A stretch of 62,933 nucleotides of DNA, counting the filler, from Asterionella formosa (lineage: Eukaryota): NCBI GenBank assembly GCA_002256025.1. It is 2 parts of 2 records of this genome, joined end to end, with 100 filler letters (N's around TTAATTAATTAA, not from the genome) between each part and the next. Parts side by side here need not be neighbours in the genome. Positions count along the whole stretch, not along the records: positions 1 to 31,427 come from NKIB01000678.1; 1 more part is not named here. One strand, written 5' to 3'. Below are positions 1 through 62,933 of the stretch, piece after piece. The notes beneath the pieces were generated by a model that saw nothing but the letters and a program-made list of their open reading frames with translations, was not told the origin of the DNA and did no database searches. Position 1 is the stretch's first letter. The number at the start of each line of letters is the position of its first letter. The position numbers were made by a program, and so were the translations under genes.

Positions 1-220
1 GGGATTTGTTCTTCCGAAATTTGTAGTTACACAGATAAAACCATTGCAATGTGCGCAAAGACATTGCAAATTGCAAATGATGAACAAGTCAGGATATGAA
101 AAGGATAGAATGAAAATGAATTAATATATTATAATAATTTGAGCGCCACTTCGAACATGCTGTGCTGGAAAATACAGAGTCGTGAAATTATCACTCCACC
201 ATAGTAGTAAAAATGGAGGT

Positions 221-3200
221 ATACCGCTACATGTAGTACAGGCGGCACTAATAGTAATAGTAGTATAGAGCAGAATCAATGTTTTCCTATCATCTATGAT
301 ATGGCTTGCATTGTAGAAGTCTCACAATAACTATAATTATTATGTAACTACTAAGTATGCATTGCTGGATTCTATTAGATCCATTCAAAATCAACGTCGT
401 CATCAATGTCCAATATATTAATGCGTTCATTGTAATCAATATTCTTCTCAGGAACATTTGGTTGAAGAGATTCAACAAATTGATGCATATCCTCTTCACT
501 TACATTGGGAAATGAGAAGTATGAGTGTGGGTAGATGATATTTGTGGTGGGAGTAGCAATTCCACTAGGATTCCTTCCATATTCAGATCGATTCTTTTGT
601 GAAAGTCCAGTGTAGATTTCCTTAAAATAAACGAGTAAATCATCAGTCCATTGATCATTAAGACCATTTAAAACTGAACTTTCTTCCCTCACACTTTTTT
701 AATAAGTGGTTTCCCACCAATGTCGACAAAATCGGTAGAATGACGAATTTCGTTCCCTGAAATTTCATGGGTATCTGGATTGAAATCCAAATATTTTTGT
801 TGCAATCGGAATTTTCCTTTCAGTTCCAAGAAGCAAAATGCTTCTGTACTGGCATTGATCAGCGAACCAAAAAAACGTGTTTGCAATTCACACTGTGCCC
901 GAAGACTGAGTTAAAATTTGGCTTGGTCACACCAGATTTGTCTCCTGTTAAAAATGGTTCTCCACGGCTTGTCCTGCCTATAAAATACACCGGAGCAAGA
1001 ACATCACGCTAGACTTGGTATCCATGGCTTCCCCTGTCAATGTCCTTTGACTGCGCAAAACGATAAAGCTTCAACGCCCACCTAGTAAAGTCATCAATAT
1101 ACATAGTCTGGAAGTTATATTCTGTTACTAGACCAGCTGTTGTGTCATGAATCATGATAGCATTTTTAAATTGAAACATATTTGATAAGAATATAATCAC
1201 CGACTCCAAACATCATGCTTTCGGAGCATCTCCCGGCCTGCAAGAGCTTACCTAAGATTCCTTTAAATTGATTATTCAATACATTCTGACATTCTCTCAA
1301 CTTTTTAATGCACATGCCACAAAATGTTGATTTGATATAATCTAAACGTGTCTTGTTGGTACGTTCAATGGTCTGATTCATTGGAAGTAGTGCATCAGAG
1401 TCATTCCATATGAAATTGGCAAGCTCTGGGTCACTCTCCAATTCTTTGCCTAACTCCGGTTTCACTGTCTATACCCGAGTTAGGCAACATTCGGCAAACC
1501 AATCCTGTTTGTGATTGAAAATGCCTTTCATACTACTTGGACCAGATAGGGCGGGATGTTTGATTCTCTTTTGGGAACAGAAAGAAGCACATTTGATTGA
1601 TATTCTGTTTTACAGTACCTGCAATTCACAAACTATAACATCAAACTTACATGTTCACAGCAAAACTTCTTGGTAATGAAAAAAACCACAACCTTTCTGA
1701 CAATTGATGGTTCAACTTTAGCTAAGCGAGAACGACGTTCTGATAAGGCTGCTGAAATTGAAGAGTCTTGATAACCTCGTATGGACGAGTTTTGAACCGA
1801 ATTACGACCTTTGTAGTGATATAGTTCATTGACCAATTGATAATATCCTTTGGCAAGTGCAAGATGTTTTTCCCTCAGTTTGTCATGTACTTGTTGGTCC
1901 GTGCAATTAGAAAATTTATGATATGATACCATGTCGTCCATCTGCATCCGGGAGTTATTAATGGCATCATCGACAGGAGCCATTTTTCTTGTATCAACAA
2001 CTGAAAAAGAAATTTCATCATCGCTGTCAGTATCAATTACGGGATCCTTTGTACTAGTAGATAATCGCCTATTCGCTTTTTCTTTGTAAACTCATTTTGG
2101 AACTTGCTTCTTTGTTCCATACTGGCAGTATTTGCCACATGTTGCTTGTTTCCATGAACCTCCTTATGGTTTCTTGAAGACATTGTACTACTTGATAACT
2201 GTTGTCGTTGTTTTCCTTAAAGTTCGATGATCTTAAATTCATTTACTGTCCCTCTGCAGTAGCAGCAGTCATAGACATATGGTGTTCTGTTGCTTGCTTA
2301 TTAATCCGACTATTGGTTTTTAGTTTTACGATCATGAAATCCTAAAACTATGATGATTTACTGTCCCTCTGCAGTAGCAGCAGTCATAGACATATGGTGT
2401 TCTGTTGCTTGCTTATTACTTCGACTATTGGTTTTTAGTTTTACGATCATACGATACTAAAACTATGATGATTTACTGTCCCACTGCAGTAGCAACAGTC
2501 CTGAACATATGGTGTTCTATTGGTTTTTAGTTTTACAATCATACGATCCTAACACTATGATGATTTACTGTCCCACTGCAGTAGCAACAGTCCTGAACGT
2601 ATGGTGTTCTATTGGTTTTTAGTTTTACGATCATACAATCCTAAAACTATGATGATTTACTGTCCCACTGCAGTAGCAACAGTCCTGAATATATGGTGTT
2701 CTGTTGCTAGTTTACTACGCCGACTACCCCCAGTATATCACTTACTACCTGCTACTGGTACTCTGTATATATATATGTATGATATTTTGTTATTGTCATA
2801 TGATGTGCCGATACACATGAAGAGCTCCCGCCCAAAAAAGGGGCTTAAACAATTTGCTACCAAAACTCTGGCGGTTATGACTTACACCAATTGAATCGTC
2901 TAAATAATTAGTTTCAACGGACGTAGAAAATATCGATGCAAACAAATTTCAGAAATAATACTTGTACACGTAGTCGTGGAAAAATGGACATCTAGTGCAT
3001 TGAGTATTTTGGAATTATGTATATGCGAGTATGATCATCTCAACCATATCAGATGTTCCATATCAAGGCGCCTTTGAATTTTATAAATGTATTACACTTC
3101 ATGTATATATATATTTACAAATTTATTACTATATTCATGGCATATATATTTTTGAAATCGTTCTGTCATGTTAACAAACAATGCCTGCTGCGTCATGAAA

Positions 3201-4374
3201 AGATAGGTTGTAGTAAAGCACATGACAAGAAAAAAAGTTTACGCAATACATAACAAAAAACATTGTGGCTTTGACACATTGCGCCTTCGAAGGATGGAGT
3301 ATGTTTAAGGTCGGGAGGCAGGACAACAACAAATTGTTAACTAAATGCACATTTCCTTTTTCTCAGTTGATTCAACAGCTCGTTTCGCTTGTTGGGGAGC
3401 ACCAATGTAAAACAAAACCAAACCAAATTGCGTAAGTGTTCTTGTTGCTCGTTGGACCTATTCACTTCTGTTGGAACAAAACTGACAAAACGTTTACCTT
3501 CTCTCAAAGTTAAGATGACAAAAATGAACCGGTAAGTTTTATTCGAAAACATTTGATACTACCCGAAACTTACTTATTCAAGAATTACTGACCAGTTACT
3601 ATTACAGACTTATGCATCCTCAGTTGCATTGATTTGTGGTAAGTGAAGCAAGAGGATACGATGGAATTACGTGTTCTTGTGTCAATGTAACATGACTAGC
3701 TAACAAATCATTCCTTCTCATTGTTGCTGTAACTGCATGCATAGGGAAATAAAAACAATCAAACAACAGAATAGTCGGAAAGTTCAGAATGACACTTACA
3801 GCAGGGAAAGAGACGCAGCATCAGTAGAGCATTGCCTTGCACGTGATTCAGAAAAGAGGAAGAAAAGGGCGAGACAGGAACAATATACATTGAGCCGAGT
3901 AGAGAGAGAAACGTTGGGTTGCTGGCATGTAGATTAGTAGATAGCATTGCTTAATTTGATACTTAAATTACAATCCATTTCAATCTATTTTGAACAATGC
4001 TTGTGATTAGAATTATGATCATGTTTACGATAGATTTACAATGAAACAATTCACATGATAGCATAGAGTTGAGCTGGTTTTAGGATACGTTGAAGTTATA
4101 TTTTTTATCGGGCGATCACGAAAAGTGAAAATAATATGAGAAGGTTTATGAGATTGATGGGAAATGTTATTGATCAGTTTATATAAATTGTGTGATGATA
4201 ATGTTCTTATCATCATTATACTTCAAGGTCAGTAAAATATTAATAAATCATCATAGTTACAAGATACCTTGATCATATTTTTTATCCAAAAATCATCATA
4301 TATACGAAAATCCTGTGCCACTTAGCGTACGATACCCTTGATCCTATATGCATGATACTTTTTATTTGCAGACA
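221..4374. mobile_element. Partial second copy of the 6.57-kb TIR DNA transposon (right ~4.1 kb including right TIR)
   Basis: Colinear by eye with ~39521-43282 (same decayed ORFs, same 80-bp tandem repeats). Ends TTTTTATTTGCAGAC(A) at 4373/4374 versus TTTTTATTTGCAGACG at 43282. Homology stops at ~221. Confidence 0.85.
2240..2705. repeat. ~80-bp tandem repeat (about 5 units) inside the TIR element
   Basis: Recurrent unit ATTTACTGTCCC(A/T)CTGCAGTAGCA..CAGTC..GAACATATGGTGTTCT..TTGGTTTTTAGTTTTACGATCAT..ATCCTAAAACTATGATG. The same array lies at ~41627-41975. Confidence 0.85.
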
Positions 4375-7338
4375 AATCCATTTCCAGCTGGGACATCTTC
4401 CTTTCAAGCAGATTCGCTGCATGTCGTGAACTGGTTTCCTGCCAAAGAGCCTCCTTCAGGGACAAATCCCAAAATGCGCTGCTTGCATGTATGGCAAGGC
4501 CACTTGCAGAGCGTGGCGATCCAAGGCCCCACCGGGCAAGGTGGGAGGAGACCTGCCCGCATTCCCTGGAAAATGCGTGTCAGTCGATCAAATGCAGTCG
4601 CCCGCACCCGGCCTTATTGCGCAACTAAAGGGAGTTCCAACTACTCAAAGGTATACTGTGGCGACGATTTTTGTGGATCACTTTAGCAGGTTGTCATATG
4701 TCCACCTGCAGAGGTTCTTGACATCAGACAATACAGTCCGAGCGAAGAGGTCGTTCGAGCACTATCGCGCATCGCATGGTGTGAGGGTATTGCACTATCA
4801 TGCCGACAATGGCCGATTTGCGGATACCCTCTTCCTTCGAGACATTGATGAGCAACGACAGGAGATTTCGTATTGTGGGGTGAATGCCCACTTCCAAAAT
4901 GGAGTGGCGGAGAAGAGAATCCGTGATCTACAAGATATGACTCATACTGCCCTTCTACATGATGCCTCGGCGAGGTGGCCAAGCACTATGTCAAATTGTC
5001 TGTGGCCATATGCGCTGCAAATGGCCAATGACGCCCTGATCAGCTCCCCGAGGCGGTTGGATGGGCGGTCAGCTGTGAGCGTCTTCTCACGTGCCGACGT
5101 GTCTCCAAAACTCATTGCATTTCGCCCATTCGGGTGCCCCGTATATGCTCTATCAAACGAGCTGGCCGCGGGGCAAGGCTTGCCTAGGGGAACAAGGGGG
5201 CACGTGTTGGTATCTATATCAAAACGGGTTTGGTGTCACCGCAATTTCACGTTGTGTTCGACGACATGTTTGAGACGGTGGGGAAAGGGGATTCTTATGA
5301 GCTTGGCTGGCTGACGGCTACTCACTTTTCAGCCAAAACTAGCCGGCGCCCTGCCGCACCTTCGTCCGACAGGAACATCCAGAACCCCACCCACCAGCAC
5401 GGCCAGCAATATTCTGATCCAACAGCCGATGACCGTGGTATCCACGAACCCAGGTGCTTCCCCTATTCTTGCGGAAGATGTATAGCTCGATGTTCTCCAG
5501 GAGTTGTCCAAGCCAGTCGTGCCTGACCTACGGGACACGGGGCAACTGCCTGAGAGTAATTGCGACTCCGTGGGCTTGGTTCGGTGGTCTCAGCAACATA
5601 AGCCCTCCAGAAGGCTTCAAGAAAGCGTGGAACAGGGTTTCCTCTGTAAGTCTTCGGTACTGGAGGATATCGAAGGGGACGAGGACTATCACATACAACT
5701 GATGATGGATGATCCTATCGCTTTTACGGCCAAGACGTCTGATCCCGATATGTTGCAAGCCAACCAGGCCCTGTGGGAACCCGACCGAAAACAGTTTATT
5801 GCGGCTATGGAGGCCGAGGTGATGGCTCACCACAACAACCATCACTGGAAGGTGGTGCCTAAGTCTTCGGTTCCCCCCTATGGTACCAAAATACTACCAT
5901 CTGTGTGGGCTATGAAGCGCAAAGGTCACATAGCCTCAAGGGAGGTTTATAAATGTAAGGCTAGACAAAACCTACATGGTGCTAAGCAGGAATATGGCGT
6001 GAACTATTGAGAAACTTATGCAGCAACCCTGTTGTGGCCACCCATCTGCTTTATGCTGATCCTGTCCCTCATGCATGGGTGGAGTACACGCCAGGTAGAC
6101 TTTACACTTGCTTATCCACAAGCAGACGAGGAATGTGAATTGTACGTGGAAATTCCCCATGGTTTCAATATGTCTGATCATTGTTTGAAGATACTGAAGA
6201 ATATTTATGGACAAAAACAGGCTGTGCGAACATGGTCTAAGCACTTGACAAAAGGCTTATTGTCTATTGGATTTGTTCAAAGTGAGGCCAATGAATGCAT
6301 CTACTATAGGGGTATGACTGTATTTATGATATATGTGGATGACGGCATCTCATTAGTCTGGATACCTGCCTAATCGATTAGTGTATTGAACTCATGCGGG
6401 CTAATTTTGATTTGACAGATGAAGGGGACATTTCGGACTACATGGGGATCCAGGTATCCAGATCTGAGGATGCTACTACTATCTCCTTGACTCAACCCCA
6501 TCTCATTGCTTCCATAGCCAATGATATTGGCTTTACCAACAAGACCAAATCTAAGGGAGTTCCGGCATCACCCACCGTTATTTTGCAGCGGGATCTCATG
6601 GGTGAAGATTTTGCTGAACACTGGTCATATCGATATATAATTGGAAAGCTCAATTTTCTGGAGAAATCCACTTGTCCCGACATAGCATACGCTGTGCACC
6701 AATGTGCCCATTTTTCGGCTAATCCAAAGGCATCCCATGCTGCGGCGGTCCGTAACATTGTTCACTACTTGATAGGGACGTCTGAGCAAGGAATCTTGCT
6801 GCAGCCCAATGAGCACTCTTTCGTGGTGTGGGCAGATGCTGATTTTTGCGGAAATCGGAACAAAGACACAAGCGTGAGTGATATGATGACAGCCAAGTCT
6901 CGATCTGGATATGCGATTACTTACACATCCTGTCCGGTGTTGTGGGCATCAAAATTGCAGACGAAGTTGGCGCTTTCCACCACTGAGGCAGAATATGTGT
7001 GCCTCAGCCAATCTCTTCGGGACACCATTCTGCTTATGAATTTGCTGGTGGCTGAGGTCAGGGACAAGCTTGATAAAGATGTGTTATCAGTTCCAGCGGT
7101 CCACTGCACCTTGTTTGAGGCTAATTCCGAGGCATTGGAGTTAGCCCGCACTCCCAAGATGCGCCCCCGCACCAAACACCACATCAACATTAAATACCAT
7201 CACTTTCGTGATCATGTGCGGCGCAAACTCATCAGCATTGAGCAAGTTGCGACTGAAGACCAGGTGGCTGATATTTTTACCAAGCCACTCCCTGTGGTGG
7301 CATTCTTACTTCATCGCAAGTCTTTGCAACGCTGGTGA
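4375..7338 (+). pseudogene. Ty1/Copia pol relic (integrase zinc finger + core, RT, RNase H), frameshifted
   Basis: HFQLGHLPF...CAAC (HHCC); FVDHFSR, HADNG, QNGVAEKRIR (DDE integrase); SPQFHVVFDD; VWAMKRK, QVDFTLAYPQA, YVDDG (RT); WADADF, LSTTEAEY, KHINIKYHHFR, ADIFTKPL (RNase H). Domain order INT-RT-RH is that of Copia. Confidence 0.95.
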
Positions 7339-7377
7339 TCTGTGAATCTGTGCAAGTTGTCTGCTTGAATAAGGGAG

Positions 7378-7716
7378 TGTGAGATATCTGATGGGTTTCC
7401 GGGTTGTGATTTGAACTCGAATTGTAACTTGCCACCGATTAATGTTTTTGTGTGATGGACATTTGAGGTTCATCTGTGGGTCTTCTTCTGGGTGTTATGA
7501 TGGCGATTGAACTATCGTCTGTAATGGGCCTTTTATGCAATATATGTGCTCATCATTCCTGAATATCTGAAGGCTTATGGGTCTTCGTTTTTCGCCGTTG
7601 TATTGGCGAGCATTTGCCTGGCTTGGATTATTGTAGATAAGGCAAAATACTTGTTACAATCATATAATTAAAATTAGACTTATTCCCCTGTGTCTACTGT
7701 CTTGCTGATTATAACA
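7378..7716 (+). repeat. Probable 3' LTR of the Copia element
   Basis: Polypurine tract GAATAAGGGAG (7367-7377) is immediately followed by TGTGAG. The right end at ...ATAACA (7716) is a guess. Confidence 0.55.
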
Positions 7717-7789
7717 AACTATGTTTATTTACGGATATTCGTCGGTTTCCCTCAAGGGACTCTCCAACAAAGCTGATGTAGTAGTATGC

Positions 7790-10102
7790 TCACGACAAAC
7801 ACAATGCGGTCCCACTTGACTCAGAGTGGCAACTATGAAGAACTAGGGCGATGGGTATGGCAATTTTTCTTTGCACCCATAAACTTGGTAAAGACCCAGC
7901 AAAAGTTTTCTCTCCCTCTCAACATCAAGAATTTGGGCTGGTATCTAAAAGGATGGGGCGGCACTTTTACTACATATCAAAACTGGATGATGCATGGGTT
8001 ACTCTTCGCCTTATTCGAGATAATGCTCAACAAGTGCGACAAGACTTCCTCTCTGGCCGATGTATGGAGGCGGCAGGAGTTCATAAGAATAAACCTCGAG
8101 AACAGGTCTTAAAGCAGATTAAACACGCCGAGTATTTGCAGAGAGGACTGTGGCCCAAGCTGAGAAAATATGCAAAGGGTGATATCTGCTCAAGTCTCAA
8201 CAAACTTGAAATTCCAATCTATGACTTCACAGGGGAAATCATCGAGTTTCGCACAGTGACTAACTCATCAGAAGTGTTTCACCATCTGCTCAAACGAAAC
8301 AGCAATCATTTCGCACAGGCTGCGGAAACGCTGTTTGTAAAAAGAATCTTTGGTCAAATATCTGCACCCATTTCAACAAAACAAATTTTCAGAATCGATC
8401 CTTGATGGAACAATTAATCTCGAGCAGTTCGACCTCAATGAGGCCTTCAGATTGTGCATACAGGAAATGAGGTATCCGGCAGGAAAGGATGGTAAGGATC
8501 CTATTTCTTCAGTACTAACCCTTGCCGACTTTCAGAAAGGCTTTAATACAGTGTACTCTCGGCCATTTCATAGCAGCTTCCAGTCTCAGCAGAACAGAGC
8601 AAGGTACTGTTGGCATACACTTCCATCCTGCAACCGTCAATGAAATATTCACTATGCGGGTCAACCTTCACAGTCACTGAAAGTGCTGAAATAAACAGGT
8701 AATATGTGTCCACTTTCCTAAAATGAATGGGTTTCCACTCCATGACAAAACATCTCCTATTTTTCGGCCCACCACCCTTGTTAGGATGTTTTGGTTTTAC
8801 TGATCCTGCACAGATCAAGGGATCTTTCATCTCCAGATGCTATTAAGTCATATACAGTGTTGTGACAAATTGGGTTTATTAATACGGATTCTTGTAGAAA
8901 CACTACAACTGATCATCAGCCTTCCTAAAGCCCCATTTACCTATTCCCTCAATATTTTCCTGTCATCTTTGGAGCGGTCTTGCTTGGATTACAAGCACAT
9001 GGGAATTGATCTCATCCCTTAAAGGGGCGATTCACCTCAGGGATTCATGGATCATTGGCCCCCAGCAAGAACTCGATGCAAATCTCATGCAGATATGGAT
9101 AACTCCACAGTGGAACTTTACTCCAAAGACTCTCAAAAGGCTGAATGCCTGCCGCCTCTATCTCCGCGTTATTATAGTGGCAGACATTAGCAACTCCACC
9201 GGGTTATACATATCCATGAATATCTTGAAAAGTCACCGACATACAGATAGAATCAGTTCATATACATGGCCACATCAGGATTTCCCTTCCTCACAGGCAT
9301 GGACACTATGGCATAAAATTCTAGGCCTAACAGTGATCAATTGATCAAGCAGAAGACTTTGTACTCCCCTGGGAAATTGGCTTCATCTTCCACTACATCA
9401 GAAATGGAAATACTTTTTCGATCCATCTAAACAGAGTCTTGTTGAAGAAATGGAGAGTGGGATGCAAAAGGTCCACAAACAAGCCCACACATTTTGTACT
9501 TTCCACAGCTCTTATTCTGTCCAGTTTCAGCGCCCACTCCTGATGTATTTGGTCACAATCACAGCGGAATCTTTAACAACCATCAAGATATCCGCTACCA
9601 AGCCGACAGTGCACAGACAACCACCATCTCCTCAAGTTCAGCCCATAGACACAGTGGACACATACATTAACCAATTACCTCTTCCTTTGCAGCATGCAAT
9701 TGGGGACTATCACTTCCCTCCACAATCATCAGAATTCACGTACATGGTTCTTCAAGGAAACGTGGTGATGGCGTGGACGAATCACCGGAGGAATGGATCG
9801 TATCTCATCATTCCGTGCAGAGGTTGGTGTTTTTTGGGAGGGATGGTAGCCCTAGACACCATGTTGTCTCTTCGTTACCCTGTGGCTCAAGAAAATCCCT
9901 TGTTTTCCCTAGATCTATACCTTGACAACTAGGCCCAGCTCCTTCAGCAACCCTGCCTCCGGATTATGACTTACTCAATTCAGCCATGACCATCGTGGCA
10001 AAGCATCACATGTCCCTCATTCCGTATCACGTGAGATCCCACCAGGATCACTTGGGGGGGGGGGGGGGGGGGGGATGGAAAAAGAAAGAAACNNNNNNNN
10101 NN

Positions 10103-10180
<78 letters not shown>

Positions 10181-11260
10181 CCCCCCCCCCCCCCCCCCCC
10201 CCCCGCCCCCCCCCCCCCCCCCCCCCCCAGTACCACAATCTACCATGGCCGATGAAATTGAACTGTGATGTCAATAAACTCACTTCACAAGCACGCCAAA
10301 ATACCAGCAACAAAGTTCAGCAACACCCATATCGATTTACATTATTCCTGGATGAGAAATGGATCACCAGCCATCACTCCATGGCCATTCGGAAGGCCAA
10401 CCATCGCAACTTGGTACAAAAATACATCATTTCCTGCACCAGTTGGGATACCAAAGAAATATTTGTTATGGTTGACTGGCCCGCTTGAGCACAGGCTGGA
10501 GACCAGGTTACCCACAACCAACGCATCACTGCCTTAAAACTATAATTTGACTTATTTGCAACAATTGAAGCAACACAAGTGCACGGAACCTGGTACTGAT
10601 GGTCATTGCCCACGATGTGTCACTTTTAACAAAGACTTTAATCATGTGGTTTGCCGCAAAAACACATTACCAGATTGGCAGAGCGCCTGGAGTGCATTCA
10701 CGACAGCAGTAAAAGGCCCCCTGACTACCTGTCACTTTGTGATACATGCTTTCTGCAGGGGTATGGCACCATGGATAGAGGGACAGCAGCACATCACTTG
10801 GGAAGGACCAATTCCTCAGCTCGATGATGACGAGGTTGGTCAACTCACATTTGAAGCCTTCCTCAACCAGCAAGATATCGGTTGGGACCAGGCTCTCTGA
10901 GGTAGAATCAGCCACAAATGGGGAAAAGCGAACGTAATGTATTGCCAGATCCGTGGCTTTCCTACAGAAACCACTCCTGACATCCAATGGTCCTCTAACT
11001 TGATCAATGATTTATGGATGTTTATTATTGACTGCTGGAATGCCCGAAATTCCTTTTTGTATGGAGAATCTAATGATGAACATCAGATTGCCATATTAAG
11101 CACAGAGGTGGATGCAGCCTGATGACAGATCATCATTCCTACTCCCTGGGGTGGTTTGAATAAATCATCATACATTGAGACAGAAATTGTTGTGGATTAA
11201 AACAGTGGAAACATCGCTACAGGCGTGGGACACCTCTCAAACATCACTACACCACGGTGA
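7790..11260 (+). pseudogene. Decayed non-LTR retrotransposon ORF2 with RT core deleted; retains RNase H remnant and C-terminal Cys/His finger
   Basis: Paralogous to 20520-24620 (LWPKLRKYAKG, HFAQA, SILDGT, LKRLNACRLYL). HVRSHQD...LNCDVNKL resembles an RNase H C-terminus; CPRC...FNHVVC finger; QQDIGWDQAL*GRIS; WNARN. Confidence 0.85.
10053..10228. other. Assembly gap with poly-G / Ns / poly-C artefact
   Basis: Homopolymer runs flank 10 Ns. The LINE frame reads HVRSHQD before the gap and NLPWPMKLNCD after it. Confidence 0.9.
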
Positions 11261-11299
11261 GGGAGCTTGGCTCCACCTCACCCCATGATGGGAAATTTT

Positions 11300-13560
11300 A
11301 GAGGGCCGCTGCCCCCATGTATTTTTCCACCCGCCATAGGCTTTCTTCCATACTTGTGTCCCTTCTGTGGGAAATTTGTTTCCCTCCCCCCTGTCTCTGG
11401 CAGAATTTTCCAGGTGGCAGGCGGAACATGGTTTCAGCCTTGGGATTTGAGACTGCGCATCCTTGTTCTGATTGGTTTGATGTGCGTGTGTCCTGTGGAT
11501 GTGTTGTAGTTGTTATGATCCTCACGAGGTCTTTTGGATTAGGGGGTTGGAAAAAGGGCAGAGAGTTGAGGGTGCAGAGGTGTTGTCATTGGGTTACATG
11601 TAGCAATCTGCCATTGTTGTTGGGCGAAATTGAGGAGATGGAAATCCATTTCTGTGATCTTTTTAGCATGGCAAGCGTTTCTCCAGAACGCTTGAATCAT
11701 GTTGTCCATGGTTGTTAATTGGTGTGCAAAACTTTTTGGGTCAAGTTTGTTGCAATGGCAATAGCTGGATCAATGAGTTTCCAGGTGCTGGATCCAGAAA
11801 CAAAGTTGGTTGGACATGTAGCAGCAGCCCAATACAAAAATCACGATTGCGATCATGTTTCTGATTGTTGTTTCAAAATCATTTGTATTTTTTGCAACAA
11901 TCAACAGTTTCTTGTAACTTAGCCATTTCATTTTTTGTTCAAATCTTGTGCCATCTCAGAAGGAATGGATTATTGCATTAGCAATGATATCTTGGTCGGA
12001 AGATGCGACAATGCTGTTGGATTTGGATAACAAAAGAATACAATTTTTGCCTAAAAGTGTCGGAAAATGCATAAACCGTCAGTCAGGGCAATTCGTGATC
12101 GTGATCATTTCTGCAATGCATAAGTTTTTATTCGCATAAAGAACAAGCAGTGTATTGTTGAATGGTTGACAGTATGTCTATAGTAAACTGTCAAATGACC
12201 TTATCAAGATTCCATAGAAATATGGACCACGACAATTAGTGTTAACATGAAAGTTCTGCTTGCATCTTGAAATGTTGTACCCTCTCCAAGAATACTGTTG
12301 CTCAAGTTTTCTCATCTATTTCTACAAAAAATAGAAAACCTTATCTAGTCAAAGTTATCAAGCTAATCGTCATGGACTCAACACTGTCTCGGTTTTGGTC
12401 ATATCTTGAAAATTGAGCAAATAACGAACAGAAACAACTTCCAGCGCCAATTTCAACTTTTTGTTGTCAATGCTAGTGCAAATATTTTTTTAGTAAACGA
12501 TAATCTTGTCTATGTTAGTGTACATGCACGTGCGAAATAGGATTTGCTCGTTGTCTATATTCGTGAAGATATTCAACTCCAGGTCCTTACATAATAACAT
12601 GGAATGTAAGTATTCAGACATGTATTGTTGCTTGTGCTGCAGAAGTGTTGGAGCTCAAACTTAGTAAAGTAGTGAGTGGCTGGGTTGTTTCCAACACGGC
12701 ATCATTGTTGTGGGTGGCCATGAGGCGAAGGATCTGATCTTGAAGGAACTTAGGCTGAAGCTCCCATGCCTTGGTAGAACTTGATGCCAAGAGCGTCTGT
12801 GCGTCTGCCAGGTGATCCATACTAGTAATAGCTAGTTTTGATGCCACATTTACCAGAGCAGTCGTGGTTACTTTGTCCAAACCCTGTCCCACACAGCTAT
12901 GAATCTGCATAACGCTGAATTCGATTGTTGCTTGTTTGATGTCGAAATATAACTCGGCAGGATTGTGAGATGTCTGTCTGGTGAGCATGTCGAAAAGGAA
13001 GGGGGTACCTGGGCCAGGTGCGCGATGGCAATAAAGATGCCAGATCCAGTTTCCTTCTGCTTGAGGTCCTTCAAGTCCACGGTGTGGTGGTGGTGGTGAT
13101 TTCTTTGGTTGTCAAGATGTGTGGCATTTCGATTGTGATGTCTTTGTAACAGGATGGGTGTGGGAGTGGATCTGAGACCAGTCAACGCCACGTGGAGTGC
13201 ATCTGTGGCATCCCAGTTGGTGCCTGTAAGGGTTGTGTAGTGATGACAGAAGGAAACTTGGTGGTCCTCGTCATTTACTAAAGCGAAGAGATTGAATGCA
13301 GTGTTGTGGATGAGTTGCTCTGTTCCTGTGACTGCCAAGTTTATCTTTTCAGCAAATCCGTGAAAGTCAGTTAGGATCTTCGAATGTAAAGTAATCTTGG
13401 TCTTAAAGAACTGTTTCCAAGCTTGAGTTAGAATCATTTTTAAGCAATAGATCTGAATTTTTATGTAGAGACTATAAATTTGCAAGGCTTGGTTAGCGAT
13501 CAATGATTTGCTTTTGTCGAAATCTAATTCGCAGAATTGTGAGCTTTCTGCCTTGAACAA
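11300..13560 (-). pseudogene. Decayed ORF fragments of unknown, probably transposon-associated, protein interrupted by an AT-rich block (~11930-12610)
   Basis: Protein-like fragments: FCHHYTTLTGTNW...VALTGL; LQPKFLQDQILRL; LCFWIQHLETH..YCHCNKLDPKSFAHQLTTMDNMIQAFW. No catalytic motif recognised. Confidence 0.3.
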
Positions 13561-14083
13561 TCTGCATGGTTGTTCTCTGGTAGATCGACTCTTCCATGAC
13601 CTTTTTGCATGGTATACATGTCGCTTGCTTGCTTTCGAACTTCATCTTCAATTTTTGCTAGTTATTTATTAATTGGCTCCCGTGGTTGCTCAATTTTCCT
13701 CAGCCTGCCTGTATTCCGATCTTTCCTGTTTTTCTGCAGTTTCAATGCGCGCTTCGTGCACATCCCCTGTTTCCTTCGTCTATAATACTACATACAGTGC
13801 AAAAGATTCGTATCTACATATACATACCCTATGATACACATACCCCATATTTGTGTGATGTCATCACCTCACCATCACACGTTCACCACCACAGAATTGA
13901 AGTGCGAATGAGAAAGATGCAACTGCAAGTATAGCTAACGGTATGTACTGGAGTATTAGCTGTACTATTCCATAGAATGGTGATAGTCAACCAAAAACGT
14001 TCTCTGCAGGTGGGCTGCTGATCTAATTTTCTTTTTCTTCAAGACTCAACCAGTTCACTTTTCTCAAATCTTAATTTTGCACA

Positions 14084-14935
14084 ATGACATTTCTTTGTGA
14101 AACGCTTCTATTAGTGAGTCTGTGCTTTTCTCCTGCCGCCAGCTTTGGCAGCAGTATGCTCCCTCACTTGATGCCCTTCGTGAGCGAGCCGCACCTGATG
14201 ACAGCAGCCGTTGTGTCAAGTTCAACAGCCTCAGTGGTTGCTGCTACAGCGTCCGCTCATTCCGTGGCGGCGAATAGCCTTCTCGCCACGTACTCAGCCT
14301 CACTTGCAGCTCACCCTCTCGCCACAAAGATGATCACGGGAGGTGTCTTATCTGTCACGGGCGACGCCATTGCTCAGTCTCGTGAGCCGGACGAGTACGA
14401 CACACGACGCGCAGTTTCCTTCATGGTCTTTGACATGACCTACCGAGCTTTGCAACACAACATTTTCCCAATCATTGGCGAAGTTTGCCGGGGCCAATTC
14501 TTCCTGGCTGCCGCTGCCTCCATCAGCCCTGTCTTGGCAGCGTCAACCGACCCCTTCTATTTTGCTGCCATGGAGCGAACGTTGGCCAGTCAACTGGGCG
14601 TTGTGCCGTTTATGTATTATCCGGCGTTCTTTGCGTTGACGGGAGTTGTGCAGGGTCTGTCTGCAGAGGGAACTGTGGAACGGGCCAAGGAGAAGTTTAT
14701 CCCACTCATGAAGAGGAACCTTTTGTTTTGGATCCCCGTTCAGTTTGTGCAATTTGGCTTTGTTGAAGATGGCCTGCAAATACCTTTTCTCTCCCTCTGT
14801 GGATTAATGTGGACGGTTATCCTTTCTGCCATGGCGGGATCCACCTCGGCATACAATGAGAAGTATGTAGCACTACCGGTCATGGAAGAAGAAAGGAATG
14901 TGAACTTGGAAGGCGATGTGGTGATTGTTAGATGA
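14084..14935 (+). CDS. Mpv17/PMP22-family membrane protein with N-terminal signal peptide (probable plastid bipartite presequence)
   Basis: YSASLAAHPLATKMITGGVLSVTGDAIAQ, YDTRRAVSF, FWIPVQFVQFGFV and LMWTVILS match the Mpv17/PMP22 family pattern. Hydrophobic N-terminus ends in AAS-F. Intact, GC-richer ORF. Confidence 0.88.
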   Translation: MTFLCETLLLVSLCFSPAASFGSSMLPHLMPFVSEPHLMTAAVVSSSTASVVAATASAHSVAANSLLATYSASLAAHPLATKMITGGVLSVTGDAIAQSREPDEYDTRRAVSFMVFDMTYRALQHNIFPIIGEVCRGQFFLAAAASISPVLAASTDPFYFAAMERTLASQLGVVPFMYYPAFFALTGVVQGLSAEGTVERAKEKFIPLMKRNLLFWIPVQFVQFGFVEDGLQIPFLSLCGLMWTVILSAMAGSTSAYNEKYVALPVMEEERNVNLEGDVVIVR

Positions 14936-14999
14936 TGTATTATTTAATAAATATATAGCTATGGACTAAATTAATGTACAAGAACAATTGTATTTTCGG

Positions 15000-15347
15000 C
15001 AGAAGTGTCAACCATTTCAATTTTCTATTCGTATGGAGTGGTTGATTCTATTGTCTTTGTTAGTGTTTGACTTGTATCATTTACTCTTTGCCGATTGTAT
15101 ATTGTACAATAGTAGTGCAATGAAGGGGGGGACGAGGGAGATTGACAAGGTTGATGAACAAGGAGACGAGGGAGGAGGGGAGTCCAATAACTATCCTGAC
15201 AAGCTCAAAAGGAGATTGGAAGGTGTGTTTGTTAAAAGAGTGATTAGATCAAGTTGCTGATGTAGAAGAATGATAATTAGATAAGATAAATACTGTCAAT
15301 CAAACAGACATATATTGACATGTCATGTAAAGAGGTGATTCATAACA
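15000..15347 (-). repeat. Probable 3' LTR of the minus-strand Copia element (left boundary uncertain)
   Basis: On the minus strand a short purine tract TGAGGGA (15354-15348) is followed by TGTTATG, ~45 bp after the RNase H stop. Confidence 0.4.
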
Positions 15348-15391
15348 TCCCTCATAACAAAATGAGATAAAATGAGTAGAATCAATAATTG

Positions 15392-18300
15392 TCAAAGAAC
15401 TGACGTGGCAGGGCGTGTGAGCATGGCGACCGCATGATGACCTGCATCGATAAATTGATATCCCATCATAGTCATGCAATGTGCACAAAGACTAGAACAC
15501 GGGAGTGCCTTGGTAAAATGGTCGGCTAAATTGCAAGCAGACGAGACCTGGATAAAATGGACTCTACCATGACGGACATTTTCTTGCAAAGCCTGCTTTT
15601 TTGTAGCAATATGACGGACATTGCGCGTTAATTTACCTGCATGCGCAATGATTTGTGCAGCAAAATTGTCTTCTCCAATGGAGATAGCATCATGATAAGG
15701 AATTGACATATCTTCCATGTAAATGCGTAGCCACAAAACATGTTTAGATAAGGTGATTGCTGCATCAAGCTCTGCTTCAGTAGTATTGTATGCTGTTGTA
15801 CTTTGTTTGCGGCAAAATGTAATGACTGCAGTATCATTAATCATAATGACACCACCAGAATATGCTAACCGGTCAAATAAGGCACCTCCAAAGTTAGCAT
15901 CTGCATAGCCTTTGGTAGTAGGTGCTATTCCAAGAAGAAGTTTGTTGATATTAGAAAAATGCTTCTGTTCTTGAAGTGTGGATGATAATGAGGCGCTCCT
16001 TATCCATAGGTCCTACTGCTGTTTCTCCTTTCAAGGTTCTTGGGAGTCTTATCCATATGCTGGATTTTGGATTCTATGGTAAACAATCCTGCCGTGGATT
16101 TAAATGCTTTTTAGTGGTAACAGAAGCGATCTCTAATCATCGTTGGATATTCTGTCATCAATCACGCACTACCCCAGCAGTGAAACTCGTCCTTTGGATC
16201 ATCCAGCACTTGCAGATCCGTACTGGCAACCCTGTGCGCCATATCAGTATGGATGCGGAATTATTTGCTAACCACACGTTCAAAACCGAGTTATCTCTGC
16301 ACATCTTTGTGGAGCCCACTGGCGCATACTCATCCTCGCAAAACGGAAAAGCTGAGGTCTCCATTAAACTTATTGGACTGATGGCTCAATGTCTCTTATA
16401 TGGAGCACAAATGGATCCCTCACTATGGTATTTTGCTGTCACCTATGCCACTTTTCTTCTTAATGTTTGGCCTAGTGATGCCCATAATGGGCGGTCGCAC
16501 CCCTCATGAAGTGTTCCACAAACATGCACCTAATTTATCAATGGCCTTTATTTTTGGCTCTCCACTCCATGTCAAGAATCGACGCGCCAGTTGGCATCGT
16601 CCTGATTCTAATACACTTCTTGGGACTTTTGTTGGTTTACAAGGGACTGCGCACATCTACCAATATATTGGGGATTCCGGCCGGGTCCAATATGCTCATC
16701 AAGCTGTCGTTGATGAACTTTGTGTTCACAGACTTCCTAGTGATTGGTCTCCAGCAGCAAAAGCTCTCCTGAATCACTCAGCTGTTGATGTTTCCATTGC
16801 AACACACACGGCCGCTTTGAAAACAGCAATCTCTGATCTAATCCCTAGTTGTTTACCATGGCTAAATCACGACATGTCCGTTACAGAAATTTCTGACCTC
16901 TTACCAGATGAGGCACATGGCTTACTTCTTCATTACCATGCCGACCTATCACGATATGAGATAATTGGGATCGAACCCAATAGTGCATTTGGGCGTTGTA
17001 TGACAAAGGGCCTTTTACAAATATTAAAGGGTAGAGTGCTGTTACAGATTAACGGTAATGACGTACACACTATCAATGATGCTGAAGAGATACTTGATGG
17101 ATGTGTACTTGCTACACATGGGCGACTTTCATTAAGTGATGATCCTCATGATCCACAATTCGTTCCTGGTATGCTCACCAACCTCACCCTACTGTTGGTG
17201 AAGAAATCACACATGAACCATGACTGGAAAGATACTTTCTCCTTTGGTGCAGGAGATATCAGTATGCTTTGCACAGGCTTTACTGTCTCTTCCATCACTT
17301 CTCATCCCAAAACACTCTGTCCATCATCGTTTCATGAAGCGATGAAAGGACCTTTCTGAGAAGAATGGAACGCGGCGCTCTTTCATCATCTAGATAAGTT
17401 TCATAGCATTGAGACATTTGGCGCTCCAGGCCTTCCACCCCATGATGCAACTCTGCTTCCGGCTGTCTTGGTTCTCAAACATGTGGTGAATTCAGCCAAA
17501 CAGATAAATGATCGCAAAGTCCGGCTATGTGTGAATGGCAGCTATCAAATTAAAGGCGTGGATTATACTGAATCTTTTGCTCCCACCACACTTGCCATGT
17601 TGATCAAAGTTTTTTTGGCTATTGGTACATACATGCATTACGATTTCTATCATCTCGATATTAGCAATGCCTTTCAAAATACTCCAGCTCCACCTAATGC
17701 AGCAGGGAACCGTATCTGGCTCAAAGTTTTTCCTGAATATATGCTCTGGTATCAAACCAGATTCCCAGTTCAATATGAAACTATTAAACACACATTCCCA
17801 CTGGCAAAACAATCTTGGAAAAGCTTGGGTGTGGAAATGTTTGCTCATGTCCAAGGGCGCAAAGATGCTTCTCGAGAATGGGGAGAACATGTTGAGAAAG
17901 TGCTCTGTGGACAACTGGGCCTAATGAAAAATCGCGCAGATCAATTCATCTACCAAGGTACAATCAATCAATAACATGTCATCTTAGCCAGAGCCACTGA
18001 TGATAATTTGGTAGGAACTTTGTCACTGGATACATACAAACGTATTGTTACTACTCTTGAATCTCACTGGAAGATACACAATATGCTGGGACAAGTCTCT
18101 CATTTTTTGGTCTCAGATTCCTGTTTAGTTCCAATTGTATGACAATTAACCAAACTCATATGATTCATGAAATACTTCAATATGTTTATTGTTCATCCTG
18201 GGATAAACAAATTATCTTGCAAACCAACATGATTCCTATGCTCAGTGGTGTAAAACATGAAGAAGCGCTTGCTAGTTGTATACCATACTCTCCAAGTGAA

Positions 18301-20520
18301 CTTCATAAAGCGATTCAACTTTATGGTTTTGAATACAGGACGTTATTGGGGCAATTTCAACATCTATGCCAATGGACCAGGCTTGATATACAAAGAGCAA
18401 TACAAAGGCTGGCTCAATATCAAAATGCTCCTGGATCATTACATTTTGATGCGTAACTACAAATTGCTAAATACCTGCGTCAATATCCGGATATTCCACT
18501 TGCTTTCAACAGAAATGTATCTAGGGGTTCCACGGTTTCGGTTTCACATATCAGTCAAGCTGCTCCGTGGTTGGGTGAACCTACAGTCATCAGCGTTGAA
18601 GCTCACCAATTTGACAAAGATCAAACTTTCTGGCATATGCCCCGTATTATGACTAGTCTGATCTCCACTTCATCAGTATTGGTAGTTTTTCTTTGAGACA
18701 GATTGGACAGGAGAATGTGTCCGGTATAGGGACATTCTTCAAAGGGAGACCCATAACGCTTGTTCCATTAAGTAATATTTCCATAGCACGCCGGCCTGGA
18801 CAGCCCCATTGAAGATGAATGAGATGATAGAGTCCGGATGGTTTCATGGTTTTGATAAGGTCAGCAATAGCAGAGGTGGTAATCCCTAAAGATGGTTTAT
18901 GTAAATGGACAATGATGTAGTTTGCATCATCAAAGGTCAACAACTTGAAAGAATATTCTTTCCCGTTGGGAAGTCTTAACCATAATAGGTTACCTGTGCG
19001 ACGAAGTCGATGATCAGCCTCATAGCCTAGCTAGGCCTTTGAGAGCAGGAATGATGAGGGAGCGCCGCCGATAGTGTGGTGGCATTTCCACTGTGTTGGT
19101 AAGTGATACCTCCATATCAACAGTTCTATCTGAGGAAATGAAACTTGGAAATTTTTTTCCCATATATTCAACTTTATCAGCATCACCAAGTTTAGCAGTC
19201 TGGCATAGTACAGTGGAGCTCACAACATTGTGTAATTCATTGCTCATGCATGTCAAATTCCCATTTGCTCTAGTGTCCACAAGCATCAAAGTTTCACCTT
19301 CGTGGAGGTTTACAGCAAATTCCAGACCAGTGGTGGCTGAGAAAGTGGAGGAATGCGGTAGAGAGGAAGAGACATGTTTGAGAACTTCATTGGGATCAGA
19401 ATTTGTCAGAGATAAGTCATCAACAACCTCGTGTGAATTACGAATATGATCAACGAAAGCGACCATGCTAGTGTGATAAACTGGGGAAGACGTGATAGCC
19501 TGATCATTATCAATATCACGAGGCCCAGGGGATCGAGGATTGGTGACGACATCCCAGCTGTATTGATGAGAAAATGGTGCAATGTTATACATGTTGTCTT
19601 TGGATGTTATGCGCATATCATCAATGACAGACTGGCTGAAGGTGTGCAGGCTCTGCATCTTTTTCCTCAGGCATGGTGGAAATAGCCTAAACTGTAATGA
19701 GTTGAGTATTTGCCGGAGGGTTCTTGCCTCATGGGCCAGAGCGACCAAGAGACCCGGAGGAGGTCGAGCAGAGGTTGCAACAAACAGAGGGAGCCGAGCA
19801 ATTTTAGCAGAATGTGCTTTGACAAGCAGTTCTTTCCGGTTGTCTGAGAGTCCTTTGAGATGCCAACAATCGGTAGTTTTATGTTTACTACCAAAACAAA
19901 TGCAACAACAGAGAGGGTCATGTTTGACACCACACCAAGGAAAGAGACATATTTGGTGAGGGTTAGGAACTCTCGCGCAATTAATGGCAGAAATCATAAG
20001 CGCATGAATGGGATTGTGGTCATGAGTAGTGGTATCAGGGTGGCCTTGAAGAGCACATTCCAATGTGTGTGCAATGTCAATAGTAGAGACTGAAACCACG
20101 TCAGCATTAACAGGTAGAGTGATCCCATGTGTGGAACAATGGGTGCGAGGAGTAGGTAAATGTTGGAGGAGTGATTTGAGTTTGTTGTATAGACTTTCCA
20201 CTTGTAATCTCTTGGGAATATTGTTTGCCAGAAGGTGCTCTGAATACAGTCGGAGATCATTTGTTTTGATAACCCGGAGTGCAAATAATTCTTCCTGAAG
20301 ATAGTGAGCATTGACTCCTAAACCATTTAAATAATACAAGGGAATGTCCACTTTACGAAAAGTTGAATGTTCAGGATAGAGATGCAAGAGAGCAAGCCAT
20401 CGGGTATATTGCGTATTGTAACAAGTGAGACCATCCATTGTGGTCTGATTCCCAGTAAGAGTGTATTGTGGTGCCTTTGCTGTATGATCAGGGAATACAA
20501 AGCAATCAAAGCAATGCGTC
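15392..20520 (-). mobile_element. Ty1/Copia retrotransposon relic with internal inversion 15997-18679
   Basis: Minus strand: gag with CCICFGSKHKTTDC knuckle, protease-like LVDTRA, pre-integrase HLQWGCP...CPIC (18943-18680), RNase H YADANFGG...TTEAE...ADHFTKAL (15996-15392). Plus strand: integrase core (SSSQNGKAE) and RT (KVRLCVNG..QIKGVDYTESFAP, HLDISNAF). Confidence 0.92.
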
Positions 20521-23500
20521 TGGATGGACATTTGACTGGAATGTGTGAAACCAATGTTAATTGGCGAAATTTTTCATTCCGGGATAAATGGGAAAAGAAG
20601 ATGTCAAGGGGATGATATACAGAACTTCGTTTCAGCCATGCATTGTGTAATGAAGGAAAAGAAATGGTTCTTCAGTGTGGCGGGGTCAGCATGTTTTGTA
20701 CGGCACGCTTTCACTCCAGACTATTGGACTGTGGCTCCGACCAGGAACTGGGTAGGTGGTCATGGATGCGTTTTAAAGGGACAAGGGAGTTCAACTTTGT
20801 AATCATCACAGCATATCAAGTTAGTCAGAAAAGACATTCCGGGCTTGGTATGGAGACAACATATATGCAACAATGGAGAAAACGAAAAATTTCCACAATG
20901 ATAGTTGTAATCCCCGACAGCAATTTGGGAAAGCTCTTAGACAACAGATCCAATTTCTAGAAGCAAATGGAGATGAATTGATTCTGATGTTGGATGCAAA
21001 TGCAGATTTTGATGATGAGGAATTTTTTAACATGGTGTCTTTAACACAGATGGTGGATCTGCATGAAGGCTTACACACAAATAAAATGCCATCAACATAC
21101 AATAGAGGAAATCGAAAACTGGATTATATTTTGGGAACAGGAAAAATCTCAGCAGCTGTTACCAAAGGTGACATGACTACCTATGCCGATGGTTTAAAAT
21201 TTTCAGATCATCGCGCTTTGTTCATAGATCTTAAAGAAACGAAAGTTTTTAACGATAAAGGTAAAGACATTACAGCAAGGAAACATCGCGGACTCAGCAC
21301 AAAGAACAAGGATCAAGTAAAAGTATACTTGAAGTTGGTGAAGAAACAATTAACAGCCCATAATATTTTTGAACGTTGTCGGAAGCTAAAAGAATCGGCA
21401 CCCCATATGCAAGTCCAAGCGTTAAAACGGGAGTTGGACAGCATTTACACACAAGTTACAATTGCGGTATTACATGCAGAAAGGATGACATCCCGAGTAA
21501 ACTTTGGGCGTGGGTGGTCCCCACAGTTAGCAAAAGCAGGCAAAGAGGTAACATTTTGGAAAAACTGCTTAAGATGCCACAAGAAAGGGCGGGGTGATCC
21601 AGTTATGCAATTACCAAAGCCCAAACTCAAGGAATGTGGTCTCACAACATCAAGGTTGGAACAGGAATTCTTCAGGAATAAACTAGATGATGCATGGCTG
21701 AGGTAAAATATGGTACAAGACAATTCCAAAATACTTCGGAAACAATATTTGGAAAAACGATTAGAAGAACGAATTTTCAAAGTTGATAAACCCAACATTA
21801 AAAAACTCAAGGCAATACTCTCAGCCGATTATACAACCAAACTATGGCCAAAATTAAGAAGATACGCAAAGGGTGAAATTCGAACAAGCCTTCTTAATCG
21901 GTTAGAAAAACCTATATATGATGAGACAGGGGAGATCTTAGAGTTTCAAACCATCATGGATTCAGAGGAGACTTTCAGTCACTTAATTCAGAGAAACCTC
22001 ATACATTTTGCTCAAGCAAGTCAAGCCCCCTTTGTTGAAGGGCAGTGTGGACAATTTTTTTCTCCTTTCCAATTTAATGACTTTTCCAAGTCCATTCTTA
22101 ATGGGACAGTGGATCTCACACATTTGGACTTGAACCAGGCTATTAAGGCATGCATCAGAGAAATGGCAAACCCCCGCCCTAATGAGATGGGAACATCACC
22201 AGTCTTAGTGAATATTACAATTGAAGATTATAAATCCGGGGTTTAAGGCAGTATCAGAGAATACATCATCATCGCCTAGTGGACGTCACTTGGGACACTA
22301 CCGAGCGGCATTACAATCGGACTCTATATGATTTGTTCATTCAATTCTGATGTCCCTTCCCTTTGAATACGGTTTTACACTGGACCGGTGGACAAATGCG
22401 ACACAAGTGATGTTGGAAAAATAGTGGGGACACCACGTTTGGACAAATTGCGACTGATACAACTGTTAGAGGCAGACTTGAATATGGTAGTACGAATAGT
22501 TTTTGGAGGGAGGCTAATTCATAGAGCTGAGGACCGGAAGACTATTTCCTCTCTTCAATGGGGATCCAGGCCAAATAGGTCATCAATAGATGCAATTCTC
22601 ATGAAGGGGCTAACCTACAATGGGATAAGAATTCTCATAAAAGTTGCCATAATATTTAACAATGATGGAAAGGCAGCATTCGATCGAATGGTACCATCTG
22701 TTGGAGCAATTGCACTCTGCAGGCTAGGGGCAAGCAAAAACTCAGTTCAAGCTTTATTACAAATTTTGGAAAAGATGAAATATTGAGTTCAAACAGCACT
22801 TGGACTATCTGATGATTCTCAATCTAACCTTCAATTGGGAGGGACTTGGGAACCTTGCAGGGATCTGGGGCTTCCCCTTGTCTGTGGTTGGCTATAACTT
22901 GCGTTTTACTAGGGGCTATCTCCAAACGGTCATCAGGAATGATACTCAAAAACCCACGGAAAAATCTGTGTCAACACCGAGCAGCGGAAACCTATGTAGA
23001 CGACAAAGAATTGATCTTATCCCTGGATCACAATCACTTGAACATGATCACAAAGGAAATGCAAAGCATAGCTCAATATTGGGAGCAATTATTATACACA
23101 ACAGGGAGAGCTTTAGCTTTGGAGAAGTGTTTTTTCGTGGCCATGGTGTGGGAATTCCAAAACAATGAATACAAATTAAAGAGTAAATTGGAGATAAATG
23201 TCGAAATACAGTTAACATCAGGAGGTGACTACCAACAAATCACCACAATACCGCAGAAAGATGCACAGGAGGGACCAAGAAACTTAGGGGCAATGCTGTC
23301 CCCAGAAGGTAATCCCAGAGGGTAATAATAATGACGAACTTCGGACACTTATTCAGCAAGGCAAAACCATGAGTATGAACATATCAGCCTCCAAACTACT
23401 TTGATAGCATATCAAACTATGCTGCAACCAGCTATGAAATATCCGCCATGTGCATCGACATTCACCATGAAACAATGTTACCAAATAGATCAATCTTACC

Positions 23501-24620
23501 TCCCTACTTTGCTTACCCATATGGGCTTTAATAAAATTACCAAACGCCTACTGTTCTTCGGACCGCCCATTCTGGGGGCTTTTGGGTGTAGAGACACTTT
23601 CACTGATCAAGGAATTGCACAGCTTCAGTTATTATTGGGACACTTACGTCACAACGATGATATCGCCGAAATCATATATATTTTATTGGAACAGCTTCAA
23701 TTGACAATGGTAGTCTGGGAAACCGTTTCAGTAGTCAATTGCACCAGTGATGAGGTATATAGAACCATGCTGGCTCACATGTGTTTGGACATTTGTTGAC
23801 CATTTTCAAGCGAAAATACATACAGAAGAGTCCTGGGAGTTACAACCACAACGGACTAATGATCAGTGCTTAACGGACATTTTCCAACACCAACAATATA
23901 AATTGAAACCAAAAGAGCTCAAACGTCTTAATGCCTGTTGATTATATCTTCAGGTTACCACCATTGCGGACATTACTGATGGATCAGGCGCTTTGATCAT
24001 TACAGATTACTTAAAGGGACAGCGGTGTCCTGAAAGGAAAAGCTTATGGGAATGGCCTACACAGGAGCGACTGTCCCAGGTAGCCTGTAGATTGTGGAAA
24101 TGGTGCATAGGACAGTGTTTATGCGTATCCCCAAAGAATTTTCGCTTGCAAACAAAGCTGGGACCCTGGCTTACCAGGAGCCTATGCACCAGCAGTCATG
24201 GACTTATCAACTTGACAGAACAAACATGCGTTTAATTAAACAGACCCAGGAAGGCTTATACTTGGCCCATCTGAAGGGTCACTCAGCACGAAATTCCACA
24301 AGAAATTACAGTATTTTGTTTACAAATCCAGCTGGGTTAATTCCAGTTTCAATTCACAAAACAACAGCCGCTTTTTATGAGATAACAGGATTTCTGCCGG
24401 CCTCCAAGCATCAACGCCACCAGGACATCTGAGGAAATTTAGATCTCTCACAGCACCTTGAGGGAATTAATAAACTCATGGCAAAGAAGGAATTTCTAAG
24501 AAAATCAATGGGTGACACCACATTTCCTTCTGATCTCACCACTTTAAAACGGAACTTTATCGACGGAAAAGTAGTTTTGGCATCTGATGGATCTGTTACG
24601 AAGTCCCCACCTTCAGCAAC
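20520..24620 (+). pseudogene. Non-LTR retrotransposon ORF2 relic: AP endonuclease, RT, start of RNase H
   Basis: GMCETNVNW, LGRWSW, ITAYQV, LMLDAN, LDYILG, SDHRALFID (APE); SSSPSGRHLGHY, KLRLIQLLEADLN, QWGSRPNRSS, NDGKAAFDR, LQGSGASP, YVDD (RT); VVLASDGSV (RNase H). Many stops and frameshifts. Confidence 0.93.
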
Positions 24621-25221
24621 ACATGTGTTGACTAAGATGATGATAGAAGTGGATGATAAAATCAGAATACGATATGAATTCGACCAAGGGCAGCCATGTG
24701 CGGGAGGGGGACAAATCCTTATTTCTTCTTCCTGTTGAAGTACGAATCAAGCGTCACAGCATACATCATAAATGTCGGTGGGTGGAATCAGTGGACTTAG
24801 CCTACAATGCCTGGTACCGCACCAAGGTTGCAGGTAACAATGATGAAGCTCGGCTTCGCCTTGCTCCATTATGGACAAAACATGAAGGCAGGCGTCCAAG
24901 GGTACTACGGAAGAAATCAACATGATCTTTTTTGGAGTGTCTTGCAAGAGGCTTAATTAAATCAGCCACTGACTTGTAGGTATAAGAATTGACACAAAAT
25001 AAATTGAAAAACTTCATCAGGTCGTGGAAAACTATGAACTCATCATGCATTGTATATATTTGATTTATGTATAATCAAAATTGATGATAGTAGTAATATA
25101 CACATGATGTGCCTTATAATGAGCGTGTTTGAACTATGAAAACAATATTCAGCGATATATACATTTAAACTTACAAATCTTTATTTATATGTATACATGG
25201 CTGAAACATTTGAAATCATGT

Positions 25222-25498
25222 TTTCATGTTCCTTGTCCTCATGCATACACTTTGCTCCTGAAATGAAGGATCATCACACAGCATGATGATGCAGAAAACG
25301 AAAGTGATAATACAACACAATGATACTTGCGGCTTAGAAGAAGGAGTGACTCAATTGATGGTAAGTCAAGAACAAATGCCTTTCATGTTCCTTGTCATGC
25401 ATACACTTCCTGAAATGAAGGATCTCAAGCAACACATGATGCGAAAAACTGAAGTGACAAAACAACACGATGATACATCATGCGGCTAAGAAGGAGTA
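25222..25498. repeat. Two-copy direct repeat (~160-bp period)
   Basis: TTCATGTTCCTTGTC..ATGCATACACTT..CCTGAAATGAAGGATC...TGCGGCT..AAGAAGGAGT occurs twice. Confidence 0.75.
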
Positions 25499-25869
25499 AA
25501 TATGATGGATAAGGGCGGAATCAGCAAGCTGTGCTCCTTTTCGATTTGGTGGCTGGCCAACCATCAATGTGGACAAAAGAAATCGGCAAGTGCTATCATC
25601 TTTGGATCAATCCACAACTGTTCGAAAAACTGACACATGTGTGTTGCTCCTTTCAGGATAATGGTAAACAAACATTATTTGTAAGTTACAACCAGCAGCG
25701 TTTGAGCCTATTTATTGATCCTTGATACTTGCTTATTCAATGTTCAACTGAATCGCACATTGTTTTACAGAATTATGCATCAGTTTCTTCCTCAGTTTGT
25801 GGTAAGCGAAGATAGAAGCGAAATGCATGCTGTTGTGTAAGCAAAACATGAACAGCTAACAATGAGTTG

Positions 25870-26005
25870 CTTCTCTTTGTTAGTATGATTGGGATAACGA
25901 AATGGATTAAATGAAAATGGGAAAATGAGTGAATGCACTTCTCTTTGTTAGTATGATTGGGATAACGAAATGGATTAAATGAAAATGGGAAAATGCGTGA
26001 ATGCA
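25870..26005. repeat. ~67-bp tandem duplication
   Basis: CTTCTCTTTGTTAGTATGATTGGGATAACGAAATGGATTAAATGAAAATGGGAAAATG occurs twice. Confidence 0.85.
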
Positions 26006-26649
26006 AACTCAGATCCATCAGGAATAAATGGAAAGCAGGGGAACAACGGCAAGAAGGCAACCAGTACTACTACAACAACCTTCAGAATTGGATTGGGGGG
26101 AAGGTGGAAGTGAAAGCGGCAATAATCATTGCGATGAGAGCATTGTAAAACATTCTGTAGCCAGCCACTCAAGGTATAGAAAGCAACATAAAACCATTCT
26201 TAAATATAGTTCTAAATTTCGATCCATTTCATCCTATTTTAGTAGACAGTGATATCGATGAGAATTACGATCATGCTAAGATAGATAAATGTATGACAAA
26301 GTATACACATCATAGGACCATGTTTAACTAATTATATGATGCAATGGTATTATTACTATGATAGTATCATCATACTTCAAGCTCAGCGTGAGGACCATGG
26401 TGGGGGAAAGGCTTGTTTCCCTCATGAAAGCATCAACTAGGTCATACTTGCTTAAGAAGACAGGCCCATGAAGGGGGTTGGCTGTGGCCACCTTGTGTAA
26501 AATGCGGGGAGGGCTTTTCGAAAATGCATAGACTCAGGGGGTGCCAGCCACTGTGTGCACCGGTATAGGTGTAGTCAACTATGGGGCATGGGCAGCAGTC
26601 CAGTTGGGGGAGATACAGAGTGTGGGTTCATGACAGATGGCAGTATAGT

Positions 26650-27885
26650 ATTGTGCGAACCACTAAGCTATTACCCAGTATCCCATTACAGCTAATAATT
26701 GATGTTAAGATGGATTTCACCCAAAAGGCCTGACTTGTGGTTGCTGGTGGACATATGACTGAGCCACCAACCGAAATGACATATTCCTCAGTTTTCTCCC
26801 AAGAAAGAAGTGTTCGAATAGCATTCCTCATGGCAGACCGAAATGGGCTCAGCATACATGCAGTGTGCAGACTACATCAGGAATGCTGCTGGCCCTAAAT
26901 TCGGGATTGATGAAGGGAAAAATTTATCATTGTTAGGGCCCATGGTTTGAAGATCTCTGGGGCTGCATGGTGCTCAAATTTTGCTCATGCCCTACAAGAC
27001 CTGAGTTTAACACCTACATATGCAGATCCAGATGTATGGATACATCCTGATGAAATATATGGAATCCAACAAGTCGAGGATATCTATTTTTAGTGATTAG
27101 AAACAAAGACATGTGACACTTATTGAAAAATTATTCGACATACTTACTTATTGTCAAATGAATATGCGATGCATACTTATTGACAAATGAAAATGCTTAC
27201 TAATAATTGTCAAAGCAAGCAAGAACATATTGACGAGATCAAGGAAAGTGTAAGATGTCTTGTTCAGGATAACATGAGTAATTAGGCAGGAGCAAGGCCA
27301 GATAGACTATTAACATATTGCTCAGAAATAAATGTAAGGTTTCAGCTTTAGTGATCTTAAACATGAGATCTGTGATATTCTCAAGGAATAAAGTTAGACA
27401 AGTTAACAGCGTCCAGCAACCAAGACAAAATGAGACCACTACTATGAATATTGCCAGGTATATGTTGATGACATTCTCTGCCTATCTGAAGACCCTACAA
27501 GTGCTCTCAAACAACTCGAACTAAATTCCTTTAACTATTGCTGTAAGGATGTGGGTCCACCGTCATACTACATAGGTGCAAAAATTGGAAGATTCATCAT
27601 TGAAGAAACTGGCAAACAAACATGGTACATGTTGGCAGAAAGTTAATTAGAAAAGCACTTCCTGTTATTGAAGATTGTTTTGGATCTCTCAAGACCATTT
27701 ATGGCCATTCACGCCTGGGCGCCCCTGCCACTCAAGAGTACCACCCAGGATTAGATGCTACAAAAGTCCTCTTCCAGGAAGACATTGAACTTTATCAAAC
27801 TTCCATTGGGATCATGCACTGGGCCATTGAGTTGGGGCAGATAGACCTTCCACAATGTGCAGTTACCATTCCAAGTGGGACATAA
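26650..27885 (+). pseudogene. Third Copia-type RT fragment, heavily decayed, with unrelated insert at ~27050-27440
   Basis: IDVKMDFTQKA*LVVAGGHMTEPP..TYSSV, SVRIAFL, AGPKFG, ADPDVW, YYEYCQVYVDDIL, GPPSYYIGAKI, YQTSIGIMHWAIELG. Confidence 0.85.
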
Positions 27886-28384
27886 TTCTTCAAAATGAAG
27901 GGCAACGACCTGAGGTCAGTTTTGCCTAATTCTAGAATTGCTAGAACTTGTATTATATACACCAATCCAATCAGAATGACTATAAACAGGAGGAGCTATA
28001 AGCAAGAGAATGATTGAAGCTTGTTGTGCTTCATGAGGGGAAGTGACCTAAAGTTTGGTAGCAACAATACATGAACAGAGGGTCTACCATGCAGACAATT
28101 TAGACATTTTTATGGCTACTACCAAAAGTACTTGGACTTGGCCACAAAGAATATCGAACAGGTTTATCTGTTCAGATTAGTCCAAAACCATATCCCGAAA
28201 AAGAAAAGGTGTAGATTGTAGACCTTTTTACAAACTCATGTAACCAATTTGTCACCTTTTTCCATCAGGCCTAATGAAAAAGCAACACAGTTTAGGAGGT
28301 TAGTACATAGGTGATAATTGCTTGGCATCTACTTGATTATTCATTCTGACAATGTAAGTCACAACAAAACAAATTGACATTGCT

Positions 28385-30520
28385 GTAGCCTACAGTGGAC
28401 ATGATGATGCACACCACAGTTTGGAAGAGGCCACAGGCACATTTGTATGTGACTTTTTAGCTACTACTACAACATACCTTTTCTTTGAGGTCTCTAGTCT
28501 CTGAAGTTTCCTGTTTGCAAGAAGGTAGATTTTGCAGCGAAATCCAAACGTGGGTGTTAGTCATGAAAGCATAACCAAGTTTACACCAATGTGAGAGCAA
28601 TGCTCCCCATGGTAAGATTTCATGATGATGCCCAACACATCAAGGAAGATGATGGACATACCTTTGGAGCCTTGGTACCCTTTGGAGCCTGTTGTTAAAG
28701 AATAAAAATGCTTTCGATTAGTCACAATAGAGTCGATTCACATTGCAGTACTAAATGGACCCGATCAATTGAAGAGCTTGAGATCAAAGAACTCAATGGG
28801 TTTTTTGGGTTAATCTGCAAATAACATCAAGCAAGGTACTTTCTCACTATAACTACATACCTTGGTCACAGGAACAACTGGAGCGGTTGGAGCCTTGGAA
28901 GCCTGAAGGAAAAGGATCAAATTGTGAAGTTAGTGAGTGAATATACAACAGTAGCCCACAGTGGACATGATGATGCAGACCACATTTTGGAAGAAGCATA
29001 CCTTGGGAGCCTGTTATAAAAGAATGAAAATGTTTTCGATTAGTCACAATAGAGTCAATTCACATTGCAGCATTACATGAACCCGATAATCAATGATTTT
29101 GACAACAAAGAACTCCAGGGTTTTCTTGGACAAATCTGCAAAATACCATCAAGCAAGGTGCTTTGTCACTTTAAGTACATACCTTGGTCACAGGAACAAC
29201 TGGAGCGGTTGGAGCCTTGGAAGCCTGAAGGTAAAGGATCAGATTGTGAAAGTCAGTGAGTGTACAACAGTCGCCCACAGTGGACGTGATGATGCACACC
29301 ACAGTTTGGAAGAGGCCACAGGCACATTTGTATGTGACTTTCTAGCTACTACTACAACATACCTTTTCTTTGAGGTCTCTAGTCTCTGAAGTTTCCTGTT
29401 TGCAAGAAGGTAGATTATGCAGCGAAATCCAAACGTGGGTGTTAGTCATGAAAGCATAACCAATTGACATTGCAGCACTAGTGCATGTGCAAGTTTACAC
29501 CAATTTGGGAGCAATGCTCCTCATGGTAAGATTTCATGATGATGCCAACACATCAAGGAAGATGATGGACATACCTTGGTACCCTTTGGAGCCTTGGTAC
29601 CCTTTGGAGCCTGTTGTTAAAGAATGAAAATGCTTTCGATTAGTCACAATAGAGTCGATTCACATTGCAGTACTAAATAGACCGGATTCATTGAAGAGCT
29701 TGAGATCAAAGAACTCAATGGGTCTTTTGGGTTAATCTGCAAATAACATCAAGCAAGGTACTTTCTCACTATAACTACATACCTTGGTCACAGGAACAAC
29801 TGGAGCGGTTGGAGCCTTGGAAGCCTGAAGGTAAAGGATCAAATTGTGAAGTTAGTGAGTGAATATACAACAGTAGCCCACAGTGGACATGATGATGCAG
29901 ACCACATTTTGGAAGAAGCATACCTTGGGAGCCTGTTATAAAAGAATGAAAATGTTTTCGATTAGTCACAATAGAGTCAATTCACATTGCAGCATTACAT
30001 GAACCCGATAATCAATGATTTTGACAACAAAGAACTCCAGGGTTTTCTTGGACAAATCTGCAAAATACCATCAAGCAAGGTGCTTTGTCACTTTAAGTAC
30101 ATACCTTGGTCACAGGAACAACTGGAGCGGTTGGAGCCTTGGAAGCCTGAAGGTAAAGGATCAGATTGTGAAAGTCAGTGAATGTACAACAGTCGCCCAC
30201 AGTGGACATGATGATGCACACCACAGTTTGAAAGAGGCATACCTTGGGAGCCTGTTATAAAAGAATGAAAATGCTTTAGATGAGTCACAATAGAGTCAAT
30301 CCACATTGCAGTATTGCATGAACCCGATTAATCGACGATCCTGAGAACAAAGAACTCCATGGTTTTCTTGGACAAGTCTGAAAATATCATCAAGCAAGGT
30401 GCCTTGTCACTATAAGTACATACCTTGGTTGCAGGAACAACTGGAGCTGTTGGAGCCTTGGAAGCCTGAAGGAAAAGGATCAAATTGTGAAAGTTAGTGA
30501 ATGTACAACAGTAGCCAGCT
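28385..30520. repeat. Tandem array of ~320-bp exon-intron units with a 922-bp higher-order duplication
   Basis: The 42-nt exon recurs at 28861, 29183, 29783, 30105 and 30424. 28861/29783, 29002/29924 and 29183/30105 are each offset by exactly 922 bp. Confidence 0.9.
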
Positions 30521-30824
30521 GCCGGTTTTGCTCTCTTAGTCACTACAACATACCTTGAGGACTCTTTTATGCTGTCAGGGTTCAGATGATGGAGAAGAAA
30601 GACAGATTCAAAATGTAAGTAAAATGTAAAACACAAAATCTTCGAAAGCAGCAGTTTTATGCTCCTCGACCGAGCTTCTCACTCTGCACCAGACATTGAT
30701 TCAACGCAGGCGGATGCAAACGCATGGATCATCCCTGTTTTTGGCGTACCTCTGAGGTCATGGTAGAGTCTGCCATGGTCGAGTAAACCGTAGCAAGTAA
30801 GAGAAGAGAACGAATGGCCTTCAT
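28478..30824 (-). CDS. Microexon gene encoding a secreted Lys/Pro/Ala/Thr-rich KxxK + RxL (silaffin-like) protein; 3' end not identified
   Basis: 14 exons, all CAG|exon|GT and all multiples of 3: 30824-30750, 30571-30554, 30465-30424, 30251-30243, 30146-30105, 29932-29924, 29824-29783, 29610-29575, 29395-29363, 29224-29183, 29010-29002, 28902-28861, 28688-28662, 28510-28478. The spliced product is 153 aa with no stop and starts with a signal peptide. Confidence 0.8.
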
Positions 30825-31427
30825 GTTGATGAGTGAGAAACCGGGTATATTGATGTTCAATTTTGAGTTTTATGAAACTCCTTGTGGTATGAAACGTTTG
30901 GAACCGATATACCGGTAGGCCAATAGTCTAATGAATTTTGCCCAAGTACCGGTACCGGTAATTATGTTCAAAGCAAGTCTTATGACTAATTCCCGAGTAC
31001 CAGTAATTTTGATCAAAGCAAAGAGACCATAATGTTTTCTTTGTTATCAACAAAACAACATCATGTGGTCGACATTGTTTAATTCTTGTTTAGTTATCTG
31101 ATATACCGGTAAATGAATCTTTTGCAGTCATACACAGCTGTACCTGGTACCAGGTACCCCGGTACCCTTTGCCAGTCATTATGTTCAGCCGGTGAGTTCA
31201 GGACCATGGTGGCTACTACCGGGGTACGGGAATACCGATTTGTGTGTTACAGATACCTTCATGCAATGTCAAGCAACTGTCTATGTTATATGGCGTTTTG
31301 GGGGGGTACCAGGTACAACCAAAAAACTGAGAGTCATCTTTATTTCACCCTATGTATGTTAGGACTCAAGTTATTTTACCGGAACTGGAAAATTAAAGCC
31401 CAGATCAATTTTGCTGTAGTCCTGTTC

Positions 31428-31527
31428 NNNNNNNNNNNNNNNNNNNNNNNNNNNNNNNNNNNNNNNNNNNNTTAATTAATTAANNNNNNNNNNNNNNNNN
31501 NNNNNNNNNNNNNNNNNNNNNNNNNNN
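31428..31527. other. Artificial contig/scaffold linker (N-run, TTAATTAATTAA, N-run)
   Basis: A six-frame-stop spacer embedded in Ns. Confidence 0.9.
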
Positions 31528-31871
31528 AGAACAACCTAAACTAGATTAGTAAACTCACAATAAGAATATAGAAACGGAAAGAGAAACGAACGTCTCTATC
31601 TATAGTCTTCTTTGTCTAACGATATAGATCTATACAAAAGGTAATACTTTAACAGCTTGACAGTGGTGAAAATATGGTATTGGGAAAGGCAAATATTCTA
31701 CCCAGTGGTAACAGGTACTGGGGGGTAGAATTTTTTTCACATTTTGGTAGAAAATTCTACCAACGGACCAATAGAACCCTGCAGTATGCTATGGTATTGT
31801 CCAAGAAATTCTACCACAAAACAACATGGTATGAAATGGGATTGAAGTAAAAAAATAAAAAAAATATCAAC

Positions 31872-33354
31872 ATGGCAACAATGTCAACAAGAAGAGTAAA
31901 TGAGCCTACACAATCCCCTGTTTACAAAAGTGTCCTTATTGCTATGATGTCATACAGAGATGCTGGCATAGAATATTCTAAAAGCTATGAGTTTAGTCCA
32001 GAGGAACTTGGGGAAGTTACACCTGGGATGTCTATAAATGGATGGCTATGAAAGCAGCGTATGGCAGTCCTGATCCAAACAATGATGACAATCCAAAACA
32101 TGGCCAGTCTTCTTCCCTGGAATACTACAAAAAGGCGTTGTCGTATTTTATGCCAAATTGACTCTCCACTTGGAAAGATATTATGCACAGTGGCAATCCA
32201 ACAAGGTCTGTGCCTGTCAATAACCTCATCAAGGCAGTAAAAAAGGAAGTCCGCAGACAAGGGAAACCATCACAAGTAAGGAGACCCCTAGAATCCCAAG
32301 AGTTCTCCAATACAATGCATATCCTTCATTCATTCAAGGACAGTATCCGTCAGTATCAGTTGCCTACACTGTGTGCCTTTCAATTCCACTTGGTTGGCCG
32401 AATTGATGATTGTGTCCAATTAACAAATATATACCTAACTGAAAATCTTCGATTTCCTTTCACTCTGATGGCCAAGCTGTGTTGGACAAAAAACGCTAAA
32501 GAAGAGAGGGAGGCACCAAACCAGGTACTCATCGCATCCATGTTGCAAGACTATTGCGTTCTCCTTACCTTGGCCGTTCATCTTGAGACAGAATTTATGG
32601 AACAACGCGCATTAGTACCCGAAAATCAATGAGTGTTTTCGCTACAAACCAACAATCGATCAAATGCTAAAAGAAAGGCCTATACAATTCTGCACAATGA
32701 TGTATGGGAAAGTAGTGAGTTCAAAAAATGAACAATGGTTTGATTGGCACACACAGCCTTCGGAAGTACACATCAACACATGGTGCACGTCCTCGAAATG
32801 GCTGCTCCCGGGATGATGTTGCCTTCCGTGGACGCTGGAAACGGCGCACAGAACAAGTTGACACTTACATTGATGTTGAGCTACCTTACCCAGACGCCAA
32901 GGTTGCGACAGCCCATTGTACTATTGGCGACCCATGCAAGTATGTTCTGAATGAAGAAAGCGGTGTGTCTGATGATTGGCTTCTGCAATATGTAGTGCCA
33001 AATATATGCGTGCAGTTTCCATGTAATGTGGCACTAACACTGGCACGTCCACTCCTTTGGGCGGTTTTTGAGCCAAGTCTACAGGGTTTCTTGCCAGGCA
33101 AGCTGACACAACGGATTCAGATGGCATACGCACCACTTGTACGTAATCTACCACCAGGTACAAATCCTGTGGGGAAACGGCTAATTGTTGTGAATGGTGC
33201 AGAGGCAGAACTCTACATTGACGAAATCTGGATCCAGATGATTTTTCGGACAATTTGGGTGAAAAAATCGCTGCAGTGTCAACAGGAGCGAGTAGCTGCA
33301 GCTTCAACAGTAAATATTGGAGGAGGAGGCGTACATCCACAACTACGAGTCTAA
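31872..33354 (+). pseudogene. Tyrosine-recombinase ORF of a Crypton-like DNA transposon, disrupted
   Basis: Catalytic set in the correct order: FQFHLVGRIDD (R), GTHSLRKY (HxxR), RGRWK, VDTYID (Y). SGNPTRSVPVNNLIK lies upstream. No RT nearby; stops and frameshifts present. Confidence 0.8.
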
Positions 33355-34175
33355 CTAGATTTATACGTTAACTATTAGGAACCTCTATATGCTTACATTC
33401 CATTCTCCTTTGATTTACAATTTACATTCTGACCTTATTTTGTTTTCGCATGCATAAACTGGTATATTGTGGCTATTTACATACAGGCGATATTTGACAT
33501 GTATTGCCAAGCCAAAAATGATCGAGACCCATACTTCAGTGCATGCTTTGTACATCATGCTAGTAAACTACTAGTGCACTAGCTTTCACTACGGCAAAAA
33601 ATGGTAGTATTGGGTGTAGAATTAATTGTCAATACTGGCACAGTATGAACGATGAGAGCAAAAATCGCTAAGAAGTGCAATCATTGTAATGATGTAAACT
33701 AAAAATACAACAAGTGTAATAATAAACAAGCAAGCAAGTGTTGACCACCAAAAGCTGAAGCATAGCTAGGTGTGGTAAAGTGTGCACAATAGTCTGTTAG
33801 TATATTTGTGAGTAATGCCGACGGTATTCTCTGTTGATATGGCGATTCCACTCTTGCTTGGTTTTGGCAGAGTGTGCTGGGGTAACTGGCACTTATTGCT
33901 GTTCAAATAACCCAGGGAGTGTTGCACCACTAGACTCCCTTCAGGTCTGGTGGGTAGCCTGTAAAGCATGATAGATTACAGAAGATCATGTGACATCCCC
34001 CCACTATCCTATACTGTTAAAGCGGGATGTATGATAAAACGATCTATACTCACAAGAAAATTTGACAGTAGTGTGGAATACCGGTAGACAAGAAACAAAC
34101 TGTGCTCTTTCACTACGATGCCGTGACAGTGGTCTACATGGCAAGGTTGACTTGAGTACGAGGCTATCAATAGTT

Positions 34176-34955
34176 TCATCGTTTCTGTACATTTACTTTT
34201 GCTTGGTTGGCGTTGTCATGTCGCTTCAGAACAGATTTACTCGGTGCCTTGTCCTCGGCTATGGCTTTGGTTGCGTTTTGCTTCCATTTCTGGATCGCGT
34301 CCGCCTGCTTGGCTGAAAAACACATGAGCTGCGCTTCTTCCGAATCTGTCACTATTGATCGTAAAAAATTCAAGGAGACTCCAGCTGTTCCACTTCCACA
34401 TCTCTTGAAGTACCCAGGCTTACCACCAGCTAAAGGTCCAGACTGCATTGCCAATTGTATCAACATGTAAACTGCTAACGACGTTTCTTTGGTAAGCGGA
34501 ACATTGGTATCCAATTCTGGGTAATGTGTGACAATCGCACGCCATTCTTTGACGGAATTCTGAACGGCATTCAATACATTGGCTTGCCAAATCACCGGAT
34601 CAGCAATCGCTGTTCCTGATAATTGAATCGATTCCTGCACGTTTCGAAGTCGCCTTTTTAGGTGTTTAATCTCGTTTTCGGCGGGAGACGCTTGTTGAGT
34701 TTCTGTTTCAATAATATCTAAATGCGGAAATTCCTCCTTTTGTTCGTCGCTCCCTTTCCCTACGACTTCCTCCAGAGTGACATGGGCAGAATTATCCGCA
34801 TTGCCATCGTTGTCGTATTTCGTGGTCCCCTTGACAGCTGTTCTGGTTCCTTTTCGCCTTCTCGCCTGGTACTTTGGTAATTTACTATCGTTGGCGCCTC
34901 CTCGACCCCGGAAAACTCGTCGGCTCTCATCGTAGGAGACTCTATTTGTCGACAT
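34176..34955 (-). CDS. Uncharacterised protein (start at MSTNRV; 3' end may be spliced)
   Basis: Intact 259-codon ORF with a globular-looking C-terminal part (LIQLAMQSGPLAGGKPGYFKRCG). The upstream ORF-track extension runs into the transposon TIR at 35034. Confidence 0.6.
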   Translation of the reverse strand: MSTNRVSYDESRRVFRGRGGANDSKLPKYQARRRKGTRTAVKGTTKYDNDGNADNSAHVTLEEVVGKGSDEQKEEFPHLDIIETETQQASPAENEIKHLKRRLRNVQESIQLSGTAIADPVIWQANVLNAVQNSVKEWRAIVTHYPELDTNVPLTKETSLAVYMLIQLAMQSGPLAGGKPGYFKRCGSGTAGVSLNFLRSIVTDSEEAQLMCFSAKQADAIQKWKQNATKAIAEDKAPSKSVLKRHDNANQAKVNVQKR

Positions 34956-35516
34956 GACTGAAGTGGCGAGATGATTTGGAAAGGACTGCACATAAAGTAA
35001 ATCGATTATTTGGTCGTACGGAGGACAATGATCTGTTACGTCATATCTGATGAAATCCAAATCAGCAGAATTTTATTAGCAAAACCTGCTGAATTGGCGC
35101 TATTTTTTCCGGGATCTTTCATTCATCAGATTTGAAGCGACAAGTCGCAGTATCTATATATGAGCGCTTGTTTTGTGAATACAGTCCACTGTCACGACCA
35201 TCTTTTTGGAGTCGTGGATAAAAATTTCAAGGCAATTTAACTTTAATTAAATGTTTTCTAAACTAAGAAAATTACCATCCAGACCCCTGGCATAGGGGTG
35301 GTTCCAATACGCCTACGGTAGGTACACTGGTAGTACTAGTTTGCATAATACCAATGGTAGCGTAAGGCAATACCAGGAGTACCTAGTACACACTGATTGC
35401 TCTGTTCACCACAGTTTCCTATACACTGCTATTTCACCAGATTTTAATAAGACAAAAAAATCGTAAGAAAAAGTATTTTTACCTCATAATGACTTATAAT
35501 TGTTTGTTGAATTTGT

Positions 35517-36710
35517 TCATACATTTCGCAGAACATTTGCAAGACACATTGCAACCATGCTTTGTCCACAAGCATTTCTGCATTCTTTCAGACACCTACA
35601 CCTTCGTTTTGACTTGCTATCTTGAGGATAACACAAAGCATGAGCTTGCTGCATACTCATTTTTCTATAATTTTCAAAAGCGAAAGTTCCATCAAGTATG
35701 GCTTGTCTCTTTTCATTCAAATATGGTGAAATGACTGCCTCATTTGGATGCACAATGGCTGTATCTTTCTTGAGGGATAAAGTATATCTTCTCATTTCTC
35801 CCTTTTCCAGAACATATAATGCCATGACCAGTTACTGCTTGTTGTATTCCTCGTCCAAGTTCATTTGTAGATAGGGTGAAGACAATGGCAGGAATTCCAT
35901 GTGGGTTGCTTACATCTCTGTAGTCCATTTTAAGTGTAACTATAGACCCAATAGTTGCCTTTTGCCTTGACTGCATATGTCTGCCTTTCATGTATTTGCT
36001 TTGATACTTCTGTCGTTGTGCTCTAACATATTGTGCATGTTTTTGTCTTGCATTGTTCTTTGATTTCGTGGGAGTTTCTTTAACTGCTCTTTCCATAGCA
36101 TGTCTTGCACATCTGTTCTCATTCCAACGACGTCATTTTCTTGCTACCATTTCATTTAGCATCAGTTCACCATCAAAATCCACTTGCTCAGTATTCACTT
36201 GCTGTGTCATTGAAACAGTATCATGTAGGTCACTTGGTAAGATCAATTCAGTATTGAATTGATTAATCATTTCCTTGAACATTGTTACAACAAAGGGGCG
36301 ATAGTTATGTGGAGATATAGCTGATATGTTTACAATTTCTGGTTCAAAACTCGAACCCCGGGACAAGGCAAGCAATCGGGCCACAATTGTACCCATCTTT
36401 TTGATGTACAATTATTGACTTTGAAATGATTCAGCTATCCTCATCAGTAACCAGCTCAAATTCTGTTTTACCATTGGAATGGAAAGTTGGCAAAGAGTTC
36501 CTTCCAATTAGTTTTGTCCGTTTCAGCATATTGGTGATCTGGTGAAACCAGTTGTTAAGACCTAGATTGAGGCCATCATAAATTGTTATGGCATTGGTGT
36601 CAAGGTTGCTCTCCATCGCTGCAAAGTGATGATTGCCATGAAAGACACTTACAACCCTTTTTACATTGACCTTCAATTTCTTGCACATTTGCGATTCTAC
36701 TTTTTCCATC
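35517..36710 (-). pseudogene. 3' half of Ginger-like ORF: Ulp1/C48-like protease fragment plus Cys-rich C-terminus
   Basis: VVSVFHGNHHFAAM...ITIYDGL; GSIVTLKMDYRD; CRC..EC..ACG and GCNVSCKCSAKC fragments. Confidence 0.7.
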
Positions 36711-38699
36711 CGTCTGCAAAAAAACCTATCATATTTCCATGATGCATCATAGGATAGTGATCATCTGATCATAATATTTTGTTATATCATCTAAAATTTT
36801 TGATAAATGCCTTTGTAATTTAAATAGTAACCCTTTTGACTACATATATTTAATTATTATATGTATTGTTTCTATTTGATTCCTGTATTCGAATTTCTTG
36901 GTAGGATAATGTACCAGTTCAAGTTATGTAATTTGGCTTGTCATTTCCATCTGTCATCACTCCGATTTTTGTAACAACAACGAAATACTAGCGATGACAA
37001 GCGGAATGAATGTTTGCGATATTGTCTTCAATTTGTTGGTCAAGTGATCATTATATCTTCGAGTAATCGTCATATGCAGTGAACCTTTGTTCATAATCAT
37101 TCAATTAAGAGTTTACAGGAGAGAAGAAATCATTCGATCTCGTAATGGTTCCGCACACAGCGCACAAAGTAAATCCGTTTTGTCGACTTCAGCATGACAA
37201 TTTCGCCAATCAACCCGAAAATAAACACATTCTACTTGTTCTCGTTGACATTTTCAATTCTCACATAATACTACATCTACTATTGAGATTCAGCATAGAA
37301 GGAGGTACGAAAATGTGCGTAACAGACTACTGTCCACATAGCTATAGTTATAGAATGATTCTGATTAGAACGCATTTCATTTTCATATCGCTCGCTCGTT
37401 TCTGCATTTGGCATATTGTACTTGAAATAACTATTGAATTTGTCCGCATCTTTGATACCATCAAGAGAGCGAAAGCAGGTGGCTCTTTTCATTGTTGTTT
37501 GCTCATGGGAAAAATTTGATATCTGTATCGCCATTTGCTTGTTGGAATTGTCCGTTGCCTCAAACCTGCTTGGCGAGTGCGTACACACACTGTCGACTTG
37601 TTTTCAATGGTATGTTGTTCTTGTATTCACTGTTGAACTTGTCCGCATCTTTGCTAACATCAATAGAGCGACAAGTGGGTTTCTTTGTTGTTGTTTGCTC
37701 CTGGAAAAGTCGGTGTCCGTGTCATCCTCATCAATAGCGAGACAAGTTCTTTCGCTGGAAAAATGGGTACTCGTGGTATCATTATTCGCTCGTTGGAACC
37801 ACTGTCCGTTGCCTCAAACCTGATTAGCGTGTGAGTATGTACACTGTCGACTTTTGTACATTACAGGCGGAGTGACTTGTAAGCTACTAAATTGCGTGAT
37901 ATAGTAATATACCCCGTAGCACGATGCATAATACAGTTGCTTCCCAATCATCTCATCATGATTGATAAGATGATAAGTGTGATATCATGATAGGGTTACA
38001 TCGATGCATACATCACCAAAGTATGTGATACCTAATAATGAATAAAGTACATCACATAGCTATGATGCATTGATCATAGAACTGTGATGATTTCTTAAAA
38101 TGTATATGATATAATTTTTATCAAAATATGATTATGTTAAAATAGTACAATGACAATAAAATACGATAAAATATGTACGCAAGTGTTACCATGACATCAT
38201 AGAAAATAAATCAAGCAATCATAAAGTATGTTAATTAATATATATGTTTGTCGTTTAATGTATACAGTTAAAGTCAACACTTAATATAATAGTATTATAC
38301 AGTGGATAGGATCTAAGTATACGGATGCGTTGATATGTACATCACTATAATATGATTTGTGATATGGATTGATGTATATTACATACCGGTATCCTCAACA
38401 ACCAGCCATCACATTCATTGGCGTGTCGTCTTTCGTTGTTTTTGCTATATATATGCAGGCATGTGTTTTGTGTAAACACTACGCTGGCGGAACATGCATA
38501 TTACACTGTGCTCTGTTCAACAATTACTACACTCGGCTACCATCACACCATTTCTACCTATACAAGCGCTGCAATAAGCTCCGCGAAAAGCTCCGCATTT
38601 CCCTTCCACTGTTTTACATCATTGTCTTCTGGCCCTTTGACAACTTTCCAAATGGCATTTCACGCATTTCATGGAAAGGACTGAAAACTGCTAGGGCAA

Positions 38700-39547
38700 C
38701 AAATAAACACCCTGTCTTCAACACTCCATTTTCCGATGCAGGAGAATTGTTGAATGCATTTTTCAAACCAAGTCGCAGAAGTTACTTAGTCATATATGCG
38801 TTCTCCACAAGTTGTAAGTTTCACTTGTGGGTGACATACAAAATGTTGCATGATATCGGAATCACATAGCAATGATCCTGCCATCATGAGCTGTACTGGT
38901 TCGAAATAATGGAGTGTGCGTGGGATGATCATATTTGAATTGTTATCAATCTTTATTTGTTTGGTCAACAGTTGACCACCAGCTTATGTTGGTGGAAATG
39001 AAATATCCATGCGTTTTTTCAAAGTCTGGTAAGATGGAGCTTGATACCTTCCATCAAAATATTTCATTGCTTTTGCCTTGAACAGCCATTTCATTAGATG
39101 ATCAAAGTAAACAGGTGGAAGATAATTCTCGTTGAGAAATAACACGAGTTCTAATTCGATTGGATGCATGTTCAGAGAATGTTTACTTGGAAGTTGAAAT
39201 TGAAGAAGAAGGGGCATTTCCATTGCATTTTCAGGAAGAAAGCCAGTGCGATCTTGAAAATCTGAATATTGCATGGTTTCTGAATTCAACCCTTGGAGAG
39301 TTTTTAGTCTCAATTCTTCGTCTTGTTGTGACTGAATATTGTTATAAACTGAATCGTTGCTGTCGTCATGAAGTGGATGATTGTGGTCACTTGATTCAAG
39401 GATAGGACACATAATCACTTCTTGTCTAATCTCCCTAAATGCTGCAGCAGTTACACTGCCATCATTAACTTCTTTCCTTGAATGATTCGATGCACTACCG
39501 CAATACATAGTTTCACTATATACCGCTACATATAGTACAGGCGGCAC
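38700..39547 (-). pseudogene. Transposase N-terminal remnant (Plavaka-like, tentative)
   Basis: LELVLFLNENYLPPVYFDHLMKW, SLLCDSDIMQH and GERIYD*VTSATWF recall the N-terminal part of Plavaka-type transposases. No catalytic core seen. Confidence 0.4.
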
Positions 39548-39950
39548 TAATAGTAATAGCAGTATAGAGCAGAATCAATGTTTTCCTATCATCTATGATA
39601 TGGCTGACATTGTAGAAGTCTCACACTAACTATAATTATTATGTAACTACTAAGTATGCATTGGATTCTATTAGATCCATTGAAAATCAACATCGTCATC
39701 AATATCCCGTAGAGTAATGCGGTCATTATAATCAATATTCTTTTCAGGAACATTTGGTTGAAGTGATTCAACAAATTGATGCATATCCTCTTTACTTACG
39801 TTGGGAAATGAGAAGTATGAGTGTAGGTAGATGATATTTGTGGTGGGAGTAGCAATTCCACTAGGATTCCTTTCATATTCAGATCGATTCTTTTGTGAAA
39901 GTCCAGTGTAGATTTCCTAATAATAAACGAGTAAATCATCAGTCCATTGA

Positions 39951-41627
39951 TCAGTAAGACCATTTGAAACTGAACTTTCTTCCCTCACACTTTTTAATAA
40001 TTGGTTTCCCACCAATGTCGACAAAATCGGTAGAATGACGAATTTCGTTCTCTGAAATTTCCTGCGTATCTGGATTGAAACCCAAATATTTTTGTTGCAA
40101 TCGGAATTTTCCTCTCAGCACCAAGAAGCAAAATGCTTCTGTACTGGCATTGACCAGCGAACCAACAAAACGTGTTTGCAATTCACACTGTGCCCGAAGA
40201 CTGAGTTGAAATTTGGTCACACCAGATTTGTCTCCTGTTAAAAATGGTTCTCCACGGCTTGTCCTGCCTATAAAATACACCGGAGCAAGAACATCACCCC
40301 AAACTTGGTATCCGTGGCTTCCCCTGTCAAGGTCCTTTGACTGCGCAAAACGATAAAGAGTCAACGCCCGCCTAATAAAGTCATCAATATCCATAGTCTG
40401 GAAGTTATATTCTGTTAGACCAACTGGTGTGTCATGAATTATGTTAGCATTTTTTATTTCAAACATATTTGATAAGAATATAATCACCGACTCAAAACAT
40501 CATGCTTTCGGAGCATCTCCTGCCCTGCAAGAACTTACCTAAGATTCCTTTACATTGATTATTCAATACATTCTGACATTCTTTCGCTCAACTTTTTAAT
40601 ACACATGCCACCAAATGTTGATTTAATATAATCTAAACGTGCCTTGATGGTACGTTCAATGGTCTGATTCATTGGAAGTAGTGCATCAGAACCATTCCAT
40701 ATGAAATCGGCAAGCTCTGGGTCACTCTCCACTTCTTTGCCTAACTCCGGTTTCACTGTGTATAGCCGAGTTAGGGAGGTCAACATTCGGCAAACCAATC
40801 CTGTTTGTGATTGGAAATGCCTTTCATACTACTCGGACCAGATAGGCAAGGCGGGATGTTTGATTCTCTTTTGGGACCAGAAAATAGCACATTTGATTGA
40901 TATTCTGTTTTACAGTACCTGCAATTCACGAACTATAACATCAAACTTACATGTTCACAGCAAAACTTCTTGGTCTTGAAAGCAAAAAAACTCACAACCT
41001 TTGTGACAATTGATAGTTCGGTTCATTTTTAGCTAAGCGAGAACAACGTTCTGATAAAGGCTGCTGAAATTGAAGATTCTTGATATCCTTGTATGGACGA
41101 GTTTTGAACCGAATTACGACCTTTGTAGTGATTGAGTTCATTGACCAATTGATAATATCCTTTGGCAAGTGCAAAATGTTTTCCCTCAGTTTGTCATGTA
41201 CTTGTTGGTCCGTACGATTAGAAAATTTATGATATGGTACCATGTCGTCCATCTGCATCCGGGAGTTATTAATAGTAACATCAACAGGAGCCAATTTTCT
41301 TGTATCAAAAACTGAAGTAGAAACGTTATCATCGCTGTCAGTATCAATTACGGGATTCTTTGTACTAGTAGCTGATGGTGTCCCCATTGACGATGGGGTA
41401 TTACCCCCAACGTCTCCCAATCGCCGATTGGGTTCCTTTGGATAATCGCCTATTCGCTTTTTCTTTGTCAACTCATTTTGGAACTTGCTTCTTTGTTCCA
41501 TACCGGCAGTATTTGCCACATGTCGCTTGTTTCCATGAACCTCTTTATGGTTTCTTGAAGACATTGATTGTACTACTTGATAACTGTTGTCGTTGTCTTC
41601 CTTAAAGTTCGATGATCTTAAATTCAT
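39951..41627 (-). pseudogene. Frameshifted accessory ORF of the TIR element, unknown function
   Basis: Consecutive protein-like fragments, also present at 375-2240 with different frameshifts. Confidence 0.5.
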
Positions 41628-43282
41628 TTACTGTCCCGCTGCAGTAGCAGCAGTCATGGACATATGGTGTTCTGTTGCTTGCTTATTACTACGACTATTG
41701 GTTTTTAGTTTTATGATCATACGATCCTAAAACTATGATGATTTACTATCCCACTGCAGTAGAAACAGTCCTGAACATATGGTGTTCTATTGGTTTTTAG
41801 TTTTACGATCATACAATCCTACAACTATGATGATTTACTGTCCCACTGCAGTAGCGACAGTCCTGAACATATGGTGTTCTATTGGTTTTTAATTTTACAA
41901 TCGTACGATCCTAACACTATGATGATTTACTGTCCCACTGCAGTAGCAACAGTCCTGAACATATGGTGTTCTGTTCCTAGTTTACTACTCCGACTACCCC
42001 CCGTTTATCACTTACTACCTGTAACTGGTACTCTGTATATATATATGATATATTGTTATTGTCATATGATGTACCGGTACACATGAAGAGCTCCCAACCA
42101 AAAAAGGGGCTTAAACAATTTGCTACCAAAACCCTGGCGGCAATTGAATGGTCTAAATAATTAGTTTCAACGGACGTAGAAAACATCGATGCAAACAAAT
42201 TTCAGAAATTATACCGGTACACGTAGTCGTGGAAAACAATGGACATATAGTGCATTGAGTATTTTTGAATTATGTATATGCGAGTATGATCATCTTAACC
42301 ATATCAGATGTTCCATATCGAGAGCGCCTTTGAATTTTTGTAAATGTATAACACTTCATATATACATGTATATTTACAAATTTTATTACTATATTCATGG
42401 CATATATATTTTTGAAATCGTTCTGTCATGTTTACAAACAATACCTGCTGCTTCATGAAAAGATACGTCACAGTAAAGCACATGACAAGAAAAGAAAGTT
42501 TATGCAATACATAACGAAAAACATTGTGACTTCGACACATTGCGCCTTCGAAGGATGGAGAATGTTTAAGGTAATGAAACCATCAATGTGGTACTTGGAT
42601 GACAATCGTTGGGAGGCAGGCAGGACAACAACAAATTGTTAACTAAACGCACATTTCCTTTTTTCTCAGTTGATTCAACTGCTCGTTTCGCTTGTTGGGG
42701 AGCACCAATGTAAAACAAAAACAAATTGCGTAAGTGCTCTTGTCACTCGTTGGACCTATTCACTTCTGTTGGAACAAAACCAACAAAACGTTTACCTTCA
42801 CTCAAAGTTAAGATGACAAAAATGAACTGGTAAGTATTATTCGACAACATTGGATACCCGAAACTTACTTATTCAAGAATTTACTGACAAGTTACTATTA
42901 CAGACTTGTGCATCAGTTGCATTGATTTGTGGTAAGTGAAGCAAGAGGATACGATGGAATTGCGTGTTCTTGTGTCAATGTAACATGACTAGCTAACAAA
43001 TCATTCCTTCTCATTGTTACTGTAACTGCATGCATAGGAAAATAAAACCGATCAAACGGAATAGCCGGCGAGATCACAATGACACTAACAGCAGGGAGAG
43101 AGACACAACATTAGTAAGGCATTGCTTGGCACAAGATTCAGAAAAGAGGAAGAAAAGGGTGAGACAGGAACAATATACATTGAGCCGAGTAGAGAGAGAA
43201 ACGTTGGGTCGCTGGCATGTAGATTAATAGATAGCATTGCTTAATTTGATCCTGTATGCATGATACTTTTTATTTGCAGACG

Positions 43283-46277
43283 TCGGTAACAGACAGTGAA
43301 CAAATTGAATGGTACCGACATGGTTCTTGTGAGAAATCAGTGCTGCAAAACTTGGTATAAAATCAGTTTCATACCAGGCATTGGTATTCTCACATTTTGA
43401 ATAGTATGCTTCATTGCAAACTGTGATTAAATAAACTCCTAAACAGCAACATGAAATGCAATTGAATGTGGGATATAACCTTTTGAATTTTCGCCCTCCC
43501 CAAATATGAATTGACCCTTCACCTAATTCCAAGGCTTCTTGAACTGATGAGGCATATCTTCTTCTTCTTGTCATTTTTCTTTTTCTTGTTTGTGTAGGAG
43601 CTACAATGATTTCATAACTTATACAATCCCCATCCGGCTCCTTTTCTTCTGTGTTGCAATTGGCAGAAGATTGCAGCATGTTGCCCTCTATCATGCCTTT
43701 GACTGAGTTGCCTGTTGAAGACAAAGACGGCAGCAAGTTGTCTGTGCCACAATCTAGCTGTAGCTGTTGAAACAAGTGAATACCCAGATTTTCGTTTCTC
43801 TTTTCTCTCAGGTTTTTCATCATCGCTGCTGCTGATCTCATAGTCACTGGTCTACTCATAATCATTTGTTGATTGAGCTTGAACACTGTTGCTAACATCA
43901 GGTCCTTCCAAAATTTCAGCAAAACATTGTGAAAAGTCACAGCCACTGAATGTGGTGTCACAGACATTGCCAAGCTGTGGCAATGTCAACTCCATGGAGA
44001 CAGAGTCATTGGTGTCACTGATCTCTTGGGTTTTTCATCATCGCTGCTGCTGATATCATAGTCACTGGTCTCCTCATAATCATTTGTTGATTGAGCTTGA
44101 ACACTGTTGCTAACATCAGGTCTTTCCAAACATTCAGCAAAACGTTGTGAAAAAGTCACAGCCAATGAAAGTGGTGTCACAGACATTGCCAACCTGTGGC
44201 AATGTCAACTCCATGGAGACAGAGTCATTGGTGTCACTGGGATTAAGGGTCAAGTCATACATGGATTCCACAACAGCACGGAATCTACTGCTAGCTGCCA
44301 CATCCATGCGCTCTTGGATAGTTGTGCATCTGCAGATGCTGTCTCTGCTGGTATCTGGCATAATGGGATCAAAATCAATCCCAAAACCGGTTTCATATGC
44401 AGAAACATCATTTTTGGCCCAACCACATTGTTGGTTCAGAATTGAATTAACTTCTCTAAGGTATTTGGTCCAGTTTGGACGGAGTTTTCCCTTTTGAACT
44501 TCACTTGCAAGTACACTGTTCATTACACATTTCAAAAGTCTGTTGATGTTTTCGACTGAACCCTGATCACTGGGCTTTAGGGGCCTACCAGTGACTGTCA
44601 GTATTGTTTGATTCCACCTTTTCAACATACCCACAACTTGTTCAGCTGTGAACTCAGAACCATTATCTGTGTGAAAGATATGCGGATATCCAATCAATCG
44701 AAAGAGAGAGTTTAATTCAAAGCAGACATACTTTGCATTTTTGTTTGGAATAGCTCTTAAATAGCATAAGCCAGTGAAGTGATCCTTCACAACCATAATC
44801 TATCGCATTACCTGACCATAAACATTGCGTCGCTCATTGGCATGATAATCAATTAAGTCAATTTGCATGCGATCATGAATTTCAGCAGAATGTATAGGAC
44901 ATCGGGCTCCCTTAGATTTCGGAATTTGAGGATGTGCATGAATACACACAGGACACACACTGATAAATGCATTTACATGTTGTATTGTGATATTGTAAAC
45001 ATGACTATTAACCTCTCTCCATGTAACAGATGATTTTTTCAAGTGACCAAGACTCTAGTGAGCATCATATATGGCATCAAACATTTCCTTGCATTGAAGA
45101 AGCTTTCTCCCCACATTATCTCCTTTTTTCACACTATCTCTCCAGATAACATAGAGGCTTTTTATGAGATTGCCTTCCACATCTTTCTTTGATCTCACTG
45201 TATACTTTTTTACAAGTGAATAACCAATTCGATGCTGTCGCCATATCTCTGGATTATCCCAGTTTTCAATAAAATACACAACTTCATTTTATTTCTCATC
45301 AATTATGTCACATGATCTAGTTTTTCCTGTTCCTGTTGTGTTATACGTAATTTCATTGTATTTCTCATCAGTCATGTCACATGACCCTGCTTTTCCTGTT
45401 CCTGATGTGTTCTTTCCTTTGTTCCTGCTGTAATTCTTGCAGTCTTTTTCTTTGTTCTTGATTTAGCATTTTCGATTCTCTTTGCAGCCCATGTTGCAGT
45501 CATTGTTCCGGCTTCCACTTTTGGAGTTTCTCCTGGTGGTACTGTTGCCTTTTCATTCCTTGTTGCAGCCGTTGTTCCGGTTTCCGTATCGACTGGAGTT
45601 GTACCTGTGTCCGCCTTTTCATTCCTTGTTGTTGTCATTGCTCCAGTTTCCGCATTGACAGGAGTTGTACCTGTGCTCGCCTTTTCATTCCTTGTTGCTG
45701 TCGTTGCTCCAGTTTCCTCATCCACAGGAGTTGTACCTGTGCCCACCTTTTCATTCCTTGTTGCTGTTGTTGTTCCGGTTTTGGCATTGACTGGAGTTGT
45801 ACCTGTGCACGCCTTTTCATTCTTTGTTGCTGTCGTTGCTCCGGTTTCCGCAGTGACTGGAGTTGTGCCTGATCCCACTTTTCATTCCTTGTTGCTGTCG
45901 TTGTTCCGGTTTTGGCATCGACTGGAGATGTACCTATGTACGCCTTTTCATTCTTTGTTGCTCCAGTTGTTCCGGTTTCCGCATGATTGACTGGAGTTGT
46001 ACCGGTGCACGCCTTTTCATTTCCTTGTTGCTATCGTTGCTCCGGTTTCCGCATTGACTGGAGGTTTGCCTGATCCCGCGTTTTCATTGAAAAAACCAAA
46101 AGCTACAGCGTTGAAATGCGTGCGAGCGGATTCTCTCATTCTCTGTGCATCACCAATACTGACAGTGGCATTGCCATGATCATTGGATGAAGATGTAGAA
46201 ACATATGAGAATTCACTCACCACATACTCTTCATCACTACTGTCTTCATTGCGATTCTTCTTCTTCGAAGAATTCAT
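43283..46277 (-). pseudogene. 5' half of Ginger-like ORF: repeat-rich N-terminus, H2C2 finger, DDE integrase core, start of Ulp1-like domain
   Basis: ORF-track fragments 46017-46277, 45372-45878, 45055-45279, 44800-45042, 44134-44796 and 43224-43973 carry the motifs in order. Confidence 0.88.
45540..46075 (-). repeat. 60-bp coding minisatellite (~9 units, TGTTPVNAETGATTATRNEK)
   Basis: The unit GGAGTTGTACCTGTG..CGCCTTTTCATTCCTTGTTGCTGTCGTTGCTCCGGTTTCCGCATTGACT recurs at 60-bp period. Confidence 0.9.
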
Positions 46278-46797
46278 CTCAAATCAGAGGAGCTTTTCCG
46301 GTATACAAGCAAGGGACTGTGAGCAATCAATAGATTTAGTTGTGCATTGACTTCTATTGAAGATTCACTGCAAGTAGGTAGATACACGTGGCTATAGCTA
46401 AGCATTTGACAGGAGAGATTGCTATCACTCGCTGGTCCTGCTGCTATAGAAATAAATCTAAGTTTTGATAGAGAAAAGAGGATTTGGGTGAAATAAAAAC
46501 TACCCAAAAATTAGATAGGTGGAATCATGAGGCCTGCGTCAGAAATAAATTTACTTATAGCTAATTTATTTGAAAGAACAAAATTACTCGCCAGATCTTG
46601 AGTGCTCATATCGTTTCAGCTGAAATGACGTAACAGACCATCAAAGAAATACTGGGCGCGCTTCGAAATACCAAAATAATTTGTGCCAAAATTATTACAT
46701 CACAAATATTCTTTGCTGAAATAAAATATAAAATCGTCAAGGCGCTCGTCTGATACTCGAATTTTTTTAGATTACTTATCTGACAGTAAATATAAAT

Positions 46798-47500
46798 TTA
46801 ACTATAATTTGTAACAGTTAAAATTTCATAGCGACGCATCCTCTGGTGTGTCTGAATGGGGAATGAGGTGTCTTCAGGGGTAGTTTCCCCGAAGCTATCA
46901 TTGAATTCATCATGGCCTGAATGGGTTCGACAATGGTAGTTGAGGTGGTTGTTTGTGATGTCCGTCCCATGGTTTAACATGGATGACATGATTGACATCA
47001 TGTTCTGTTGAATTTGCTGTTGCTGTTGCTGCTGCTGCATTTTCATCTGCATTGGAATATTATTATTCTTGTCCGCTTTTTGGAGCAATTGTGTTGAAAC
47101 TAGAGCCAATATTTTGTCGAGACTGTTTGACATAGGTTTATCCCTTAGCTGAGGGGATACCATAGGACGAGGAAATCTTGCACTAGCATATCTTGCAACA
47201 GTTGCTCCAGCGGAGACAACAGGAGTTGTTTCAGGAGCGGAACGAGCAGGAGTACTATCCAAAGTTTCAACCGCTTCAGCATTGTCTTGACTGTCCTCAA
47301 GTACCATGAATTCATCCTCAACATTGTTGCCATCTTCTATCCCAAGGTCTGTAGAATCAACTTCGCCACTAGCATTTGCTCTTTCCTCTATTTTCGGAAT
47401 ACTTGCTTAGCATATCGGGCTTCAGCAGGACATGTTGGGTCACCAGTTGGTATTTTCACTTTATGTAGTTGTGCAAACTTTTGCCGAATTGAAGTTCCAT
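46798..47500 (-). pseudogene. Harbinger-type Myb/SANT-like accessory protein remnant with Q/M-rich tail
   Basis: SIRQKFAQLHKVKIPTGDPTCPAEARYAKQVFRKI resembles the RKF..L...K.PTGDP.CP motif (DUF6818-like, from memory). Poly-Q C-terminus. Confidence 0.55.
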
Positions 47501-47734
47501 TCTGATCCTCATCTAACCCGCGTATTACATGAAGTGACCATCACGTAAACAAGCCTAGTTGATTTTGAATGGATCACATGAATTAGTTGAAGACATCAAA
47601 ATGCTTACTTGAATATATCTATATATTATCTGAATACATCACATTAATTATTTGATTAGAGTATCATGCATGCATTCCTGATCATCACTATATTATGTGA
47701 TCACCTTCCCGTAATTATTTGAAATACTTCACGT

Positions 47735-48100
47735 AAATAAATGATAATCTGTTTTATAGCCCATTCATACTCCCCTTTTTCAAGGCAAGTATTCATTGTG
47801 CTCCCTGCCGACAAGACCTGTGCTTCCCTAGTTTTGTTAGCATAGGTGAGTCCCCAACCACCCATCACGAAAGATGATTGTCTTAGCCGCAGCGTCAGGG
47901 GAAACTCCGACCTCCTAGGAAGGCAGCACAAGCTGCTTGTAAGGGGACAACCCACTATTTTTTGCACACCAGGCAAGACCGTGCGGGACGGTAAGGAGTG
48001 TGGGAGTCAAACCCAACAATTGCTTCTCAAAGAAAATGCGGGAATCGAGCCTCACAACCTCAGATCAAAGGCAGTGTGATCAACCAACAACCGTTAGTAG
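47735..48100 (-). mobile_element. Candidate tRNA-derived SINE
   Basis: The minus-strand head has TGGTTGATCACACTGCC...GAGGTTGTGAGGCTCGATTCCC (B-box-like) and a second GGGTTTGACTCCC. This GC-rich block interrupts an AT-rich TTATTTGAAATACTTCACGTAA tandem repeat. Confidence 0.4.
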
Positions 48101-49742
48101 GAAGTATTTATTTGAAATGCTTCACGTAATTATTTGAAATACTTCAATTAATTTTGTAATTTAGTTAACATTGCCTTTTAATTTTGTTCACATAATTCTA
48201 TAATATAGTTCACATAATGAATTGAATTTTTTTACGTAATTTAAAAGTACTATCAAATAATGTTGATTCCTAATTCAACTACCGGTATTTCACAATACAC
48301 GGGAAACAAATCTTGATATGCAATCAAACAAAGCTGTGGTTCTATCAGAATGGATTCTTCAGTCTTGAGAAGGCATGCATTATGAGACATCTGAAAGGAC
48401 ATTGCAAGACGAAGAGAAGCCGTTCATTCAGAAGGGAAAAATTATTCACTCTTGAACAGGCATCATTGTACAAAGTTGCAACATGAATGCATCACACACT
48501 GGCTTCCGCCCTTCTTGTCCTTGAAATGACTTCTTCATTGACCTGCACAGATTTTCATAACAACAGTGTGTCAGTAATGTATATGATAGAACTAGCAACA
48601 GCAGAAAGCAACACACAGATGTAGTAGTATTCAACTGTTCCTCAGGGCAGTCGAATGGAAAGAACAAACCGGCAACAACCAGGCAGCACCACAACTCACT
48701 GATGCGTTCAAAAGAATGCTCCTGTTGTGAAATGGACGGCTAAAATGTAAAATAAATGTAGACAACAATAACAGAACCATGTGATTTATCGCTCGCTTTG
48801 CTGATACATTGACAAAAACTGAAGATTGAGCTTACCTTAAAGGCCTCCATTGCGGGTCTCCATTTTGTATCATTTCACCCTCTATGATCACTCATGCTTT
48901 CCAAAGAACACTCCTTTTCTGAAAAGGCCTGTTCAAATGTCAAATGAATTTTGAAAGCAACAGCATATCAGTATGAGTTATCCCTTGCTTGGTGGTATGA
49001 TAGCAAAAATAGCAAACAAATAACGTGTTACTTTAAAAGCATCAATTGCTAACGATCTCAATGTTGCATCATTCCACCTTCTGTTGTTGCAACAAACAAT
49101 ATGTGAGTTCTTGGCTGATGAAGGATTTGCTAATTGTGAGGCGCTGAAAAGCTAGAAGGGGGATGCTGGTTTTAAGGGTCGTCCCCATAATGAAAACATA
49201 TTGTGCACAGTGGTGGTTAAATGTTGTCGTCATGAATTCAGAGGGGGTCAAAAATCCTGGCGCAGCCATTACTTCATCTTTGTACCAACAGAACCTACAA
49301 TCTACACGAAAAAACCTGGCGCAGTCTTACTTCGTCGGGACAAATTCTGATACTACAAGTGTGACCTAAAACAAATATGACAAGAAGGAGAGGACACGAC
49401 AGCCAATCATGGTTACTCTTATTATATTCACAGTACAAACGCCATGTTCTATTGTAACAACAAGGGGAACACGGGAATACTGGTAGGACAAAACAACCTA
49501 CAGTTCCACAGTACGCACGTAGAAATGAATACAGTTTCACAGTACGAACGGCATAATTCCTATTGTAACAAGAAGGGGAAGACGGAAATACTGGTAGGGC
49601 AAACCTACAGTCTCACACTTGTAATGACAACCTGGTTCCTACCAGCCAGGAGTACCTGGTGGTACCATACAATATAGCTATTTGTTAGTATGTCTGAGTG
49701 CAGGGTCAAAAGACCCATGGTACCTGGTACCTGGTACTGGTA

Positions 49743-50514
49743 CCAGTAAAAAACTGCCATGACCCATTGAGTTAGGGTGTTTGTTTGACTCCTCCGACTA
49801 ATGGAAGATTCTACCAAATTGCGGATCCGTTTGTTCGATAGTGTCAGAGCAGCATCGATCAATCAAGCTGTCGTGTTAGAATTCTGATTGAACGATTTCA
49901 TCAGAAGATACGACGATAATAAAACAGCTAAAAAGTGATTTCAATGGGTCATGGCAGTATATACTTTTTTTCTCGATAAACGTATATAAATTTATACACA
50001 TTTTCGAGGACGGATTAGGTCATGTGTTAAAGCACTTGTCATGCGTGTTATTAGAAAGGTGCGATGAAAACCTGGTATGTACTCCCTACCTGTTATACCC
50101 GTAATCATACATAACGCATTGGCATGATGATGCCGTGCGCCTAAATAATTTGCCATCTCCGTAGAAGTCAATACCAAAACAAGACGTACTATATTGTCGC
50201 AAATGAGGTGAAGGTTCAAATCATTATATCGATCGTCGTATATCATATGATGCGGTGACTTCTAAACTTACCCTTATCCGTTTTCTTCATGGGTTTTTCG
50301 GTCGATCGACCATTTCACGCAATCTATTGAGATGAACAACTTGCTCCAAATCTCAAACTAATTACATGGCTGACTAGCCTACATGCTCGGGAAGGAGCCA
50401 GAACTCTTAAAATCTATATATATTTAAGTTTTGATTGCAAAATGTGTTATTCTGCGTTCATTGGGTCACGGCAGTTCAAAAATATTCTCAATGGGTCATG
50501 GCAGTTTTTACTGG
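49743..50514. mobile_element. Tc1/mariner-type MITE (772 bp)
   Basis: TA|CCAGTAAAAAACTGCCATGACCCATTGAG ... CTCAATGGGTCATGGCAGTTTTTACTGG|TA. Extra internal copies of the 18-bp core at ~49941 and ~50458. Confidence 0.85.
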
Positions 50515-53225
50515 TAGTATGTATCATAGCCCTGGTGTGTAGGCCTTCTATACCGGTACCTGGTCCCAGGTACCAGGTACCAGGTGACCAGGTACCTGGT
50601 ACCATACCAATTCATTCATTAGCTGAGGTCAACACACTCAGCATCACAATACCATTCCAGACATATTCACATTATAGGTATTTTATTCATATATTTTGTA
50701 TCTTTAGAATTCATACGAACTATAGTTTATGTAGCTAAATGAATAAGAGAATTCATATTGGATGGTGCTGACAATATCGATGGTAAGGATGATTGTTGAT
50801 ATGCTTCATGCACCCAGTTGCCAACAACCACCACATTGCTTCGATTTTCTCCATCAATTCATGCCCAATAGCACTCCAAAGATTTGCAGTCGATAACACA
50901 CACTAATTCAAATAGATATTTAGTTGAGCATTTCAACTTCAATGTTAAATGATTTGTTCCGTACCTGTTTTGTGCTCATTAGTAGGGTTGGTTGTTGCTT
51001 ACATCATGAATCATGTTGCGATATTTTTCGATATCCATTTCGCTCCGTTTTTCTCAATCAAATAAGGGCAGATTGCAATCAAACGATAAGTAGTGAAGTT
51101 GTCTTTCGCAACGATTTTTCCTCTAAAAATTTATCTTGAACTTTTAAAATATTTAGTTGTAACATCAACTATTCCTGCTTTGGAAATAACCGTATGATGG
51201 TGAACCATCACATGAAACCACGGCAAGTAATCTTGTTCAGTATAATAGTAAATATTATTTACGTGAAGTGCACAACCATAAGCTGTAGCTGAATTAAGAC
51301 ACCACTGTAGCATGAAATAAGACACCAAAAATATGCTTACTATTTCACAAAGGACGATGCATGTCGTAAATGAATTAGTCTCAAGAGCAGGACTTAGACT
51401 AGTTGAACTTTGAAATGAATTATTTGAACCAGAGGCATCAGCCCTGCTGTCATCATCACTGGCGCCTTCATCGGCATCATCTTCTTTCTCTTCCTCATCT
51501 TGGGATTGCAACTCTTGTTCCTGCTCGAGATGGCGACGTTCTCGCAGCCTTGGGGAAGAAGGGACACCCTCTCTGGCTGGTCTCCTTTGCCTGCCGGAAA
51601 AGGATGATGACATTGTCACAATGATCTAAAACAGAGGATGACAACGATGTACATAAGGCTGATTGATGTGTACATATATATGCATATTACCACCAGGTAC
51701 CTATTTTGGCGAGAGCAAGCCGTTTCGGGTATGAGCACGCAAGTCATGAAATATTCCGGGAAATCATATGCAGTCATACATGGATAGACATATTTCTATA
51801 TTTTGCACTGTTATTTCTAACTGTAAGAAATTTGTGTCAGTGCGAACCGGAGCTACCAAATTTGGTCAACACAAACACAAATGTTGGGGTTATGAGTACA
51901 GTAATTTATGTAATAATCATACACATGATATAATATTTTTTTAATTTCGAAGCGCGCCCACTATGTTGACTATAGGAATGATGCATTGGAGTAATTATAA
52001 TCAGCAAAAAGTAATACATATATCATAAATATGTATGATTACAGGCAAGTTATGGTCATTTTGCTTAAATAAACAATTTGATACGGAATAAAGATAGCTA
52101 AAGGTTTAGCTTCAGCACAATTACCGCAGCTTGCGTACCAGGACCTGGTACCGGTAGCACATGTTCAAATATTGGTAAAAATAGTGCTACTTCTACCAGT
52201 AGACATATTCCATACTCCGGACTCCGGAGTACCTGGTATCTGATATTGGACCGAGTCCAACGTCCAGATCAGGTAATGAGCGTGTCAATAGTCTTCCTTC
52301 TCTGTTGACTTGATTGAAACATGAACTACCAACTACTGACTACTACCGGTAGATGATAAATTTAAGGATACATGGTTGAAGATTGTGTATAGAATAAATG
52401 CCATAGTTGAGAGAGGAACTTTCAGGAGAAATTCTCTAACCTTTAAACAGACCTAGACACCCAATCTACAAATGATTGATTAGACAATTATAGATATGTC
52501 CGCCAAATCAAGGAATAGTCAGGAAGCAAACTAGATAAGATCCAGTTTTCAGGGTATCATGAATCGCTATAAGTAAATAAAGTAACAGCTGTGTTATGTG
52601 ATTTTGTAAAATGGATTTATGTAAAATATGAACTGTCTGCACTTACAGGTACTCTACTGAGATAAATTAATGTGGAGCCTGTTACACGAACCCACAGCCA
52701 CATACCAGTTCTAACTACCAGTATATGATGTATGATATTACTATTATTCAGTATATGACCATAAATATGTCTATATATATATTATATATACTATATATAT
52801 AAATAACTATGCCAACTATACCAGTAGTCAAGTATGCATGTAGTGAATCATGGCTAGGCAACATGTAGTAGAAACAGCTAGCTAGCTAGAATACCATAGT
52901 AGCAAACCTGATGTTGCTAGCAAAGGGAATACATGTAATACCTGGTCATATGCCTTCAGCAACTGTACAGTTGTCCTATCATGAGGTAAAATTTCTGTAT
53001 CATTAACCTATAAGGCCAAGCAAGGTAGATACTGAATGTCCTTGAGCCAAGTTACTGAGCAGCAAATTGTCAATAACAGCAGCAATAGTCTCAAATCTTG
53101 ACCTTACCTTCATGCTTCAGAGTGACCTCGGGCTGGACTATGAGCATTCCAAAATAGGGAAAATGGCAGAGCCAATCAGGATGCAAAACTGATGCAATGC
53201 ACAAGGGTGGCTGGCTGTAGCACTG

Positions 53226-54514
53226 CTAAACCGGTTGTGAACCTTCCTGCTCCATATACTCTTGATATTTTATGTAACGCTTTTCTTCGCGTGCGATATA
53301 CTCGTCAAACCGCTTTGGCAAATCAATGGAATGCTGTACCCAGCCACCGTCTAGGGGATGTTGTATCGAAATAGAATGGGCACACAAAAAGAGGGATCGG
53401 CCAATAGTGCTTCCATACAGCTCGTCGCCAACGATTGGACACCCCAGGACCTCGGATACGTGTTTCCGGAGCTGATGCTTTCTACCAGATTGCGGGTTAA
53501 GCTCAACCAAACTTAAGATTCCTTTTGTAGTTTGCACAGTTCTCAGCAATTTCCAAATGGTGATAGACGGTTTCCCCTCAATAGGATGTTCAATCCGTTC
53601 ACCATGTGAAGGTTCACCCTCCAGGAGGGCCGTATATGTTTTGTGGACTTTCCGCTGTTCAAACTGGTCTGCCAAATGAATCGATGCCTTCTTTGTTTTG
53701 GCCAACACCAGCAGCCCCGACGTTAGGGAATCCAAACGGTGGACAAGGACTGGATACTCCAACGCACTTTCTGTTCCTTTCATTGGTGGTTGCAAAACAT
53801 GTGGAGCAACTCTATATTAAACCGTGTGAAAATGAGAGTGATACTTTTTATCAGTCAATACTAAACATACACTTGAAAATCTATGGTCTTACCTCAACAC
53901 TGAATTGTTATTAAAACCTCCTTTCGATAGCGAGTGGCAAATCATGCCTGATGGCTTGTTGACTATGGCCATTTGATCATCCTCGTAGACGACAGGAAGT
54001 GGTACGATAGGCTTTCCATACGATAAGCCTTGATAACCGTCAGAGCGATGAGAGTTTCGCCTCAAAATGATATCTGAAGGAAATACTCGAGTATCGGTTT
54101 TCCCTTTTATTTCTATTTGGTCTCGTTTGACAATGATGTCTTTTTTCCTGTAGTAATTTGGATTTAGTGAGTAGAATACCGAAAAACTAACATTCGTTCA
54201 TCTTACGAAACGCACCGTATTGCACGTATGGCCATTGACCTAGATGGAAAGAGACTGGGATCTAGTACCATCATCGCAATCGGCAATGTAGCGTTTGACG
54301 AAGTTGTCAGGTGCGCCTTTGGGCGCTCCTCCCATAATTTCCCTGAAAATCCATTCTTTGGGACGTTCCATTCATTGGTTTGATCTGGTGAGTTCATGTC
54401 CACAATGGCGCCGATAATAAAAGATCGACATCTTGCCTTTTGTGGAACAAACGACCGACAGCATACAATTGACAACCAAAACGTCAACACAGACCCTATT
54501 CTAATTGTGCTCAT
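53226..54514 (-). CDS. RluA/RluD-family RNA pseudouridine synthase, 3 exons, probable plastid presequence
   Basis: Exons 54514-54216, 54147-53893 and 53811-53226 join in frame across GT-AG introns. Motifs VYEDD..AIVNKPSG, VHRLDSLTSGLLVLAK, GRKHQLRKH, PIVGDELYG, LCAHSISIQHP. Confidence 0.93.
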
Positions 54515-55379
54515 GTTGACAATGTGCCGTAGATGCCAATCATGTTTCCTATTCCGACTACGCAGATTAACTTCCGGTACCACCAGGTGCCGATCGTTGT
54601 CTAATTAGGTACCTATGTACTTACTATCCCTAAACGTAGACACTACTAGACTACTATACGTAAAAGTATGGATAGACTCGTGTGGGGGATCGTGCACACT
54701 TTCAAAACAGTCGTTCGGCTCTACTGTATTGGTAGCCAAGTGTATGAGTCCGTTCGCACTCGTCCGCACTCCGCACACTGGCATGCCTTCCTGTTGGCGG
54801 TGGTTCTTCATTACATATGTAAACGCTAGCACATACATTCTACGTAAAGACATTATAAAAGCACGATCGATATCCACATCATACAGCTGGGAATATCTGT
54901 GAATCATATATTTATTTAGCTTCATTTACATATTCCGGTATGTATATTTGTCAAAGATACATACATGATGCTTTCATATTCCGATGGCTTGTTCAAGACA
55001 ACAACGTTTTGGTAGGTAGGATTAATATTTATGCTTGAAGGCAGAGGTTCTAGGGTACAATTGGCGGACCCCATATCTACAAAGTAAAGGAAAGTGAAAT
55101 GGAAGATGTATGCTGTCGTGAACCAATCTTGGGGGTCCAACCAGAAATGGTAATAGATTGCAAGCCAGAAGGAGGGAATGTTTGAGATAGCCAAAAAATA
55201 GAAAAGAAATGGTGACTCCCAAATCCGTGTGTGTGGGTATACATTGAAATCGGCGCACCCGGTCATGAGAACATCAAACAATCGTTTTAACATTTAAACA
55301 AGCAGGTCCTTTTCAAATCAAAGTTAATTAAGAAATTGAGTGTCACAGTCAATTATTGGCAGTGCCTTCACGTGACGTT

Positions 55380-56208
55380 TCAGAATAGCCCTTTCGACTT
55401 TTTCAGACTCGTTCGTTTCCACAATGCCAAATTAGCAAATGCAGCTTTATCCATGCCAAAGACGTTGAAGAATTCAAGATCTGAAAGTGCTTGTTCACGA
55501 TTTCTCGGATCGTCACATTGAGAAATTGTCGTCTGAGGTCCAGCCGCTGCTTCTTGTCGAGAGGAGCAAGGTTCTGGTTTCTTGTCAATTTCACTCCGTA
55601 AAATCGATGGATTTAGAGAAGCATCATGATATCGACTGTCTTTCTTCCCCGCAGTATTACCACCACTTGAAACAGGGAGCTTCGTTTCTGCTTCCGTTTG
55701 TCCTGGCTGAATTATAATCTCGCCATCGCTTCCTTCAAGCACATTCATGACACCGTTCTTATGCAATGATGCCCTTCCCTTTTGCATTGCTGGTGTACTC
55801 TCATCTGCATAAAAGAATGTCACGAATCGACCAGTGGACATAAGGCGACATCCACCAAATACTGACATACCTTCCGGTAGGGCTAAACTAGCGGAATCGA
55901 TTCCCCCTTTTCCCTTAGCTATAACTGTAATATCAGTCTTGCTGTCTCCATCGTAGCCAACTAATATCCAATCTACAGATAAATCTCTCTCGTCTCTGAC
56001 TTGTGACCAGCCTGTATGTTGCGAGATAAAGATTGATGAGTGCAGGTAACAAAAATGGAAAGTAATAGTTTGGACAGACAGTGCTCCGATTAAACTCACT
56101 CTCTGCTACAATTGGAAGAACATTTACTCCACTACTTCTCTTTATTCCTCCAGAACGAGGATCTGTTTGAAGTGTACCAGCAACCAGGGGCAAGGGATCT
56201 GCTTTCAT
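55380..56208 (-). CDS. ADF-H (coactosin/drebrin-like) domain + C-terminal villin headpiece protein, 2 exons
   Basis: Intron 56099-56012 (GTGAG..CAG) joins AE-SWSQVRD. WSQVRD...DWILVGY...GKGG matches [39 protein letters not shown] is a canonical headpiece. Confidence 0.85.
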
Positions 56209-56589
56209 GTTCTGTTCTGTCCTGTCAGCTTTGTCTATATTTTTTGCACATGTTTTTTATCAAAATACTTCAAACAACAAATCATAAATCACGCACAACA
56301 ATGGCTGATCATCAGCTACTGCATGATCTAGACCCTCTTTTATCATTGCTTGTTGGCTGCTTATGAATGATGTGCGCGATCTGAAATCCACAGCAGAGAA
56401 TTATGACAACATACTACTGTAACTATCAGGGTACCATCAGGCACCAGGTACCTGGTACAAGTACCTCTGTGCAAGTTGGGGTCATTGCTTTTGCTTAAAT
56501 CCACACTTTAATCTTGGATAAAGATAGCTAAAGCTTTAGATCAGCAAAATTACAGCAACTTGCTCTGCCTGTTATACCGGCAATCCCCA

Positions 56590-57395
56590 CCCTAGCTATC
56601 GTCTTGCTTTTCGATGAGAACTGTGGGTGTCTAAGTAATTTTTGGTTTCTTTAAGTAATTATAATATATAGGGGCAATATGGGACACGTTGGATTTTTCG
56701 GAAGTCAATTTTAGGTTTGAGCAGCAGGGACCATCAAGCAACGTTAGGAGTAGAATTTTGATGGGAAAAAGTATACCGGTAGACACATCAAAAATCCATG
56801 GACCACCGAATATACCGGTACCGGTATATGCATGAAAAATAGTCACACAAGAATGATTGTAACAAGCAGCGAAATTCGACACGATGTTGTTAAGCAACCA
56901 AAGTATGAAACGGAAATCGAAAAGTAATATGTGAAAATGGCAAGCAGGGAGTAGAGTAAAAAGTGAAAAAGAAAATGGGTCAGCGGAAAAATCATGTGAA
57001 ATTTTGTCAACACATATTCATTAACAATTGTCAACTCACACTTTTTTGTCATTGCAATGAAATTTCAAAAAATTTCAGATCGGGCCTAGCAGAAACCGAT
57101 GCCTGAATGGATCAAGAGGCAATTCCCGCTCCAGCTATCGTCTTGCCATTCGGGTACTTCTAAGTAATTTTTTGGCTCTAAGTAATTTCTTAAGTAATTT
57201 TTATTTAAGGGCAATATGGGGCACATCGAATTTTTCGGCAATAAAATTGCCAATTTTAGCATGACAACCAGAATAACGGTATTATGCATAGAGATGGTAC
57301 AACAAGCAAGCGTAAAACGCACGAGAATGATTGTAACATGCAACATCAATGATAATTGAAAATGATGTTTGGAGCAACCAAAGTATGAAATGCCA
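56590..57395. repeat. Diverged two-copy direct repeat (~540-bp period)
   Basis: AGCTATCGTCTTGC...CTAAGTAATTTTT...GGGCAATATGGG.CAC...AGAATGATTGTAACA.GC...AGCAACCAAAGTATGAAA occurs at ~56594-56910 and ~57133-57390. Confidence 0.65.
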
Positions 57396-60177
57396 TGTAA
57401 TAAGTAGCATCAAATGAGAAATAGAAAAAATTGTTTTGGGTTAGAAATGAAATAAAAAATAAGAGTTCCAATAGAGATGTATGCATTGTGAATCATTGTA
57501 GTACTTACACAGGCAACATTGACTTTCCATTGCCATACAATCGAAGACCGAAAGAAGAAGAAAAAAGCTCAACCCAATGTAGAACTGCATCGTTATGTAG
57601 CATCAATGGTCTGGTTGCTGCAACCATGCGCATCGCTGTAGTAGCCTGACACCAGTAGCAGTATTTTCGCCACAGTCATTCCTCTCCGCCCACCAAACAG
57701 GCAACCCTGATCATTCCATTCTGAGCAAGCATGATTGCCATGCTGCTCCAGCACTATTGACTCTCTCTAGCTGAGTATTCATGTAGCTTCTGATACGAAC
57801 TTGCAGAAGAAATGTAGCAAAGCGCGTTAGTACAAGAAAAGCATTGCTTGGTGGCAATATTGACATCATTGTCAACGACTATACAAATCAACAAATACGA
57901 TCAACAACGGCACAATACCACATCTTCAATGAGTAGTCATTGATAAATGCATTGGTTCTTATGTAGATATGTACAATCGAAACAAAACGACAGTGCGTAA
58001 CGACAAACAACGATGGAAGCGATCAAAACAAACCACGGAAGCAATCAAATCGGAAAGTCGATAAATACGATCTACAATCCACATTCAGTGTTTCACTGTT
58101 GTACTCACCGATCCACTTCAACTAGCATAACAAGCAGCAGATGATGGGATCAAAGAAAGACGAACATTGCCTATTGCAAGCCCGAATAGAGCAAAGGCAG
58201 GCAAGATAGAGTGAGAACTATATGTGTGAGGACGAAATCGGGCATACGGTACGTAAAATCAATGAATATGTGAACGATATAATTCAACATTTCAGGTCTT
58301 GTAAAAATAATACCGAGTCTACAGAGAGAATATTATCACGTGTTCAAAGTAAGCGTTAAAGCAAAGCTTAAACCATGCATGGTTGTTTTTAGTACAACGT
58401 ACGTATGTAGACTAGATGACTGCCGGTACCGGCAGAATATCCGTTAAGCATCATTACCGGTACATACATGACCGTAGCAAAAACTTGCCACCAACATCAG
58501 ATGTATCGATATCATCGTTCGTCCGACGAAAAATGGACGATGCGACTACATGAATGCCTCGAGAAGACAAGCAATCCAACAATCAACCGCATCCGTTAGG
58601 CAAAGAATCGCTACTGGCGTCATCGCGGAACTGATTTCGCTTCAAACCGGTCATGATGGACGACGATTGGCATGGTGAAAGGTGAAATGCCGGAGTCCAC
58701 TTTTCAGGAGACGAACGAAAACGAGGTGAATTCTAGATATAAACTATTCAAATCTGTATAGTACATAAAATGGTTTCCTTAAGTAGACTCCTTGCCGATT
58801 TTGGCAGTCCCAGGGCTGGTAAACCAAGGGGCAATTGTCGTCTGTTGTCTTGCCAAAATGCGAACATATGAAATATACAAAATATATTTTAATGATTGGC
58901 AATATCGGACCTTTGGCAATTTTCGAGGTGAAGATAGGAAATATTCGAAATATATTTTATATGATGGGCAATAGTAGGCTAAAGTTGACATTTATGCTAA
59001 ATTTGTGGGCAGTAGGTTAGCGAATGACGCGACAATAGCTAGAGCAGGAATTGCCTCAACAATACCCTTCTCGGCGGCTACTCGTCTTCTCGTAGGCATG
59101 TGTTCGAGGAAATTTATGGCGCTTCTTCATAGTCCTTTCGCGCTCCAGTACTGCCCTGGAATGACCGGTCAAGGTCTATCTCGCGCTGCTCGTTTTGCAT
59201 ATTTATTATTCTGCAATATAATAAATACTGTCTATTTCCGTTCAGACATTCCTCAGACTACATCTAGTCTTCGGACACCTGTCGACATCAACAGCCTTAC
59301 AGACACATTCTGACAAGTATGAAGAAGAATACAAGAATGGTGATGTGCTAAACATTTACAAGAACAAAGAAGAAGACAGAGAAATAAAGAAGTCACTGAT
59401 GAAGAATTGCGTCAGAGCTGGATGTGCTGCTCAAAGCAATTTTTGAGATGATGAATACAACGAGAAGACAAAGACAAAAACAATGAGTTGGATGCCCCAG
59501 AATCAACAATTGTTATTGGATACTTCAAATTGAACCACCAGAAGTGGGTCCACAATGGCAGTCGTCTCAGTGTGGTCCCTGCAGCTGCCTGGTACTTAGC
59601 AGCCACCAAAGTTAGGCAAGAGATTGGGATTCGTGTCAACACCATTTCTACAAGGGCTGCAAGGTCAGATTCAAAGCCCTCACAACAGCAGATGATCCAA
59701 CAGCAACAAATACAAATCCAGAAACACTGAAGCCACAAAAATGATTATCATGACGACGGCAACAACCATACCTCCCATTCCCAACATAGCATCCATGCAG
59801 ACTATGTTAAATTCTATGCTATCCTCGACAATGCATTCAATACAAACTCCAAATGCGATGCAATCTTGCTTCAAGAATGCAATCAAAGCAGAACCTGTTG
59901 CAATTTGTTCTGTTGCAAGTTCCCTGGTGGCATATGATGAACGCACTGACAATCAAATTTGACAATAATTCCAATTGCAGCCCAGTAAGAACATTTGTCC
60001 TCCTCGAAAACCTTAACCAAACACTTGATGGACTTGTCTCCAACTGAAAAGCACCTGATGAACCATTTAAGAACCACGGGTCGTTTTCTATGATGGTCCA
60101 AGTGCTAATCATCATTTGCAGATCATATGAATATTCACATGTAATGGACGATAACATGATAATGATGATGTTGATGG

Positions 60178-60500
60178 TGGGTACAGGCAAAGATGGATTT
60201 AGCACTGTTTAGTTGTTTATGTTGGGGACAGGCAAAGATGGATTTAGCACTGTTTAGTTCATGATGGATGAGGGAAAACACATGTACCTTTCCAAAGAAT
60301 TAAAAAATGTTAGAACAAGAGGACAGAGGCTATTGGCTAAAAGTAATCTTGGTTCCATGATTCCCAGAATGGTTGCCATGTTCATAAAGGAACTCCTTAT
60401 CCAAAAAAAGTCAGAACAAGAGGACAGAGGCTACTGGCTAAAAGTGATCTTGGTTCCATGATTCCCAGAATGGTTGCCATGCTCATAAAGCAACTGCTTA
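60178..60500. repeat. Two short tandem duplications (~46 bp and ~103 bp periods)
   Basis: ACAGGCAAAGATGGATTTAGCACTGTTTAGTT occurs twice; AGAACAAGAGGACAGAGGCTA.TGGCTAAAAGT.ATCTTGGTTCCATGATTCCCAGAATGGTTGCCATG occurs twice. Confidence 0.85.
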
Positions 60501-60744
60501 TCCCCTGTTCTTTTGATGGCTACTTGGAGTTGCTAATGGTGGAATTAAATCAGAATATTTTTCGGATATTTGTTTGATACTAAAGGGCAAAACTAAGTAG
60601 CTAACTTGTAGCCATCGAAATTTTACTAATGCTGATATCATTCCTTCGATTATCACAATCAAAGTGCCCTCCTTTGACCTTGATCATCCCTTTTATGTAC
60701 TAGATATTCCTATACTATCAACAAAAGCATGAACTTATCTTGTT

Positions 60745-61883
60745 TCATAAATGTTTCCTTCGTTCAAATCTTGCACGACAAAGCCATTCCTGCAACGCCT
60801 GCACCTCATTGGAAAGAATCAAAGCAGCAGTCTGCGTTAGTGCCAAAGCATTGTCCTTCTCTTTTAGTGTTGGGTCGAACTCTGTGATCCGAAGGATACT
60901 TTCGGAATCTTCGATCTTGTCATATTCATCAACATACTGATTACTGAGCTTGGCCAAGCATTGATAGTCGTGAAAATTCCTGCTAGGATCAAAATGGGAA
61001 GAGCTTGTTTGCCATGGGTACTTGCGATCGACTTTGAGTTGTGCCTGATCCAACCCAAATACTTGCATCGCCTTGTTCCAAAGCAAGCTAGGAATAGATT
61101 TGTAAAGCTGTGCCTCAACTTCAAATAGAGTTTCGGCTATTGGCGTTCCATTGATTGCTTCAATCGCCTACAAAATAATCAAAATGGCAGTCATTAGGAA
61201 TTGAGACCTCGGTAGGCAATGACACTTTGACCATCGTCACGCACCATATGCTTCAAAAGCCATTGTGCTGACAACTTGGAAACTTGGGTGACAGCAATCT
61301 TGACTCCCATCTTATCCTCCCCAATACCAGTGAACAGGATTTCTCCCGTTCGATCAGTCGCCAGATTTGCCAGAGGTGCGGATGGGAATTTCACGTGGAC
61401 TCGAAACGTGGACGCGTGTCTAGGTGTAGTGGTGGCGGAGGCGTCAATCGGAGCATCCCAGGCCATGAGTTCCCGGTCCATGGATAGCAGCACGATGACT
61501 CGTTCCGGATTGAGTGTCGAGAAGAATCGTCGAATTGCTTCTGGCTTACACCCCATGGGTAACCCGTGCAGTCTAACTAAAGAGGAACGTTCGTCGCCAA
61601 TGTACTTTTCAAAGCTTGCCACTTCTGGATACCAAGAATCGACTTTGGCATCCTCCACTGAATGATTCAGTGTTTGTGGCTTTGCTCGCTTTCGTTTCAT
61701 TCCAATTCCAGGTAGCGTCCTTTTGACTGGGCGGGGTGCCAAAAGTGGCCGTACTGGTTCTGTCGGCTCCTTCTCCAATCGCACAATCTCGCGGCGTTTG
61801 GCTCGTTGTTCTTGCAGTCGTTCGCGAGCCTTGCGCCCGAGATCCTTCACATGCTGAGAGACGGGTACCGGTAGTTGCTCCAT
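60745..61883 (-). CDS. RRM-like (hnRNP F/H quasi-RRM-type) RNA-binding protein, 2 exons
   Basis: Exons 61883-61245 and 61167-60745 join in frame across a GTGCGT..TAG intron. Motifs SLVRLHGLPMGCKPEAIRRFF and VHVKFPSAPLA. Confidence 0.7.
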
Positions 61884-62381
61884 GGCGGATCTACCGGTAG
61901 TTCCAGCTAATAATAGCCAAAGTGTTTGAAACAATACCGGTACCAGGTAGTCACCATAGCAATACGCACATCTCTTTTGTAAATCACATTAGCGGGACCA
62001 CAGCAACTGTATTTACAGTACGTACGCATGTAATGTATGCATGTATACTATACACCATACCGGTACCTGGTACCAGGTACCAGGGTAGTCGGATATGATG
62101 AAGATAATGCTTTATGACAGTATAGTACCTGGTACCAGGGTACCAGGTGAGCAATCCTGCACATCGATACAGATATATATAGAGTTAGGGTTATATCGAA
62201 TACATCGGAATTCAATAATGAGAGAACCCGATTAACATCCATTCTATACTTTGATGACAGTTCAGGAAATGAGTTGTACATAAGGATTAATTTATAAGCT
62301 CATATATTCAATAAATACTACTACTTCTAGTTAGATACTTCACTTTGAATTCAAAAAGAGTCGAATTAGAAGACAACAAAC

Positions 62382-62933
62382 ATGGCAATGTATTCAAGGG
62401 TTCCTGTGATTCCTTTGATCAAAGACTACAATGTATTGACTATCAAGACTAAAACATTCAGAGTTGCTTTAACCGGTGGAAGGTTTGAATCGTTTGATCA
62501 AGATATGATCAATGGAAGCTCAGTGGAAGCATTGTTAATTGGAGTGAGTCAATTTCGTGACATGGCTAACACATGTGCCTTTAGCCCTGCAGATACCTTT
62601 TCCTACTTTAAAAGGTGTTTGACCGACATTGCCTTATCGGATTGGTTGAATGTGGAAGTACACCCAGAAGATCAATCTTACGATAGTTTCGATGAAGCGA
62701 TGGTTTTATGGTTAGACGATCATTTACCAAACGAGAGTTTTCAACATCAACAACAATGGATGCTATGTTATTTATCTAAACCCTTTTCTATGTTGGTAAT
62801 GGATTTCGGAGCTCGTATTAAAACTTTAAACAGGCTACTTCAACTAATGCCTCATCCAGAAGATCAAGTTGGATTGTCAAAAGAAGATATACGGATTATC
62901 ATTATCCGTTCTATGCCCAATGAGTGGCAACAA
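62382..62933 (+). CDS. Gag-like protein of a probable Ty3/Gypsy-type retrotransposon (runs off window)
   Basis: Open frame of 184 codons to the window edge. QQQWML.YLSKPFSM...F.ARIKTLNRLLQLMP...L..ED...III.SMPNEWQ resembles a retrotransposon gag capsid pattern. Confidence 0.6.
   Translation, partial: MAMYSRVPVIPLIKDYNVLTIKTKTFRVALTGGRFESFDQDMINGSSVEALLIGVSQFRDMANTCAFSPADTFSYFKRCLTDIALSDWLNVEVHPEDQSYDSFDEAMVLWLDDHLPNESFQHQQQWMLCYLSKPFSMLVMDFGARIKTLNRLLQLMPHPEDQVGLSKEDIRIIIIRSMPNEWQQ

Follow-up and report, generated by a model that had tools for sequence, protein, structure and literature searches.

Results

Organization of the gene

RNA contigs and sequence together define a gene of 15 exons on the minus strand of the window (the whole stretch of DNA that was analysed, 62,933 bases), extending from about 30856 to about 27726 (Table 1). 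The interval 28478..30571 given in the initial annotation ends at exon 14, and the gene itself is longer on both sides. When both strands of the whole window were scanned for AAG/GTA[TC]G (the slash marks the splice site), 14 sites were found, all on the minus strand; 13 of them lie within 28478–30571 and the remaining one at 55871, and each of the 13 donors has an in-frame CAG acceptor upstream. All 13 exons from exon 2 to exon 14 are divisible by three and carry AAG at the 3′-end, all 14 introns are in phase 0 with lengths of 88–207 nt, and the reading frame runs uninterrupted from the ATG into the last exon, where it meets a stop. The both-strand scan and the minus-strand reading thus returned exactly the exon sizes, multiples of three and AAG ends that had been described before. 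Located between the exon of the putative signal peptide and the terminal exon, the 13 internal exons of 9–42 nt make up 384 of the 465 coding nucleotides. AAG accounts for 24 of the 27 lysine codons of the whole gene, so AAG at the exon ends is no special codon choice. The donor is GTATG and the acceptor CAG in 13 of 14 introns each, YTRAY branch motifs are found 27–46 nt upstream of the acceptor in 13 of 14, and a TACTAAC branch site precedes the acceptor of exon 15.

Table 1. Exons of the gene and repeat structures that contain them, with the basis for each.
Feature	Coordinates	Strand	Content	Basis
Exon 1	30750..30856	-	at least 32 nt of 5′UTR and 75 nt coding; ATG at 30824; donor GAG/GTACG	sequence; RNA contigs cover 30750–30856; RNA joint departs exactly at 30750
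Exon 2	30554..30571	-	18 nt; HKRVLK, first RxL motif	sequence and RNA
Exon 3	30424..30465	-	42 nt; ASKAPTAPVVPATK	acceptor side confirmed by RNA
Exon 4	30243..30251	-	9 nt; APK; predicted	CAG acceptor, AAG/GTATGC donor
Exon 5	30105..30146	-	42 nt; ASKAPTAPVVPVTK	sequence
Exon 6	29924..29932	-	9 nt; APK; predicted	sequence
Exon 7	29783..29824	-	42 nt; same as exon 5	donor to exon 8 joint in RNA; RNA mapping shared with identical exon 5
Exon 8	29575..29610	-	36 nt; APKGTKAPKGTK	both boundaries in RNA joints
Exon 9	29363..29395	-	33 nt; ETSETRDLKEK, RxL motif	8–9 joint and 9–10 loose end in RNA
Exon 10	29183..29224	-	42 nt; same as exon 5	9–10 junction as RNA loose end
Exon 11	29002..29010	-	9 nt; APK; predicted	sequence
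Exon 12	28861..28902	-	42 nt; same as exon 5	12–13 joint in RNA
Exon 13	28662..28688	-	27 nt; APKGTKAPK	both boundaries in RNA joints
Exon 14	28478..28510	-	33 nt; same as exon 9 (RDL)	13–14 and 14–15 joints in RNA
Exon 15	27726..28270	-	GCC TGA (last Ala and stop) and about 540 nt of 3′UTR	RNA contig
Nested tandem duplication, five units of about 320 nt	28661..30523			repeat searches
Two super-units (exons 5–9 and exons 10–14, introns included)	28340..30146		922 and 885 nt	alignment

Such a density of exons had been called unusual for a diatom, and this holds: a neighbouring pseudouridine synthase gene has one short intron over residues 78–444 of its homologue, and genes of Phaeodactylum are described as having on average 0.7 introns (PMC5859163).

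Transcripts

The RNA evidence consists of assembled contigs, not reads, from four lake or freshwater metatranscriptome runs, each a mixed natural community. Eight of the 14 exon junctions are supported (1–2, 2–3, 7–8, 8–9, 9–10, 12–13, 13–14 and 14–15), either as canonical GT..AG joints or as loose ends at exactly the predicted boundaries, and the depths of the spliced contigs range from hundreds to thousands; the exon array proposed from the DNA is real and is spliced. A 572-nt contig from run X2 (depth 955) spans 27726–28269 and then jumps to 28477/8 over a GT..AG intron. This contig contains the locus-specific 3′UTR, and its depth compares with 13–29 for the unspliced intron contigs of the same run, while over the 268 nt past the 3′-end of the gene the depth is 0 in all four runs. 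Contigs matching introns and UTR with 0 mismatches are present in the lake and freshwater metatranscriptomes. At the 5′-end, exon 1, an 18-nt exon and exon 3 follow one another in RNA, with variant letters that retain the coding of RVLK, and loose ends link the reference exon 2 to exon 3. In exon 9, some RNA contigs use an in-frame alternative AG at 29384/29385.

These communities also express relatives of the gene, and the summed contig depths of the family members reach 10^4–10^5 in the lake metatranscriptomes. In run X5 the exons are deeply covered and the 3′UTR of the present locus is nearly bare, which indicates that much of the exon signal comes from relatives. Among the 40 of 67 entries listed, all 25 single-letter differences within 28271–30749 fall in introns, which is no measure of constraint, since deep spliced contigs swamp the exon positions.

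Among the RNA joints and loose ends listed, we found none of the six junctions that flank the three 9-nt exons, and likewise none that skip these exons. Nor is there among them a joint between two 42-nt exons, of which one from exon 3 to exon 5 would be mappable. A further 27 rows of loose ends and 387 pieces of contigs lie outside the listing, and these absences weigh neither for nor against. A loose end of X2 that follows a 42-nt exon (PPK, then ATK, then GP...) was first taken as a homologue of a 9-nt exon. We dropped this reading as, together with the read-through ORF P0001 (see below) and a loose end ..TEGTRDLKK before a 42-nt exon, an 18-nt exon of a relative, homologous to exons 8 and 13, fits instead.

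Eight of the 11 joints listed match the constitutive exon order, allowing for identical exons, and one is non-canonical and of low depth. The other two are canonical and depart from the model. Both leave from an exon-3-type end. The first continues at an in-frame AG within exon 9 and has a depth of 1477 in X3, where the exon 8–9-type joint has 5796, and of 113 in X5; the second continues at the beginning of exon 8, with a depth of 4.1 in X2. Their sides are short (22 nt) and were matched at 90% likeness, and both joints are equally explained by shorter paralogs or alleles and are not assignable to the present locus.

Duplication history

Of the five 42-nt exons, four are identical and exon 3 differs from them at 3 of 42 positions; the 42-nt exon has five matches in the window, where 100 shuffles gave an expectation of 0. 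The three copies of the 9-nt exon do not differ from each other, nor do the two 33-nt exons, and the 27-nt exon repeats the first 27 nt of the 36-nt one. The repeating unit of about 320 nt consists of a 42-nt exon, a 172-nt intron, an exon of 9, 27 or 36 nt and the next intron. Tandem Repeats Finder reported it with a period of 319, 2.9 copies and 88% matches, and it reappears as a repeat family (D1) of five copies at a spacing of 319–322 or 600 nt. Superimposed on it are the two super-units, which align with 850 matches, 23 mismatches and 61 gap columns (97–98% identity) and correspond to repeat families D3 and D4, with spacings of 885 and 914 nt at 97% and 91%. Their introns are about as similar as their exons, with 172/172 matches for introns 5 and 10, 98/99 for introns 6 and 11, and 166/172 for introns 7 and 12. 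Judging from this alignment, the super-units are a recent duplicate pair; exon 2 and its downstream intron are a diverged copy of the 33-nt RDL exon and its intron. The array is thus a nested tandem duplication with only about four independent exon types, and the symmetry and the lysine ends are due to descent from a few duplicated modules and not to 13 separate origins.

Intron 4 corresponds to intron 9 with 42 nt removed (93 matches, 3 mismatches, 42 gaps), and homology links the introns that precede the three 9-nt exons with those that precede exons 8 and 13. The 9-nt exon thus looks like a deletion derivative that has retained the parental acceptor and donor, both of which are verified by RNA in their parental contexts.

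Exons 5 and 7 match at 42/42 positions and their downstream introns have 25 mismatches in 168 aligned positions (Fisher P = 0.0026). This older duplicate pair, as well as P0001, shows that the exons are under constraint relative to the introns. In an unspliced contig from run X1, exon 8 is shorter by 9 nt, and in another X1 contig 9 nt are apparently missing inside a 42-nt exon; the number of modules varies at the DNA level.

An Rfam scan of 27400–31400 at E ≤ 0.1 gave 0 matches, and hence no hint that the conserved introns contain snoRNAs or other known RNAs. There was also no sign of an introner-like spread within the window, as BLAST of the introns, the 3′UTR and the upstream flank gave 68 matches, of which two lie outside the gene, both of 19–25 nt and both to the upstream flank.

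Product, homologues and neighbours

The conceptual product is a basic protein of 154 aa with a pI of about 10.4, rich in Lys, Ala (17.5%), Pro (14.3%) and Thr (13.6%), with 7.1% Ser, one Tyr and no Trp. The 25 N-terminal residues, which come from exon 1, have a hydrophobic core like that of a signal peptide; judged by eye, residues 1–18 comprise a basic N-terminal stretch, a core rich in Leu and, ahead of a likely cleavage site, small residues. RxL motifs are present at residues 28 (RVL), 97 and 148 (both RDL), each at the end of a unit, and RVLK and RDLK are retained in the variant transcripts. KxxK motifs occur 15 times, and the initial annotation was right that many of them are formed across exon junctions (10 of the 15). 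A single five-lysine cluster, with 5 Lys in 13 residues, is formed by exon 8 and the preceding Lys.

The protein query was a 53-aa stop-free frame of the window made up of exon 4, intron 4 and exon 5. Among proteins of 94–2000 aa, one of two candidates matched, namely P0001, which is a genomic read-through ORF from another assembly and not a spliced product. The alignment as a whole stands at 49%, and P0001 retains the 42-nt exon at 14/14 residues and RDLK, with far more divergence in the translated introns. Among proteins of 29–93 aa the query gave no candidates, and an exhaustive HMMER search of 1.84 billion representatives gave 0 matches. The protein searches returned no homologue of known function, known silica proteins included, and the spliced form was absent from the large protein collections searched. 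Silica-associated proteins are generally described as lacking detectable sequence homology (bioRxiv 10.1101/2021.09.18.460806), so the absence of homologues here carries little weight. One JGI metagenome locus that shared a 24-nt core of the 42-nt exon was dropped as a chance match on a GC-rich bacterial contig.

Two neighbouring ORFs were placed by their embedding-nearest Atlas clusters. For the Mpv17-like ORF the top three clusters are all mostly Bacillariophyta, and for the pseudouridine synthase ORF this is the case for the cluster at rank 2, which makes a diatom origin of the gene plausible. The window is otherwise rich in retroelement remnants.

Discussion

Silaffin-type proteins shape the silica of diatoms, and their fast evolution makes them hard to trace and to compare. 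We consider it probable, at roughly 60%, that the gene described here is a strongly expressed nuclear gene of a freshwater diatom that encodes a silaffin-like secreted polyprotein precursor, that its transcript is spliced constitutively, and that its modularity lies at the DNA level. The polyprotein would consist of a signal peptide, a short propeptide ending in RVL and two similar lysine-cluster peptides each ending in RDL. It would enter the ER, be cleaved at the RxL motifs and modified on lysines at KxxK, and finally be deposited in or on the silica cell wall. The data show the anatomy of exons and introns, eight of the 14 junctions, the history of duplication, the constraint on the exons and the motifs; we infer the inclusion of the 9-nt exons, the secretion, the cleavage at RxL and the role in silica. 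Given the very high depth that family members reach in the lake metatranscriptomes, a bloom-forming freshwater diatom probably counts this protein among its major products.

The micro-exon array arose by nested tandem duplication of exon-plus-intron modules. There are about four ancestral modules, each of phase 0-0 and starting with GCT or GAA after a CAG acceptor, in which the final Lys codon AAG serves also as the exonic half of the donor. The symmetry of the modules allows unequal recombination to insert or delete them with the frame intact, and the modularity would thus be found mainly when alleles, strains and paralogs are compared. Splicing of the transcript is most likely constitutive, with the introns removed one by one, which is favoured by the short introns with their strong donor, branch-site and acceptor signals.

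Silaffins are typically described as Ser-rich and phosphorylated, and phosphoserine as important for the targeting of tpSil3 (PMC4557024). The product of the present gene appears silaffin-like, though Ser-poor, and its low Ser content and its one five-lysine cluster leave the role in silica not secure. A possible, if rather unlikely, alternative is that the gene encodes a generic extracellular protein rich in Pro, Thr and Lys, such as a mucin-, extensin- or adhesive-like protein or a component of an organic casing, with no direct role in silica. The proportions of Pro, Thr and Ala next to the scarcity of Ser would fit such a protein, as would the single lysine cluster and the failure to find a homologue among known silica proteins, and stretches of the TAPVVP type may resemble glycosylated linker sequence. 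RxL immediately after the signal peptide and at the ends of repeats, together with regularly spaced KxxK, is on the other hand the combination described for silaffins, cingulins and further precursors associated with silica (PMC4557024), and the missing homologue loses force where silica-associated proteins generally have no detectable homology (bioRxiv 10.1101/2021.09.18.460806).

The initial annotation had proposed a cassette system, in which regulated, combinatorial skipping of exons would adjust how many lysine clusters and RxL sites the protein has, much like the micro-exon genes (MEGs) of schistosomes. All internal exons are of phase 0-0 and any subset could be skipped in frame, the two off-model joints are canonical, one of them abundant (1477 in X3, where the exon 8–9-type joint has 5796) and the other with a depth of 4.1 in X2, and exon skipping has been reported in diatoms (PMC5859163). 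We nevertheless regard this proposal as improbable. None of the 11 joints listed requires combinatorial skipping, eight fit the constitutive order, a joint from one 42-nt exon to another is missing from them, and the two off-model joints were found in communities where diverged relatives are expressed as well. Introns that are short and carry strong signals speak for constitutive removal one by one, and the symmetry on which the proposal was built is explained by inheritance through duplication of a few modules.

A broader version of this idea, also doubtful in our opinion, is that the gene belongs to a diatom family of micro-exon biomineralisation genes in which every lysine-cluster or RxL module has a symmetric exon to itself and the number of modules is varied both by rapid gain and loss of exon-intron blocks and by regulated in-frame skipping or alternative acceptors. 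An example, under this family reading, would be the joint from a 42-nt exon to TRDLKEK that is abundant in X3 and X5. If the family reading is true, the silica-forming peptides that are set free at RxL sites would be tuned in length and charge, and the family would be the first case of MEG-like splicing outside flatworms, in which an intron-defined machinery handles 9-nt exons. That the locus is instead a non-coding tandem repeat or a dead duplicate with an accidental exon pattern is very hard to believe, for although all exons lie inside a tandem repeat, the introns of the youngest copies are about as similar as the exons and retroelement remnants abound in the window, spliced RNA is found at the predicted GT..AG boundaries of eight junctions at depths of hundreds to thousands, the frame is open from the ATG to the stop in the last exon, and the exons are far better conserved than the introns both in the older duplicate pair and in P0001.

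If the preferred reading of a constitutively spliced, silaffin-like precursor holds, the gene suggests one route by which silaffin-type proteins grow and shrink rapidly, namely that each peptide module is a symmetric exon with its own intron. Among diatom genes it is an extreme outlier in exon density, and an automatic annotation would almost certainly overlook or garble it. Should the 9-nt exons be confirmed, they would make a useful test case for the recognition of micro-exons in a protist with short introns.

Among known systems, the silaffin precursors Sil1p of Cylindrotheca fusiformis and tpSil1-4 of Thalassiosira pseudonana come to mind first. Their hallmarks include RxL motifs, which follow the signal peptide and close the repeat units on the C-terminal side (PMC4557024), and a pentalysine cluster is described as 5 Lys in 12–14 residues, with lysines clustered as KxxK (PMC9650480). 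As far as these descriptions go, the present gene shares with them a putative signal peptide followed by RxL, Lys-rich repeats that end in RxL, and the KxxK spacing with a five-Lys cluster. It is also, like them, of low complexity, basic and devoid of detectable homologues outside close relatives. Unlike silaffins, it has little Ser (7.1%) and much Pro, Thr and Ala. In the literature on introns and exons of silaffin genes and on microexons of diatoms, we found no account of a silaffin gene built from micro-exons. Cingulins, the girdle-band proteins of T. pseudonana, are likewise repetitive, with KxxK regions and RxL motifs (PMC4557024), but are described as alternating KxxK regions with Trp- or Tyr-rich ones, and the present protein has a single Tyr and lacks Trp.

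Variation of schistosome MEG proteins by exon skipping is documented. The likeness to MEGs drawn in the initial annotation stands as far as the architecture is concerned, with a secreted protein (here putatively so) encoded for the most part by very short symmetric exons (here 9–42 nt) between a longer signal-peptide exon and a terminal exon, and fails for the introns, which measure 88–207 nt here and not kilobases. The exons of MEGs are given as 3–81 bp and their introns as up to 5 kb (bioRxiv 10.1101/2023.06.21.545858). MEGs have no kinship with the present gene in sequence or taxonomy, and the likeness is thus an architectural analogy and not membership of a family.

Among repetitive extracellular proteins, the genes of fibrillar collagens, with their 54-bp phase-0 exons, are an example of an array of tandemly duplicated exons. 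Like such collagen-type arrays, the present gene has symmetric phase-0 exons that encode whole peptide repeats and have multiplied together with their introns, so that a change in copy number causes no frameshift. Unlike them, its exons are far smaller, down to 9 nt, and its host is probably a diatom, a group with normally intron-poor genes. Set against collagen-type arrays, the exon array described here has youngest copies that are still 97–100% identical, introns included.

Results

We find on the minus strand a gene of 15 exons (E1–E15, see table) in which the exon sizes and AAG ends listed by the initial annotation agree exactly with our reading of the strand and with a splice-site scan. 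All 14 introns are in phase 0 and measure 88–207 nt; GTATG opens 13 of them, CAG closes 13, and a YTRAY branch motif lies 27–46 nt before the acceptor in 13. AAG/GTA[TC]G occurs 14 times on both strands of the whole window, always on the minus strand and 13 times inside this gene. E9 is identical to E14, E5 to E7, and E13 to the first 27 nt of E8. Retention of intron 4, a multiple of three with no in-frame stop, would add 32 residues in frame; the other 13 introns would bring in-frame stops or a frameshift.

Features of the window (a slash marks the exon–intron boundary)
Feature	Position	Strand	Description
Retroelement remnants	4400–7400, 16380–17975, 20825–23800, 43200–44800		RVT_2 (Copia-type reverse transcriptase) ORFs, an integrase core ORF
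Mpv17/PMP22 family ORF	14075–14932	+	
E15		-	GCC TGA, then 3′UTR
Intron 14	between E14 and E15	-	207 nt, TACTAAC branch site
E2–E14		-	18, 42, 9, 42, 9, 42, 36, 33, 42, 9, 42, 27, 33 nt; CAG acceptor before, AAG/GTATG at end
In-frame alternative AG of 33-nt exon	29384–29395 (E9)	-	same sequence present in E14
Intron 4	30147–30242	-	96 nt
E1 coding part	ATG at 30824	-	75 nt, 25 residues, signal-peptide-like hydrophobic core; donor GAG/GTACG
Stretch upstream of gene	30860–31400		repeated TACCGGTA / GGTACC-rich short motifs
44-N runs after upstream stretch	31428–31471, 31484–31527		
RluA-type pseudouridine synthase	53229–54370	-	one short GTGCGT...TACAG intron
ORF with villin headpiece and cofilin/gelsolin-like domain	55383–56105	-	

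Twelve public RNA runs, all of them freshwater, lake or algal metatranscriptomes, contain 5–36% of the sampled words from 27400–31400, and contigs from four (X1, X2, X3 and X5, from two studies) were compared with the gene region. Eight of the 14 junctions are confirmed in these contigs, as joints of the canonical type (CT..AC, which is GT..AG on the minus strand) or as loose ends. The E14–E15 junction is crossed by an X2 contig (572 nt, depth 955), which also defines a 3′UTR of ~540 nt ending near 27726; E13–E14, E12–E13, E8–E9 and E7–E8 are likewise confirmed, and E9–E10 and E2–E3 are supported as loose ends. E1, the 18-nt exon and E3 are found in succession in RNA, the 18 nt appearing as letters between the joined sides, in several variants that alter the first residues and keep RVLK. 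Unspliced contigs cover introns at a depth of 12–29, whereas the depth of spliced contigs reaches hundreds to thousands, and the 268 nt past the 3′ end have zero cover in all four runs, which is as expected of mRNA with a trace of pre-mRNA. Upstream of the gene, RNA contigs with many loose ends cover 31018–31400 at depths of 130–380 in X2 and X5; this transcribed stretch suggests a repeat or an element common to other loci.

Of the six junctions that flank the three 9-nt exons, none occurs among the listed joints and loose ends of the four runs, where the aligner cannot place 9-nt pieces and the exons are repeated; nor does any listed joint connect one 42-nt exon directly with another. We nevertheless put inclusion of the 9-nt exons in the transcript at roughly 75–80%, because their acceptor and donor types are both RNA-verified in parental contexts and the introns are short and strongly marked.

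It had been proposed that alternative splicing could vary the modules. Three joints resemble long skips (28509 to 29574, 29609 to 30104 and 29394 to 29583), but they give no evidence of exon skipping, as the exons they link are sequence-identical to constitutive partners. Two canonical joints depart from the constitutive model, both with 22-nt sides and from natural communities: one runs from an exon-3-type end to the in-frame AG 12 nt inside E9, giving ...TK/TRDLKEK (depth 1477 in X3, 113 in X5), the other from an exon-3-type end to the start of E8 (depth 4.1 in X2). Shorter paralogs or alleles may explain both as well as alternative splicing does, since the same communities express diverged relatives (loose ends PPK-ATK-GP... 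after, and ..TEGTRDLKK before, a 42-nt exon) and X5 covers the exons deeply, yet barely covers the 3′UTR of this locus. Signal-peptide variants are also present in the RNA contigs. The contigs of the four runs show no RNA-level counterpart to the changes in module number seen in DNA.

At the DNA level, change in module number is directly visible. In one unspliced X1 contig E8 is 9 nt shorter, with one GTK unit less, in a second X1 contig 9 nt are apparently missing within a 42-nt exon, and one GTK unit and one 42+9 block set the two reference super-units, E5–E9 and E10–E14, apart. Nested tandem duplication built the array. Its period is 319 nt in Tandem Repeats Finder, and a repeat search of the region returned five copies of a ~300-nt unit and two larger blocks 885–914 nt apart. 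The alignment of the super-units, introns included, has 850 matches, 23 mismatches and 61 gap columns (intron 5 vs 10, 172/172; intron 6 vs 11, 98/99; intron 7 vs 12, 166/172). The duplication inside a super-unit is older than that of the super-units: E5 and E7 agree at 42/42 positions, but their downstream introns differ at 25 of 168 aligned positions (Fisher P = 0.0026). The gene's introns do not recur in the rest of the window, and no Rfam family matches the gene.

E2 and intron 2 together are a diverged copy of the 33-nt RDL exon (E9 or E14) and its intron, and introns 4, 6 and 11 correspond to intron 9 minus the first 42–47 nt after GTAT. As these are homologous to intron 9, and the introns before the 9-nt exons to those before E8 and E13, a 9-nt exon appears to combine the three opening codons of an exon-8-type exon with the donor of the intron that follows the RDL exon, the two being fused at an AAG/G microhomology. 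Independent module types number only about four, and the uniform phase 0 and lysine ends of E2–E14 are therefore mostly shared descent. AAG is simply the usual lysine codon of the gene (24 of 27), and in-frame AAG/GCN codon pairs occur 8 times inside exons with no intron, vs 11 times at junctions.

Discussion

The conceptual protein has 154 residues, a pI of ~10.4, and 17.5% Lys, 17.5% Ala, 14.3% Pro, 13.6% Thr and 7.1% Ser. RVL lies ten residues past the likely signal-peptide cleavage site, RDL ends each of two similar units, five lysines cluster once in 13 residues, and of 15 KxxK motifs 10 cross exon junctions, as the initial annotation had noted for this motif. For silaffin precursors and further silica-associated proteins of diatoms, RxL placed behind the signal sequence and at the ends of repeats is described as a probable endopeptidase site (PMC4557024), KxxK as a lysine-modification context (PMC4557024, PMC9650480), and clusters of 5 Lys in 12–14 residues as silica-targeting signals (PMC9650480, PMC4557024). 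We therefore read the gene as a putative silaffin-like polyprotein precursor, since it combines these three traits as published and since the Atlas clusters nearest to two neighbouring ORFs support a diatom origin. With so little serine and with stretches rich in Pro and Thr, there is real room for a more generic wall or mucilage protein instead.

Alignable homologues are commonly absent for silica-associated proteins (bioRxiv 10.1101/2021.09.18.460806). The sole database relative is P0001, a 132-aa read-through ORF on a genomic contig of another assembly (ENA metagenome, 676 nt), collinear with the intron 8 tail, E9, intron 9, E10 and half of intron 10. Its 42-nt exon is identical at 14/14 residues and RDLK is kept, whereas divergence is much greater in the translated introns (49% over the whole alignment); a related locus has thus kept the exon–intron layout. 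Two successive introns of P0001 are open in frame, hence the gene caller's read-through protein, a case that illustrates the mis-annotation of this family in public databases; the protein collections searched contain no spliced member. A metagenome DNA scan gave a single match, bacterial and by chance.

Within its genome the gene stands out: the pseudouridine synthase gene nearby carries a single intron of ~82–90 nt over residues 78–444 of its homologue. The mean for P. tricornutum is 0.7 introns per gene (PMC5859163), which bears out the earlier remark that such exon density is unusual for a diatom. Retroelement remnants lie around the gene, and a weak endonuclease/exonuclease/phosphatase match adjoins a run of plus-strand ORFs that may be LINE-like; base skews are positive over 20–33 kb.

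Full-text searches on diatom microexons and on silaffin gene introns and exons turned up no account of a silaffin-like gene made of micro-exons. That symmetric exons multiply in tandem within repetitive secreted proteins is well known as a general principle, and exon skipping is documented for the micro-exon genes (MEGs) of schistosomes, with which an analogy had been drawn. The initial observation is confirmed and its interpretation borne out in part. The likeness to MEGs is architectural only, as none of the joints seen here requires exon skipping and as MEG introns are long (bioRxiv 10.1101/2023.06.21.545858), unlike the short ones here.

What the first reader, a model, noticed from the sequence alone, without database searches (positions are those of the whole stretch)
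28478..30824. Hidden 14-microexon gene for a secreted silaffin-like KxxK/RxL protein, disguised as a satellite array
Seen in sequence: on the minus strand each repeat unit carries tiny segments bounded by a pyrimidine-rich CAG acceptor and a GTA(T/C)G donor, separated by introns of 88-179 nt. They splice to MKAIRSLLLLATVYSTMADSTMTSE|HKRVLK|ASKAPTAPVVPATK|APK|ASKAPTAPVVPVTK|APK|ASKAPTAPVVPVTK|APKGTKAPKGTK|ETSETRDLKEK|ASKAPTAPVVPVTK|APK|ASKAPTAPVVPVTK|APKGTKAPK|ETSETRDLKEK (153 aa, 27 Lys, no stop). The ORF track misses it. Established: diatom silaffins and related biosilica proteins are secreted, low-complexity, rich in KxxK motifs (modified lysines) and processed at RxL motifs. Here KxxK clusters (KAPKASK, KAPKGTKAPKGTK) are delimited by RVL and RDL. 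Inference: a cell-wall/biosilica or extracellular-matrix precursor whose peptide modules are each encoded by one exon.
Basis: partly seen in the sequence, partly recalled or inferred. Interest (0 to 1): 0.92.

Follow-up and report, generated by a model that had tools for sequence, protein, structure and literature searches.

The report
Spliced micro-exon gene, lysine-rich secreted diatom protein
What looks like a satellite repeat is a real, strongly expressed diatom gene built from fifteen tiny exons that splice into a small secreted protein rich in regularly spaced lysines, which resembles the peptides diatoms use to build their silica shells although that role has not been shown.

Summary
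All 14 proposed exons lie at the stated minus-strand coordinates. All are phase 0, with GTA(T/C)G donors and pyrimidine-rich CAG acceptors.

RNA contigs from four lake or freshwater metatranscriptome runs (three studies) carry joints at every class of predicted junction. This includes the 18-nt exon 2 and the 9-nt APK exon. Spliced contigs are about 40-400 times deeper than intron-bearing ones in two runs.

A 15th exon (GCC TGA) supplies the missing stop. The product is 154 aa.

Three database ORFs (P0121-P0123) are partly spliced forms of a second family member with the same exon boundaries.

The host is most likely a diatom.

The protein has a signal-peptide-like N-terminus. Every Arg and Leu after it sits in an RxL motif. 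It has 15 KxxK motifs (0 of 10,000 shuffles reach this) and one match to the published penta-lysine silica-targeting pattern. It is serine-poor (5.6%), so it fails the classical silaffin-like composition screen.

The silica role is inferred. The spliced protein could not be searched against databases.

The parts
30825..30856 (-). Probable 5' UTR (about 32 nt). The transcript start is not mapped.
   Evidence: RNA contigs of X2 (record 15, up to 30856) and X5 (record 30, up to 30853) end here. Contig ends are only a weak hint of a start.
30750..30824 (-). Exon 1, 75 nt. It holds the ATG, a signal-peptide-like N-terminus (basic n-region, Leu-rich core, small residues at -3 and -1 before residue 19) and the start of a short acidic propeptide.
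   Evidence: One search gives the coordinates and the GTACG donor. One search gives the hydropathy (9-residue windows 3-7 score 1.7-2.0). One search shows the joint 30750 to exon 2 to 30465 in X2, X4 and X5.
30554..30571 (-). Exon 2, 18 nt (HKRVLK). It carries the first RxL (RVL) after the signal peptide.
   Evidence: tables 5 and 5c: 16 letters plus AG lie between exon 1 and exon 3 in X2 (depth 2492.7), X4 and X5. They equal exon 2 with CAA in place of CAT (Q for H). An X5 loose end at 30553 runs on into exon 3.
30424..30465 (-). Exon 3, 42 nt. Module A (ASKAPTAPVVPATK).
   Evidence: Joints to exon 2 and to the APK micro-exon are.
30243..30251 (-). Exon 4, 9 nt (APK).
   Evidence: the X4 loose end at 30148 and the table 5c row X4 30467->30104 show the 9 letters GCTCCCAAG lying between two 42-nt exons.
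30105..30146 (-). Exon 5, 42 nt. Module A (ASKAPTAPVVPVTK).
   Evidence: It is identical in DNA to exons 7, 10 and 12.
29924..29932 (-). Exon 6, 9 nt (APK).
   Evidence: The junction class A->APK->A is seen. The copy cannot be told apart from exons 4 and 11.
29783..29824 (-). Exon 7, 42 nt. Module A.
   Evidence: The joint 29610/30105 (X2, X4) and the X5 loose end at 29612 show A joined to exon 8.
29575..29610 (-). Exon 8, 36 nt (APKGTKAPKGTK). Together with the last Lys of exon 7 it forms the single penta-lysine-pattern match (residues 79-91).
   Evidence: The joint 29395/29575 has depth 10703.7 in X2 and 4814.3 in X5.
29363..29395 (-). Exon 9, 33 nt (ETSETRDLKEK). Acidic module with RDL.
   Evidence: One search shows the joint to exon 8, and loose ends or 5c rows (X1, X4, X5) that run on into a module-A exon.
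29183..29224 (-). Exon 10, 42 nt. Module A. Start of the second super-repeat.
   Evidence: 885-nt super-repeat.
29002..29010 (-). Exon 11, 9 nt (APK).
28861..28902 (-). Exon 12, 42 nt. Module A.
   Evidence: The joint 28688/28861 is seen in X2 and in X5 (depth 6004.1).
28662..28688 (-). Exon 13, 27 nt (APKGTKAPK).
   Evidence: Joints 28688/28861 (X2, X5) and 28510/28662 (X1) are.
28478..28510 (-). Exon 14, 33 nt (ETSETRDLKEK). Second RDL.
27726..28270 (-). Exon 15. It holds GCC TGA (Ala plus stop, 28270-28265) followed by at least 539 nt of 3' UTR.
   Evidence: joint 28270/28478 (skips 207 nt, GT..AG) on a 572-nt X2 contig of depth 955.2 that runs on to 27726. An X4 contig also joins a 33-nt C-type exon to this exon. 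One search gives the translation.
28385..30523 (-). Repeat scaffold. Exon-plus-intron units of about 319 nt are nested in an 885-nt super-repeat (exons 5-9 copied as exons 10-14).

Best explanation
This is a real, highly expressed nuclear gene of a freshwater diatom, on the minus strand from about 30856 to 27726 or beyond. It has 15 exons. The 13 internal exons are micro-exons of 9-42 nt, all in phase 0, separated by short GT-AG introns of 88-207 nt. The array grew by tandem duplication of exon-plus-intron units.

The mRNA encodes a 154-aa precursor with these parts:
- an ER signal peptide (about residues 1-18);
- a short acidic propeptide ending in RVL;
- two basic, disordered repeat blocks, each ending in RDL.

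Each repeat block is built from three modules:
- A, a Pro/Ala/Val/Thr spacer flanked by Lys;
- B, a pure K-x-x-K cluster;
- C, an acidic piece with RDL.

Shown: the exons, the splicing, the stop codon, strong expression of the spliced form, the motif content, and a second family member that keeps the Lys register and the RDL motif.

Inferred: the precursor enters the secretory pathway and is cut at the RxL motifs, as other diatom wall proteins are. This would yield peptides of about 69 and 51 aa (net charge +11 and +7). Their regularly spaced lysines, including one penta-lysine cluster, would direct them into the silica-forming compartment or frustule. There they would act as silaffin-type polycationic matrix peptides, or as wall-bound matrix peptides, probably with modified lysines and hydroxylated or glycosylated Pro and Thr.
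For: Gene structure:
- All 14 exons lie at the stated coordinates with canonical splice signals.
- CTRAY branch-like sites lie 31-33 nt before the acceptor in 11 of 14 introns.
- 13 of 14 introns carry in-frame stops.

Splicing. RNA contigs of runs X1, X2, X4 and X5 (studies P1, P2, P3) show joints for all eight junction classes:
- exon 1 to 2 to 3 (joint 30467/30750 with exon 2's letters between);
- A to APK to A (X4 only among the rows shown);
- A to B' (28688/28861; 29610/30105);
- B' to C (29395/29575; 28510/28662);
- C to A (5c rows and loose ends);
- C to the terminal exon (28270/28478).

Depth. Spliced contigs have depths of 955-10704 in X2 and 4814-7492 in X5 (a PolyA library). Intron-bearing contigs have depths of 12.8-52.7 (X2) and 16.4-41.3 (X5, leaving out one contig of depth 3).

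Independent support. P0123 lacks exactly 48 residues (144 nt, beginning VC and ending PQ) that P0122 and P0121 keep between TRDLKK and ASKAP. P0121 joins VTK directly to PPKATKGPKAPK. The same variant junctions appear as loose ends in X2, in 20 and 11 contigs.

Selection:
- Exons 5 and 7 are 42/42 identical, while the introns that follow them differ at 25 of 168 aligned sites.
- Against P0121, the exon is 14/14 identical in protein, while the intron read-through is 9/34.
- Of the 40 differences listed, table 3 (18 more were not shown), 24 lie in introns. None lies in exons 3-14.
- Between the two family members, all four Lys of the B' module and the TRDLK core are kept, while the x positions vary.

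Protein:
- The N-terminus has the n/h/c layout of a signal peptide.
- After residue 19, all 3 Arg and all 3 Leu sit in RxL motifs.
- There are 15 overlapping KxxK motifs, against a shuffle mean of 4.75. None of 10,000 shuffles reaches 15.
- There is one match to K..K..K.{1,2}K..K. That pattern is present in 29% of soluble silica proteins and 1.5% of background proteomes (bioRxiv 10.1101/2021.09.18.460806, section 14).
- RxL is described as a general processing motif of diatom silica proteins (PMC4557024, passages).
- PT repeats and dihydroxyproline are reported in TpSil1-type proteins (PMC5501833, passages).

Host. The neighbouring Mpv17-like ORF has 7 organism-named rows among its 120 best hits. 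Six are diatoms, at up to 64% identity.
Against: - No experiment or tool here shows secretion, RxL cleavage, lysine modification or silica association.
- No signal-peptide predictor was available. That call rests on inspection and hydropathy.
- Serine is 5.6% of residues 31-154. The protein therefore fails the Scheffel composition screen of at least 18% Ser and at least 10% Lys (quoted in PMC3478156).
- It also fails a strict reading of the Brembu screen, KXXK with X = S or G (PMC5501833).
- Phosphoserine, said to matter for targeting alongside the lysines (PMC4557024), has few possible sites.
- Only one penta-lysine match exists. The second super-repeat lacks it.
- All RNA evidence comes from assembled contigs laid at 90% likeness or more, from mixed communities. 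Repeated exons are identical, so the order and number of repeats in the mRNA are not established. Some contigs come from variants or paralogues.
- Depth was not compared with any other gene.
- The diatom assignment rests on the hits of one neighbouring gene.
- No full-length spliced homologue was found.
Confidence: 0.5

Rival explanations
1. A secreted structural glycoprotein of the organic wall layer or mucilage, such as the casing or the colony-linking pads. It would be extensin- or arabinogalactan-protein-like, or elastin-like. The Pro/Ala/Thr/Val spacers would be hydroxylated and glycosylated, and the lysines would serve for cross-linking or charge. It would have no direct role in silica formation.
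For: The composition of residues 31-154 is K 20%, A 19%, P 18%, T 14%, V 11% and S 6%. Hydrophobic, Pro-rich stretches alternate with Lys stretches, each on its own small in-frame exon. From recall, this resembles Lys-rich arabinogalactan proteins and tropoelastin more than the Ser/Lys-rich silaffins. The protein fails the Ser criterion. The very high expression in plankton samples fits any abundant wall protein.
Against: The penta-lysine pattern and dense KxxK motifs are enriched in silica-bound proteins. RxL-delimited repeats are a hallmark of processed silica proteins. The two roles are not mutually exclusive.
Confidence: 0.27
2. A polyprotein precursor of secreted cationic bioactive peptides, for example antimicrobial, allelopathic or signalling peptides. 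The peptides would be released by cleavage at RxL and act outside the cell.
For: A signal peptide is followed by repeated basic peptides between processing-like sites. Predicted products have net charges of +11 and +7. Lys/Pro-rich cationic peptides are a known antimicrobial type (recall).
Against: No homology or activity data exist. The peptides have neither amphipathic nor Cys-stabilised features. In diatoms, RxL processing has been described for wall proteins.
Confidence: 0.08
3. Not a protein-coding gene. On this reading it is a satellite-like tandem repeat whose splice-like signals and open micro-frames arise by chance or belong to a non-coding transcript.
For: Tandem repeat structure. 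No long ORF.
Against: Spliced contigs are seen at every junction class and are about 40-400 times deeper than unspliced ones in two runs. All exon types have lengths that are multiples of 3. Exons are conserved against diverged introns. An in-frame start, a signal-like N-terminus and a stop in the last exon are all present.
Confidence: 0.02

Closest known systems
Silaffins and silaffin-like or KXXK-motif proteins of diatoms (Sil1p of Cylindrotheca fusiformis; TpSil1-4 and the silaffin-like proteins of Thalassiosira pseudonana)
   Same: ER signal peptide. An RxL soon after it and at the ends of repeat units. Lysines clustered in KxxK motifs. A penta-lysine-pattern match. Low complexity and repeats. 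Pro/Thr-rich stretches as in TpSil1-type proteins. Basic predicted pI.
   Different: Serine-poor (5.6%). The x positions are mostly A, P, G and T rather than S and G. There is no biochemical evidence. The gene is split into 15 exons, whereas I found no report of micro-exon structure for diatom wall genes. Silaffins share no sequence similarity with each other, so homology cannot decide membership.
Micro-exon genes (MEGs) of Schistosoma
   Same: A signal-peptide exon is followed by 10-20 very short exons whose lengths are mostly multiples of three (6-81 bp). They encode small, secreted, disordered proteins that automatic annotation misses (PMC10526429: abstract in the search listing, passages).
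   Different: There is no sequence relation, and the MEG N-terminal hydrophobic motif is absent. Introns here are short (88-207 nt), against up to about 5 kb in MEGs. The exons are tandem duplicates that encode a repeat protein. Alternative splicing, central to MEGs, is not shown here. The host is a photosynthetic protist, not a parasite.
Cingulins
   Same: Secreted diatom girdle-band proteins with repetitive KXXK-containing regions and RxL motifs.
   Different: Cingulins alternate KXXK regions with Trp- or Tyr-rich regions. This protein has no Trp, and its only Tyr lies in the signal peptide.
Tropoelastin and other exon-per-module structural proteins (from recall)
   Same: Hydrophobic Pro/Val/Ala modules and Lys-Ala or Lys-Pro modules alternate. 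Each sits on its own small exon, and all exons share one phase, so units can be added or lost in frame.
   Different: Animal protein with no homology. The lysine chemistry (lysyl-oxidase cross-links) is not known to apply here.

Membership tests
Silaffin / silaffin-like proteins | N-terminal ER signal peptide | tested here: met
   a basic n-region (K2, R5), a Leu-rich core (9-residue hydropathy 1.7-2.0 at windows 3-7), and small residues at -3 and -1 before residue 19. This was judged by inspection only. No dedicated predictor was available.
Silaffin / silaffin-like proteins | RxL processing motif after the signal peptide and at the C-terminal ends of repeat units (PMC4557024) | tested here: met
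   RVL at residues 28-30, RDL at 97-99 and 148-150. After residue 19, all 3 Arg and all 3 Leu lie in these motifs. Cleavage itself was not tested.
Silaffin / silaffin-like proteins | Clustered KxxK motifs | tested here: met
   15 overlapping KxxK motifs in residues 31-154, against a shuffle mean of 4.75 (sd 1.78). None of 10,000 shuffles reaches 15.
Silaffin / silaffin-like proteins | Penta-lysine cluster K..K..K.{1,2}K..K, or at least two K..K motifs within 10 residues (bioRxiv 10.1101/2021.09.18.460806) | tested here: met
   one regex match at residues 79-91, spanning the exon 7/exon 8 junction. Many K..K pairs lie within 10 residues. The homologue P0121 also gives K..K..K..K..K across the same junction.
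Silaffin / silaffin-like proteins | Composition screen: at least 18% Ser and at least 10% Lys per 100 aa, plus a signal peptide (Scheffel et al., as quoted in PMC3478156) | tested here: not met
   Lys is 20.2%, but Ser is only 5.6% of residues 31-154.
Silaffin / silaffin-like proteins | KXXK with X = S or G, motifs 1-6 residues apart (screen of PMC5501833) | tested here: not met
   The motifs here are KAPK, KASK and KGTK. None has both x positions as S or G.
Silaffin / silaffin-like proteins | Tight association with biosilica; polyamine- or methyl-modified lysines; phosphorylation | not testable with these tools
   Needs biochemistry on the organism.
Cingulins | KXXK regions alternating with Trp- or Tyr-rich regions | tested here: not met
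   no Trp. The single Tyr lies in the signal peptide.
Schistosoma micro-exon genes (as an architecture) | 10-20 very short exons (6-81 bp), mostly multiples of three, after a signal-peptide exon (PMC10526429) | tested here: met
   15 exons. The internal ones are 9-42 nt, and all are multiples of 3.
Schistosoma micro-exon genes (as a homologous family) | Conserved hydrophobic or aromatic motif after the signal peptide; trematode lineage | tested here: not met
   The residues after the signal peptide are acidic and polar, and there is no Phe or Trp anywhere. The host is most likely a diatom.
Schistosoma micro-exon genes (as an architecture) | Protein variation by alternative splicing of the micro-exons | tested here: inconclusive
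   the apparent long skips (for example 28261->29362 and 29609->30423) join exons that are identical or near-identical to the expected neighbours. They are ambiguous placements or variants, not proof of exon skipping.

The most novel reading that the evidence does not exclude
Diatoms possess a so far unannotated class of micro-exon genes for biosilica or wall peptides. In this class each functional element sits on its own phase-0 cassette exon: the Lys cluster, the Pro-rich spacer and the RxL cut site. The silica-targeting penta-lysine cluster would then exist only after splicing. Unequal crossing-over in the repeated introns, or exon skipping, could re-tune peptide length and lysine number quickly between strains. 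This would be a MEG-like diversification system applied to mineral patterning. Standard gene callers miss such genes, so silica proteome and transcriptome screens would have overlooked the class.
Probability: 0.2. Interest if true: 0.85.

Novelty: new variant of a known kind. Interest (0 to 1): 0.62.

Why it matters
First, it is a clean, RNA-backed case of a gene that ORF finders and gene callers miss. The public protein collections searched here returned only read-through fragments of a family member (P0121-P0123), not a full spliced protein. An abundant transcript of lake diatom communities is therefore effectively unannotated.

Second, a gene with 14 introns and 9-nt exons is unusual for diatoms, which from recall are intron-poor. 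The library held no relevant paper on diatom micro-exons.

Third, if the protein is silica-associated, it widens the silaffin concept to a Ser-poor, Pro/Ala/Thr-rich type from a freshwater species. It would also tie peptide modularity to exon structure. Both points can be tested by tagging, by biosilica proteomics with a corrected database, and by long-read cDNA.

Tried and rejected
I then searched with a 49-aa unbroken window stretch consisting of exon 4, the stop-free intron 4 and exon 5. It gave 1 hit among 3 candidates (P0121, 24 bits, E = 8.7), which inspection showed to be a true relative.
- Searching onward with P0121 gave only P0122 and P0123 in both protein libraries. No full-length spliced homologue and no named protein turned up.
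- The search for related loci with P0121 in metagenome contigs matched 330 pattern stretches, none confirmed.
- A degenerate DNA pattern for SKAPTAPVVP in metagenome contigs gave one locus, L001. It is high-GC, bacterial-looking DNA and a chance match.
- An ESM Atlas search with the spliced part of P0121 gave no usable hit. An Atlas search on the ADF-H/villin-headpiece ORF gave no help with taxonomy.
- Rfam found nothing at gathering score in 26000-33000.
- I first read the X4 joint 28261->29362 as skipping of exons 10-14. I rejected this because exons 9 and 14 are identical over the 33 letters matched. The 9-nt 'left out' at 29574 in X1 is ambiguous in the same way, since it may be the exon 13 copy.
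- Eleven further runs (X3, X6-X15) hold small shares of the sampled words.
- The spliced 154-aa protein itself was not submitted to any search or fold tool, because joined sequences may not be typed. Homology to named silaffins or to diatom transcriptome proteins therefore remains untested.
- Poulsen et al. 2013 (PMC3711277) is not held. Its criteria are cited through the papers that quote it.
Full report
**1. The observation**

The exon lengths are 75, 18, 42, 9, 42, 9, 42, 36, 33, 42, 9, 42, 27 and 33 nt. Every length is a multiple of 3. Every internal exon follows a pyrimidine-rich tract ending in CAG. Every exon is followed by GTATG, except exon 1, which has GTACG. The introns between them measure 88-179 nt.

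Eleven of the 14 introns carry a CTRAY branch-like site 31-33 nt before the acceptor, and 13 of 14 have in-frame stops. The string AAGGTATG occurs 13 times on the minus strand in the bins covering 28-32 kb. It occurs once elsewhere on that strand and never on the plus strand.

The region is also a tandem repeat. TRF reports a 319-nt period with 2.9 copies. The repeat finder reports five 300-nt copies nested in an 885-nt super-repeat. No ORF over 102 aa overlaps the coding span 28265-30824, and no Rfam family matches. The description 'hidden gene disguised as a satellite' is therefore accurate at the level of sequence.

**2. Is it spliced and expressed?**

Fifteen RNA runs from 12 studies, all freshwater, lake, aquatic or algal metatranscriptomes, hold part of 27600-31400. 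I laid four of them: X1, X2, X4 and X5, from studies P1, P2 and P3. All four are kept as assembled contigs.

Joints with GT..AG ends on the gene's strand fall exactly at the predicted sites:
- 28510/28662 (X1);
- 28688/28861 (X2; X5 at depth 6004.1);
- 29395/29575 (X2 at depth 10703.7; X5 at 4814.3);
- 29610/30105 (X2, X4), which is equivalent to exon 7 to exon 8 because exons 5 and 7 are identical.

Exon 1 is joined to exon 3 through 16 intervening letters plus AG. These reproduce the 18-nt exon 2 with CAA in place of CAT (X2 at depth 2492.7; also X4 and X5).

The 9-nt exon is seen as GCTCCCAAG lying between two 42-nt exons. This comes from the X4 loose end at 30148 and the X4 row in table 5c. 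Among the rows shown, X4 is the only run with this junction, and 332 pieces and 21 loose ends were not displayed. Loose ends and 5c rows in X1, X4 and X5 show the C module running on into an A exon.

All eight junction classes therefore have RNA support.

In X2 and X5, contigs that carry intron sequence have depths of 12.8-52.7 and 16.4-41.3 (plus one X5 contig at depth 3). Spliced or exon-only contigs have depths of 955-10704 and 4814-7492. The signal is thus mature RNA, not contaminating DNA. X5 is a PolyA library. I had no second read-laying run, so I could not compare depth with another gene. 'Highly expressed' means high relative to its own unspliced form and high in absolute word depth.

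**3. The missing end**

A 572-nt X2 contig (depth 955.2) joins 28478 to 28270 across a 207-nt GT..AG intron and runs on to 27726. The new exon starts with GCC TGA. The CDS is 465 nt, giving 154 aa plus a stop. An X4 contig also joins a 33-nt C-type exon to this terminal exon. Because exons 9 and 14 are identical, this is not evidence of exon skipping.

**4. A second family member**

No stretch of true coding sequence reaches the 40-aa minimum of the protein search. I therefore searched with the unbroken 49-aa stretch made of exon 4, the stop-free intron 4 and exon 5. This found P0121. Searching with P0121 found P0122 and P0123. The exhaustive HMMER scan found the same two.

Aligned, the three are read-through ORFs on partly spliced RNA or on DNA of a homologue:
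- P0122 keeps both introns.
- P0123 lacks exactly 48 residues (144 nt, beginning VC and ending PQ) between TRDLKK and ASKAP.
- P0121 joins VTK directly to PPKATKGPKAPK and then reads into the next intron.

The same variant junctions occur as loose ends in X2, in 20 and 11 contigs.

Comparing the homologue with the window:
- Module A is 14/14 identical, while the intron read-through is 9/34.
- In the Lys module, all four lysines keep their register while 5 of 8 other positions differ.
- The TRDLK core of module C is kept.

Within the window, exons 5 and 7 are 42/42 identical, while the introns after them differ at 25 of 168 sites. Exons 5-9 and 10-14 are a recent copy, with introns 97-100% alike. 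Of the 40 differences between window and contigs that were listed (18 more were not shown), 24 lie in introns, 2 in exon 1 and none in exons 3-14. All of this points to selection on the peptide, and specifically on the lysine spacing and the RDL motif.

**5. The host**

The neighbouring intron-free ORF at 14084-14935 is an Mpv17/PMP22 protein. Among its 120 best hits, 7 rows carry an organism name. Six of those are diatoms: Seminavis, Attheya, Epithemia, a Bacillariaceae MAG, Chaetoceros, and a name beginning 'Amphip'. Identities reach 64%. The seventh is a ciliate transcriptome. A 99%-identical protein exists only in unnamed JGI and ENA data.

Together with the lake runs that I laid, the host is most likely a freshwater diatom that is not close to any annotated genome. 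This rests on one gene.

**6. The protein**

Residues 1-18 have the layout of a signal peptide. The cleavage region lacks the aromatic residue that, from recall, marks diatom plastid presequences. Residues 19-30 are acidic or polar and end in RVL.

Residues 31-154 are K 20.2%, A 19.4%, P 17.7%, T 13.7%, V 11.3% and S 5.6%. There is no Cys, Trp or Phe. The predicted pI is 10.4.

After residue 19, all 3 Arg and all 3 Leu lie in RxL motifs (RVL, and RDL twice). There are 15 overlapping KxxK motifs, against 4.75 expected, and none of 10,000 shuffles reaches 15. There is one match to the penta-lysine pattern K..K..K.{1,2}K..K, at residues 79-91. It is formed across the exon 7/exon 8 junction. Cutting after each RxL would give peptides of 12, 69, 51 and 4 residues.

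**7. Comparison with known kinds**

From passages of the review PMC4557024: RxL follows the signal peptide and ends the repeat units in silaffins, frustulins, cingulins and silacidins. KXXK clustering is thought to guide lysine modification.

From section 14 of bioRxiv 10.1101/2021.09.18.460806: the penta-lysine pattern occurs in 29% of soluble silica proteins against 1.5% of background proteomes. Two K..K motifs within 10 residues can also target a protein to silica.

From PMC5501833: many silicon-responsive KXXK proteins also carry PT repeats.

These features are met. Against membership: the Scheffel screen needs at least 18% Ser (PMC3478156), the Brembu screen needs X = S or G, and cingulins need Trp- or Tyr-rich regions. 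None of these is met.

The protein therefore works, on paper, like a silaffin-type precursor, but it is not a member of the classically screened set. Because silaffins share no sequence similarity with each other, homology would not settle membership in any case.

In gene architecture the nearest parallel is the schistosome micro-exon genes. These have a signal-peptide exon followed by 10-20 exons of 6-81 bp, mostly multiples of three, and automatic annotation misses them (PMC10526429). Here the introns are short, the exons are tandem duplicates, and alternative splicing is not shown. Two literature searches for diatom plus microexon or micro-exon returned one paper each, both unrelated by title.

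**8. Verdict**

The gene, its splicing, its stop codon and its strong expression are established. I put the gene at about 0.97.

I consider secretion likely. The frustule or silica role is the best single reading, at about 0.5. A non-silica wall or matrix glycoprotein is the main rival.

The main open points are:
- the full-length isoform structure;
- a formal signal-peptide prediction;
- a database search with the spliced protein, which I could not submit;
- any biochemistry.

Noticed in passing
window 4487-7338 (+), 44134-44796 (-), 20873-21706 (+): Fragments of mobile elements. There are weak RVT_2 and integrase-core (rve) Pfam matches typical of Copia-type retrotransposons, and a sub-threshold endonuclease/exonuclease/phosphatase match that could be LINE-like. 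The micro-exon gene sits in transposon-rich surroundings.
   Followed up: partly
window 14084-14935 (+): An intron-free ORF for an Mpv17/PMP22-family membrane protein (Pfam E = 5e-17). Its best organism-named relatives are diatoms. It shows that ordinary genes nearby are not split like the micro-exon gene.
   Followed up: yes
window 55380-56099 (-): An ORF that combines a cofilin/ADF-H domain with a C-terminal villin headpiece. It starts at GTG, so an upstream exon is likely.
   Followed up: partly
window 31140-31200 and 31428-31527: A GGTACC-rich low-complexity stretch and two 44-N assembly gaps lie 300-700 nt upstream of the gene's start. RNA contigs diverge from the window around 30945-31180 (loose ends). 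The promoter region may therefore be misassembled or variable between strains.
   Followed up: no
loose ends at 30783, 30785, 28498, 29383: The lake runs contain further variants of the signal-peptide exon and of the module before TRDLK, for example forms reading ...GPSAGTRDL and ...TTGPTAVTRDLK. This points to a multi-member family or to marked strain diversity.
   Followed up: partly
window 30147-30242 (intron 4): This 96-nt intron is a multiple of 3 and has no in-frame stop. Retaining it would add 32 residues in frame. No retained-intron coding form was looked for.
   Followed up: no
L001 4001-4029: The only metagenome match to the degenerate exon pattern lies in high-GC, bacterial-looking DNA and is a chance hit.
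   Followed up: yes
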